A stretch of 37,476 nucleotides of DNA from positions 1 through 37,476 of the forward strand of contig DBJV01000087.1 of assembly GCA_002297185.1 (NCBI GenBank). Direction: 5' to 3'. The notes beneath the pieces are model-generated. The model made no database searches. It was not told the DNA's origin and was given only the letters and a program-made list of their open reading frames with translations. Numbering within the stretch: position 1 is the stretch's first letter; the number at the start of each line of letters is the position of its first letter. Shown piece after piece: positions 1 to 37,476 of the stretch. The translations under genes and the position numbers were made by a program. The stretch is from Christensenella sp. UBA767 (lineage in GTDB: Bacteria; Bacillota; Clostridia; Christensenellales; CAG-917).

Positions 1-58
1 TCGGATAAGGCTCCGCCTTCCAAAATTATTAATTATTAATTAATAATTATTAATTCAA
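1..58 (+). repeat. Mosaic repeat module C. Triloop hairpin AAGGC-TCC-GCCTT followed by a 34-nt G/C-free (ATTA/TAAT)n tract that ends 11 nt upstream of the GH13 start codon.
   Basis: GGATAAGGCTCCGCCTTCC at 3-21 recurs exactly at 8244-8262. The AT-only tract at 22-55 recurs at 8265-8289 and 26412-26445. Confidence 0.8.
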
Positions 59-66
59 AAAACAAT

Positions 67-1839
67 ATGTATTCACCTCTCATTCACAAAAAGCCATACG
101 GCGCAAGCGTAGCAAATCAACCTACGACAATCACTTTCCCTATCGATAGCAATATGCGTATCGGCAGGGTGTTTATCGTATTGCGCCAAGTTTATGGGAA
201 AGATGGTGAAGTGTTTTGCAGTCGCAGCGAACGCATAGAATTGCCTTTCGCTTATGCAAAGGACGGCATAGACTATTTCGTCGGCACGTTTGCGCTTTCG
301 GAGTGGGGTATTTGGAAATATCGTTTTGAGGGAGAGTTTGCAAACGGTGATTTTGCGTTCTTCGGCAGAGGCCTTGACGGCACGGCTATAAGAGGCGATT
401 GGTTGCCGGAATGGCAGTTAACCGTTACTGAATGCGATTATAAAACGCCGAATTGGGCAAAACAAGGCGTAATTTACCAAATATTTGCAGATAGATTTTG
501 CAAGCAAGGCGACGTTAATTTTACCAAGCGCGGACGACTTCACGCCGACTGGTACGAGCGTCCCGACATTGCTGAGGACGGCAAAGATTATCGCGCGGAC
601 GACTTTTTCGGCGGCAACGTCGAGGGCATTATATCCAAGCTTGACTATATTCAAAGTCTTGGTGTCAAGTGTATTTATCTCTCGCCGATTTTCAAGTCTT
701 GCTCCAACCATAGATACGATACGGGCGATTATCTCGAAATAGACGAGTTGTTCGGCACGGAAGAGCAATTCAAAAAATTACTCGACGAGGCAAGCAGTCG
801 TGGCATAGAGATTATGCTTGACGGCGTGTTCAATCACACGGGTGCGGACAGCAAGTATTTCAATCGCGAGGGGACTTACGACACGCTCGGAGCGTATCAA
901 AGCAAGCAATCGCCCTATTACGATTGGTATTATTTCACGCACTATCCTACGGAATACGCATGTTGGTGGGGTAGCACCGTCGTGCCTACCGTCAACAAGA
1001 GCGCGCAAGGTTACAGAGATTTGATTCTCGGCGAAAACGGCGTAATCGACAAGTGGTCAAAACTCGGCGTAAAGGGTTGGAGACTTGACGTCGTGGATGA
1101 ATTGCCCATAGATTTCACCTACGACCTATGCTCGCGCATAAAATCCGAGGGCAAAGATATGCTCATTGTCGGCGAAGTGTGGGAAGATGCCTCGACGAAA
1201 ATCGCATACGGCGAGTGGCGCCCCTACTTTATGGGCAAACAACTCGATGCGGTTATGAACTATCCCTTCAAAGAGGCGATTTTGGCATATACTCTCGACG
1301 GTGACAAAAACGCGTTCATATCCCACGTCAGCGAGATTTTGGAGCATTACCCCAAGCAATCTCTCGATTGCCTCATGAATTTGATAGACAGCCACGACAC
1401 CGCGCGCGCAATCACCACGTTATCGGGTGTAAAACCGCCTCGCGACAAAAAGGACAGAGCAAATTTCCGCTTGTCGCAAGAGCAGTATGACCTTGCAAAG
1501 CGCAGGCTCAAATTCGCAAGCACCTTGCAATACGTTTTGCCGGGTGTGCCTTGCGTGTTCTACGGCGACGAGGCAGGCGTTCAAGGTTGGGAGGACCCAC
1601 TAAACAGAGGCACTTATCCTTGGGGAAGAGAGGATTCCGACCTCATAAACCACTATCGAACCCTCGGCAAATTCCGTGAGAATTACACCGGCTTTTTGCA
1701 AGGCGAAACCCATTTCGTTCCCAATGCGGACAATCTCGTCATGCAGAGAGTTTGCAACAAAGGCATTCTCGAAGTCGTCGCAAACGGCTTGAATATTTGC
1801 GTTTCCGTCAACGGCGAAACGGTATTGAGTATTCAATAA
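67..1839 (+). CDS. Glycoside hydrolase family 13 (alpha-amylase / neopullulanase / cyclomaltodextrinase-like)
   Basis: 590-aa ORF with the four GH13 conserved regions in order: DGVFNH, GWRLDVVDE, EVWE, LIDSHD. No obvious Shine-Dalgarno, and the start directly follows the AT-only repeat. Confidence 0.85.
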   Translation: MYSPLIHKKPYGASVANQPTTITFPIDSNMRIGRVFIVLRQVYGKDGEVFCSRSERIELPFAYAKDGIDYFVGTFALSEWGIWKYRFEGEFANGDFAFFGRGLDGTAIRGDWLPEWQLTVTECDYKTPNWAKQGVIYQIFADRFCKQGDVNFTKRGRLHADWYERPDIAEDGKDYRADDFFGGNVEGIISKLDYIQSLGVKCIYLSPIFKSCSNHRYDTGDYLEIDELFGTEEQFKKLLDEASSRGIEIMLDGVFNHTGADSKYFNREGTYDTLGAYQSKQSPYYDWYYFTHYPTEYACWWGSTVVPTVNKSAQGYRDLILGENGVIDKWSKLGVKGWRLDVVDELPIDFTYDLCSRIKSEGKDMLIVGEVWEDASTKIAYGEWRPYFMGKQLDAVMNYPFKEAILAYTLDGDKNAFISHVSEILEHYPKQSLDCLMNLIDSHDTARAITTLSGVKPPRDKKDRANFRLSQEQYDLAKRRLKFASTLQYVLPGVPCVFYGDEAGVQGWEDPLNRGTYPWGREDSDLINHYRTLGKFRENYTGFLQGETHFVPNADNLVMQRVCNKGILEVVANGLNICVSVNGETVLSIQ

Positions 1840-1983
1840 AACAATTAAATCGCACAAATCCAAGTCAAAAGCGCAAAACGTTAAGTTTTTTGCACAAAAG
1901 GCTTGTAATATTCCCAAAAAGTCGCGCAATGCGACAAAAACGGTGCATCCAAAGTCATACAATGTAGGCATAGAGGTGATATT

Positions 1984-2166
1984 ATGTGTATATTAGACTT
2001 GCTGGACGCACTTTTTTCAACCCAAAATTCAAGCGCATCAAAGAGCGCAAAAAACAAAACCTCTTCCGAAGAAGAGGATTGGCTTTACGAATGTAACGAG
2101 TGTGACGAACTCGTAGAGGACTGCGAGTGCGACGACTGCGGCGACGAAGATTGCGACGAGTTTTGA
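1984..2166 (+). CDS. Small (60 aa) highly acidic Cys-rich protein, function unknown
   Basis: Good RBS (GAGGTGA, 4 nt before the ATG). The C-terminus CNECDELVEDCECDDCGDEDCDEF has 7 Cys in an Asp/Glu matrix. I recognise no family. Confidence 0.5.
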   Translation: MCILDLLDALFSTQNSSASKSAKNKTSSEEEDWLYECNECDELVEDCECDDCGDEDCDEF

Positions 2167-2290
2167 TAGGAAATATCCAAAAACTCATTATGTCATAACT
2201 TGATTTTTGCGGTTTTGAAAAACAGAATGCAAAACGGTATATCTTAAAAAGATATTCAAAAATCAATATTTAATGGCGAAATATAGGCAA

Positions 2291-2983
2291 TCAATATCCG
2301 CGCAAGCCGATTTTTGCCACTTTTCCGTCAAACAACGTCTTGAATTTTTCCACTTCGTCCTTTTCGATTGGGGAAAATCCGTGCGCAATGCACTCCTCGT
2401 TGTCTTTGTATTTTTGCATAAAATACTTTTTTGCGCCGTTTATCAATTCGGCAATTTCCTCGATATCTTCTGCGGTGTGGAATTCTTTTATAAGAGTGGT
2501 GCGGAACTCGTAATCCACGTTCCCGTTTAGGAGCATATCCACGCTCTCTTTTATTTTTGCCGTATCCACGCTCTCAAGCCCGACGGTGAGCGCGTATTTT
2601 TTGAGGCTGTTTTTGACGTCCATTGCCACGAAATCCACGAGCTTTTCGTCAAGCACGTCTTTTAGAACGTCGGGGCGCAAACCGTTGGTGTCAAGTTTGG
2701 TGAGATATCCCATATCTCGCACCTTGCGCAAAAAATCTTTCAAATCGGGCTGCAAGGTCGGCTCTCCGCCCGTAACGCACACCGCGTCAACGAGTCCTTT
2801 GCGCTTTTGAAGGTAATCAAACACCTCGTTTTCGTCGATTTGCTCGGCTTTGACGTTGCCCACGACCAGCGCGCCGTTGTGGCAGAACGGACAGCGGAAA
2901 TTGCACCCGCCCGTAAACACGGTGCAGGCGATTTTCCCGTCAAAATCCACCATTGAAAATTTTTCGTATCCGCAAACTATCAT
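2291..2983 (-). CDS. nrdG: Radical SAM activating enzyme, anaerobic ribonucleoside-triphosphate reductase activase (NrdG-like) family
   Basis: 230 aa. N-terminal FSMVDFDGKIACTVFTGGCNFRCPFCHN (CxxxCxxC radical SAM cluster motif in the small-activase context) and GGEPTLQPDL. No nrdD in the window. Confidence 0.7.
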   Translation of the reverse strand: MIVCGYEKFSMVDFDGKIACTVFTGGCNFRCPFCHNGALVVGNVKAEQIDENEVFDYLQKRKGLVDAVCVTGGEPTLQPDLKDFLRKVRDMGYLTKLDTNGLRPDVLKDVLDEKLVDFVAMDVKNSLKKYALTVGLESVDTAKIKESVDMLLNGNVDYEFRTTLIKEFHTAEDIEEIAELINGAKKYFMQKYKDNEECIAHGFSPIEKDEVEKFKTLFDGKVAKIGLRGY

Positions 2984-3298
2984 ATTTTCATTTTAGCACA
3001 CCGCAGGCAAATAGGACAATAGATTTGCTCAATTTCTCCGCTTTATCTTCGGACGGTGCAGATTTTGCATATTCATACGCTCTTATATTCTGAAAATTGC
3101 GCAATAATCAAATGCTCCTGCCTTGCCCACTCAAAAACCTCAAATTTTGGCAATGCGCACCCGAGAGTGCTTGTAAAAAGCACCATATTTTTCGCATTTG
3201 CGCCAAAATTGAGTATTTACATTTGCTTTATAATCTTATATAATAAATTTGTATTTATTATCGCGCGCACGCACGTACAATAGATATAGACATTCGAT

Positions 3299-5461
3299 AT
3301 GGAGAAGACTATGAAGAAAAAAGAGACGCCGGCTCCCGTGTTGGACGAGAAAGGCAGACCACCGCTAAAACTCAACTATCCGCAGACGTTCAAGGTCGGC
3401 TTTGCGTTTGCAATCATCATGCTGTTCTGGACGGCATACGACTTTGTCGTACCGCTCCTCATAGACAACGCATACGGTTTGCCTAGTTGGGCGCGCGGAC
3501 TTATTATGGGACTTGACAACTTGCTTTCGCTGTTCATGTTGCCGCTTTTCGGCAAACTCAGCGACAATGCAAAAGGCAAACTCGTCAAAAAATGGGGCAG
3601 ACGTACTCCGTTTATCGTCATCGGCACGGTATGCGCGGTTGCTCTTATGGTTTTTGTTCCGGTTGTTACGCTCAATCAACAAAAACAATCCGACGCATAT
3701 ATTCAAACTGAAGTCACGCAAAACTTGTCGAATCCGGAGTATATGGACAATTTGCTCGGCGATTGGTTTGATTATGCGGTAGAAGTCAAAGAAAAAGGCT
3801 CCTCAAACGTAGATCAACTTTACAAAGCCGTCAGCGCAAACGATTTGTGCGACCTCGAGTATCTCAAACTCAACGGTTATGATTATGCGAAAACCGACGT
3901 TGACGAAAACGGCAATCAAATAAACAAAGCGCGCGACTTCTTTACCTCTATACGCTATTATGAAAAACTGACTTCCAAAAAAGCAGTTCTCAACATGCTC
4001 GGAGAGGAAACATTCTACTACAATGACGTCAAGATTGAAGATATGACGCAAATTTGCCCCGATACCGGAGTGTCATACGAGACAATGAAACAAAGCAACA
4101 AGGATTACAAAACCTATGTTGCATCCGGTATGAACGCTTACAAGTCCTTCCTTATCAGACAAGCAAGTATTGACGGCGGCGCAGGCAGCGAAAACTACCA
4201 TGGTTTCTATGGCGTAAAGAGCCTTGTCGTTTATATGGTTATCTTGCTCCTCGTGCTTATCGCAATGGCAACCTTCCGTTCACCTGCAGTCGCACTCATG
4301 CCGGACGTCACGCCCAAGCCGCTCCGTTCACAAGCCAACGCAATTATCAATCTTTGCGGCGGTATCGGCGGTGCAATCGCATTCTTGATTTACACGGCCG
4401 TACTATTCGGACAACGCCTTTCCAACTATGTCATCATATTTGGCGCAGTTGCAGGCGGTATGCTCTTGCTCCTTGCAGGATTCCTCGCACTCGTCAACGA
4501 GCGTAAGATGGTCGCAAAATGCCAAGAAATATGCAAAGAGTATGAAATCGACGACTTCGCAGAAGGCGAAAATCCCGAGGCAGAGAAGTTCGCGGAAGAA
4601 CTTATCAGCGAAGGCGATGCGGAATATAATCTCGATAGCAAACCTTCCGGCGATGCGCAACAATTGCTCGATGCAGACGTAAATGCTGAAAACAAAGAGC
4701 AAATCGCACCAGAAACGCTTGAATTTGCTCAACAAGTGGTTGAAAACACCAAGAAAAAACATCAAACTCCAAAAGAGTGGTGGGGCGCAAAGAGCGAACT
4801 CGAAAGAGGCAGACTCAAATCCTTTGCTCTCATCCTCGCATCCATCTTTATGTGGTTTATGGGCTACAATGCGGTATCTTCCAACTTGTCCATCTACACC
4901 ACAAAAGCACTCAACCTCTCGGCAGGTATCGCGTCCATTATCTCCGGCGTATCTATGGGCATAAGCGCAATCGCATTTATCCCCGTCGGCTATATGGCAG
5001 CAAAGATCGGCAGAAGAAAGTCAATCATGATCGGCTTTGCAATGGCAGTCGTATCCTTCATCCTCATCTTTGTGGCAGTCGGCCCCAACTCCAACGCAGC
5101 AATCCCGGCAGTCTTGTTTGCTTTGTTCTACCTCATCGCAGGCTTTGGTCTCATCATCGCCAACGTCAACACCTTCCCGATGGTCACCGAACTTTCCACC
5201 GCGGAAACGGTCGGACAATACACAGGTTACTACTATATGGCAACCATGTCCGCCCAAGCAATCACCCCGGCAATCGGCGGCGCAATCATGGACGCAGGCG
5301 GCAACAAGTATTTGTTCCTCTACAGCGCAATCTGCATCGTCATCGCAATCGTGCTTATGCTTTTCGTCAAACACGGCGACAGCGCAATGACCGCAAAAGG
5401 CCGCAAACTCACCAAAGAAGAGAAGAAACAAATCAGATTGGATGCATTAGATGCCGATTAA
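3299..5461 (+). CDS. MFS-type transporter (GPH/SLC45-like) with two very large hydrophilic insertions
   Basis: 720 aa. 6+6 hydrophobic segments and a motif-A-like GKLSDN...GRR between TM2 and TM3. About 180 aa are inserted between TM3 and TM4 (residues about 125-307), and an acidic central loop of about 105 aa spans residues about 400-507. Confidence 0.75.
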   Translation: MEKTMKKKETPAPVLDEKGRPPLKLNYPQTFKVGFAFAIIMLFWTAYDFVVPLLIDNAYGLPSWARGLIMGLDNLLSLFMLPLFGKLSDNAKGKLVKKWGRRTPFIVIGTVCAVALMVFVPVVTLNQQKQSDAYIQTEVTQNLSNPEYMDNLLGDWFDYAVEVKEKGSSNVDQLYKAVSANDLCDLEYLKLNGYDYAKTDVDENGNQINKARDFFTSIRYYEKLTSKKAVLNMLGEETFYYNDVKIEDMTQICPDTGVSYETMKQSNKDYKTYVASGMNAYKSFLIRQASIDGGAGSENYHGFYGVKSLVVYMVILLLVLIAMATFRSPAVALMPDVTPKPLRSQANAIINLCGGIGGAIAFLIYTAVLFGQRLSNYVIIFGAVAGGMLLLLAGFLALVNERKMVAKCQEICKEYEIDDFAEGENPEAEKFAEELISEGDAEYNLDSKPSGDAQQLLDADVNAENKEQIAPETLEFAQQVVENTKKKHQTPKEWWGAKSELERGRLKSFALILASIFMWFMGYNAVSSNLSIYTTKALNLSAGIASIISGVSMGISAIAFIPVGYMAAKIGRRKSIMIGFAMAVVSFILIFVAVGPNSNAAIPAVLFALFYLIAGFGLIIANVNTFPMVTELSTAETVGQYTGYYYMATMSAQAITPAIGGAIMDAGGNKYLFLYSAICIVIAIVLMLFVKHGDSAMTAKGRKLTKEEKKQIRLDALDAD

Positions 5462-5480
5462 AACAAATATTAACTATATT

Positions 5481-5508
5481 AAAAAAGACACGCACAGCGT
5501 GTCTTTTT
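5481..5508. terminator. Bidirectional intrinsic terminator between the MFS gene and the XRE gene
   Basis: AAAAAAGACACGC-ACA-GCGTGTCTTTTT: 9-bp GC-rich stem flanked by A-run and T-run. Near-identical copy at 8303-8332. Confidence 0.8.
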
Positions 5509-5717
5509 CAATGTATTTCAAATAAGTCGTTCGGCGTTATGTCGAGGCGGTTGCACAGAAATACGATTTTCTCATAATCCAGTTCGATTTTCCCAGTCTC
5601 GTATTCGCTGTAATCGGGCTGATATTTTCCCATTTCGTTCGCTATTTGTTTTTGTGTCAAACCTGCCGCTTTTCGCGCATTTTTTAGATTATTGCCAACT
5701 GTCTCTCTAATGTTCAT
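5508..5717 (-). CDS. XRE-family helix-turn-helix transcriptional regulator (69 aa)
   Basis: LKNARKAAGLTQKQIANEMG is a typical Cro/C1 HTH. Divergent from the lipoprotein gene. Confidence 0.8.
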   Translation of the reverse strand: MNIRETVGNNLKNARKAAGLTQKQIANEMGKYQPDYSEYETGKIELDYEKIVFLCNRLDITPNDLFEIH

Positions 5718-5838
5718 ATTTTGACTTCCTAATATGCTATTGCCAAAAATATAGTAAAAAATCCATATTTAGCGTTGACATATAGGATATATTCCTATAA
5801 AATTAAAAATACATATGAGGTCAAAGGAGGATTTTATT

Positions 5839-7914
5839 ATGAAAAAGCGAACTCTTTTTATCGTTTTAATGTTTTCAATACTTATACTAATGGCGTTGTT
5901 TGCCGCCTGCGACAAAACGCCGTCAGAAAACCAAACCACCGATCTTGTGCTTAAAGAAGATATGACAAGGGAAGAGGCGATGCAAACTCTTGAGGATTGT
6001 GATAGTTTCACAATGGTCTCAACGCGCACGTACACCGGTGAACACGGATATACCATGACCAACACAGTATATGCGACAAAAACAGGCGCAACGATATACT
6101 GGAAAAGAGATGCAGGAGAAACGGATTCTTATGAGTATATAGTAACGCAACTTATATATGGCGCAAACGGACATGAGTTTAGTTGGTCAAAAGAGAGCGA
6201 ATATATCGGTGACTCTTACGAATTGATAAGTGTTTCCGACGTAGCGACGAAAGACGATTATAAGTCTGCAGATTGGTCAATAAACGACACGATTATTAAA
6301 CAAGATTTATATTCATACAAGATATCAGACAATCAAATGATTTTTGAACTTAAAGACAGTTCTGGTACAAACTATCCAAATACAATTGTAATTAAGAATA
6401 TCAACAATACAAAGCTAATTGTACCCGAACGATATCTTGATTATAGATTTTTAAAACTTAACGAATATACTCTTGCGGATCTAGAGAAAGCCATTAATAG
6501 CGCGTCAAGCATTACGATAAGAAATGATTTTAAAAATCAAAATTATAGTTCTGCATCAACAAGTAAGTACACGGCAAACGGTTATACAATAATAGATAAT
6601 GATGCCAGCGGTACATATTCCACCGCAATTTACGAAGACGGCATACGTTATTTATTTAACGAAAAAAAGTATTATGGTGCGTCGTCTGTTTCTTATACCG
6701 CAGATGACTTCGACCATGATGTTATAAATATCGATGCACTAAAAAAGATATATCCCGAATTTAAAAAAGTATATTTTGGCGATAATCCGACGGTTAAAGC
6801 AAGATATATCGATGGCAAGTTAGAGATCATAGTACGTAGTTCGTTCAGTACGATAACGTTTAAGGATTTTGACAATACGCAACTATTAATACCCGAACAA
6901 TATAAGGATTATAAGAGTCTGCCCATTACGACAATGCTTAGAAAAAATATGACGGCAGACCAAATAAAGAGCGTTTTATCTGAATTGGGAGGCTTTAGTG
7001 TTGGTTACGACTATTATCAAAACAACTCTGAAAAAACCGATTTGCGAGAAACGTATATCTATGAAGACGATTATGAGTATTTGATTTATGGATATGAAAG
7101 CAAAGCAACGATATCTCGAAAAGATCTTCCCGAACCAAACGGTCTTGCCGATAAATTGGATGAAGTATTGGCAGATATGCAGAAATACGGATACAAGATA
7201 CAAGACGACGTTATAACTTACAGAAAAAACGTCAGCGAGGACTCAAATACATATACCGAAGTTAAAATCAGCGGTATTGAAAAAGCAATGTCAAGATTGC
7301 CTGAAAAATTCAGAGACTACAAAAACTATCGCTTTCCGCTTGACGTCGATATAGTGGACATTATGGAATACGAAATTGTTGCGCCTTCTTTTGATTTGTC
7401 TTCAAAGGGCGATAGCCTTGAGGGAATGACCAAAGAACAGATTATCCAACTGATAAAATCCGCAAACAGTTATACCGCTGTTTTGGAAGGAACAACTACA
7501 GGCGGAGATCATTCTATGGGCACATATATTGTGTCTAAAAAAATAGGATTCTGTGCGCTTGCTTATATAGAAGATTCAAACGGAGATAAGGGTAGAGAAT
7601 TTGTCGGGGCTTTTGTAGGAGACAGGTTTTATAATTTCGATATTTTGAAGGCAGAAGACGGAGAGACTATTCGTAAGAGTGGGAATGCTTCATCGTATAA
7701 AGATAAGGATAAAATGCTTGCAGAAGACGTAACACCGTATATCACAGGCGAAATAGAATCGGAAGATGCAGTTATGACAATAAAAGGCAATATGGTGATG
7801 TTCGAAAAAGACGGAGTAAAAATCTTGATAAAAGATATAAACAATTCAAGACTAATTCTTGCCAATGATTTCAGCAATTATCTTGATTTGAAAACGACGG
7901 GAAGTTACGGTTAA
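5839..7914 (+). CDS. Lipoprotein made of four tandem copies of an uncharacterised domain of about 160 aa
   Basis: RBS AAGGAGG 8 nt upstream of the ATG at 5839. Signal peptide with lipobox LFAAC-DK. Four repeat units end in IKNINNTKLIVPERYLDYRF / FKDFDNTQLLIPEQYKDYKSL / ISGIEKAMSRLPEKFRDYKNY / IKDINNSRLILANDFSNYLDL. The gene is visibly AT-rich. Confidence 0.8.
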   Translation: MKKRTLFIVLMFSILILMALFAACDKTPSENQTTDLVLKEDMTREEAMQTLEDCDSFTMVSTRTYTGEHGYTMTNTVYATKTGATIYWKRDAGETDSYEYIVTQLIYGANGHEFSWSKESEYIGDSYELISVSDVATKDDYKSADWSINDTIIKQDLYSYKISDNQMIFELKDSSGTNYPNTIVIKNINNTKLIVPERYLDYRFLKLNEYTLADLEKAINSASSITIRNDFKNQNYSSASTSKYTANGYTIIDNDASGTYSTAIYEDGIRYLFNEKKYYGASSVSYTADDFDHDVINIDALKKIYPEFKKVYFGDNPTVKARYIDGKLEIIVRSSFSTITFKDFDNTQLLIPEQYKDYKSLPITTMLRKNMTADQIKSVLSELGGFSVGYDYYQNNSEKTDLRETYIYEDDYEYLIYGYESKATISRKDLPEPNGLADKLDEVLADMQKYGYKIQDDVITYRKNVSEDSNTYTEVKISGIEKAMSRLPEKFRDYKNYRFPLDVDIVDIMEYEIVAPSFDLSSKGDSLEGMTKEQIIQLIKSANSYTAVLEGTTTGGDHSMGTYIVSKKIGFCALAYIEDSNGDKGREFVGAFVGDRFYNFDILKAEDGETIRKSGNASSYKDKDKMLAEDVTPYITGEIESEDAVMTIKGNMVMFEKDGVKILIKDINNSRLILANDFSNYLDLKTTGSYG

Positions 7915-7939
7915 GTTTTAGTAAAAAGATATCATCGCA

Positions 7940-8243
7940 AACCGGTGCCGATGTTCACCAATCGTGACAAGCAAGCGATGCAATAAAATCTAAATACACC
8001 ATTGTCATTGCGAGGAACGTAGTGACGTGGCAATCTAGCCGTAGGCGCATTTTGCTATGCTGGATTCCCACGCTATCGCATTGTTTCCACAGTGATTGTG
8101 CGCTAATAGCGCAAGCACACGGCTTTTATTTGCATAACTGCAAATGCAATCACCTCAAAAATATCATCGTTCGGAAACCCTTGCAAGCAAGTTTCCACGC
8201 TCGACATTGGCGGAATGACAATCGGAGTATTTTACAGTTGTTT
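7940..8243 (+). repeat. Mosaic repeat tract 1: partial B module, TGTCATT module, inverted partial E module and several mini-hairpins
   Basis: CAAGCAAGCGAT (7968-7979) matches the B module. TGTCATTGCGAGGAACGTAGTGACGTGGCAATCTAG at 8003-8038 is identical to 11238-11273. GCTGGATTCCCACGCTA (about 8058-8074) is the reverse complement of the E-module core. Hairpins TTTGCA-TAAC-TGCAAA and GGAAAC...GTTTCC are present. Confidence 0.8.
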
Positions 8244-8289
8244 GGATAAGGCTCCGCCTTCCGCAATTATTAATTAATAATTATTAATT
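8244..8289 (+). repeat. Mosaic repeat module C, copy 2 (hairpin plus 25-nt AT-only tract)
   Basis: GGATAAGGCTCCGCCTTCC then AATTATTAATTAATAATTATTAATT. Same order and orientation as at 1-58. Confidence 0.85.
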
Positions 8290-8302
8290 CTCAAATATCA
8301 CC

Positions 8303-8332
8303 AAAAAAGACACGCTCTTGCGTGTCTTTTTT
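8303..8332. terminator. Bidirectional intrinsic terminator downstream of rubrerythrin
   Basis: AAAAAAGACACGC-TCTT-GCGTGTCTTTTTT. The stem and flanks are identical to the terminator at 5481-5508; only the loop differs. Confidence 0.8.
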
Positions 8333-8333
8333 C

Positions 8334-8918
8334 TCAGTCGTTGAGTTTCAACATCGTAAACCCTTGTTTCGCTTTGCAAAGCGGACACATATCCCACGCC
8401 TCTTTGCTTTCTGCCTCGTAGCCGCAACCCGAGCATTTCCATTTCACAGGCTTTTCCTTCTTGTACATCGTATCGTTTTTGAGTTGATTGTACAAATCCT
8501 CAAACATAAGTTTGTGGCAATGCTCCACGTCCGATAGCATCTTGAACGCATTTGCAATCTCCTCAAAGCCCTCTTCGCGAGCGGTTTTTTCAAAGACTCG
8601 GTAGGTTTTGACCTCGCTTTCCTCGTCCTCTGCGGCGAGCTTGAGATTTTGCTCCAAATCCCACTTTTCCTTGAACGGATAGCCTGCGCAAATTTCGATA
8701 TTTTCAATGGTTTTGTTGCTTGCTTGTTGGATGAAGGTGTAAAGCACGCGCGCGTGGTTAAATTCGTTATATACCACCTTGTCGATAACCTCGGCAAGTG
8801 CGTTATAGCCCTCGTTGCGTGCGCCGTATTCGAGGAATTTGTATCTCGTCATTGCCTGTGTTTCGCCTGCGTAAGCGCGAGCGAGGTTTGAAAACGTTTT
8901 GCTGTCGATGAGTTTCAT
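8334..8918 (-). CDS. rbr: Rubrerythrin
   Basis: 194 aa. N-terminal ferritin-like diiron helices (AGETQA..Y, NEFNHA, EDEESE, DVEHCH) and a C-terminal rubredoxin-like CSGCG...CPLCK. Confidence 0.9.
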   Translation of the reverse strand: MKLIDSKTFSNLARAYAGETQAMTRYKFLEYGARNEGYNALAEVIDKVVYNEFNHARVLYTFIQQASNKTIENIEICAGYPFKEKWDLEQNLKLAAEDEESEVKTYRVFEKTAREEGFEEIANAFKMLSDVEHCHKLMFEDLYNQLKNDTMYKKEKPVKWKCSGCGYEAESKEAWDMCPLCKAKQGFTMLKLND

Positions 8919-9109
8919 ATATGATATCTCCTTTTTGTGATATACGGATTATTGCAAAATGCGTGCGTTTTTATACGGAATTGCCGCACAATCTCGCTGC
9001 AAACGTCAAAAAGGCGGATTTTTACAAAAAGACTTTTAATAATCGCAACAAAGTGGTATTATAATCGCAGAAATAAAAGTTTGGCGGCGTAAGTCGCAAG
9101 GAGTAATAT

Positions 9110-9922
9110 ATGAGCGATTGCACGCACGATTGCGGTTCTTGTTCCAAGGACTGCTCGTCGAGAAGTTTGATTGCAGAGCAAAACAAACTTTCGGATATCA
9201 AAAAAGTTATAGCCGTCGTAAGCGGCAAGGGCGGAGTGGGCAAATCCCTCGTCACGTCCCTGCTTGCAGTAGGCAAAGCCAAAGAGGGCAAAGCGGTAGG
9301 CATTTTGGATGCCGACATCACGGGTCCGTCCATTCCACGCGCTTTCGGCATTTACGGAAGTGTGGAAGGCGACGCCAACGGAATTTACCCACGTCAAAGC
9401 GACTTTGGTGTGAGAGTGGTATCTTCCAATCTCCTTTTGGATGACGAAACCGATCCCGTCATTTGGCGCGGCCCCGTCATCGCAGGCATGGTCAAACAAT
9501 TCTGGACGGACGTCGTATGGGGCGATCTCGATTTCCTCTTCGTTGACTGCCCTCCGGGAACGGGCGACGTACCTCTCACCGTATTCCAATCCATCAAACT
9601 CGACGGCATCATCATCGTCACCTCTCCGCAAGACCTCGTGTCCATGATCGTCGAAAAAGCCGTCAAAATGGCAAACAAAATGAATATCCCCATCTACGGC
9701 GTAGTCGAGAATATGAGCTATATCGAATGCCCCGATTGCGGCAAGAAAATCGACGTATTCGGCACAAGCAACGTTGACAAAATCGCAAACGATTTCAACC
9801 TCAAAGTGCTTGGCAAACTTCCCATCGATCGCAACATCGCATCTGCAGTAGATCAAGGCAAAGTCGAGCAACTCGACGCAAGCAAGTATCTTGCCGATGC
9901 TCTCCAAGCAATCGAAAAGTAA
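9110..9922 (+). CDS. mrp: Mrp/NBP35/ApbC-family ATP-binding Fe-S cluster carrier
   Basis: Deviant Walker A VVSGKGGVGKS, downstream CPDCG, and an N-terminal Cys-rich tail CTHDCGSCSKDC. 270 aa. Confidence 0.85.
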   Translation: MSDCTHDCGSCSKDCSSRSLIAEQNKLSDIKKVIAVVSGKGGVGKSLVTSLLAVGKAKEGKAVGILDADITGPSIPRAFGIYGSVEGDANGIYPRQSDFGVRVVSSNLLLDDETDPVIWRGPVIAGMVKQFWTDVVWGDLDFLFVDCPPGTGDVPLTVFQSIKLDGIIIVTSPQDLVSMIVEKAVKMANKMNIPIYGVVENMSYIECPDCGKKIDVFGTSNVDKIANDFNLKVLGKLPIDRNIASAVDQGKVEQLDASKYLADALQAIEK

Positions 9923-9923
9923 T

Positions 9924-10388
9924 ATGACAAGGCGCGAAATAGCAGAGAATAACTTTGTCCAAGGTTACAGTTGCGCACAAGCCGTAGTGCTTGCTTTTTC
10001 GGACGTCACGGGCTTTGGCGGAGAACAAGCGTTACGTCTTAGTTCCTCGTTTGGCGGCGGTATGGGCAGACTTCGAGAAGTATGCGGCGCAGTCAGCGGC
10101 ATGTTTATCGTCGAAGGGCTGTTGGAAGGGTACGATTATCCCGACAAGCCCGATGCAAAGCAGCAAAAAGCCGCCCACTACGCACGCATCCAAGAACTTG
10201 CACAGCGTTTTAAACAAATCAACGGCTCAATCGTATGCCGTGAGATTTTGGGCGCACGCGCAACCACTTCGCCCGTCCCCGATGACCGCACTCCCGAGTA
10301 TTACAAAACGAGACCGTGCGCCAAAATGTGCGGTGACGCCGCCGAAGTCCTCGAAACCTTCCTCCGCGAGCGCGGAATAATAGAGTAA
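9924..10388 (+). CDS. C_GCAxxG_C_C family protein (putative redox-active)
   Basis: GYSCAQAVVLAF matches the C-GCAxxG-C-C signature, and C-terminal Cys residues are present. The ATG at 9924 lies 1 nt after the mrp stop. The longer ORF-track start at 9891 overlaps mrp and is less likely. Confidence 0.7.
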   Translation: MTRREIAENNFVQGYSCAQAVVLAFSDVTGFGGEQALRLSSSFGGGMGRLREVCGAVSGMFIVEGLLEGYDYPDKPDAKQQKAAHYARIQELAQRFKQINGSIVCREILGARATTSPVPDDRTPEYYKTRPCAKMCGDAAEVLETFLRERGIIE

Positions 10389-10390
10389 AA

Positions 10391-10430
10391 CATATGGAAT
10401 GATCGTATAAGATTTCCATTCTTCCATATG
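10391..10430. other. Inverted repeat CATATGGAA...(C)TTCCATATG immediately after the stop codon; no T-run
   Basis: 9-10 nt arms with an alternative inner pairing ATGGAA/TTCCAT. The same CATATGGAAT / GGAATATTCC words recur in the other mosaic tracts (22486, 26312). Confidence 0.6.
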
Positions 10431-10492
10431 TCATTCAGAGGGCGCAAAGCGACCGTGGGAATCCAGCGTAGCGAAAAGCGGAATATTCCACA
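10429..10492 (+). repeat. Mosaic module E (TGTCATTC...GGGAATCCAGCGTAGCG...GGAATATTCC)
   Basis: The reverse complement recurs at about 26312-26363. Variant of the TGTCATTGC...GCAATC module. Confidence 0.8.
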
Positions 10493-10494
10493 AC

Positions 10495-10649
10495 TTGCGC
10501 TATGCGCAAATATCACTGTTGCAACGCAACAATATCACTTTTTGCGTAGCAAAAAATATCACTTGTGCGTAGCACAAATATCACTGCGCCTACGGCGCAA
10601 TATCACTCACATAAAGTGCTAAAAAGCACTTTATGCGTTGATAAACGCA
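10495..10649 (+). repeat. Hairpin array 1: five units of [5-6 bp stem / 3-nt loop hairpin + AATATCACT], followed by an 11-bp and a 6-bp hairpin
   Basis: AATATCACT starts at 10509, 10531, 10555, 10577 and 10599 (spacing 22/24/22/22). The hairpins are TTGCGC-TAT-GCGCAA, GTTGC-AAC-GCAAC, TTTTGC-GTA-GCAAAA, TGTGC-GTA-GCACA and GCGCC-TAC-GGCGC, followed by CATAAAGTGCT-AAAA-AGCACTTTATG and TGCGTT-GATA-AACGCA. Confidence 0.85.
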
Positions 10650-10681
10650 TTATAAAGTGCCAATTTGCACAAAATAGCCCT

Positions 10682-11002
10682 ATGAGTTTCTACGACGTCG
10701 TATATGAACAAGTAAAGAAAATCCCAAGCGGAAAAGTTGCAACCTACGGACAAATCGCCGTGTTGTGCGGCTCTCCGCGCGCCTCGCGCGCAGTAGGGTA
10801 TGCACTCCATTTCAATCCCGATCCCGAGCATGTGCCGTGTTTTCGAGTTGTCAACCGTTTTGGCAGATGCGCCCCTGCGTTCGCCTTCGGCGGTCCGGAA
10901 GTGCAAGCCAATCTCCTTCGTGCCGACGGCATCGAGGTTGACAAAGACGGCTACGTCGATTTGGACAAATACCAATGGAATCCGTATAGTTATAAGCAAT
11001 AA
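10682..11002 (+). CDS. MGMT-family DNA-binding domain protein (ATL / YbaZ-like, single domain)
   Basis: 106 aa from the ATG at 10682. KIPSGKVATYGQIA...GSPRASRAVG...VPCFRVVNRFG matches the alkyltransferase helix-turn-helix and active-site loop, but the loop reads PCFR rather than the canonical PCHR. The upstream part of the ORF-track ORF lies in the repeat array. Confidence 0.7.
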   Translation: MSFYDVVYEQVKKIPSGKVATYGQIAVLCGSPRASRAVGYALHFNPDPEHVPCFRVVNRFGRCAPAFAFGGPEVQANLLRADGIEVDKDGYVDLDKYQWNPYSYKQ

Positions 11003-11012
11003 AAATTTCAAT

Positions 11013-11080
11013 CGGGTGTGGGGTGTCCCCACCAACTGTCATTGCGAGCGTAAGCGTGGCAATCTAGGCGACAGCCGCAC
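11013..11080 (+). repeat. Mosaic modules F (GTGGGG-TGT-CCCCAC hairpin) and A (TGTCATTGCGAGCGTAAGCGTGGCAATCTAGGCG...)
   Basis: F recurs inverted at about 26368-26388 with one base pair fewer in both arms. A is a shorter-loop variant of 8003-8038 and 11238-11273. Confidence 0.8.
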
Positions 11081-11081
11081 A

Positions 11082-11160
11082 CACCAAGCAAGCGATATAG
11101 CGAAACTGAGGCAGAAGTTTTTATCCCTCTTATTCTGATAGCGTGTATCGGTTGTGCGGT
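11082..11160 (+). repeat. Mosaic module B, copy 1 (79 nt; candidate structured RNA)
   Basis: 79-nt match to 22621-22699 with 4 substitutions. A long-range pairing closes two internal stems, AAACT/AGTTT and TATC/GATA. Confidence 0.75.
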
Positions 11161-11237
11161 AGCAGAGCAATAAGGCTAGCGTGGCGTTAGACAATGAACT
11201 GGGGAGTTGTCTTTGCCACAGTGACGACTTTTGCTCT

Positions 11238-11285
11238 TGTCATTGCGAGGAACGTAGTGACGTGGCAATCTAGGCGATAGCCGCA
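11238..11285 (+). repeat. Mosaic module A (TGTCATTGCGAGGAACGTAGTGACGTGGCAATCTAG...)
   Basis: The first 36 nt are identical to 8003-8038. Confidence 0.85.
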
Positions 11286-11291
11286 TTACAA

Positions 11292-11412
11292 AAATACCAC
11301 AACTCGCACGAAGTGCGAATATCACTTTTAGCCAAAGGCTAAAAATATCACTTGTGCGTAGCACAAATATCACTGCGCCATTGGCGCAATATCACAAAAG
11401 GCGCAAGCCTTT
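11292..11412 (+). repeat. Hairpin array 2, homologous to array 1
   Basis: AATATCAC(T) starts at 11318, 11344, 11366 and 11388 (spacing 26/22/22), with a degenerate AAATACCAC at 11292. The hairpins are TCGCAC-GAA-GTGCGA, TTTTAGCC-AAA-GGCTAAAA, TTGTGC-GTA-GCACAA (identical to array 1), TGCGCC-ATT-GGCGCA (same stem as array 1, different loop) and AAAGGC-GCAA-GCCTTT. Confidence 0.85.
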
Positions 11413-11420
11413 CACAAAAT

Positions 11421-11450
11421 AAAAAAAGCGCACCATATCGGCGCGCTTTT
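11421..11450 (-). terminator. Intrinsic terminator of the XRE gene at 11449-11661
   Basis: AAAAGCGC...GCGCTTTT 8-bp stem. The plus-strand A7 run becomes a U-run on the minus-strand transcript. Overlaps the stop codon. Confidence 0.6.
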
Positions 11451-11661
11451 ACTTTATTTTCAAAATTTCGTCTGCGGAGCAATCCAGAAAATCACACAGT
11501 TTTGCAAACGTTGTCAGCGACGGCATAATCCGTCCCGAAAGGTATTGTGAAACGGTCGGTTTCGACACTCCGATTGCTTTTGCAATCTCGCTTTTCGATT
11601 TTCCCGACAATTCGATTTCTTCTTTCAGGCGTTTGCTTATGTTCTCTTCCAAGTCTATCAT
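11449..11661 (-). CDS. XRE-family helix-turn-helix transcriptional regulator (70 aa)
   Basis: SGKSKSEIAKAIGVSKPTVSQYLSG is a typical HTH_3 motif. Divergent from a lipoprotein gene, the same layout as at 5508-7914. Confidence 0.8.
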   Translation of the reverse strand: MIDLEENISKRLKEEIELSGKSKSEIAKAIGVSKPTVSQYLSGRIMPSLTTFAKLCDFLDCSADEILKIK

Positions 11662-11828
11662 TTTTCACCAACTATTTTGTGTAATGATATTCTTATTATT
11701 AGGCATTACTTAATCAAAAACTGCAAAATTAGGCACAGCCTAACAAAATGTGACTTGACTTATTGAGAATATATGAATATACTTTTATTAGCATTTATTT
11801 AATGCGTTTGACAAAAAGGGGAAGAAAC

Positions 11829-13061
11829 ATGAAGAAAAAACTTATAATACCATTTATTTTTGTACTTTTGATTTCGGTTATATTGCTGGTTTCATGCGAT
11901 AAATCGCCAGATGACGGACAAACAGGCGTGCAAAAGCCCAGCGGCACGCAAATTTTTTCCGATAGTTTTAGCATAGACAACGACAAATTATATGTGAAAG
12001 TATCCAATGATACCGAAGTTTTTTCATTCAACGATGCCGTTATAGTTGCAGATGATGCCGATTTTATTGTATCAACTGATATTAGAGCATCTCAAATTAT
12101 AGAAAGTAGGACTGTAAATGTTGAAATCGGAGATAATACGTTTTATGTGTTGGTTAAAAACGGAAATTCTCGGAAACTCTATATGGCTGTTATCAGACGT
12201 AAGCCGTTATATACGGTGAAATTTGATACGATGAGTAGTGCTAAAATCGATGACCAAATCGTTGAGGAAGATGCGTTTTCTATAGAGCCTTTTGCAGTCG
12301 AGAAAGAAGGGGCTGTTTTTGTAGGGTGGGATTATGATTTCAGCAAGCCTATAACTAAAGATATAACAGTTGAGGCGATGTGGGAATATATGACATACAA
12401 TATTACGTATATAACAGATGACTATAATTCTACAATCTGGGATATTAGTGATTATAATACAACGTTTCAATTGAATGATGAAAATGCCGTTGCGTTTCCA
12501 ACTCCGAAGGGCGAAGGAGTATTTTGTGGTTGGTATTTAAATGACAAAAATGGGAAATGTGTAGGTAATACTTCGCAAGTTGGGAAGGGCAAAGATATAA
12601 CAGTATATGCCTTGTTTGACAGAGATGCAAAAGGTTCGTTTTTCATGAGTTCCTACGAGAAGGGGGCGGTTATTGGGTGGATACCGGATGAAAACGGTGA
12701 GGTGTCATTCCCGAAAAAATGGTTTGGCGAAGAAATTGTGAGTATTATGCCAGAGAACATCGAAGAAATAAAAGGTACAAAAACAATGCGAATACCTGAA
12801 ACAGTTAAAACCATATTGGAGGGGTTATTTCAATATACCCCTGAAATAGAAACCCTTATAATTGATTCGAAAGAACTTAATTTGGATGATACAAATGCGA
12901 TTAGATACATTATTGTATCATTTTCCCCTATAAAAGTTGTTGAAACCATTTATATTAGAAGTGATGCCAATGTGTATGATATAATAAAAGATATTTATAC
13001 GGCAGTAATATCGGATAAAGATAATTATATAAAATATCAATATATTGATAAAACCAATTGA
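11829..13061 (+). CDS. Lipoprotein with two Listeria-Bacteroides (Flg_new-type) repeats and a C-terminal LRR-like region
   Basis: The ATG at 11829 gives MKKKLIIPFIFVLLISVILLVSC-DK (lipobox LVSC). The repeats are YTVKFD...GAVFVGWDYDFSKPITKDITVEAMW and YNITY...GVFCGWYLND...GKDITVYALF. AT-rich. Confidence 0.75.
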   Translation: MKKKLIIPFIFVLLISVILLVSCDKSPDDGQTGVQKPSGTQIFSDSFSIDNDKLYVKVSNDTEVFSFNDAVIVADDADFIVSTDIRASQIIESRTVNVEIGDNTFYVLVKNGNSRKLYMAVIRRKPLYTVKFDTMSSAKIDDQIVEEDAFSIEPFAVEKEGAVFVGWDYDFSKPITKDITVEAMWEYMTYNITYITDDYNSTIWDISDYNTTFQLNDENAVAFPTPKGEGVFCGWYLNDKNGKCVGNTSQVGKGKDITVYALFDRDAKGSFFMSSYEKGAVIGWIPDENGEVSFPKKWFGEEIVSIMPENIEEIKGTKTMRIPETVKTILEGLFQYTPEIETLIIDSKELNLDDTNAIRYIIVSFSPIKVVETIYIRSDANVYDIIKDIYTAVISDKDNYIKYQYIDKTN

Positions 13062-13079
13062 TTAATAGGAGGAGTAATT

Positions 13080-13550
13080 ATGACAACGCAAGTAAGCAAA
13101 ACATTTTCTTTTCAAAAAAGTGATATCTTTGAAGGCGTAAATTATGTCGATATGATAAATCACGCATTAGGCACGCAATACAAAGGTTGGTTTAAGGCAA
13201 GTGTATTGCTTAAAAATATGGGGCTAAAAGACCATATGGCGTGGTTTGTATTTATCAACGAAGAAACACACGGATACGCCCATTGGGCATGGCAAAATAC
13301 AATCACGAAAGACGGAACGATAACCGAAACTTGTGTAAAGGATACGACTGATAAATTCAAAAACGACACAACTCGATATCCCAAGTACCGTCTTGTATTC
13401 CAAAGAGATCCAGATAATGACGGTAGCGTATATAAATGTAAATTTCTCGGAATATGTGAGCGCATCAGTGTTGACAACGATGAGAAAAGTCGCACGCATA
13501 AGCTAATTAGAGACAGCATTGAATGGAGTGGGAAATATGAGCAAAAATAG
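13080..13550 (+). CDS. Hypothetical protein (156 aa), no family recognised
   Basis: Strong RBS AGGAGG 6 nt upstream of the ATG. Trp-rich (GWFKA, MAWFVF, HWAWQN) with a motif RLVFQRDPDNDGSVYKCKFLGI that is reminiscent of, but not assignable to, PUA/EVE-like folds. Confidence 0.6.
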   Translation: MTTQVSKTFSFQKSDIFEGVNYVDMINHALGTQYKGWFKASVLLKNMGLKDHMAWFVFINEETHGYAHWAWQNTITKDGTITETCVKDTTDKFKNDTTRYPKYRLVFQRDPDNDGSVYKCKFLGICERISVDNDEKSRTHKLIRDSIEWSGKYEQK

Positions 13551-13833
13551 TCATGCATATAGTTTTGACGGAGGGGAGATTTTGTCCAAGATGGGAGCGG
13601 CGTGGTTTGTTTCCTACGCATATTATCAAAATGTAGATAGCAATCATTCTGCGTGGAAAAGAATAAGCACTTATAGAGGTAGAATTAGCACTTATAACAC
13701 ATCTGCCGAATATCACGCATATTGGATTGAAAAAGTATTGGATATGAGTATAAATAAGTTGGCAACGAACCAAATAGGTTTATCCGGGACAGAAGTTAAG
13801 AATATGGCAAAAGCCGTATTGGAAAAAATATAA
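13537..13833 (+). CDS. Hypothetical protein (98 aa), translationally overlapping the previous gene
   Basis: The ATG at 13537 is preceded by GGAGTGGGA and overlaps the upstream stop (13548-13550) by 14 nt. No family recognised. Confidence 0.55.
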   Translation: MSKNSHAYSFDGGEILSKMGAAWFVSYAYYQNVDSNHSAWKRISTYRGRISTYNTSAEYHAYWIEKVLDMSINKLATNQIGLSGTEVKNMAKAVLEKI

Positions 13834-13855
13834 CGATATATTGTAGATATAAATT

Positions 13856-13882
13856 AAAAGTGAGCCGATTAGGCTCACTTTT
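13856..13882. terminator. Bidirectional intrinsic terminator between the small-gene pair and pgm
   Basis: AAAAGTGAGCC-GATTA-GGCTCACTTTT, a perfect 11-bp stem including the A/T flanks. Confidence 0.8.
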
Positions 13883-13901
13883 AATTTGATTTGCTTTTAT
13901 T

Positions 13902-15644
13902 TCAGTTTGCTAAATTTGCCATATATGCAAGGTATTGTTCCGCAAGAGCGGTTGCCTCGGCTTGAGACGGTTTGCTCGTTGCGACGTAAAATTTGAGTTT
14001 TGGCTCCGTGCCGCTCGGACGTACGCAAATCCAGTCGCCGTTTTCAAGGTGGATTTTGAAAGCGTTGGTCTTTGGCAGGTCGATATCTTCCGTCTTACCG
14101 CAGGCGTACGTCTTTTTGCGCGTTACGAAGTCGCTTTGCGCAAGCACTTTCGTGCCGGCGATTTCGGTGAAAGAAGTGGAGCGGATTTCGTTCATAATAT
14201 CCGCCATTTTTTGCATACCGTCCAAGCCACCAAACGTAATGGATTTCGCCTTTTCCACATAGTAGCCGAACTTCTTATAAATTCCCTGCAGCACGTCATA
14301 TACACTCGTGCCTTTAGATTCGAAATAGCACACCATTTCTGCAAACATCATGCTTGCCACAACCGCGTCCTTATCTCTTGCGTGCGTACCGACTAGCGAG
14401 CCGTAGCTCTCCTCGAATCCGAACAAATAGGTATATTCGCCGCTTTGTTCCCATTCCTTGATTTTCTCGCCGATAAACTTAAATCCCGTAAGCACGTCGA
14501 AGGTCGTAACGCCGTAACTCGTCGCAAGCGCGCGCGCAAGTTCGGTGGTAACGATAGTCTTTACAAGCGCGCCGTTTTTGGGCATATTGCCGTCCTCGCT
14601 CTTGCGCAGGAATATGTAGTTTGCAAGCAGCACGCCTATTTGATTGCCGTTAAGCAGCACGAATTTGCCTTCGTCGTTGCGCACGGCAATGCCCATTCTG
14701 TCCGCGTCGGGATCCGTTCCTATTACGATATCGCTGCCGATTTTGTCCGCAAGTTCCACGCCGAGGCGCAACGTATCCGCCTCTTCGGGATTAGGCACTC
14801 GCACGGTTGAAAACTCCGTATCCGGCAACGCCTGTTCCTTTACGACGTTGACGGTGATACCCATTCTCGAAAGGATAGTTGTCACAGGCACGTAACCGCT
14901 GCCGTGTATGGGGGTATATACGATTTTGACGTCTTTCCCGTACTTGCTCACAGCCTCGGGGGAGAGCGAAAGCTTGCTTATCGTATCGAAATATGCGTCG
15001 TCCACGCTCTTGCCGATGACGGTGATATGCGGCGCAACTTCCTTGTTGTCAAGCCCTCTAATGCTATCCGCCGTCAACACCACGTTTTCTTCCTCAATGC
15101 CGAAATATGGGGTTTTATCTATAAATTCCACCACTTTATCTGTCGACTCGGGCGACATCTGCGCGCCGTCCTCGCCATAAACTTTGTATCCGTTATAGAT
15201 CTTTGGGTTGTGCGATGCGGTGATCATAACGCCTGCAATCGCATTTAAATGCCGTATCGCAAACGAACACATCGGCACTGGATGCACGGTGTCGAAGAGG
15301 AAGGCGTTTATGCCGTTCTTTGCAAGCACCTTTGCCACCTCGATAGAAAATTCGCTTGAATATTTGCGTGTGTCGTAAGAGATAACCACGCCTCTTTGCA
15401 TCGCCTCGCCGCCGAGCGTTTTTATGTATTCGGCAAGCCCTTTTGTCGCGCGGCGCACGGTAAACGTGTTCATTCTGTTCGTACCCACGTCCAGCACGCC
15501 TCTCATACCTGCCGTGCCGAATTGGAGCGGACAATAAAACATCTCTTTCTTTTCTTCTTCCGTCAAAGATGCGAGCCTTGCCTTGTCCTCGGCAGACACT
15601 TCGTCCGACGTGAGCCATTGCATATAACTTGATTGATAGTCCAT
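13902..15644 (-). CDS. pgcA: Phosphoglucomutase / phosphomannomutase (alpha-D-phosphohexomutase superfamily)
   Basis: 580 aa. Active-site phosphoserine loop TASHNPKIYNGYKVY, metal loop GTDPDADR and sugar loop GFEESYG. Confidence 0.9.
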   Translation of the reverse strand: MDYQSSYMQWLTSDEVSAEDKARLASLTEEEKKEMFYCPLQFGTAGMRGVLDVGTNRMNTFTVRRATKGLAEYIKTLGGEAMQRGVVISYDTRKYSSEFSIEVAKVLAKNGINAFLFDTVHPVPMCSFAIRHLNAIAGVMITASHNPKIYNGYKVYGEDGAQMSPESTDKVVEFIDKTPYFGIEEENVVLTADSIRGLDNKEVAPHITVIGKSVDDAYFDTISKLSLSPEAVSKYGKDVKIVYTPIHGSGYVPVTTILSRMGITVNVVKEQALPDTEFSTVRVPNPEEADTLRLGVELADKIGSDIVIGTDPDADRMGIAVRNDEGKFVLLNGNQIGVLLANYIFLRKSEDGNMPKNGALVKTIVTTELARALATSYGVTTFDVLTGFKFIGEKIKEWEQSGEYTYLFGFEESYGSLVGTHARDKDAVVASMMFAEMVCYFESKGTSVYDVLQGIYKKFGYYVEKAKSITFGGLDGMQKMADIMNEIRSTSFTEIAGTKVLAQSDFVTRKKTYACGKTEDIDLPKTNAFKIHLENGDWICVRPSGTEPKLKFYVATSKPSQAEATALAEQYLAYMANLAN

Positions 15645-15684
15645 AGCATACCTCTATGTTTTCGTTTGTTAAATTATACCGCTA

Positions 15685-16509
15685 TCAACCCTCTCGTGTC
15701 AATGCCGAATCTGCCGTCCCTCGCAAAACGATTCGTTTTTGCGGAAAATACGTATCTTTGCGGATAAGCACGGTTTTTACGAGCTTTCCGTTTTGGTAGT
15801 ATTCCAAAAACCCCTGCGAGCGTAGCCCGGCTTTCCCGTACGTATCGATGACTTCTTCTCCGAGTTTGAGAGTTACGTCGTCACGGTATTCGATTTCAAA
15901 CGGCAATGTTTCTATCGTCTGCGAGCGGCGGCGTATGGTGCAAGCCTCGATGCCGTACATTTCCGCCTTGAGATACTTCCCGTCCGCGCTCATTTTTATG
16001 GTTACGGGCGATGACAGGGTATTTACGAACCTCAAATCGCTCGCCGTGGAAACCATAGCGTCAAACGACGGCGCAACGTAACTTACGGGCAGAGAATGCG
16101 CTCTCACGCAAGTTATAGTGAGGTTTGCAAGCAGCGCGCAGTTATACACGGTGCTTGACACTTGACACACGCCGCCTCCGATTCCTTCCACAAATTCGCC
16201 GTCCTTAATGATGTATGCGCTCTTAAACCCGTTTTCCACCGTGCGCGCCCCCACGATATCGTTGAAGGAGAACTCATCTTCGGGGTATAGCACCGTCCCG
16301 TCGATTTTACGACAGGCAAGCGCAACGTTGTCCTTGCGGTTTGGCTTGCTGCCCCCGTAGTATGTGGAAAAGCGCGCGATAAGTTTACATTCCTCGGATT
16401 TTGCCATAGCGACGTCGTTTCGGTGCATAGTTCCTTCCATAAAAATAGCAATTGCCGCCAATGCGAGAGTAAGGCACGCAAAAGCGAGGTATCTGACTGA
16501 TTTTTTCAT
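15685..16509 (-). CDS. VanW-family protein, membrane anchored
   Basis: GGGVCQVSSTVYNCALLANL is the VanW signature. The ATG at 16509 gives MKKSVRYLAFACLTLALAAIAIF, an N-terminal TM anchor. The longer ORF-track start is less likely. Confidence 0.75.
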   Translation of the reverse strand: MKKSVRYLAFACLTLALAAIAIFMEGTMHRNDVAMAKSEECKLIARFSTYYGGSKPNRKDNVALACRKIDGTVLYPEDEFSFNDIVGARTVENGFKSAYIIKDGEFVEGIGGGVCQVSSTVYNCALLANLTITCVRAHSLPVSYVAPSFDAMVSTASDLRFVNTLSSPVTIKMSADGKYLKAEMYGIEACTIRRRSQTIETLPFEIEYRDDVTLKLGEEVIDTYGKAGLRSQGFLEYYQNGKLVKTVLIRKDTYFPQKRIVLRGTADSALTREG

Positions 16510-16736
16510 ACACATAGTATGTGTGCAAAACGCAAAAAGAAACAAAAATCGCAATTTTGAGCATATCGGTTGTGAAAAGGCAGTATATAGTATATACTGA
16601 TGCCGAGAGAGAATATAGCTGCCGCAGAAAAAGCGGCATATCTGAGCGCATTATAAGCCCGTTTTTTCGGAAGGGTGGAAGTGCGCAAAAATAGCAAAAT
16701 AACGAGGCGGCAAAACCGCTGTTTGAGTGGTGCAAA

Positions 16737-17504
16737 ATGAGGCAAATCGTTTCGGTTGACGGAATAAAAAGATATATGAGCGCTGACTTTTCCGTGCAGG
16801 TCTTTGACGTCGTTTCATCAACCAACGTCATCGTAAAAGAGCGCGCCAAGAGCGGCGAAAAAGATATTTTGGTCGTCGCGCGCGAGCAGACGAGCGGAAG
16901 AGGTCGTTTCACACGCAAATTCTTCTCTCCAAAGGACGCAGGCGTGTATTTCAGTTTCGCCATACAGCCGACTTGCGAGGACGAGATAAGTTTTGTCACC
17001 CCCATGTGCGCCGTGGCTACGGCAAAAGCAATCCGTGAAGTTTGCTGCAAAAATGCGCAAATCAAGTGGGTGAACGATATCTATATAGACATGAAAAAGT
17101 GCGTGGGCATTCTCTGTGAGGGTGTATCGTCGCAAGGCGGAGCGATAGACAGAATAGTGTGCGGAATAGGCGTCAATCTCTATGAAAAAGAGGGCGGCGT
17201 CGATGAACAAATCAAGGATATCGCAGGCTTTATCGGTGAGGGAGTTGACGATTGCGCCAACAGAATAGTTGCGGCAATTTGCGATAACTTTGAAGATATG
17301 CACTTGCATTTTGACAGAAATTATATTGCAAAGCAATATAAAGATATGTCTATGCTCGTCGGTCGCAGCGTTATGGTGAGCAAAACGGACGAGGAACAAG
17401 CGGCAATCGTCAAGGATATAGACGACAAGTGCAGACTTGTCGTAGAGTATGCCGACACAGTGGAAGAAACGCTCGAAGTCGGCGAGGTAAGGATAAAACT
17501 TTGA
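16737..17504 (+). CDS. birA: Biotin--[acetyl-CoA-carboxylase] ligase, class I (no N-terminal HTH)
   Basis: GRGRFTRKFFSP (GRGRxGRxW-type biotin loop) and KWVNDIYIDMKKCVGILCE. 255 aa. Confidence 0.85.
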   Translation: MRQIVSVDGIKRYMSADFSVQVFDVVSSTNVIVKERAKSGEKDILVVAREQTSGRGRFTRKFFSPKDAGVYFSFAIQPTCEDEISFVTPMCAVATAKAIREVCCKNAQIKWVNDIYIDMKKCVGILCEGVSSQGGAIDRIVCGIGVNLYEKEGGVDEQIKDIAGFIGEGVDDCANRIVAAICDNFEDMHLHFDRNYIAKQYKDMSMLVGRSVMVSKTDEEQAAIVKDIDDKCRLVVEYADTVEETLEVGEVRIKL

Positions 17505-18157
17505 ATAAAGCGTCGTCAAAAGCAGTATCGAGGACTTTGCGCCTCGTAAGAATAGCAATTTTTCTTGCGCTCATAATCGTGGGTGCTTTCGTCAAATTCC
17601 CAATAGGCATAGTTCCCGTGTCCATGCAGTTTGCGTTTTGCATGTTCGCGTCCCTCATGCTCGGCGGCACGGACTCCCTCATATGCGTTGCAATATACAT
17701 CGCAATGGGGCTTGTCGGCATCCCCGTATTCTCGGCAGGCGGCGGCATTTTCTACGTATTGCAACCCACTTTTGGCTATATCCTCGGCTTTTTGATAGGT
17801 GCGCCGATTAGCGGCTATATCGCAAGAGGCTTTAAGAACAACTCCCCCATAAGCGTATGGCGCATGCTTTTGGGCGCATTCAGCGCGCTCGCAATCGTGT
17901 ATGCGGTGGGCGTATTCTATATGTATCTCATGCTCAATTTCTACGTCGGCACGGCAATGTCCATGTCAAAGGCGTGGCTCGCAGGCTGCGCGGTGTTCTT
18001 GCCAACAGACGTAAGTTGGTGTGTGATAGGCTCATTGGTCGCAAGCGCGGTGCTAAAAAGATACGCGCCCTACGTCGGCGTTGCGGACAAGTATTCGGGC
18101 TACGTCTATACGAGGTCGCTATCCGACGACGATGACGGCGGACTTCAAAATATGTAA
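17501..18157 (+). CDS. bioY: BioY-family biotin transporter S component
   Basis: Multi-TM protein with RIAIFLALIIVGAFVKFPIGIVPVSMQ. I place the start at TTG 17501, which overlaps the birA stop (TTGA) and follows GGCGAGGTAAGGA. The ORF-track ATG at 17429 would overlap birA by 76 nt. Confidence 0.7.
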   Translation: MNKASSKAVSRTLRLVRIAIFLALIIVGAFVKFPIGIVPVSMQFAFCMFASLMLGGTDSLICVAIYIAMGLVGIPVFSAGGGIFYVLQPTFGYILGFLIGAPISGYIARGFKNNSPISVWRMLLGAFSALAIVYAVGVFYMYLMLNFYVGTAMSMSKAWLAGCAVFLPTDVSWCVIGSLVASAVLKRYAPYVGVADKYSGYVYTRSLSDDDDGGLQNM

Positions 18158-18280
18158 TTATATTTGCGCCAAAACGCACCAAGCGAATGCAAATAGCACA
18201 CAAATAGCGGATATTAGCTATTGAAAACGCGCGCGAAATATGATATTATTATTTTATATTAAACTTAATAGGAGACTATT

Positions 18281-19318
18281 ATGCAACACGAAATCACCAA
18301 GCCAACCGATTTGTTGAACGCAGAAGGCAATATTCTCGAACCGGGATATGCCAAAAAAATGCTCTATAATTATAATCGCGAAAACGTCAAAGCGCCCAAA
18401 ACTCGCCTCAAAGAGTGGGATTATTACTACATTTCCAACAAGGAATTTGCGCTTTGCCTCACAATCAGCGATATGGGCTTTGTAGGCGCATTGAGCCTTA
18501 CCGTTATGGACTTCGTAACGCCTGCGCAATTCACCAATTCGGCAATCTGCCTCTTCCCGATGGGCAAGTTCAATATGCCTAGAACAAGCGAAAGCGGCGA
18601 TTGCGCTTGGAAAATCGGCAAAGTCGAAATGAAGTTTGAAAACGACGGCACAAAGCGTCACCTTACGGGCGTTTATCCCAATGCGGACAAGTTCGGCACG
18701 GACGTCAAGTGGGATATCACCATCACCGACGTTCCCGAAGAGAGCATGGTCATCGCAACGCCGTTCAACAAGGACAAACACTTCTATTTCAATCAAAAAA
18801 TCAATTGCATGAGAGCAGAGGGCAGTTTCTTCCTCGGCGATAAGGAATGCAAGTTCGATCCCTCCGACAGCCTTGCAACGCTTGACTGGGGACGCGGCGT
18901 ATGGACTTACGACAACACGTGGTACTGGGGCAGTTTGCAAACTCGTCTCAAAGACGGCTCCACGTTTGGATGGAACATCGGCTACGGATTCGGCAACACC
19001 GAGGCTGCAGGCGAAGATATGTTCTTCTACAACGGCAAATCTCACAAAATCGGTCGCACGGAGTTCATCATTCCCGGCGACAGCGAGGGCGAGCCGAGAT
19101 ATATGGAAGATTGGAAGTTCGTCTCCGACGACGGACGTCTCGATTGCACCTTCCATCCGCTCATCGATCGTTACGAGCCGTTCGATCTCAAGGTTATGTG
19201 CATGATTCCTCACCAAGTGTTCGGATATATCTCCGGCAAATGCGTGCTTGACGACGGCACGGTTATCGAGCTTGACAACGAACTCGGCTTTGCAGAAAAA
19301 GTACACAACAAATGGTAA
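18281..19318 (+). CDS. DUF2804-like protein
   Basis: 345 aa. N-terminal ...LLNAEGNILEPGYAKKMLYNYNRENVKAP...LKEWDYYYI and LDWGRGVWTYDNTWYWGS fit my memory of the DUF2804 family, but this is unverified. A paralogue lies at 22776-23861. Confidence 0.6.
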   Translation: MQHEITKPTDLLNAEGNILEPGYAKKMLYNYNRENVKAPKTRLKEWDYYYISNKEFALCLTISDMGFVGALSLTVMDFVTPAQFTNSAICLFPMGKFNMPRTSESGDCAWKIGKVEMKFENDGTKRHLTGVYPNADKFGTDVKWDITITDVPEESMVIATPFNKDKHFYFNQKINCMRAEGSFFLGDKECKFDPSDSLATLDWGRGVWTYDNTWYWGSLQTRLKDGSTFGWNIGYGFGNTEAAGEDMFFYNGKSHKIGRTEFIIPGDSEGEPRYMEDWKFVSDDGRLDCTFHPLIDRYEPFDLKVMCMIPHQVFGYISGKCVLDDGTVIELDNELGFAEKVHNKW

Positions 19319-19324
19319 AAACGA

Positions 19325-19350
19325 GCGAGCGCGATTATAGTCGCGCTCGC
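19325..19350. other. Perfect 10-bp GC-rich hairpin without a T-run between two co-directional genes
   Basis: GCGAGCGCGA-TTATAG-TCGCGCTCGC. Confidence 0.6.
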
Positions 19351-19381
19351 AATCGAATACGATATTACGAATGAGGTGAAT

Positions 19382-20104
19382 ATGGAATACAACGGTGAAG
19401 GCATACACGCGCTCGTTTGCGCCGTGGAAGATTTGCAAAGTTCCAACCTTATTTTTATTGACAGAAAACTCAAACCGCTCCTCAAATGCCTTGCGTATTA
19501 TCCGGAATTTCGCACGGTCTTGTCCTATTGCAATCAAGGTTTCGATTACGATGCGGAAAAGCGAAAAGCGTTTGCCAGACTCGGCGACAGCGACATCTTC
19601 CGCTTGCCCAAAAATCCCAAAACGCTCGTTGCACTCGTGTCCAATATGCTCGTTGAATTTGACGCAGGCAGCATGGATATCGTGACGTTTTCAAGCAGGT
19701 TTTTCCCCACGGAAACGAAACAGGCAAGTTTCGAGCAATGCTGCGCAAAGGTCATCGAACCTTTCAAACTTGCGCTTGTCAGCCTTGTCATCGACGGCAT
19801 AGAAGAAGAGCTGAAAGCGGTTGAAAGAACGGTGGAATTTGCATCCAGCGGACTTCATCAACAGACGGAGTATTTGCTCGTTGCAATATACAACGCCGTA
19901 CAAGAGGCGCAAATAGACGAGAGCGAAAGGCAAGACTTTATGGTCATGCTCGAAGGCTTTGCCGCCGCGCTCGACACTCGAGATTCGCTTATGATAAAGG
20001 CAATTTGGCTTGGGCTTAAGAAGTCGTTATCGGCACAAAAACTTTGTGCCAAAGAGATTGAAAAACTGGGCGATACGTTAAGATTGTATTTGGTGACGAA
20101 ATAA
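19382..20104 (+). CDS. Hypothetical protein (about 240 aa), function unknown
   Basis: Long ORF downstream of the DUF2804 gene, followed by a strong terminator. The start is ambiguous (GTG 19376 or ATG 19382, after GAGGTG). Confidence 0.6.
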   Translation: MEYNGEGIHALVCAVEDLQSSNLIFIDRKLKPLLKCLAYYPEFRTVLSYCNQGFDYDAEKRKAFARLGDSDIFRLPKNPKTLVALVSNMLVEFDAGSMDIVTFSSRFFPTETKQASFEQCCAKVIEPFKLALVSLVIDGIEEELKAVERTVEFASSGLHQQTEYLLVAIYNAVQEAQIDESERQDFMVMLEGFAAALDTRDSLMIKAIWLGLKKSLSAQKLCAKEIEKLGDTLRLYLVTK

Positions 20105-20120
20105 ACGAAACAACGTAACA

Positions 20121-20164
20121 AAGGGTTTATCTTCTCAAAACAAGAGGATAAACCCTTGTTTTTT
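20121..20164 (+). terminator. Intrinsic terminator
   Basis: AAGGGTTTATCTTCT-CAAAACA-AGAGGATAAACCCTT followed by GTTTTTT. Confidence 0.8.
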
Positions 20165-20186
20165 AAAAAAGATATAGAGGGATATT

Positions 20187-21689
20187 ATGAAAACGAGAAA
20201 TGTCGTTATTTTATTGCTTGTCGTTTGTTTGCTTGCAATATCATGTTTCGCGCTCGCCGCGTGCGATAAGGACAAGGGCAAAGACAAGGCGATTATTTAC
20301 GTCAGCGCATTGTTCGCAGGCGGTCTTTACGACAAGCAAACGGGCGAGGCAAAGTGGGAGCCGTTCAAGACGGAAGTCGATGCCGCAAAGGTCATGGCAG
20401 GCGAGATTCCCATGGACGAGTTGATGGATATCTTCAGCGACGAACTGCCCGATATTTTAGATTTGGTCAGCGACGCGCTTACCTACGAGCAAGGCACTTT
20501 GCTTTGGGATTTGACGCTTGACAACGACGGCAACGGTTACAATCCCAACGTCGTTCCTGCCAACGACTTGAAAAAGTATATGGACATAGACTACGGCGTG
20601 TTCGGAATATACCGCAACTTCGTCGATAACATCTCCGCAAAGTACGGAGACGATTACGACGTATTCGTATATAATCAGGACTGGCGTATCTCTCCTGCAA
20701 AGAGTGCGGAAGAACTTGAAAATTACATCAATCGCAAAGGATATAAAGAGGTCGTCTTAATGTCGCACAGCATGGGCGCACCCGTAGTCAACAACTACCT
20801 TGCAAGAGGACAACAAAATCGTGATAAGGTCAAACTCTATATGGGCTTTGCCCCTGCAACGCTCGGCTCTTTCGACGCTCTTGCCGCGCTTGCTTGCCCC
20901 GATACGTACGTGGATAAATTCCTTGCAGGAATGGATTTGGGTGACAATATCGATATGATCAAAAGGATCGTCCGCAATGCGCTTGAAGGTCAACTCGGCG
21001 ATTTCTTTAGAAACAATCAAGGTCTTATGTCGCTCGTTCCGTCTTGGCAATTGGTATCGTCTGCGCAATACGACGAAGAGCATCCGGCAATCACCGTTGA
21101 CGGCAAAGCGATTACGAGCAAGGACGAACTTTATTCGCTCTATTCCTCAATGCGTTGGGCAAAATATCTCACGCCCAAATCTCAAGCAGAGCAAGAGAGC
21201 GTAGATTACGACGGCAAACTCTATAACAGAGTTACGGCGCAAGAAGATCAAGCCAAAGACAGCGAAGGATATAGAGTCAAGGACTTTGCCGCAAACCTCG
21301 CAAACTATTTTGACAATATGTTCATCGACGGCAAGATTGCGTCCGAGCAAATCAATTCCTATTACTTCCTCGGCACAGGCATGGCAAATACCATCACGGG
21401 AATGACCTTAACGACGAGAAAGGACTCCAGCGGCAACGTACTCTACGACGATTACGGTTGCGTCTTGTACGACTATCAACTTTTGAGCGGCTACGGTGCA
21501 GCAGAGAAGTACGGCGACGGCACCGTTCCTTATTACAGCTCCATCGGCGGCAACACCGCAACGGCAGAGTATATCGAGTCCCTCGGCGACCGCCTCGTCG
21601 AACTCGATTCTCAAAACCACGGCATGGTCGGCGTCAGCTGGGATCTCCTCGGCACCTACGTCATGAACCTTTTGGAACAATACATCTAA
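20187..21689 (+). CDS. Secreted lipoprotein, alpha/beta-hydrolase lipase/acyltransferase (LCAT/PGAP1-like)
   Basis: Lipobox ALAAC-DK, nucleophile elbow LMSHSMGAPV (GxSxG type), and YNQDWRISP resembling the LCAT-family DWR motif. Confidence 0.7.
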   Translation: MKTRNVVILLLVVCLLAISCFALAACDKDKGKDKAIIYVSALFAGGLYDKQTGEAKWEPFKTEVDAAKVMAGEIPMDELMDIFSDELPDILDLVSDALTYEQGTLLWDLTLDNDGNGYNPNVVPANDLKKYMDIDYGVFGIYRNFVDNISAKYGDDYDVFVYNQDWRISPAKSAEELENYINRKGYKEVVLMSHSMGAPVVNNYLARGQQNRDKVKLYMGFAPATLGSFDALAALACPDTYVDKFLAGMDLGDNIDMIKRIVRNALEGQLGDFFRNNQGLMSLVPSWQLVSSAQYDEEHPAITVDGKAITSKDELYSLYSSMRWAKYLTPKSQAEQESVDYDGKLYNRVTAQEDQAKDSEGYRVKDFAANLANYFDNMFIDGKIASEQINSYYFLGTGMANTITGMTLTTRKDSSGNVLYDDYGCVLYDYQLLSGYGAAEKYGDGTVPYYSSIGGNTATAEYIESLGDRLVELDSQNHGMVGVSWDLLGTYVMNLLEQYI

Positions 21690-21710
21690 AAAACGAGAAC
21701 AATATAATTG

Positions 21711-21739
21711 AAAACAGCGCAAAATTTGCGCTGTTTTTT
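21711..21739. terminator. Intrinsic terminator (perfect palindrome) after the lipase gene
   Basis: AAAACAGCGCAAAATTTGCGCTGTTTTTT. Near-identical copy at 22405-22435. Confidence 0.8.
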
Positions 21740-21915
21740 GTGATTTTTTTGATAAAAATTATGTTAATTTTGAGGCAAAATTATGTCATTTTTGCCCAAG
21801 GGCATATCATAAAAGCGAACAAAATATCATAAAAGCGTTGTGGGTAAAAATCGTCGCCGAGGCAACGGCATCCCGTTATCGGAATGATATAAAAATATGC
21901 GACTTTCATAAAAAC

Positions 21916-21950
21916 AAAAATGCATCGTAGTGGATGCATTTTTATTTTTT
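21916..21950. terminator. Terminator-like hairpin with no annotated gene upstream on the + strand
   Basis: AAAAATGCATC-GTAGTG-GATGCATTTTT followed by ATTTTTT. A second hairpin GGATCA-GTTT-TGATCC lies at 21951-21966. Confidence 0.5.
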
Positions 21951-22022
21951 GGATCAGTTTTGATCCGGAGGAAAGTTGAATAAAACAATATGATCGCATG
22001 CTTATTCCTTTTTATTCTACTA

Positions 22023-22056
22023 CCCGTTTTGGGTATTGTCAACCCAGTTTGGGTAT
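22023..22056 (+). promoter_or_regulatory. Direct-repeat candidate operator overlapping a TATAAT box upstream of the XRE gene
   Basis: CCCGTTTTGGGTAT (22023-22036) and CCCAGTTTGGGTAT (22043-22056) are 20 bp apart. TATAAT lies at 22054-22059, 17 nt before the ATG region. Confidence 0.4.
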
Positions 22057-22075
22057 AATTGTATATCATAACTTT

Positions 22076-22330
22076 ATGAAATTCGGTGAAAATCTTAAAC
22101 AAATACGGCTTTCGCGCGATATGACGCAAAAAGACGTTTATACCATTTTGAGCGTGTCCCCTAACTGTTATGCGTCATGGGAACAAGGTCGCACGCAACC
22201 GGATATTGAAAGCATTAAAAAACTTTGTTGCATTTTTGACGTAACCGCCGATTGTCTTATTGGTTTTGAGGATGAGTTTGGAACAAAAACCGAAGAATAT
22301 CAAAGAGTTTTGGAAAAGTACGGAAAATAG
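22076..22330 (+). CDS. XRE-family helix-turn-helix transcriptional regulator (84 aa)
   Basis: The ATG at 22076 gives MKFGENLKQIRLSRDMTQKDVYTILSVSPNCYASWEQG, a typical HTH_3. The upstream part of the ORF-track ORF is hydrophobic read-through of the promoter region. Confidence 0.8.
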   Translation: MKFGENLKQIRLSRDMTQKDVYTILSVSPNCYASWEQGRTQPDIESIKKLCCIFDVTADCLIGFEDEFGTKTEEYQRVLEKYGK

Positions 22331-22404
22331 AGTATATTTGCAAGCACGAATAATTGCAAAATTCAAATTCGGACAGAGCATATGCTCTAAATGCAAATAA
22401 AACT

Positions 22405-22435
22405 AAAAAACAGCGCATTTTTTGCGCTGTTTTTT
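22405..22435. terminator. Intrinsic terminator after the XRE gene
   Basis: AAAAAACAGCGCATTTTTTGCGCTGTTTTTT. Same stem as 21711-21739, with 3 loop substitutions. Confidence 0.8.
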
Positions 22436-22440
22436 ATGGG

Positions 22441-22620
22441 ATAGAAATATTCCGCTTGTCATTGCAAGCGTAGCGAGGGAGGTGCATATGGAATACTCCA
22501 CCAGCGCACAAAGTGTGCTTAACGTCACTCGTAGGCAGGCGGAGCCGTAGAATATAACTCCACGAAGAGTTATTGTGAGCATCCACATTCAATCTTCCTT
22601 ACAAGCACGAAGTGCGCCAC
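22441..22620 (+). repeat. Mosaic repeat tract 4: degenerate TGTCATTGCA module, reverse complement of the C-module hairpin, and GCAC-GAA-GTGC mini-hairpin
   Basis: TGTCATTGCAAGCGTAGCG at 22457. AGGCGGAGCC (about 22536-22545) is the reverse complement of GGCTCCGCCT. CATATGGAAT and GAAATATTCCGC words are shared with the other tracts. Confidence 0.7.
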
Positions 22621-22699
22621 CACCAAGCAAGCGATATAGCGAAACTGTGGCAGGAGTTTTTATCCATCTTATTTTGATAGCGTGTATCGGTTGTGCGGT
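22621..22699 (+). repeat. Mosaic module B, copy 2 (79 nt; candidate structured RNA)
   Basis: Differs from 11082-11160 at 4 positions (A/T, A/G, C/A, C/T), all in predicted loops. Confidence 0.75.
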
Positions 22700-22723
22700 T
22701 AGTGATGTGAAAATCAAGACGAT

Positions 22724-22756
22724 AAAAAAACGGCGCATCTAACTGATGTGCCGTTT
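22724..22756 (-). terminator. Intrinsic terminator of the minus-strand DUF2804 gene
   Basis: AAACGGCGCATC-TAAC-TGATGTGCCGTTT stem with one wobble. The plus-strand A7 run gives a U-run on the minus-strand transcript. Confidence 0.65.
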
Positions 22757-22775
22757 GAAAAATCGTGCTTGGTTT

Positions 22776-23861
22776 TCACATATGGGTAGTTTTATCTTCG
22801 CCGATGCCGATCATGCCGTCAACGACGTATTTTTTGCCGTCGGTGTCGGTGACGTAGCCGCTGATTTTGCCGTAGGGAAGTGCATAATAGCACATGAGCG
22901 GAATGGGCATATAGAACACTTTGCTGATCTCGAACTTGATATCAATGATACCTTCGCCTTTTTCGTCCTTGACGTACCAAACGTCCGCTTTTTTCTTGCC
23001 GTTTTCGTGCGTAAACACGACTGGCGGCAGGGGGTAAGACTTGTCGTCAACCCAAATAACGTTCTCGTTGTATTGGTGTTGATCGACGGATTGGTTGCGA
23101 GTGAGGTTGAAGGCGAAATATCTCTTCGTGCCGTTGTCGTCGATTTGTCCCATCGTGGTGAGCCAATCGTAGTGCGCATTGAAGGGATAATAGCCTTTGT
23201 GGTCGTCGATGATACCGACCGAGCGTTCGTTGGTGGTATAAACTTTGCCGTTGACGGTGATTGTACCCGTTGCTTTGAAGAAGTCCTTTTCGCTGTACAA
23301 AGCGTTGATAAAGTTGCCTTCTTTGTCTTTGCCGAGGGGCATAACGCCGTTTGCAAGCGGAGAAATGCGCTCAAAGTTTATATCGATTGTAAATTGACCG
23401 TTTCTGCCTTTCGTAAATCCTTTTGCGTGGGCTTTGCCGTTGAGGAAGTCGTTTTCAATCTTATATTCGCTGTTTTTGGTCTTGCAATAGCAATAATCGC
23501 TAACGAGTTGAGTTGCGACGTGCGCTTTTTTCTTGGGAACGAGGTTGCGCCAGCTGTAAATCTTATCTTCTTTCTTGTCGTACCACACGAAGATGGAGAA
23601 TCCCATCGGACCTGTGTTATAGACTGCGCTGATAAGTGCGCCTTCGTCGAGATGCACTTCAAACGCCTCCCATTCGACAAGGCGGCCGGGTTTCAAAAAG
23701 TCAGGCATATTCTTTCCGCAAGGCTTTACGCAATCGAGAAGATTGAGGTTTTCAAACGGAGCGTCGAACGTGCCGAAATGCACTTTTCCGTCCTCGACGA
23801 TAGACTTGGGCGTCGGGGCGGGCATACGTGTCTCGCTTATGTAATCGGGTAAATTGCTCAT
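22776..23861 (-). CDS. DUF2804-like protein, paralogue 2
   Basis: 361 aa from the ATG at 23861 (RBS AAGGGAGAAAG). LVEWEAFEV... and DDHKGYYPFNAHYDWLTT align by eye with KEWDYYYI and WGRGVWTYDNTWYWGS of the 18281 gene. The upstream 83 codons of the ORF-track ORF are AT-rich leader. Confidence 0.6.
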   Translation of the reverse strand: MSNLPDYISETRMPAPTPKSIVEDGKVHFGTFDAPFENLNLLDCVKPCGKNMPDFLKPGRLVEWEAFEVHLDEGALISAVYNTGPMGFSIFVWYDKKEDKIYSWRNLVPKKKAHVATQLVSDYCYCKTKNSEYKIENDFLNGKAHAKGFTKGRNGQFTIDINFERISPLANGVMPLGKDKEGNFINALYSEKDFFKATGTITVNGKVYTTNERSVGIIDDHKGYYPFNAHYDWLTTMGQIDDNGTKRYFAFNLTRNQSVDQHQYNENVIWVDDKSYPLPPVVFTHENGKKKADVWYVKDEKGEGIIDIKFEISKVFYMPIPLMCYYALPYGKISGYVTDTDGKKYVVDGMIGIGEDKTTHM

Positions 23862-24042
23862 ATTTCTTTCTCCCTTAGTATTATAAGGAAATATTAACAT
23901 AATTTGTGCGCCTTGGCAATACGTGTACAAAAACTTTTTGCACAAATGTAAGATATTTTTTATAAATAAGCCGCAATTGATGTCGTTTAGAAGGCGGAAA
24001 GGGTGGGAATAATTGAAAAATAGTACAAAAAGGAGATAATTT

Positions 24043-25299
24043 ATGTCATTCAATCCGTTTGAACAAAAACCCGAAAACGTCGAAAAGTTGTTTATCGACT
24101 GGAAAAACATGTATCCGCAAAGCTACTCAAAGCACGACGTGCATCCGTTTACGAAGTTGAGATGTATCCTCACCAACGGCGCGGAATACGAGGCGGTGTG
24201 GTTTTCGCATCAATTCTTCCGTCATTGCTCGGACAACGATTTGAGACGACAACTTGCGCTCGTTAGGCGCAGCGAACAGGCGCAGCAACATATGGGCGCA
24301 TGCCTAAAACCAAAGGACGAAACGGTGCTTGAAACTACGATAGGCTACGAGCAACTTGCCGTGGAACTTACCGCAATGCTTGCCATGCGAGAGCCTGACA
24401 AGCACGTAAAGGACGCGCTCGATTTTGCGCTGCTCGAGGACTTCGATCACTTGTATCGTTATTCTGATTTGCTTGATATGGAGCATGGCGTGCATGCGGA
24501 GGATCTCGTTGGCGAACTTACCGAAATTATGCCTGCTCGCCCGACGATTACGCACCATAGACACCCATACGACGAGGTGAAAAAGCCTATAAACGCAAAA
24601 AAAGCAAGCCCTATAACCAAACTGAACGTTGCCATAATCACGGCGGCGGAGCAGCAGACGATGAACTATTATATGAATCAAAGCGGCTTTTATACGAGCG
24701 ACCTCGGCAGGCGTTTGTATCAGGAAATCGGTATGGTTGAGGAGCAACACGTTTCGCAATACGGCTCTCTTCTCGACGTGAAAGAAGGTTGGCTGGAAGG
24801 TTGGCTCAATCACGAATACACCGAGTGCTACGTCTATTATTCTTGCTACAAAGACGAGACGGACAAGAACATCAAAAAGGTATGGGAAAGATGCCTTTTG
24901 CAAGAGATAGCGCACTTGCATATCGCTGCCGAGTGTCTCAAAAAGTACGGCAAAAAAGAATGGCAGGAAGTTATACCTTGCGGTGAGTTCCCCGAACTGC
25001 TCGCATTCAAATCCACAAAGGATTACGTGCGAAACGTCATCGAAAATACCGTGCAAAATACGGCGTGCAGAGAGGGGTATAAAAACGTGTGCGAGATGCC
25101 CGACGACGCAGACTTTTTCAAGTATCAAAAACTTGTCAACAACAACGTCAAGATGGTGCCGAGCCACAGCGTGATAGACGCACACATAGACAAAGTGGGC
25201 AAAGATTACCGCTATGAAAACGCACCCAATCCCATACCGTCCTTGCGCCAAAGAGACAAAGACAACGCGACTCTCGGAAGAGTGAAAAATTGTAAGTAA
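24043..25299 (+). CDS. Hypothetical protein (418 aa), candidate ferritin-like / diiron-carboxylate fold
   Basis: Repeated helix motifs with carboxylate/His spacing: EYEAVWF, LLEDFDHLY, AAEQQTMNYY, MVEEQHV (ExxH), EYTECYVYY, LQEIAHL (ExxH). The family assignment is tentative. Confidence 0.55.
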   Translation: MSFNPFEQKPENVEKLFIDWKNMYPQSYSKHDVHPFTKLRCILTNGAEYEAVWFSHQFFRHCSDNDLRRQLALVRRSEQAQQHMGACLKPKDETVLETTIGYEQLAVELTAMLAMREPDKHVKDALDFALLEDFDHLYRYSDLLDMEHGVHAEDLVGELTEIMPARPTITHHRHPYDEVKKPINAKKASPITKLNVAIITAAEQQTMNYYMNQSGFYTSDLGRRLYQEIGMVEEQHVSQYGSLLDVKEGWLEGWLNHEYTECYVYYSCYKDETDKNIKKVWERCLLQEIAHLHIAAECLKKYGKKEWQEVIPCGEFPELLAFKSTKDYVRNVIENTVQNTACREGYKNVCEMPDDADFFKYQKLVNNNVKMVPSHSVIDAHIDKVGKDYRYENAPNPIPSLRQRDKDNATLGRVKNCK

Positions 25300-25364
25300 T
25301 CGCAAAACAAATACTTTATTTGCATAAAACTGCAATATAAACATCGTATTTTGTAATAACACCT

Positions 25365-25392
25365 AAACGCTCGTCTGATGACGGGCGTTTTT
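25365..25392 (+). terminator. Intrinsic terminator
   Basis: AAACGCTCGTC-TGAT-GACGGGCGTTTTT. Confidence 0.7.
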
Positions 25393-25458
25393 GCATAGTG
25401 TGATAAATTGAGTTGAAAAAGAGGGAAACGTTTGGTATAATAATTGTAGGTGGTTATT

Positions 25459-26142
25459 ATGGAACTTAACGAAAAGTATTTTCAACCCAAAGACAGCGGT
25501 AGCGATATTGAGACGATAGAGCAGTCGCTTATGCCCGATGAAAAAATCCTTTGGCAAGGCAAACCGCAAAAGAAAGCGTTTGTTCTCAACAACGTTTTTA
25601 AGATGTTGCCCATTGCGCTTGTGTGGATTGTTTTCGACGTGTTTTTCATCGTTATGCTCGCAACGACGGCGGACGGTTTTCCTACCTCGATGATTGCGCC
25701 GATTTGCATATTCTTCGTATTGCATCTCGCGCCCGTGTGGATATGGATATACAAGAGCGTCACAGCAAGCAAACGCCACAAAAACACCGATTACGCATTT
25801 ACCGACAAGCGCATAATTATTCGCAAAGGCACTATTGCCGTTGACTTCAAGAGCATCGAATATAAAGACGTCGTTGCTGTCAATCTTCGTTACGGCGTTA
25901 TAGACCGTCTCGCCAAAGTCGGAGATATCTATATCACCGCCACCGGCAAAGCCTCCGTCCTCGAGGATCTTGAAAATCCCTCCCAAATCGTGAAAATTCT
26001 TCAAGACACTATCTCCCAAACCAAGCAGAACGTGTCCTTCACCGTGGGGGAGAAGGTTTCCTATGTTAAATGCAAGTATTGCGGATGCAAAAACAAGTCA
26101 AGTAATACCGTTTGTTCTTCATGCGGCGCGCCACTCGAATAA
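25459..26142 (+). CDS. Membrane bPH_2 (YdbS/DUF304-like PH domain) protein with C-terminal zinc ribbon
   Basis: RBS AGGTGG 5 nt before the ATG at 25459. Two TM helices, then YAFTDKRIIIRKG...KDVVAVNLRYGVIDRLAKVGDIYI (bacterial PH pattern). The C-terminus is CKYCGC...CSSCG. Confidence 0.65.
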   Translation: MELNEKYFQPKDSGSDIETIEQSLMPDEKILWQGKPQKKAFVLNNVFKMLPIALVWIVFDVFFIVMLATTADGFPTSMIAPICIFFVLHLAPVWIWIYKSVTASKRHKNTDYAFTDKRIIIRKGTIAVDFKSIEYKDVVAVNLRYGVIDRLAKVGDIYITATGKASVLEDLENPSQIVKILQDTISQTKQNVSFTVGEKVSYVKCKYCGCKNKSSNTVCSSCGAPLE

Positions 26143-26266
26143 AGCGCCCAAACAGCGACTAACTTTGTCAGCACCCCGAGTTTCGCAAATCACGTACGTT
26201 TTAGTACGTTGGGTTTGCGCTCCTCGGGGTGCTTTCGCGTTATTCATCTGTTTGGACGCTTTATTC
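26137..26266. repeat. 130-nt imperfect palindrome (long hairpin) that starts inside the last codons of the upstream gene
   Basis: The outer arms GAATAAAGCGCCCAAACAG (26137-26155) and CTGTTTGGACGCTTTATTC (26248-26266) have 1 mismatch. The inner arms AGCACCCCGAG (26170-26180) and CTCGGGGTGCT (26223-26233) are perfect. The apex is ACGTAC...GTACGT around 26201. Confidence 0.8.
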
Positions 26267-26289
26267 ACATAGAGAGTATTCTAGACGTT

Positions 26290-26399
26290 ATTTCCATGCT
26301 TAATGAAAAGTGGAATATTCCATATTCGCTACGCTGGATTCCCACGCTACGCTCGGAATGACAAAAGGGTGGGACACCCACACCCGAACAGTATAAGGC
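26290..26399 (-). repeat. Mosaic tract 5: modules E and F in inverted orientation
   Basis: The reverse complement of 26334-26363 reads TGTCATTCCGAGCGTAGCGTGGGAATCCAG. The reverse complement of about 26368-26388 reads CGGGTGTGGGTGTCCCACCC (the F module). GGAATATTCC lies at 26312-26321. Confidence 0.8.
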
Positions 26400-26400
26400 A

Positions 26401-26445
26401 TCGGATATTCCAAAATTATTAATTATTAACTATTAATTATTAATT
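26401..26445 (+). repeat. Mosaic module C, copy 3, with the hairpin precisely missing
   Basis: TCGGATA-TTCCAAAATTATTAATTATTAACTATTAATTATTAATT equals the copy at 1-55 minus AGGCTCCGCC. Lies about 100 nt upstream of the GH3 gene. Confidence 0.8.
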
Positions 26446-26547
26446 CCTTAAAATTCACTATGGACATTTGGGCGGATATCAAATACAATATATTTGATAT
26501 ATCGTTGAAATTGCAGGGCGAGGGGCTTTGCAAGAGGGTTGATAAAA

Positions 26548-29085
26548 ATGAGTTTGATTTCAAAAATAGTCAATTTGTTCTCGCCGACCGCACAAAAGAC
26601 GGGGGCAGGGGACAACAATAAAATGGCGGTTACGTCAAAGCCGATGAGAGATACTGCTCGCGCGCTTGCGGCGGAGGGTATCGTATTGCTCAAAAACGAG
26701 GGCGTTTTGCCAATAAAAGAGAGCGACGAAGTGGCTGTGTTCGGGCGCACGCAATACAATTATTTTTGCGTGGGTTACGGCTCGGGCGGCGACGTGAAAG
26801 CGCCCTACAAAATGAGTTTTGCGGACGGACTTAAGGTTTGCGACAAGATAAAGGTAAACGAGTATCTTGACAAGATTTATGCCGAGTGGTGCGAAAAGCA
26901 CGTTCCCGACGAGGGATTTTGGGGGCATTGGCCGTTTTGTTTTGAGGAAATGCCGCTAACTTCCGATATCGTCCAAAAGGCAAGAGAGACGAGCAATATC
27001 GCAATCGTCGTGATTGGCAGAGCCGCTGGCGAGGACAGAGAGCAAAAGTTGAAGGGCGGAAGTTTTCTTCTCAGCGACGACGAGCTTAAGATGATTGACC
27101 TTGTGCGCAAATACTTTGAAAAGGTGGTGCTTGTTCTCGACACGGGCAACGTCATCGAATTTGACGATATAGAAATATTCGGAGACGATATATCCGCCGT
27201 GGTGCTTGCTTGGCAGGGCGGTATGGAAAGCGGAAACGCGCTTTGCGACGTGCTTTGCGGAAAGGTCAATCCCTCGGGAAGGCTTACGGACAGCATTGCG
27301 AGAAGGTATATTTTCTATCCGTCGGCAAGCGAGTTCGGACACAAAAAATACAACAATTACGTTGAAGATATATTCGTCGGATACAGATATTTTGAGTCCT
27401 TTGCGAAAAACGAAGTGTTGTATCCCTTCGGCTTTGGACTCTCATATACGACTTTCGATATAAGCGCAACTCTCGAAAAAGTGGCGGACGGAGTGAAGAT
27501 TGTCGCAACCGTAAAAAACGTGGGTAGCGTTGCAGGAAAAACCGTCGTGCAAGCGTACGTGCGCGCGCCGCAAAACGTTATGGTCAAACCTACAAGAGAA
27601 CTAAAAACGTTTGCAAAAACCAAACTTCTCGAACCAAACGAAGAGCAGACGATTGAGATGTGTATAGACGAGTACGCCTTGTCATCTTACGACGACGAGG
27701 GGCTTACGGGGTACAAAGCGTGCTGGGTGATGGAGGACGGCGAATACGAATTTTTTGTCGGCGAAAACGTGCGAGACGCAGCGAGTATAGGCAGTGTGCG
27801 CTTTGATAAAAAGGCAACCAAAGAATGCCACACGGCGTGTGCGCCAAAATACGATTTGACGGTGCTTGAGAGTTATGACAGCCTCCTCAACAGCGCGGAA
27901 GATTATGCGCAACTGATGAAGTATAACACGCTTGCGGACTTCCAATCCGACGTGTATAAAATGGACGCAGACGACGCCGAAGTGTACCTCAACAAGTTTG
28001 AAAATATGATAAAGGCGCATGAGTGGAAATGCACTCAAAAGCATGCGCAAACGGGCTATCTCAAAGAGCGTATAGAACGCAATATGCCGACGGAGATTGC
28101 GCAAAACAAGGACTTAAAGATATCGTTTGATGACGTTAAACGTGGGATTGTGACGGTTGACGAGTTTATATCCACGCTGTCGGACGAGGACTTGGAGACG
28201 CTTTGCCACGGCGATTTGAGAATGAACAGTTCGCTCGGGGCGAAAGGAAATGCAGGCGCGTTCGGCGGTATAAGCGACAGTCTCAAAACAAAGGGCGTGC
28301 CGTGCGCAATCACTACGGACGGACCTAGTGGAATAAGGCTTTGCGCAAAGGCGTCGTTGCTGCCTTGCGGCAGCGCGATTGCGTCGTCTTGGAATGAGGA
28401 ACTTGCTCAAAAGTTGTATTCGCTCGTCGCGCTCGAAATGAAAGAAAAGGGTTCGGATGTGCTTTTGGCACCCGGGATAAACATACATCGCAACGTGCTT
28501 TGCGGAAGAAACTTCGAATACTTGTCGGAAGATCCATATCTTACGGGCAAGATGGCAAGCGCAATCGTGAGAGGCATACAAGCGGAGGGCGGAGCGAGTT
28601 GCGTAAAGCATTTTGCTTGCAACAATCAAGAGAAGGCACGATATATAAATGATTCGCGCGTGAGCGAGCGCGCGCTGCGCGAGATATACCTCAAAGGATT
28701 TGAAATCTGCGTGAAAGAGGCAAATCCCAAAGCGATTATGACTTCCTACAACAAAATTAACGGGGTGTATTCCTACCATAATTACGACCTTTGCACGACT
28801 ATTTTGCGAGGCGAGTGGGGATATAAGAATCTCGTTATGACAGACTGGTGGACGAGGAAGGCAAAGAATCCCGACTTCAAGGGGGTTGACGACAATGCGT
28901 ACAGGGTGCGCGCGCAGGTGGACGTGCTTATGCCCGGCGGCTCGAGAGTGAGAGGCAAGTACGACGGCTCGACGCTCAAATCGCTAAAGAGGGGCGGACT
29001 TAAACGCGCGGAACTGCAACGTACCGCAAGAAACGTGCTTAACTTCCTTTTGAGCATCGACAAGAGTGAGGGCGAAGAGGAATAA
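26548..29085 (+). CDS. Glycoside hydrolase family 3 (beta-glucosidase/xylosidase-like) with permuted domain order
   Basis: The N-terminal part resembles the GH3 C-terminal alpha/beta sandwich (VLLKNEGVLPI, IVVIGRAAGEDRE, WQGGMESGNALCDVLCGKVNPSGRL). An Fn3-like region follows (LYPFGFGLSYTTF, VKNVGSVAGKTVVQAYV). The (beta/alpha)8 catalytic domain is at the C-terminus (KHFACNNQE, MTSYNKINGVY, NLVMTDWW with the nucleophile Asp). ATG 26548 (RBS AGAGGG) is preferred over TTG 26539. Confidence 0.8.
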   Translation: MSLISKIVNLFSPTAQKTGAGDNNKMAVTSKPMRDTARALAAEGIVLLKNEGVLPIKESDEVAVFGRTQYNYFCVGYGSGGDVKAPYKMSFADGLKVCDKIKVNEYLDKIYAEWCEKHVPDEGFWGHWPFCFEEMPLTSDIVQKARETSNIAIVVIGRAAGEDREQKLKGGSFLLSDDELKMIDLVRKYFEKVVLVLDTGNVIEFDDIEIFGDDISAVVLAWQGGMESGNALCDVLCGKVNPSGRLTDSIARRYIFYPSASEFGHKKYNNYVEDIFVGYRYFESFAKNEVLYPFGFGLSYTTFDISATLEKVADGVKIVATVKNVGSVAGKTVVQAYVRAPQNVMVKPTRELKTFAKTKLLEPNEEQTIEMCIDEYALSSYDDEGLTGYKACWVMEDGEYEFFVGENVRDAASIGSVRFDKKATKECHTACAPKYDLTVLESYDSLLNSAEDYAQLMKYNTLADFQSDVYKMDADDAEVYLNKFENMIKAHEWKCTQKHAQTGYLKERIERNMPTEIAQNKDLKISFDDVKRGIVTVDEFISTLSDEDLETLCHGDLRMNSSLGAKGNAGAFGGISDSLKTKGVPCAITTDGPSGIRLCAKASLLPCGSAIASSWNEELAQKLYSLVALEMKEKGSDVLLAPGINIHRNVLCGRNFEYLSEDPYLTGKMASAIVRGIQAEGGASCVKHFACNNQEKARYINDSRVSERALREIYLKGFEICVKEANPKAIMTSYNKINGVYSYHNYDLCTTILRGEWGYKNLVMTDWWTRKAKNPDFKGVDDNAYRVRAQVDVLMPGGSRVRGKYDGSTLKSLKRGGLKRAELQRTARNVLNFLLSIDKSEGEEE

Positions 29086-29170
29086 AGACAAAGAATACAA
29101 TAATCATACAACTACGATAAATTGTCTTGAAATTTGTATGTTTTTTCCTGAAAATATACGTGCAAACGGC

Positions 29171-29199
29171 TTGACACGAAATGCGTGTGTAGATATAAT
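29171..29199 (+). promoter_or_regulatory. Consensus sigma-A type promoter of adhE
   Basis: TTGACA (29171-29176), 17-nt spacer, TATAAT (29194-29199). Confidence 0.75.
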
Positions 29200-29203
29200 T
29201 ATA

Positions 29204-29250
29204 TCGATAAATAGTTATCGAATATTTAACCTAAAATAATCGATAACTCA
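29204..29250 (+). promoter_or_regulatory. Candidate operator: inverted repeat TCGATAA-N4-TTATCGA plus a third ATCGATAA half-site in the adhE leader
   Basis: The inverted repeat lies at 29204-29221, immediately downstream of the -10 box. ATCGATAAC repeats at 29239-29247. Confidence 0.5.
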
Positions 29251-29285
29251 AAAATTTGACAAACACGTATAGGAGAGAACAAGAA

Positions 29286-31901
29286 ATGGAAGCAAGAAAC
29301 CGTATTGTTGACGGAGTCGAAAAACTCGAAGAGGCTATCGCAGCCGTGCGCAAAGCTCAAAGAGAATATGCGACCTACACGCAAGAGCAAGTGGATAAAA
29401 TCTTTTTTGCAGCTGCAACCGCGGCAAACAAAATGAGAATACCTCTTGCAAAACTCGCAGTCGAAGAGACGGGCATGGGCATCGTCGAGGACAAGGTTAT
29501 CAAAAACCACTATGCGTCCGAATATATCTACAATGCCTACAAGAACACCAAGACTTGCGGAATAATCGAAGAGGACAAGGCTTACGGCACTATCAAGATC
29601 GCAGAGCCTCTCGGAATTATCGGCGCGGTTATCCCCACAACGAACCCGACCTCTACCGCAATCTTTAAGACGCTCATTGCTCTTAAGACGAGAAACGGCA
29701 TCATCATCAGCCCGCACCCCAGAGCGAAGAAATCCACCATTGCGGCGGCAAAAGTCGTACTCGAGGCGGCAGTTGAGGCAGGCGCACCCGAAAACATCAT
29801 TGATTGGATTGATATCCCCAGCCTCGAAATGACAAACCTTCTTATGAAAGAGTCGGATATCATTTTGGCAACGGGCGGTCCCGGTATGGTCAAAGCGGCG
29901 TATTCCAGCGGAAAGCCGGCACTCGGCGTTGGCGCAGGCAATACTCCTGCAATCATCGACGATACGGCAGACGTGGTGCTTGCGGTGAACTCCATTATCC
30001 ACTCCAAGACGTTTGACAACGGTATGATTTGCGCAAGCGAACAATCCGTTATCGTACTTGACAATGTATATAAAGCGGCAAAGAAAGAATTTGCAGACAG
30101 AGGTTGCTACTTCCTCAATCCCGAAGAGACGGAGAAGGTGCGTAAGACAATCCTCATCAACGGCGCACTCAATGCAAAAATCGTCGGACAAAAGCCCGTT
30201 ACGATTGCGAAACTTGCAGGATTCGACGTGCCGGAAAAAACGAAAATCCTTATCGGCGAAGTGGAAAGCGTCGATATCAGCGAAGAATTCGCACACGAAA
30301 AACTCTCACCGGTGCTTGCGATGTACAAAGCCAAAGACATTCAGGACGCATTCAATAAAGCAGAGCGTCTCGTTGCCGACGGCGGATACGGACATACGTC
30401 CTCTATTTATCTCAACGCCGTGACCGAAAGAGCAAAAATCGACGAATTTGCGTCAAGAATGAAAACTTGCCGTATCCTCGTCAACACTCCGTCCTCACAA
30501 GGCGGTATCGGAGACTTGTACAACTTCAAACTTACGCCGTCGCTCACGCTCGGCTGCGGTTCGTGGGGTGGTAACTCCGTATCCGAAAACGTCGGCGTCA
30601 AACATTTGCTCAATATCAAAACGGTTGCCCAAAGGAGAGAAAATATGCTATGGTTCAGAGCGCCTCAAAAGGTGTATATGAAGAAGGGTTGCTTGCCCGT
30701 TGCTCTTGACGAACTCAAACACGTTATGGGCAAAAAGAAAGCGTTTATCGTTACAGACAGTTTCTTGTATAACAACGGATATACAAAGCCCATCACGGAC
30801 AAACTCGACGAAATGGGCATCCAACACACCACGTTCTTTGACGTCGCTCCCGACCCGACGCTTGCTTGCGCAAAAGAAGGCGCAGCACAAATGGCGGCGT
30901 TCAAGCCCGATTGCATCATCGCACTCGGCGGCGGCAGCGCAATGGACGCAGGTAAGATTATGTGGGTGATGTACGAACATCCCGAAGTTGACTTCCTCGA
31001 TATGGCAATGCGCTTTATGGATATCAGAAAGCGTGTTTATACCTTCCCCAAGATGGGCGAGAAAGCGTACTTCATCGCAATCCCGACTTCTGCAGGTACA
31101 GGCTCCGAAGTTACTCCGTTTGCGGTTATCACGGACGAGAAAACGGGCGTTAAGTATCCGCTTGCGGACTACGAACTCTTGCCGAACATGGCAATCATCG
31201 ACGCAGACTTCCATATGAGCGCACCGAAAGGTCTTACGGCAGCCAGCGGTATCGACGCAGTTACGCACGACCTCGAGGCAATTGCGGCAATGCTCGCAAC
31301 GGACTATACGGACGGTCTTGCAATGCGTTCGCTCAAGATGATATTCGAATACTTGCCCAGAGCTTACGACAACGGTCCCAACGACCCCGTCGCAAGAGAG
31401 AAAATGGCAAATGCGGCAACTATGGCAGGTATGGCGTTTGCAAACGCATTCCTCGGCGTATGCCACTCTATGGCACACAAACTCGGTGCGTTCCATCACC
31501 TTCCGCACGGCGTAGCCAATGCGCTTATGATTGACGAAGTGTTGCGCTTTAACGCTTGCGAAACTCCCGTCAAGATGGGTACTTTCCCGCAATACGGATA
31601 TCCGCACACGCTCGCAAGATACGCAGAAGTTGCAGATTATCTCGGAATCAAAGGCAAGAACGACAACGAAAAACTTGAAAACCTTATCAAAGCCATCGAC
31701 GAATTGAAGGCAAGAGTTGGTATCAAGCCGACCATCAGAGATTACGTCCCCGACGAACAAGACTTCCTCAATCGTCTCGACGCTATGGTGGAGCAAGCCT
31801 TTGACGATCAATGCACGGGCGCAAACCCGAGATATCCGCTTATGAGCGAAATCAAACAAATGTATCTCAACGCCTACTACGGCACACATACAGAGGTATA
31901 A
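29286..31901 (+). CDS. adhE: Bifunctional acetaldehyde-CoA / alcohol dehydrogenase
   Basis: 871 aa from the ATG at 29286 (RBS AGGAGAG). An N-terminal ALDH domain (catalytic-Cys context FDNGMICASEQS) and a C-terminal iron-ADH domain (GGGSAMDAGK, HSMAHKLGAFHHLPHG). Confidence 0.95.
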   Translation: MEARNRIVDGVEKLEEAIAAVRKAQREYATYTQEQVDKIFFAAATAANKMRIPLAKLAVEETGMGIVEDKVIKNHYASEYIYNAYKNTKTCGIIEEDKAYGTIKIAEPLGIIGAVIPTTNPTSTAIFKTLIALKTRNGIIISPHPRAKKSTIAAAKVVLEAAVEAGAPENIIDWIDIPSLEMTNLLMKESDIILATGGPGMVKAAYSSGKPALGVGAGNTPAIIDDTADVVLAVNSIIHSKTFDNGMICASEQSVIVLDNVYKAAKKEFADRGCYFLNPEETEKVRKTILINGALNAKIVGQKPVTIAKLAGFDVPEKTKILIGEVESVDISEEFAHEKLSPVLAMYKAKDIQDAFNKAERLVADGGYGHTSSIYLNAVTERAKIDEFASRMKTCRILVNTPSSQGGIGDLYNFKLTPSLTLGCGSWGGNSVSENVGVKHLLNIKTVAQRRENMLWFRAPQKVYMKKGCLPVALDELKHVMGKKKAFIVTDSFLYNNGYTKPITDKLDEMGIQHTTFFDVAPDPTLACAKEGAAQMAAFKPDCIIALGGGSAMDAGKIMWVMYEHPEVDFLDMAMRFMDIRKRVYTFPKMGEKAYFIAIPTSAGTGSEVTPFAVITDEKTGVKYPLADYELLPNMAIIDADFHMSAPKGLTAASGIDAVTHDLEAIAAMLATDYTDGLAMRSLKMIFEYLPRAYDNGPNDPVAREKMANAATMAGMAFANAFLGVCHSMAHKLGAFHHLPHGVANALMIDEVLRFNACETPVKMGTFPQYGYPHTLARYAEVADYLGIKGKNDNEKLENLIKAIDELKARVGIKPTIRDYVPDEQDFLNRLDAMVEQAFDDQCTGANPRYPLMSEIKQMYLNAYYGTHTEV

Positions 31902-31911
31902 GGAGGAGAAT

Positions 31912-32661
31912 ATGAATCTCGACAGAATTATTGCCGTGAGAACCAACAAGACCGTTTATCGCGACGGCGAGCATTGCGTAAAGGTGTTCGACGAGGATTT
32001 TTCCAAAGTCGATGTCCTTAACGAGGCTCTTAACCAAGCGAGAGTGGAAGAGACGGGACTCAACGTGCCTAAAATCATCGAAGTTACCAAAGTCAACGGC
32101 AAATGGGCTATCGTATCCGAGTTTATCGGCGGAAAGACGCTCGACAGACTTATGAAAGACAACCCTGAAAAGAAAGACGAGTATCTTGAAAGATTCGTGG
32201 ATTTGCAAATAGAAGTGCAATCCAAAAAATGCCCGTTGCTTACCAAACTTCGCGACAAGATGAACAGAAAAATCAACTTGACGAATTTGGACGACAGCAT
32301 TAAATACGAGTTGCACACTCGCCTCGAGGGTATGCCAAAGCACGACAAGTTGTGCCACGGCGACTTCAACCCGTCCAATATCATTATCACGGGCGACGAC
32401 GAGGCTTACGTCATCGACTGGTCGCACGCAACTCAAGGCAATGCGTCTGCGGACGTTGCGAGAACTTATATGCTTTTCTGGCTTGACGGCGAAATCGATA
32501 TGGCTGAAAAATATCTCGATTTGTTCTGCAAAAAGAGCGGAACGGACAAGAGATATGTCCAAAAATGGATGCCTATCGTTGCGGCGTCGCAATCGGTAAA
32601 AGGTCACGAAAAAGAAAGAGAATTCCTTATGTCTTGGATTGACGTGGCGGAGTTCCAATAA
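31912..32661 (+). CDS. APH/choline-kinase-fold phosphotransferase (protein-kinase-like), substrate unknown
   Basis: 249 aa. Begins 10 nt after the adhE stop, behind AGGAGGAG. Lys motif HCVKVF, catalytic loop LCHGDFNPSNIII (HxDxxxxN) and metal loop VIDWSHA. Confidence 0.7.
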   Translation: MNLDRIIAVRTNKTVYRDGEHCVKVFDEDFSKVDVLNEALNQARVEETGLNVPKIIEVTKVNGKWAIVSEFIGGKTLDRLMKDNPEKKDEYLERFVDLQIEVQSKKCPLLTKLRDKMNRKINLTNLDDSIKYELHTRLEGMPKHDKLCHGDFNPSNIIITGDDEAYVIDWSHATQGNASADVARTYMLFWLDGEIDMAEKYLDLFCKKSGTDKRYVQKWMPIVAASQSVKGHEKEREFLMSWIDVAEFQ

Positions 32662-32681
32662 TAAACGAGAGGGAATAAATT

Positions 32682-32921
32682 ATGAAAGTTACAGTGTGTA
32701 TCGGCAGTTCCTGCCACATCAAAGGATCGAGACAAGTCGTCGAACAATTGCAATATCTCATCGCTCAAAACAACCTCAAAGAAAAGGTTGAACTCGGCGG
32801 AACGTTTTGTATGGGTAAGTGCCAACAAGGCGTTTGCGTGACGGTTGACGATGCGTTCTTCTCGCTCACTCCCGACACTACCAAAGAATTCTTTGAAAAA
32901 GAAATACTTGCAAAGGCGTAA
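32682..32921 (+). CDS. Thioredoxin-like [2Fe-2S] ferredoxin domain protein (79 aa)
   Basis: CIGSSC (Cx4C) and CMGKC (Cx3C), the NuoE/HndA-type pattern. Confidence 0.65.
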   Translation: MKVTVCIGSSCHIKGSRQVVEQLQYLIAQNNLKEKVELGGTFCMGKCQQGVCVTVDDAFFSLTPDTTKEFFEKEILAKA

Positions 32922-32925
32922 GGAT

Positions 32926-33189
32926 ATGGTTATAATACAGATTTGTGTCGGCAGTTCCTGTCATCTCAAAGGCTCGCAGGAAATCGTGGAGTTGCTACGC
33001 AAGGAAATTGCGCAGAGAAATCTCGAAGGCGACGTCGTGCTTACGGGCAGTTTCTGTTTCGGAAAATGCAACAGGGTTGGCGTGACGGTGGCTGTCGATG
33101 ACGATATATATCCCGGAATTACCATTGAGAATTTCCAAGAATTCTTCAAGGATAAAGTCTTGTCTCGCATAGAGGCAGGCAGGAGTTGA
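32926..33189 (+). CDS. Thioredoxin-like [2Fe-2S] ferredoxin domain protein (87 aa), tandem paralogue
   Basis: The ATG at 32926 lies 4 nt after the previous stop. CVGSSC and CFGKC have the same spacing as the neighbour. Confidence 0.65.
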   Translation: MVIIQICVGSSCHLKGSQEIVELLRKEIAQRNLEGDVVLTGSFCFGKCNRVGVTVAVDDDIYPGITIENFQEFFKDKVLSRIEAGRS

Positions 33190-33190
33190 T

Positions 33191-34864
33191 ATGGATTGTC
33201 TTACTCTGAAAAAGTCAAACTGTAAGAACTGTTACAAGTGCATCCGACATTGCCCGGTTAAAGCTATACGCTTTTCGGGCAATCAGGCGCACATCATAGG
33301 CAATGAGTGCATTTTATGCGGTCATTGCTTTGTCGTTTGTCCCCAAAACGCAAAAGAGATTGCAAGCGAAGTGGAAAAGGTCAAGGTGCTTATCCATTCG
33401 GGCGAACCCGTTTACGTGTCGCTTGCTCCGTCCTTCGTGGCAAACTACGAGGGCGTGGGAATAGGCGCAATGAGAGATGCTCTCAAAAAACTCGGATTTG
33501 CCGACGTCGAGGAAACCGCAATCGGCGCGACGATGGTCAAAAACGAGTACGAGAGAATGATTGAGAAGGAAAAGAGAGACGTTATTATTTCCTCTTGCTG
33601 CCACTCGATCAATTTGCTCATTCAAAAATATTTCCCGTCGCTTTTGCCGTACCTTGCCGACGTTATGTCGCCTATGCAAGCGCATTGCGCGGATATCAAA
33701 AAGAGATATCCGGGCGCAAAGACCGTGTTTATCGGTCCGTGCGTTGCAAAGAAGGACGAGGCACAGCACTATGAGGGAATAGTTGACGCGGTTTTGACTT
33801 ATGAAGAGTTGACGGAATGGCTTTCCTCTGAAGGTATCGAACTCAAAAAAGAGATGGATAGCAACAGAGAAAGCAGAGCGAGATTCTTCCCCACGACGGG
33901 CGGGATTCTCAAAACTATGAAACTCAATCAACCCGGTTACGATTATATGGCAATCGACGGCGTTGAGAATTGTATTGCCGCTCTCAAAGACATAGAGCAA
34001 GGCAACATTCACCACACGTTCATAGAAATGTCGTCGTGCGTGGGCAGTTGCGTGGGCGGCCCCGTTATGGAAAAATATCATCCCTCGCCCGTGAGAGAGT
34101 ATCTTGCGGTGGCGAAATATGCAGGGGATAAGGACTTCAAGGTGGAGCAACCCAACCAAGAAGACATAAGAAAATATTTCTCCGAAATTGAAAGAAAGAA
34201 TCAAGTTCCCACCGAGGCGGAAATCGCTGCGACGTTGCGAAAAATGGGCAAGATAAGCAAACGCGACGAACTCAATTGCGGAAGTTGCGGATACAACACT
34301 TGCCGTGAAAAAGCAATTGCGATTTTGCAAGGCAAAGCGGAAGTGTCCATGTGCTTGCCGTACCTTCAAAAGAAGGCGGAAGGATTCTCGGACAGAATCG
34401 TCAACAACACGCCAAACGGCATCATCGTGCTTAACGACGCTTTTGAAGTGCAACAGATAAATCAGGCGGCGATGGATCTTATGAATATCCGTTCCGCAAC
34501 CGACGTTCTCGGCGAGCAAGTGGTGCGTATTATGGATCCGCAAGTTTTCCTCGAAGTGAAGAAAACGAGGTTTAACGTGCGCAATCGCAGGGTTTATCTT
34601 GCGGAATATAAAAGATACGTGGAACTTACGGTTGTTTATGACTTCGACAATCGCCTCTATATCGGCATCATGAGAGATATCACCGACGAGGAAAAACAGA
34701 AAGAGAAAAAGGAGTCTATAAGCAGACAAACCATAGAGACGGCAGACAAAGTCGTTGACAAGCAAATGCGTATCGTGCAGGAGATTGCGTCCCTTTTGGG
34801 CGAGACTGCTGCCGAAACCAAGATTGCTTTGACCAAACTCAAGGAGTCCATCAAAGATGAATGA
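33191..34864 (+). CDS. hydS: Sensory-type [FeFe] hydrogenase homologue with PAS domain (HydS / HfsB-like, group C)
   Basis: N-terminal 2x[4Fe-4S] ferredoxin motifs (CKNCYKCIRHCP, CILCGHCFVVCP). H-domain motifs SSCCHS, GPCVAKKDE and EMSSCVGSCVGGP. An extra CGSCGYNTC-x16-C (Cx2Cx4Cx16C). A C-terminal PAS-like region (NTPNGIIVLNDAFEVQQINQAAMDLMNI). Confidence 0.8.
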   Translation: MDCLTLKKSNCKNCYKCIRHCPVKAIRFSGNQAHIIGNECILCGHCFVVCPQNAKEIASEVEKVKVLIHSGEPVYVSLAPSFVANYEGVGIGAMRDALKKLGFADVEETAIGATMVKNEYERMIEKEKRDVIISSCCHSINLLIQKYFPSLLPYLADVMSPMQAHCADIKKRYPGAKTVFIGPCVAKKDEAQHYEGIVDAVLTYEELTEWLSSEGIELKKEMDSNRESRARFFPTTGGILKTMKLNQPGYDYMAIDGVENCIAALKDIEQGNIHHTFIEMSSCVGSCVGGPVMEKYHPSPVREYLAVAKYAGDKDFKVEQPNQEDIRKYFSEIERKNQVPTEAEIAATLRKMGKISKRDELNCGSCGYNTCREKAIAILQGKAEVSMCLPYLQKKAEGFSDRIVNNTPNGIIVLNDAFEVQQINQAAMDLMNIRSATDVLGEQVVRIMDPQVFLEVKKTRFNVRNRRVYLAEYKRYVELTVVYDFDNRLYIGIMRDITDEEKQKEKKESISRQTIETADKVVDKQMRIVQEIASLLGETAAETKIALTKLKESIKDE

Positions 34865-36029
34865 TTTGTGCGCCGATATCGGTTATAAAAGTATAAATCA
34901 CTTCGGCGAGCAATTGTGCGGCGACCACGTGGATATCGTCAATCAAGACGAAAATTCCACGGTTATCGTGCTTGCGGACGGCTTGGGGAGCGGCGTTAAG
35001 GCGAGCATTCTTTCCACGCTTACGAGCAAAATCATCTCGACGATGATGGCGGAGGGGCTTACCCTCGAAGATTGCGTGGAGACGATTGCCGCAACTTTGC
35101 CCATATGTTCGGTGAGAGGCGTTGCGTATTCGACGTTTACAATCGTGCATATCGTAAACAACAGAGACGCGGAGATTATCCAGTACGACAATCCGCAAGT
35201 CATACTTTTGCGTGACGGACAAAATTACGATTTCCCCAAAACCGAAATGGTGATTGGCGGAAAGAAGATTTTTAAATCCGTCGTGCCGCTTATGGAGAAC
35301 GATATTTTCATTCTTATGAGCGACGGTTGTCCGCATGCGGGGCTTGGGCTTTCCTACAACTTCGGTTGGAAGAGAGAGGACATCATATCCTTTATGGAGA
35401 GCATAAGCCTTGTGGGATACACCGCAAAGACGCTTTCCACGATTTTGGTGGACGAGTGCAACAAACTTTACGGCGAAAAACCCGGCGACGACGCTACGGC
35501 GTGCGTTATCAGAATACGTAAGCGCGAGCCTATGAATATTTTGTTCGGGCCGCCGTCAAATCGCGACGATTGCGACAGAATGATGTCCTTGTTCTTCTCA
35601 AAAGAGGGCAAGCATATCGTGTGCGGAGGCACGACGTCGTCTATCGCCGCAAAATACCTCGGAAAACAATTGCGGACGACGCTCAACTTCGAGTCGTCGG
35701 ACGTTCCGCCGATATCCGAAATCGAGGGCGTGGATCTCGTTACGGAAGGCGTTATAACGATGAACAAAGTGCTTACTTACGCAAAGGATTATCTCGAAGA
35801 TAACGAAAGCTACGAGCAATGGAGTTTCAAGCGCGACGGTGCGTCGCTTATGTCGAGATTGCTCTTCGAAGAGGCTACGGATATCAATTTCTTTGTGGGA
35901 AGAGCCATCAACCCTGCGCACCAAAACCCCGATTTGCCCATCAATTTCAGCATCAAAATGAACCTCGTAAAAGAACTTAGCGAGTGCCTTATTAAGATGG
36001 GTAAGCGAGTTAAGGTGAGTTATTTCTAA
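34857..36029 (+). CDS. PP2C/SpoIIE-family protein phosphatase with an uncharacterised C-terminal domain
   Basis: The ATG overlaps the hydS stop by 8 nt. GDHVDIV...VIVLADGLGSGVKAS...ILMSDGCPHAG are PP2C metal-binding motifs. About 170 C-terminal residues have no motif I recognise. Confidence 0.75.
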   Translation: MNDLCADIGYKSINHFGEQLCGDHVDIVNQDENSTVIVLADGLGSGVKASILSTLTSKIISTMMAEGLTLEDCVETIAATLPICSVRGVAYSTFTIVHIVNNRDAEIIQYDNPQVILLRDGQNYDFPKTEMVIGGKKIFKSVVPLMENDIFILMSDGCPHAGLGLSYNFGWKREDIISFMESISLVGYTAKTLSTILVDECNKLYGEKPGDDATACVIRIRKREPMNILFGPPSNRDDCDRMMSLFFSKEGKHIVCGGTTSSIAAKYLGKQLRTTLNFESSDVPPISEIEGVDLVTEGVITMNKVLTYAKDYLEDNESYEQWSFKRDGASLMSRLLFEEATDINFFVGRAINPAHQNPDLPINFSIKMNLVKELSECLIKMGKRVKVSYF

Positions 36030-36068
36030 AAAAGTAGCAAAAAATTGCAAAAACAGGCACAAAAAGAA

Positions 36069-36096
36069 TTGTTTTGAGTGTGTTTTGGTATATAAT
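36069..36096 (+). promoter_or_regulatory. Possible promoter of the downstream hydrogenase gene
   Basis: TTGTTT (36069-36074), 16-nt spacer, TATAAT (36091-36096). The RBS GAAGGTG precedes the ATG at 36122. Confidence 0.4.
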
Positions 36097-36121
36097 ACGG
36101 CAAGACAAAAGAAGGTGCAGA

Positions 36122-37476
36122 ATGAGAATATTCGATACAAAAGTTCAACACTTGAAATACAAAGTATTGCGTGAGGTCGCTCGCGAGGCGTGGGAAGATA
36201 GGCTGGATAAGACCGCTATAGACATCCCCAAAAAGATTGTCCCCGGAAAAGTGCCGACCATGCGTTGCTGCGTGTATAAAGAGCGTGCAATTTTGCTTGA
36301 ACGCGTCAAACTCGCGATGGGCGGAGATAAGGAAAATCCAAACGTCATCGAGGTTATCGACATCGCTTGCGACGAGTGTCCGATGGGCGGATACGAAGTT
36401 ACGGGCGCATGCAGAGGCTGTCTTGCTCATAGATGCGAGGACGTGTGTAAATTCGGCGCAATTACGTTCGACGCGCAACACGTGGCGCATATCGACAAGT
36501 CCAAGTGCAAAGAGTGCGGCGCGTGCGCAAAGGTATGCCCGTACAGCGCAATCACCAATAATAAACGTCCCTGCGAGAGAGCGTGCAAGGTCAAGGCTAT
36601 CACGATGGATGAGGAATACGCCGCAAAAATCGACAATTCCAAGTGCATTGCGTGCGGCGCTTGCGTGTATCAATGCCCGTGGGGTGCGATTTCCGATAAA
36701 TCCTATATCCTCGACGTTATCGACTTGATAAAGAAGAGCGAGAATAACACCAAGTACAAACTTTACGCGGTCGTTGCGCCGTCTATATCGAGCCAGTTTA
36801 CCTACGCAAAACTCGGTCAGGTTATTACGGGACTTAAAAAACTCGGTTTCTATACCGTAATCGAGGCGGCTCTCGGCGCAGATATGGTTGCGCTTGCAGA
36901 AGGCAAAGAGTTGGCGGAAAAAGGTTTCCTCACAAGTTCGTGCTGCCCGGCGTTCGTGGCATACATCAAAAAGAATTTCCCCGCACTTCAACAACACGTG
37001 TCGGGCAATCTCTCGCCGATGGCTACACTTGCTAAATACATCAAGGACACCACTCCCGACGCAAAAGTCGTGTTTATCGGTCCTTGCACCGCAAAGAAAA
37101 TGGAAATCAAGGACGAAAGAGTCAAACCTTACGTCGATTCCGTCCTCACTTTCGAGGAATTGCAAGCGCTTTTCGACAGCAGAGACTTCGATATCACCAC
37201 GCTCGAAGAAGGAGTGCTTGACAATGCGTCCTACTTCGGAAGAATATTCGCTCGTAGCGGCGGTTTGAGCGATGCCGTAAGACAATCGCTCAAAGAGCAA
37301 AACATCGATTTCGACCTCAAGCCCTGCTCTTGCGACGGCATAGAAGAGTGCAAAATCGCGCTCCTCAAAAAGAGCAAAAATCTCCTCGACGCCAACTTTA
37401 TCGAGGGTATGGCTTGCACCGGCGGTTGCATCGGCGGCGCAGGTTGTCTCACTCACGGCGAGAAGAACAAAGCCGA
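36122..37476 (+). CDS. [FeFe] hydrogenase, catalytic type with multiple N-terminal Fe-S motifs (partial; runs off the window end)
   Basis: Not in the ORF track because there is no stop before the window end. My own translation is MRIFDTKVQHLKYKVLREVAREAWEDRLD... It contains Cys clusters CKECGACAKVCP and CIACGACVYQCP, and H-cluster motifs TSSCCP, GPCTAKKME and EGMACTGGCIGG. The 476-aa minus-strand ORF opposite is a shadow. Confidence 0.85.
   Translation, partial: MRIFDTKVQHLKYKVLREVAREAWEDRLDKTAIDIPKKIVPGKVPTMRCCVYKERAILLERVKLAMGGDKENPNVIEVIDIACDECPMGGYEVTGACRGCLAHRCEDVCKFGAITFDAQHVAHIDKSKCKECGACAKVCPYSAITNNKRPCERACKVKAITMDEEYAAKIDNSKCIACGACVYQCPWGAISDKSYILDVIDLIKKSENNTKYKLYAVVAPSISSQFTYAKLGQVITGLKKLGFYTVIEAALGADMVALAEGKELAEKGFLTSSCCPAFVAYIKKNFPALQQHVSGNLSPMATLAKYIKDTTPDAKVVFIGPCTAKKMEIKDERVKPYVDSVLTFEELQALFDSRDFDITTLEEGVLDNASYFGRIFARSGGLSDAVRQSLKEQNIDFDLKPCSCDGIEECKIALLKKSKNLLDANFIEGMACTGGCIGGAGCLTHGEKNKA

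Follow-up and report, generated by a model that had tools for sequence, protein, structure and literature searches.

The two repeat arrays that flank a small ATL-like gene in Christensenella sp. UBA767 (contig DBJV01000087.1; the whole stretch analyzed, 37,476 nucleotides, is referred to below as the window) are both copies of Gut-1, an orphan small RNA of Rfam since 2010 that has been known from gut metagenomes only. It belongs as a module to a repeat system that is far larger, very abundant, and shared by Oscillospirales, Christensenellales and some Lachnospiraceae. Even strains of a single species differ by its turnover, and its structural signature favors the strand opposite the annotated one. 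On balance, we favor the view that it is a module type in a mosaic repeat that gut Clostridia carry in many intergenic copies, with a behavior resembling that of REP/BIME elements, and not a locus-specific device. The tens of "sRNA genes" that the family would contribute to the annotation of a single genome are probably repeats.

Two Gut-1 arrays around an ATL-like gene

The window contains 20 copies of the word ATATCAC where 4.2 would be expected; none of the shuffled sequences reached that count, and 9 of the 20 copies form two same-strand runs (10510-10606 and 11319-11395). The arrays containing these runs, and the modules and genes around them, are arranged as follows (collected loci are given as L numbers).

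10429-10472, plus strand: TGTCATT module copy 1, which aligns with the module before array 2 and with those in L019 and L088
10480-10495, plus strand: array leader GGAATATTCCACAACT, consisting of the 10-nt palindrome GGAATATTCC and ACAACT
10495-10607, plus strand: array 1, five mini-hairpins and five ATATCAC words (word scan, folds, Rfam match)
10495-10509: array 1 hairpin 1, 6 bp, loop TAT
10517-10531: array 1 hairpin 2, 6 bp, loop AAC
10539-10555: array 1 hairpin 3, 7 bp, loop GTA
10563-10577: array 1 hairpin 4, 6 bp, loop GTA
10585-10599: array 1 hairpin 5, 6 bp, loop TAC
10610-10635, plus strand: long terminal hairpin H0, which closes array 1, 11 bp, loop AAAA (sequence and fold)
10682-11002, plus strand: ATL-like gene, encoding a 106-aa protein that is an MGMT C-terminal domain alone, with the motif VPCFRVV
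11014-11033, plus strand: GGGTGTGGGGTGTCCCCACC hairpin module (sequence)
11037-11079, plus strand: TGTCATT module copy 2, without an array after it, its 3' part 96% identical to copy 3
11080-11237, plus strand: repeated segment of ~160 nt between two TGTCATT modules, with further copies known
11238-11285, plus strand: TGTCATT module copy 3 (sequence and alignments)
11297-11412, plus strand: array 2, leader CCACAACT, five mini-hairpins and four words (sequence, word scan, fold)
11304-11318: array 2 hairpin 1, 6 bp, loop GAA
11326-11344: array 2 hairpin 2, 8 bp, loop AAA
11352-11366: array 2 hairpin 3, 6 bp, loop GTA
11374-11388: array 2 hairpin 4, 6 bp, loop ATT
11397-11412: array 2 hairpin 5, 6 bp, loop GCAA
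11421-11450, both strands: bidirectional intrinsic terminator common to the ATL side (plus) and an HTH gene (minus) (terminator scan)

The 9-mer AATATCACT is found exactly at 10509, 10531, 10555, 10577, 10599, 11318, 11344 and 11366, and the last word of array 2 (11388) is the variant AATATCACA, in which A replaces T after the heptamer; the five words of array 1 span 10509-10607, and the three exact words and one variant of array 2 span 11318-11396. Neighboring words in both arrays are separated by a perfect mini-palindrome of 13-19 nt and, because the T following a word is paired to the A that precedes the next one, the unpaired linker is the 7-mer ATATCAC. Folds of the arrays on either strand far surpass those of shuffled sequences (z -5 to -7), and the hairpins of array 1 are recovered by both DNA and RNA folding. 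Word counts, coordinates and direct reading of the hairpins thus bear out the original prediction of two hairpin-word arrays. Equally sound were its observations that the unit TGTGC-GTA-GCACA is common to both arrays, that another stem persists with a changed loop (GCGCC-TAC/ATT-GGCGC, within stretches 10549-10606 and 11338-11395 that are 93% identical), and that a TGTCATT module stands ahead of each array, module and array aligning between the two copies. The strict 22-nt period that had been claimed gives way to word spacings of 22, 24, 22 and 22 nt in array 1 and 26, 22 and 22 nt in array 2; as the period is no multiple of 3, the arrays are not coding.

The layout is not an unknown one, being that of an Rfam family. 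The Gut-1 covariance model (RF01706) matches array 1 in full (model positions 1-77; 10505-10586, minus strand, 52.0 bits, E 1.3e-07 in a search of the whole window), above the curated gathering score of 50 bits. Array 2 is matched without the last linker of the model (11297-11375, minus strand, 42.5 bits, E 1.1e-06 in a 1.3-kb search), and is homologous to array 1 by alignment despite this sub-threshold score. As in Gut-1, at least three covarying hairpins are present, with GUGAWAU separators. The gut provenance agrees as well: the identical locus is found on ENA metagenome contigs, some from Hadza (human) samples, and related arrays come from contigs labeled "human gut metagenome" and from human and ruminant gut MAGs. 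The earlier statement that the arrays are neither CRISPR nor a GTAG-type REP layout was correct. CRISPR arrays consist of 23-50 nt repeats and unique non-palindromic spacers, with cas genes, whereas the arrays here have a constant part of 7-9 nt, draw their variable parts from a limited set of palindromes, and are not accompanied by cas genes.

In our literature search, the motif was mentioned only in the paper that described it (Weinberg et al. 2010, Genome Biol 11:R31), which rated Gut-1 as a certain RNA on the strength of covariation (PMC2864571). The arrays share with that motif the short covarying hairpins, the GUGAWAU/ATWTCAC word between them and the gut bacterial hosts. They differ in that the Rfam model depicts a three-hairpin sRNA on the opposite strand, whereas the arrays have 1-5 words, come in many copies per genome with turnover of units between strains, and show a loop bias in favor of the other strand. 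Furthermore, the model misses the leader, the terminal hairpin and the second arm; rows of the original alignment already hold extra units and an inverted second arm.

The ATL-like protein is recognized by domain models (PF01035, E 3e-26; TIGR00589, 57.6 bits, cutoff 46.4), and its gene is a neighbor of the repeat, not a part of it. Among strains with a locus PGM protein 96-100% identical, array 1 has one word in L367, four in L248, L244 and L242, and five in the window, and in L243 other modules take its place. Array 2, with its TGTCATT modules, is present or absent depending on the strain (absent from L242-L244, L246, L248, L249 and L367), and whole units are exchanged between strains with pairing kept. 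No clean target-site duplication or other target-site signature is readable in comparisons of filled and empty sites, the junctions being replaced sequence and not simple insertions. The ATL-like gene is kept in all orthologous loci, with or without arrays; strains without it between the flanking repeats had been proposed as a check, and it was found in every strain context examined. Because the gene is constant while arrays and modules come and go, the repeats do not delimit a cassette, as had been suggested from the way in which module and array flank the 321-bp gene on both sides in direct orientation. A local duplication, or cassette boundaries mobilizing the ATL-like gene, is accordingly a most improbable explanation. 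An MGMT-type gene does adjoin the Gut-1 motif in one row of the alignment of Weinberg et al., which looks coincidental, but the ATL-like gene occupies the same place even without arrays on either side (L243, L246, L249) and is kept in L367, where the upstream array is a one-word remnant. Nor does the window carry the integrase of an integron-like system: no integrase or transposase genes were found in it. A general link between arrays and MGMT/ATL genes was rejected, a protein with the PC[HF]R motif being encoded by 0 of the 322 ORFs near other array loci and standing beside an array in this window only.

The position of the arrays relative to transcription can be read from the same strains. 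In L367 and L244, 4 nt separate the terminal hairpin from the ATL start codon that follows it and, in L367, the whole intergenic region measures 65 nt, so that the array must belong to the ATL transcript. Array 2 follows the ATL stop codon and precedes the shared terminator, which is conserved in every strain (minus-strand scan, 11450-11424, 12 pairs). No consistent or conserved sigma-70 promoter of their own was found for arrays of the window type.

A probable mosaic repeat dispersed in gut Clostridia

Scans of genomes and metagenomes identified over 180 gut Clostridia loci with this layout. The genome scan yielded at least 119 loci, about 78 of them with hairpin arrays; most of the matches listed are MAGs that were recovered from the gut of humans and ruminants and assigned to Acutalibacteraceae, Oscillospiraceae, "Eubacteriales" and Christensenellaceae. 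Arrays also turned up in records of Butyrivibrio crossotus (L063), Roseburia sp. AF12-17LB (L006) and Christensenella sp. UBA7571 (L019), and an Akkermansia variant of the word, ATTTCAC, is present in L002. A metagenome scan for the window-type leader yielded 117 loci; a single assembly holds at least 21 leader matches on 12 contigs with 11-17x coverage. The leader GGAATATTCCACAACT heads 106 distinct metagenome arrays, 77 of which have four words, and these 77 display 61 stem orders drawn from about 15 stem families; the stems, which had been thought wholly different from one another, are thus recurrent. A phage origin was rejected, since just 1 of 120 viral loci contains a true array.

The companion modules are dispersed as well. 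The TGTCATT family numbers 65 copies in the collected loci; an array comes after 29 of these, and covariation is seen in the ATTNN/NNAAT helix of the family. The GGGTGTGGGGTGTCCCCACC module recurs beside TGTCATT modules and array leaders in many loci, and a reverse-oriented copy lies at ~26369-26388 of the window, which altogether carries two full arrays plus remnants. The ~160-nt segment has a second, partial copy at 22617-22700, lies upstream of array 1 instead in L242 and L244, and is present as a reverse copy in L063. As for the Gut-1 repeat itself, L032 holds a pair of copies at a distance of 2.7 kb; of their 166 aligned bases 4 differ, the flanks are unrelated, and a sharp boundary at AGTTATATT is common to both.

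Arrays lie between convergent genes more often than between divergent ones (20 vs 5). Between co-directional genes, 16 are sense and 13 antisense, which is no bias; a purely mRNA-embedded, sense-only function therefore cannot explain the loop bias seen across the family. There is likewise no bias in replication orientation, with positive GC skew on the ATATCAC strand at 44 of 78 two-armed and 27 of 61 single-arm loci.

In the two-armed relatives, a long hairpin of the H0 type lies directly against the outermost word (37 of 41 elements), and the center contains a promoter-like element, TTGnnn-16/18-TGnTATTnT, aimed into the short arm (TTG in 39 of 56). Where such elements adjoin a tRNA (at least 13 of 57), H0 is flanked on either side by runs of A and T and could thus also terminate a plus-sense transcript. 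Long-range pairing between the two arms was considered and discarded, as word variants of the short arm have no compensation in the long arm. In four two-armed loci, a four-helix-bundle gene directly follows the long arm.

Strand-specific loop bias and competing mechanisms

In related loci, 231 of 360 distinct inter-word segments are perfect palindromes, and 89.8% of inter-word positions are paired, compared to 49.4% when the 3' halves are permuted. The inference that selection acts on hairpin formation and not on stem sequence is upheld, with pairing kept in hundreds of units and in orthologous alleles. The original prediction had named in advance two findings that would count against it, arrays confined to this locus and loss of pairing in orthologous stems; instead, arrays are widespread and the stems of orthologs still pair. 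The GNA-type loops that it had pointed out are also real and amount to a strong strand signature. On the ATATCAC strand, R..A loops outnumber T..Y loops by 162 to 18 (p 4e-30), GNA loops number 59 against 6 TNC, and GNRA loops 26 against 0 TYNC; in the two-armed relatives, the R..A bias holds in both arms, read outward from the center. C-G-closed GNA triloops predominate (59). Among them is a unit with a 3-bp stem, TGCGAAGCA (as RNA, UGCGAAGCA), which is conserved as hairpin 2 of the short arm; d(GCGAAGC) is known for its exceptional stability as a DNA mini-hairpin. The loop bias speaks for the strand that Rfam did not annotate. Mismatch counts were tried as a test of RNA versus DNA and of strand and rejected: G.T and A.C mismatches number 17 and 15 in arrays and 63 and 37 in control terminators, an underpowered comparison without separation (Fisher p 0.4).

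In the explanation that we favor, an array has a polarity, with a leader ending in AACT first, followed typically by four or five short G+C-rich hairpins with the invariant heptamer ATATCAC between them, and a longer terminal hairpin or terminator at the end. We infer a single-stranded mode of action: the units would be selected as single-stranded mini-hairpins on the ATATCAC strand (plus in the window), and the heptamer would be the constant element for a putative trans-acting reader. The arrays gain, lose and swap whole units of hairpin and word, and are joined to other short modules (TGTCATT, the GGGTGTGGG hairpin, the ~160-nt segment and AATTATT tracts). Repeats spaced by 22 nt on either side of a palindrome readily undergo slippage, or conversion by another copy. 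Membership in the family, copy number, turnover of modules and the strand-specific loop bias are directly demonstrated parts of this picture. Both arrays of the window are sense-oriented inside the C_GCAxxG-ATL transcription unit and, from this position, are most likely transcribed as the intercistronic leader and 3' trailer of the ATL message. The stacked hairpins could then shield or process the RNA ends of that message and, in this way, might affect ATL expression. A heptamer displayed between stable mini-hairpins offers a handle on the putative reader in dominant, poorly studied bacteria of the human gut.

The Rfam description, a discrete minus-strand sRNA with at least three hairpins, conserved A-U/U.G pairs and short GAW linkers, appears to us rather unlikely to be right. 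The covariance model does match that strand, the rating by Weinberg et al. as a certain RNA (PMC2864571) counts in its favor and, in minus-strand RNA, the word halves UAU/GUG add U.G, A-U and U.G pairs to every stem, making the fold 4-9 kcal/mol more stable, which is probably why Rfam chose this strand. These wobble pairs, however, are invariant and so furnish no evidence of covariation, and the loops would be UNC/UYNC, the reverse complements of the stable GNA/GNRA types (18 vs 162). The short arm of the two-armed relatives comes after the upstream gene or tRNA in the minus sense, as the sRNA reading would have it, but in the 37 of 41 elements with an abutting hairpin the motif would start 0 nt after a strong terminator, leaving no room for a promoter and little read-through to be expected. 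A discrete sRNA is also hard to reconcile with 1 to 5 units in shuffled order depending on the strain, with tens of copies per genome, and with a course antisense to the ATL operon for the window arrays. Far less probable still is that the arrays are iterons, phased double-stranded sites for a replication, partition or regulatory protein. This idea, originally put forward on the basis of two helical turns, draws on the conserved heptamer, the direct repeats and the modal period of 22 nt, on the overlap of words with the promoter-like element in two-armed relatives, and on a ParA-fold gene 600 nt upstream. Across loci, however, the period varies between 16 and 27 nt and has a second mode at 25, only 37% of units measuring 21-22 nt, so that the sites do not lie on one helix face and there is no helical phasing. 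Duplex binding accounts neither for perfect palindromes nor for strand-specific loops, no rep or par gene is associated with the arrays, and the ParA-fold protein nearby, one of the Mrp/NBP35 type, is conserved with or without arrays. To our knowledge, ATATCAC fits none of the consensus sequences of the DnaA box, sigma-54, sigma-H, ECF, IHF or parS.

A somewhat better case, although still an unlikely one, can be made for the arrays as substrates of a strand-specific single-stranded DNA enzyme (HUH/Y1 or other) that would cut and join at the heptamer, inserting, deleting and shuffling units and seeding arrays beside hairpins such as terminators, in a selfish spread like that of REP/RAYT. In its favor are the predominance of C-G-closed GNA triloops, including the 3-bp-stem unit, array orientations independent of flanking transcription (16 vs 13), mosaic unit orders, near-identical copies at unrelated sites with a sharp boundary, and an outer word at distance 0 from a pre-existing hairpin in 37 of 41 elements. 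Yet the orientation bias in GC skew of IS200/IS605-type elements is lacking, filled and empty sites gave no target-site signature, and gain and loss of units do not require an enzyme, because slippage between 9-nt repeats flanking palindromes suffices. Moreover, no candidate gene was found near the arrays: no gene family is enriched beside them that could supply a trans-acting factor, and the sole RAYT-like ORF in 1.8 Mb of loci (L079; NF047646, 57 bits against a cutoff of 80) accompanies GTAG-type hairpins of a different kind and lies 7 kb from the array, a weak negative given the tblastn queries used for RAYT and IS200. We regard as doubtful, too, the broader notion that the heptamer-flanked mini-hairpins constitute an undescribed single-stranded nucleic-acid system, working either through strand-specific DNA recombination or transposition of 15-25-nt hairpin "micro-cassettes" at ATATCAC, or through RNA sites across the genome that show AUAUCAC between rigid hairpins to an abundant RNA-binding or RNA-cleaving protein of gut Clostridia. 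If true, either form would give the orphan Gut-1 a function, on the strand opposite its annotation.

Relation to known intergenic repeats

The proposed mosaic repeat resembles the REP/BIME elements of Enterobacteria and Pseudomonas, which are likewise high-copy extragenic palindromes at gene 3' ends and between convergent genes, form mosaics with other short motifs, carry a strand-asymmetric conserved motif beside a hairpin and vary in copy number among strains. The present family has at least 21 copies in one assembly and the excess of convergent over divergent contexts noted above. REP hairpins, however, are imperfect palindromes ~35 nt long, sequence-conserved within a species, marked by GTAG and alternating in orientation within BIMEs, whereas the hairpins here are 9-19 nt long, belong to ~15 stem families, flank the conserved linker ATATCAC and form direct units within an arm. 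In addition, REPs are tied to RAYT transposases, and no RAYT link was found in the 1.8 Mb of collected loci. Should Gut-1 be merely a REP-like repeat, this would be ordinary biology in a new clade.

Two other systems are similar in their modular construction. The Neisseria intergenic mosaic elements (NIME) are RS units flanked by dRS3 repeats, ATTCCC-N8-GGGAAT, and are also intergenic mosaics of several short repeat families with a small inverted-repeat junction motif, comparable here to GGAATATTCC and to the ATTCC..GGAAT helix of the TGTCATT module; they belong to another phylum, differ in sequence and are not known to contain arrays of heptamers and mini-hairpins. The BOX elements of Streptococcus pneumoniae (boxA-boxB(n)-boxC) are dispersed modular repeats with a head module, variable internal units and a tail module, and they too are intergenic and can be co-transcribed. 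The boxB units, however, are 45 nt long and sequence-conserved, with no known conserved single-stranded linker between variable hairpins.

Gut-1 identity and distribution of the arrays

ATATCAC occurs 20 times in the 37.5-kb window against 4.2 copies expected, and nine of these copies form two same-strand runs, one on either side of the ATL-like gene. Within these arrays, the 9-mer AATATCACT is present in eight exact copies, with the variant AATATCACA at 11388, and all inter-word segments are perfect palindromes with stems of 6-8 bp and loops of 3 nt. Because the T 3' of each word pairs with the A 5' of the next one, the true linker is 7 nt. Direct reading of the window thus bears out the words and intervening palindromes of the original prediction, as well as the TGTGC-GTA-GCACA unit common to both arrays and the TGTCATT module ahead of each. 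The strict 22-nt period does not hold, with spacings of 22, 24, 22 and 22 nt in array 1 (upstream of the gene), 26, 22 and 22 nt in array 2 (downstream), and 16-27 nt across related loci; the spacing is not strictly constant and follows no multiple of three. Both strands of the arrays, as DNA or RNA, fold far above shuffled sequence.

Hairpin arrays around the ATL-like gene (words on the plus strand)
10495-10509: extra hairpin ahead of the first word of array 1
10510-10606: word run of array 1 (n=5)
10610-10635: hairpin after the last word of array 1, 11 bp
11304-11318: extra hairpin ahead of the first word of array 2
11319-11395: word run of array 2 (n=4)
11397-11412: hairpin after the last word of array 2, GCAA loop

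The sole above-threshold match in an Rfam scan of the window is Gut-1 (RF01706) on the minus strand at 10586-10505, with 52.0 bits (gathering score, 50 bits); array 2 ranks next, at 42.5 bits, below the gathering score. Gut-1 was derived from 43 human-gut metagenome sequences and rated a certain RNA by covariation, not cis-regulatory, with organism and function unassigned (Weinberg et al. 2010; PMC2864571), and our literature search found no mention of it beyond that study. The original alignment contains more than three units, some rows carry a second, inverted word run, and the Rfam model matches the short arm of the two-armed elements described below. Very probably, the window arrays are members of Gut-1, and Gut-1 is a multi-copy, modular, fast-turnover intergenic repeat with nothing ATL-specific about it, rather than a single sRNA gene.

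A genome scan with three GTGAWATT words (one genome per species) matched at least 119 loci, about 78 of which, among the matches listed, are true hairpin arrays. The hosts listed are nearly all gut MAGs of Acutalibacteraceae, Oscillospiraceae, unclassified Clostridia/'Eubacteriales' and Christensenellaceae, with a few Lachnospiraceae and one Akkermansia. The latter (Akkermansia sp. MAG, Verrucomicrobia, locus L002, 2314-3301) carries ATTTCAC-word arrays outside Firmicutes. Only one of 120 viral loci contained a true array.

The arrays come in two architectures. Most Oscillospirales loci are two-armed, with a long hairpin or terminator, a GTGATAT short arm, a centre of ~25 nt (AGTTnnGG-GCGAATAnA) and an ATATCAC long arm. 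The window arrays are single-armed, with the leader GGAATATTCCACAACT. A metagenome scan for this form yielded 117 loci in total; one assembly held at least 21 matches on 12 contigs (1.4 Mb summed, coverage 11-17x), which implies tens of copies per genome. The 106 distinct single-armed arrays most often have four words (77), the others having three (12), two (11) or five (6).

Structural selection and genomic context

Perfect palindromes account for 231 of 360 distinct inter-word units, and 89.8% of positions in the units are paired, compared with 49.4% once 3' halves are redealt among equal-length units. Structural selection acts on this hairpin repertoire. The original prediction held that the stems differ completely yet always pair; selection on pairing stands, whereas complete difference gives way to ~15 recurrent stem families, including TCTCGC, TGTTGC, TTGCGC, TTTTGGC, TTTTTGC, TGCGAC and TGCACC, each with many loop variants. 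Between neighbouring families, the differences are single compensated base pairs. Stem position is loosely fixed (TCGCAC invariably first, T-rich stems mostly second), with 61 different orders among the 77 four-word arrays.

The loops show a strong strand bias: R..A loops outnumber the reverse-complement type by 162 to 18 on the ATATCAC strand (p 4e-30), with 59 GNA versus 6 TNC and 26 GNRA versus no TYNC; in two-armed elements, the bias appears in both arms, read from the centre outward. The tRNA terminators adjoining arrays have GNRA-type loops in the tRNA sense, in contrast to the array loops.

Single-arm arrays lie between convergent genes in 20 cases and between divergent genes in 5. The strand bias that the original prediction proposed to look for did not emerge: array orientation is unbiased with respect to GC skew in two-armed and in single-arm loci, and between co-directional genes 16 single-arm arrays are sense and 13 antisense. 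No neighbouring gene family is enriched. In 37 of 41 two-armed elements, a 10-17-bp hairpin, frequently a tRNA or gene terminator, ends at the base before the outermost word. The centre carries TTGnnn-16/18-TGnTATTnT on the bottom strand (TTG in 39/56) and TAnAAT on the top strand. The bottom-strand motif could be a promoter from which the short arm is transcribed toward the terminator, in the ATATCAC sense; no promoter of this kind is conserved in window-type arrays.

Strain alleles and neighbouring modules at the ATL locus

The ATL-like protein (10682-11002) consists of an MGMT C-terminal domain only (PF01035; TIGR00589 above cutoff), and its active-site motif, VPCFRVV, keeps Cys and carries Phe at the His position. 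As the Cys is absent from canonical ATL proteins, it is not one of them. The other window genes are ordinary metabolic and transport genes, and no transposase or integrase was found in the 37.5 kb.

The gene order of this locus (rubrerythrin, Mrp-type ATPase, C_GCAxxG protein, ATL-like, HTH, PGM) recurs in many metagenomes, as exact-protein look-ups show, with five alleles of the interval from the C_GCAxxG stop to the ATL start.

Repeat content flanking the ATL-like gene (L numbers denote strain loci)
Upstream, L367: 65 nt, with leader, first hairpin, one decayed word and terminal hairpin
Upstream, L248: four words
Upstream, L244 and L242: four words, different second units; ~160-nt segment further upstream
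Upstream, window: five words; TGTCATT module further upstream
Upstream, L243: no array; other repeat modules over 450 nt
Downstream, window: hairpin module, two TGTCATT modules, ~160-nt segment, array 2
Downstream, L242, L248 and L367: a single TGTCATT module as the only repeat
Downstream, L243, L244, L246 and L249: no repeat module

Pairing is preserved in every allele, with a single mismatch, in L248, as the sole exception. The gene at this locus is stable, and the repeats around it are modular fillers that evolve fast. Another genome (L032) has two array copies separated by 2.7 kb, with 4 differences over 166 positions, unrelated flanks and a common sharp left boundary at AGTTATATT.

The ATL C-terminus reads ..NPYLQR in L243, L244, L246 and L249 versus ..NPYSYK(Q) otherwise; the last residues vary according to whether a repeat module abuts the gene. 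The HTH-PGM block (window 11763-13833) is also strain-variable relative to L242-L249 and L367, encoding a Flg_new-repeat protein, an SRA-domain protein and an 80-aa ORF in the window, a SHOCT-domain protein in some strains, and a shorter SRA protein with a 139-168-aa ORF in others.

Other repeat modules of the window
10429-10472, 11037-11079, 11238-11285: TGTCATT modules
~26322-26362: TGTCATT module, reverse
22457-22480: TGTCATT module, degenerate
11080-11237, 22617-22700: ~160-nt segment (acacaccaagcaagcgatatagcgaaactg...)
11014-11033; reverse ~26369-26388: hairpin module GGGTGTGGG(G)TGTCCCACC
10480-10489, 26312-26321: 10-nt perfect palindrome GGAATATTCC
24-55, 8265-8289, 26414-26445: (AATTATT)n tracts, 3.6-4.6 copies
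24-55, 8265-8330, 22440-22720, 26310-26450: further mosaics built from these modules

TGTCATT modules form a structured repeat family of their own, without a match in Rfam. They run from GTCATT[SM]GAG through an inner hairpin and GTGG[SG]AATC to a GNA mini-hairpin, and the helix ATTNN/NNAAT covaries (ATTGC/GCAAT, ATTCC/GGAAT, ATTGT/ACAAT, ATTCT/AGAAT); an array follows 29 of the 65 copies in the fetched loci. The palindrome GGAATATTCC recurs at module junctions in many related loci, in the array leader and on either side of TGTCATT modules, and could be a joining or target site. The ~160-nt segment, likewise unmatched in Rfam, changes position by strain, lying upstream of array 1 in L242/L244, and is shared with a Butyrivibrio crossotus locus (L063, reverse). 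In related loci, the GGGTGTGGG(G)TGTCCCACC module often adjoins TGTCATT modules and array leaders, and AATTATT tracts lie directly upstream of leaders. At 8294-8330, a lone AATATCAC word after such a tract is continuous with a bidirectional terminator beside the rubrerythrin gene and looks like a minimal or collapsed array. A decayed array-like stretch (22480-22570; GGAATACTCCACCAGC..., GAATATAACT...) lies between the degenerate TGTCATT module and the second ~160-nt copy.

Strand and mode of action

We lean modestly toward Gut-1 acting as single-stranded hairpin arrays of the ATATCAC strand, which here would be co-transcribed with ATL, the heptamer being read by a putative factor. Three lines favour this strand: the loop classes, the promoter/terminator geometry of two-armed elements, and the fact that both window arrays fall within the transcription unit of ATL. 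In L367 and L244, the terminal hairpin is followed by the ATL ATG after 4 nt, which necessarily places the array in the mRNA. The minus-strand sRNA implied by Rfam seems improbable. In its favour, the word halves UAU and GUG, as RNA, lengthen each stem by U.G, A-U and U.G pairs; these extensions are invariant and lend no covariation support. A single-stranded-DNA mobile-repeat mechanism is unlikely, if slightly less so. A constraint on the hairpins at the DNA level is favoured by C-G-closed GNA triloops and the conserved 3-bp unit TGCGAAGCA, such features being hallmarks of stable DNA mini-hairpins, and by array orientation independent of flanking transcription; an RNA-level role is favoured by the GNRA loops, the candidate promoter of the two-armed centre and arrays clearly inside transcripts at several loci. 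Counts of G.T versus A.C mismatches do not separate the two.

Two readings of the original prediction fare far worse. The 22-bp phasing that had suggested iterons fails: strict helical phasing is ruled out by the period of 16-27 nt, and this range, taken with the palindromes and loop bias, leads us to reject double-stranded iterons as highly improbable. That the arrays bracket ATL as a cassette is scarcely credible: ATL is present in all strain contexts examined, while arrays and modules vary, so the repeats are no cassette boundaries.

Further genes were noted at several array-bearing loci. In four two-armed loci (L007, L013, L058, L006), a four-helix-bundle gene, typed by eye as a 23S rRNA intervening-sequence protein, begins just past the long arm and is co-directional with it; L013 and L058, the two that were read, have a near-consensus promoter directly after the last word. 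At locus L079, a RAYT-like ORF (18-470; HUH motif HLH, YIYENP; NF047646 at 57 bits, below the cutoff of 80) contains GTAG-type REP-like hairpins inside the 5' part of its CDS, and similar GTAG hairpins lie upstream of the array at L113.

Follow-up and report, generated by a model that had tools for sequence, protein, structure and literature searches.

A probable H2-responsive ethanol and hydrogenase cluster in Christensenella sp. UBA767 with the gene order of a Ruminococcus albus 7 plasmid locus

The seven-gene cluster at the end of the window (the whole 37,476-nt stretch of Christensenella sp. UBA767 DNA analysed here) is the orthologue of the rex-adhE-kinase-Fdx-Fdx-hydS-PP2C-hydA2 cluster of Ruminococcus albus 7 and, at a probability that we put at about 0.6, represents a 'high-H2' fermentation branch that carries its own sensor and feeds back on the operon promoter. 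This reading is supported by the identical order of the seven shared genes and the 62-78% identity of all seven proteins, and by the reported 111-fold repression of the eight-gene R. albus cluster when an H2 consumer is grown alongside (Greening et al. 2019; PMC6776011), HydS having been proposed as the sensor in R. albus (PMC6776011).

In the proposed mechanism, AdhE would dispose of NADH as ethanol and the group-B hydrogenase of reduced ferredoxin as H2, while HydS, its H-cluster in equilibrium with H2, would exchange electrons with both small [2Fe-2S] ferredoxins. The PAS domain would relay the H-cluster state to the PP2C, presumably translationally coupled to HydS, and the PP2C and the APH-fold protein (a kinase or a nucleotide-dependent partner) would set the phosphorylation state of a regulator acting on the operon promoter. 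For this role the adjacent Rex and/or LysR are the candidates in most relatives, and an unlinked repressor that binds TCGATAA-N4-TTATCGA would fill it in the window. As a net effect, the operon would be on at high H2 or reducing pressure and off once H2 is removed.

Gene order, transcription signals and conservation

All seven genes lie codirectionally on the + strand, from 29286 to the window end at 37476 (Table 1). Profile searches bore out the gene identities and operon-like layout of the initial annotation, with every domain assignment holding and only the PAS match under its cutoff. AdhE scored 1388 bits against NF010378 (cutoff 951) and contains the Aldedh and Fe-ADH Pfam domains. The junctions adhE/kinase/Fdx/Fdx/hydS/PP2C/hydB, calculated from the coordinates, are +10, +20, +4, +1, -8 and +92 nt, all exactly as first read, and the scan found no + strand terminator-like site in any of them; the sole + strand match, at 36269, falls within hydB, and the overall number of matches is that expected from shuffling. 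The consensus boxes noted earlier ahead of adhE (TTGACA, 29171-29176; TATAAT, 29194-29199) form the only perfect promoter site in 28900-37476, and both are kept, with diverged flanks, in the window and in four other species-level genomes (L001 and L004-L006). The 12/12 promoter, the lack of terminators and the junctions of -8 to +20 nt support the reading of the cluster as a predicted operon.

Table 1. Coordinates of the features of the cluster in the window
Feature	Position	Strand	Basis or remark
Sigma-70 promoter TTGACA-17-TATAAT	29171..29199	+	12/12 match
Perfect palindrome TCGATAA-ATAG-TTATCGA	29204..29221	.	5 nt downstream of -10 box
Extra half-site TCGATAA, adhE leader	29240..29246	+	(AATC)GATAAC kept in five genomes
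adhE, bifunctional acetaldehyde-CoA/alcohol dehydrogenase, 871 aa	29286..31901	+	NF010378, Pfam
APH-fold kinase-like protein, 249 aa	31912..32661	+	PF01636
Thioredoxin-like [2Fe-2S] ferredoxin 1, 79 aa	32682..32921	+	PF01257, 33.6 bits vs cutoff 24.8
Thioredoxin-like [2Fe-2S] ferredoxin 2, 87 aa	32926..33189	+	PF01257, 33.8 bits vs cutoff 24.8
HydS, sensory-type (group C) [FeFe] hydrogenase, 557 aa	33191..34864	+	Domains, motifs
PP2C/SpoIIE-type phosphatase	34857..36029	+	SpoIIE, 55.7 bits vs cutoff 25
PP2C C-terminal alpha/beta domain, residues 223-390	35523-36029	+	Strongly conserved
Internal promoter-like site TTGTTT-16-TATAAT before hydB	36069..36096	+	Conservation
hydB, group-B-type monomeric [FeFe] hydrogenase	36122..37476	+	TIGR04105

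The weaker promoter-like site seen earlier in the 92-nt gap before hydB (TTGTTT, 36069-36074; TATAAT, 36091-36096) scored under the threshold of the promoter scan, and its TTG and GGT(A/G)TATAAT are kept in the same four other genomes. The gap is only about 15 nt in most other orthologues. Judged by this conservation, hydB has an additional, conserved predicted promoter of its own in the window's lineage.

The neighbourhood census covered 80 species-level genomes, 72 decidable for the neighbours of the kinase gene and 65 for both flanks. The result showed that adhE is directly upstream of the kinase gene in 69/72 species, that hydS follows it in 62 of the 72, and that 54 of the 65 keep the full gene order, implying an arrangement far beyond chance and supporting the main reading. 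The linkage of adhE to the sensor module and the APH-fold partner had both been considered unusual, and a chance juxtaposition of adhE and kinase had been envisaged. None of these views is borne out: the pair is kept in nearly all decidable species, gene order and kinase family are shared with R. albus 7, and an APH-fold gene regularly opens the Fdx-Fdx-HydS-PP2C module, also in relatives at 36-45% identity. The layout, though real and conserved in many species, has already been described and is not new. Seven distant relatives have the core (rex)-kinase-Fdx-Fdx-hydS-PP2C without adhE, with rex directly ahead of the kinase gene in five. Intact adhE-kinase pairs without HydS/PP2C, followed by unrelated genes, occur in eight genomes and in Collinsella aerofaciens, of a different phylum.

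The APH-fold protein and the regulatory target

The APH-fold protein scored 57.7 bits against PF01636 (cutoff 23.2) and keeps all catalytic residues (K24, E38, H149-G150-D151, N156 and D169). The best folds for its AF2 model (pLDDT 96) were APH(3')-Ia, APH(4), choline kinase LicA and YtaA (TM 0.65-0.70, identity 14-17%), and its sequence matches are confined to the APH/choline kinase families. A match to a characterised small-molecule kinase clade, which had been raised as a possible objection, did not appear: no curated NCBIfam model, small-molecule kinase families included, was matched over its cutoff. The catalytic or metal-binding Asp is replaced in 16/58 diverse representatives of the kinase family, and the rex-linked member P0249 has HGE in place of the catalytic HGD.

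The initial annotation had envisaged a H2-gated kinase/phosphatase switch. The general idea of an H2-responsive module for the ethanol/H2 branch holds up and is essentially the hypothesis published for R. albus 7, but kinase and phosphatase may be something other than a simple antagonistic pair, since their distances do not co-vary (partial r = -0.23), a catalytic Asp is lost in many family members, and PP2C is about 76% identical across module types whose kinases share only 36%.

AdhE is the protein whose distances track those of the kinase most closely (r = 0.67, partial 0.42). It is possible, although unlikely, that the APH-fold protein serves AdhE specifically, as a kinase or AdhE-binding regulator that acts post-translationally, on activity or filament assembly, and is reversed by HydS-PP2C according to H2. 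This co-variation would fit such a role, as would the position of adhE immediately upstream, the pairs that lack HydS/PP2C, and the rise of ADH but not ALDH activity in hfsB mutants, for which post-transcriptional regulation was suggested (PMC5707799). However, the adjacency of the two genes confounds this co-variation, the closest structural matches are small-molecule kinases, and in the seven distant modules the kinase occurs with Fdx-HydS-PP2C, and rex, in the absence of adhE, so that adhE is a later insertion.

Somewhat less probable again is that the protein phosphorylates a small molecule or is a nucleotide-binding sensor subunit without catalytic activity, the PP2C substrate being phosphorylated by something else. 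The resemblance in structure to aminoglycoside, hygromycin and choline kinases, the restricted sequence matches, the Asp replacements and the divergence of kinases beside a conserved PP2C are consistent with this, but the window protein has lost none of the catalytic residues, scores below every curated small-molecule kinase cutoff, and is linked strictly to a protein phosphatase and a PAS sensor, not to metabolic pathway genes.

AdhE, the hydrogenase and a ferredoxin had been named as candidate phospho-targets. A transcription factor is at least as good a candidate, because most orthologous loci have a rex and/or lysR gene or a canonical Rex box (among 48 loci, rex directly upstream in 21, lysR in 32 and a canonical Rex box in 26) and rex precedes the kinase gene in most of the distant modules. 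Canonical Rex boxes were found at the equivalent position in 22/58 orthologous adhE leaders, with 0.3 expected.

In the window this position is occupied by a perfect palindrome with Rex-box geometry (7-4-7). It occurs in exact form only once in the window, with three-mismatch matches at chance level, and the block ATTATATCGATAAATAGTTATCGAAT is invariant across five species-level genomes. This footprint, together with a location just after the -10 box, where a bound repressor would block initiation, supports repressor control, and TCGATAA-N4-TTATCGA is a probable repressor operator. Two findings on the regulator count against the main reading: 4 of the 14 palindrome positions mismatch the Rex consensus TTGTTAAN4TTAACAA (10/14 agree), and neither rex nor lysR is present in the 37-kb window.

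HydS, the phosphatase and the second hydrogenase

HydS comprises two [4Fe-4S] clusters, an H-domain, a PF04060 Fe-S motif, a PAS domain and a C-terminal helix, with Pfam matches to Fer4, Fe_hyd_lg_C (178 bits) and PF04060 and a weak one to PAS_9 (22.8 bits, under the 27-bit cutoff). Alignment to solved hydrogenases showed SSCCHS (both Cys retained), GPC (M353 to G) and MSSC (M497 to S). The substitutions at M353 and M497 are the sensory-type signature (PMC10055695), and their presence supports a sensor role. The proton-relay Cys, which is Ala in TmHydS, is retained, so the window HydS may be more catalytic than TmHydS; this residue argues against the H2-sensor and feedback reading, as do the sub-cutoff PAS match and the persistence of adhE-kinase pairs without HydS/PP2C. 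Both ferredoxins have the Cys-x4-Cys...Cys-x3-Cys ligands (Cys6, 11, 43 and 47 in ferredoxin 1).

The last 8 nt of hydS are also the first 8 of the PP2C gene. This overlap is conserved and the HydS and PP2C distance matrices co-vary most strongly (r = 0.87), both in favour of the main reading. The phosphatase domain (residues 1-222; AF2 model of PP2C, pLDDT 81) has invariant metal-binding D41, D156 and D211/D212, and Foldseek placed it with SpoIIE/RsbU/RsbX; the C-terminal domain gave no Pfam match and no PDB sequence match.

The second hydrogenase, about 22 codons short at the window end (473 aa in close relatives; full length in L001), scored 573 bits against TIGR04105 (cutoff 450) and has the motifs TSSCCP, GPCTAKKME and EGMACTGGC. 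Earlier labelled 'catalytic-type', it is by sequence group-B-type, not classical group A, and an orthologue of R. albus HydA2 and HfsD. That HydS, the ferredoxins, PP2C and HydB form one multi-subunit active hydrogenase, with HydS a redox subunit and not a signal sensor, is very improbable: hfsABCD was first described so, as the main H2-producing hydrogenase of Thermoanaerobacterium saccharolyticum (PMC11837493), and the retained Cys and tight gene packing would fit, but hfsD alone suffices for the phenotype and hfsB deletion alters regulation without a growth effect (PMC11837493, PMC5707799), some HydS-PP2C modules precede bifurcating HydABC hydrogenases instead of HydB, hydB has its own predicted promoter, and HydS carries M353G/M497S.

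Comparison with known systems

The hfsABCD cluster of T. saccharolyticum and T. thermosaccharolyticum, genetically linked to ethanol yield (PMC11837493, PMC5707799), shares the core, as had been stated: HfsB is a PAS-bearing HydS, HfsC a PP2C and HfsD a ferredoxin-linked hydrogenase similar to HydA2. In this comparison, made by description only, HfsA is said to lack good matches and so is not obviously one of the small [2Fe-2S] ferredoxins, reports of hfs mention no APH-fold gene, and adhE, unlike in the window, is elsewhere in the genome. Deletion of hfsB in T. saccharolyticum raises adhE expression (PMC5707799), implying that the sign of regulation need not be alike everywhere. The biochemically characterised group C enzyme of Thermotoga maritima, TmHydS, shares the domain layout of the window HydS (Fe-S clusters, H-domain, PAS), and small residues replace M353 and M497 in both; the C299 position is Ala in TmHydS and Cys in the window. 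The rumen metagenome locus L086, an example of the rex-kinase-Fdx-Fdx-HydS-PP2C modules that precede bifurcating hydrogenases, has the same five-gene sensory core (HydS 68% and PP2C 76% identical to the window), but its output genes encode NuoE/NuoF-like HydC/HydB of a bifurcating HydABC-type hydrogenase instead of AdhE and HydB, and its kinase, whose start is overlapped by rex, is 36% identical and has HGE, not HGD.

RsbU/SpoIIE-type partner-switching likewise couples a SpoIIE/RsbU/RsbX-class PP2C to sensory input, although the cluster and the scanned ORFs of at least 150 aa contain no STAS antagonist, HATPase anti-sigma kinase, sigma factor, histidine kinase or response regulator, in keeping with the initial annotation. 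HoxBC-HoxJ-HoxA is also an H2 sensor controlling hydrogenase genes (PMC5707799), with an [NiFe] instead of an [FeFe] sensor. In the regulon of the NADH/NAD+-responsive repressor Rex, adhE is a classic target; the window shares its operator geometry and position relative to the promoter, with the mismatches and lack of rex given above.

New here in detail are the group-B-type second hydrogenase, the conserved PP2C C-terminal domain, the kinases without the catalytic Asp and the adhE-kinase pairs without HydS, as in Collinsella; particular to the window are the absence of rex/lysR, the footprinted palindrome and the conserved hydB promoter.

The closest system is on plasmid pRUMAL01 of R. albus 7 (RUMAL_RS17350-17385, rex-adhE-phosphotransferase-Fdx-Fdx-hydS-SpoIIE-hydA2), whose proteins are, in gene order, 78/66/78/62/69/77/76% identical to those of the window. 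R. albus HydA2 is the same group-B-type enzyme (TIGR04105, 577 bits), and hydS and PP2C overlap in both loci. The R. albus cluster is headed by rex, whereas the window has neither rex nor an upstream lysR; the putative palindromic operators differ, and the PP2C-hydrogenase gap is 16 nt in R. albus against 92 nt in the window. The window locus looks chromosomal, with a GH3 gene on one side and genes for aromatic amino acids on the other, while that of R. albus is on a megaplasmid. As cited in PMC5707799, Zheng et al. (2014) proposed the R. albus 7 unit as H2-sensing, the signal passing from the PAS domain to the Ser/Thr kinase next to it.

Layout and gene assignments of the cluster

Seven open reading frames lie on the same strand in the order adhE, a gene for an APH-fold kinase-like protein, two ferredoxin genes (fdx1 and fdx2), hydS, a gene for a PP2C/SpoIIE-type phosphatase and hydB, a second [FeFe] hydrogenase gene that is cut about 22 codons short of its end by the window edge. 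The junctions between them are +10, +20, +4, +1, −8 and +92 nt, and the promoter in front of adhE is the sole 12/12 promoter match in the cluster region. No terminator-like hairpin was found on the + strand in any junction, and the overall count of terminator-like sites equalled the shuffle expectation. The promoter, gene order, junction lengths and absence of terminators described in the initial annotation are all present in the sequence. The organization is operon-like, and the cluster is orthologous to that of R. albus 7.

Features of the cluster and of the remainder of the window
Feature	Position	Strand	Description
Low-GC stretch	5815-7914		36% GC vs ~46%
Rubrerythrin gene	8334-8918	−	
C_GCAxxG_C_C putative redox-active protein gene	9891-10388	+	
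Gut-1 RNA (Rfam)	10505-10586	−	
Low-GC stretch	11763-13550		36% GC vs ~46%
adhE promoter	29171-29199	+	TTGACA-17-TATAAT
Perfect palindrome	29204-29221		TCGATAA-ATAG-TTATCGA; 5 nt past the −10 box; sole exact copy in the window
PP2C C-terminal domain	35523-36029	+	residues 223-390; alpha/beta; strongly conserved
PP2C-hydB spacer	36030-36121		92 nt; promoter-like TTGTTT-16-TATAAT
hydB (to the window edge)	36122-37476	+	

HMM and profile searches confirmed every earlier gene assignment. The adhE product scored 1388 bits against NF010378 (cutoff 951) and has the Pfam ALDH and Fe-ADH fusion, which identifies it as an AdhE equivalog. Both small ferredoxins, of the thioredoxin-like [2Fe-2S] type, matched PF01257 (33.6 and 33.8 bits; cutoff 24.8), and the CxxxxC...CxxxC Cys ligands are present in each. 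HydS, a putative group C (sensory) [FeFe] hydrogenase, combines two [4Fe-4S] domains with an H-domain and the Fe-S motif PF04060, and its match to PAS is weak.

The phosphatase matched SpoIIE with 55.7 bits (cutoff 25), and its metal-binding Asp residues D41, D156 and D211/D212 do not vary in 14+34 PP2C homologues. Foldseek, run on a structure predicted with homologues of a PP2C from a Treponema MAG, returned SpoIIE, RsbU and RsbX (SpoIIE at E = 1e-14), the output for the full-length protein being dominated by the PP2C domain. The C-terminal domain carries the motifs CGGT(T/S)S, GxDLxTEGV, DGAS and VGxxxNxAHQ, and Pfam and PDB sequence searches gave no match for it. A weak likeness to the SIS (phosphosugar-binding) domain was not confirmed: a profile search against the PDB gave GmhA over 62 residues (E = 0.002), hhalign against E. 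coli GmhA gave 4% probability, and no Pfam SIS match was found in this domain. No STAS antagonist or HATPase kinase was found in the seven cluster proteins and 21 other scanned ORFs, in agreement with the earlier statement that no STAS or anti-sigma component lies nearby.

About 20 kb 5′ of the cluster, the rubrerythrin and C_GCAxxG_C_C protein genes are redox/oxidative-stress genes. The two low-GC stretches hold a 699-aa ORF that matches nothing in Pfam, together with genes for a Listeria-Bacteroides-repeat protein and for a small protein with an SRA (SET and RING associated) domain; they may be acquired DNA.

Distribution of the gene order among relatives

The kinase belongs to a very large family: at least 8000 matches came from a single search, 331 clusters at 50% identity were found below E = 1e-30, and at least 586 genomes of GTDB species representatives encode a relative. 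The gene-neighbourhood census, with a 13-sequence alignment as query, covered the best 80 of these at least 586 genomes (kinase identity 67-90%) and is therefore biased toward close relatives; these 80 came from Acutalibacteraceae, Oscillospiraceae and 'Clostridia' MAGs of gut and rumen. Among the best 80 of the at least 586 genomes, adhE lay directly 5′ of the kinase gene in 69 of 72 decidable cases and hydS lay 3′ of it in 62 of 72, the full gene order was present in 54 genomes, eight had only the adhE-kinase pair with unrelated genes downstream, and three had kinase-hydS without adhE. Within the same best 80 of at least 586, the census ruled out that adhE lies beside the sensor genes by chance, and the joining of adhE to the sensor module proved to be the usual state and not, as had been proposed, an unusual one.

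Collinsella aerofaciens (Actinomycetota; NZ_OY725717.1) has an adhE-kinase pair in which the kinase is 48% identical, the rest of the cluster being absent. Intact pairs with no ferredoxin, HydS, PP2C or hydrogenase genes nearby were observed at this locus (L085) and at the related loci L045, L053, L066, L069, L074, L078 and L079. One of these sensor-free pairs belongs to another phylum. The pairs show that the kinase-like gene is retained with adhE even where the sensor is missing.

Seven distant representatives of the kinase family (36-45% identity) were inspected one by one. All six with downstream sequence have a ferredoxin gene next and then hydS where the contig is long enough. The rex gene lies directly 5′ of the kinase gene in five of the seven, adhE is adjacent to it in none of the seven, and one module sits 5′ of a bifurcating HydABC-type hydrogenase. 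The content of these modules thus defines a conserved core, (rex)-kinase-Fdx-Fdx-HydS-PP2C. Judged by gene order, the APH-fold protein is a regular putative partner of the HydS sensor, and adhE and the group-B hydrogenase gene are the presumed output genes of one large clade. An APH-fold kinase partner had been thought unusual; the same kinase family partners the sensor in the distant modules too.

Regulatory DNA and the proposed response to H2

In the 48 orthologous loci whose upstream sequence is long enough, rex lies directly before adhE in 21, an upstream gene homologous to lysR of R. albus is present in 32, and a canonical Rex box (≤2 mismatches) lies 5′ of the first gene in 26. When adhE leaders alone were considered, a Rex box was present in 22 of 58, against 0.3 expected from shuffles. 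An R. albus-type LysR-family gene was observed upstream of adhE within the related loci L007-L082 and in R. albus 7 (L084), the window being without it; no lysR was found in the whole window. In the papers cited here, the LysR regulator is not discussed as part of the system. A tblastn search with three Rex sequences gave no match in the window, and the Rex operator TTGTTAAN4TTAACAA was not found there with ≤2 mismatches.

The palindrome downstream of the adhE promoter lies inside a 26-nt block with no differences between five species-level genomes (the window, L001 and L004-L006), the flanks of which diverge. It has the same 7-4-7 geometry and position as the Rex box and agrees with the Rex consensus at 10 of 14 positions, with four mismatches; a related variant, TCGATCA-N4-TTATCGA, lies 5′ of rex in the related locus L073. 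The candidate operator sequence at the adhE promoter is TCGATAAATAGTTATCGA. The palindrome is a putative repressor operator that may work like a Rex box, and its cognate repressor is possibly a divergent Rex. A riboswitch or other known RNA in the adhE leader was ruled out; the window's only Rfam match is the Gut-1 RNA elsewhere (score 52 bits, gathering threshold 50, E = 1.3e-07), which fits a gut-metagenome origin. The TTG and TATAAT of the promoter-like site in the PP2C-hydB spacer are kept in the same five genomes as the palindrome block. The long spacer with its kept site, compared with a junction of about 15 nt in most other orthologues, argues for a putative internal hydB promoter, which seems to be a speciality of the window's lineage.

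The region is most likely an H2/redox-responsive operon for a high-H2 fermentation branch. AdhE would be its sink for NADH, the group-B hydrogenase its sink for ferredoxin, and the operon would be autoregulated through HydS, PAS, PP2C and the APH-fold partner, a chain that would act on a transcription regulator binding beside the promoter. We infer this regulator as the target of the chain, and it is the weakest step of the mechanism.

An exploratory mirror-tree comparison of distance matrices was made over 44 complete loci; it is confounded by shared phylogeny and by adjacency, so the result is a pointer only. The strongest correlation among these 44 loci was that of HydS with PP2C (r = 0.87), and those of Fdx1 with HydS and PP2C came next (0.69-0.70). 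The best correlate of the kinase was AdhE (0.67, partial 0.42), and the value for kinase and PP2C, with the other proteins controlled for, was −0.23. Between adhE-type and rex-type modules, HydS is 68% and PP2C 76% identical, whereas the kinase falls to 36%. As a pointer only, these values suggest that Fdx, HydS and PP2C form one unit and that the kinase-like protein is a variable, output-side partner; a strongly co-evolving sensor trio may be separable from a fast-diverging kinase-like partner tracking either rex or adhE. That the APH-fold protein is a post-translational AdhE kinase, a reading for which the AdhE correlation speaks and against which the distant modules with no adjacent adhE speak, is rather unlikely. 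It is also doubtful that this protein is the HydS module's output adaptor, which would be a dedicated AdhE kinase in the adhE-linked clade, with the phosphate removed by PP2C (C-terminal domain and HydS PAS) in response to H2 and perhaps to a metabolite, and would act with the same scaffold on Rex in rex-linked clades. If this were true, H2 partial pressure would switch ethanol flux post-translationally.

The APH-fold protein matched PF01636 with 57.7 bits (cutoff 23.2), and its AF2 model (pLDDT 96) has a bilobal kinase fold, the nearest folds being APH(3′)-Ia, APH(4), LicA and YtaA (TM 0.65-0.70, 14-17% identity). Membership in a characterized small-molecule kinase clade (APH(3′), Mph, thiamine kinase, choline kinase or CotS) was rejected, as no curated NCBIfam or Pfam cutoff was reached; the best family scores were 64 bits for TIGR02172 (cutoff 228), 35 for APH_3p (205), 26 for thiK (299) and 21 for Choline_kinase (29). 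The R. albus orthologue is named a Ser/Thr kinase, on annotation grounds only, in PMC5707799. The window protein has the full Lys/Glu/HxD..N/D(F/W) catalytic set (K24, E38, D151, N156 and D169). In 16 of 58 diverse representatives of the family, the HGD catalytic Asp is replaced by N, E, G, H, C or S, or the IDW metal-binding Asp by G or N, and this is also seen in members that have kept their linkage to rex-Fdx-HydS-PP2C. Some of the family may lack catalytic activity; with the catalytic set of the window protein on one side and these replacements on the other, a non-protein-kinase or pseudokinase is unlikely here.

HydS scored 178 bits for Fe_hyd_lg_C, and its SSCC, GPC and CVGSC motifs align with those of CpI and HydA1, so that the H-cluster ligand Cys residues are present. 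In alignment with solved hydrogenases it carries the sensory-type replacements M353 → G and M497 → S, small residues at these positions being the criterion for sensory enzymes (PMC10055695). The hydB product matched TIGR04105 (monomeric, group B1-type) with 573 bits (cutoff 450) over model positions 1-461 of 462. A structural multi-subunit hydrogenase is very improbable, the least likely of the three rivals. Residues 400-500 of HydS, where a C-terminal PAS domain would be expected, gave weak, sub-cutoff PAS matches (PAS_9, 22.8 bits vs 27; PAS_8, 17.6 vs 21.8); an orthologue is described as PAS-bearing in PMC5707799. H2 sensing by HydS is putative and taken from the literature on orthologues.

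Comparison with the R. albus 7 cluster and other known systems

The type of cluster described here sets the split of fermenters' electrons between ethanol and H2, which bears on the rumen and gut H2 economy, methane output and biofuel strains. A tblastn search of plasmid records with the kinase found pRUMAL01 of R. albus 7 (66% identity), on which the annotated region encodes LysR, Rex and AdhE, followed by a phosphotransferase, a pair of (2Fe-2S) ferredoxins, a protein with an [Fe-Fe] hydrogenase domain, a SpoIIE phosphatase and a 4Fe-4S dicluster protein. The seven-gene order on one strand is identical, the window's identities being 78, 66, 78, 62, 69, 77 and 76%. In R. albus 7 the unit is headed by rex, whereas neither rex nor lysR was found in the window.

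As related in PMC5707799, HydS of R. albus was proposed (Zheng et al. 2014) to sense H2 and to signal via PAS to an adjacent Ser/Thr kinase. The R. albus 7 cluster was 111-fold down in co-culture with an H2 consumer (Greening et al., PMC6776011); low-H2 repression and co-transcription have been demonstrated for R. albus 7 only (PMC6776011). As its order and identities match this cluster, the locus re-discovers a published arrangement and hypothesis. The literature already contains the arrangement, its co-regulation and the H2-sensor hypothesis, and the window is a further member that adds no new principle. Particular to it are the lineage-specific regulatory DNA and the lack of linked rex or lysR. 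The value left lies in comparative details, namely the sensor-free adhE-kinase pairs, the frequent catalytic Asp loss, the PP2C C-terminal domain and the group-B output hydrogenase, which sharpen the question of the phospho-target and narrow the experiments needed.

HydS of Thermotoga maritima (TmHydS) has lost the proton-relay Cys (C299 of CpI), whereas the window HydS retains both Cys residues (SSCCHS); the C299-equivalent position varies among sensory enzymes (PMC10055695). HydA2 of R. albus, the orthologue of the hydB product, was labelled group A1 by Greening et al. (PMC6776011); here, by contrast, it (L084, 13130-14566) gave a group-B-type match to TIGR04105 with 577 bits, as did the window's hydB product, and a full-length relative scored 570 bits. 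The scores of both proteins with the group A model were far below cutoff. The layout seen in R. albus is the standard one in a very large set of Clostridia from gut and rumen.
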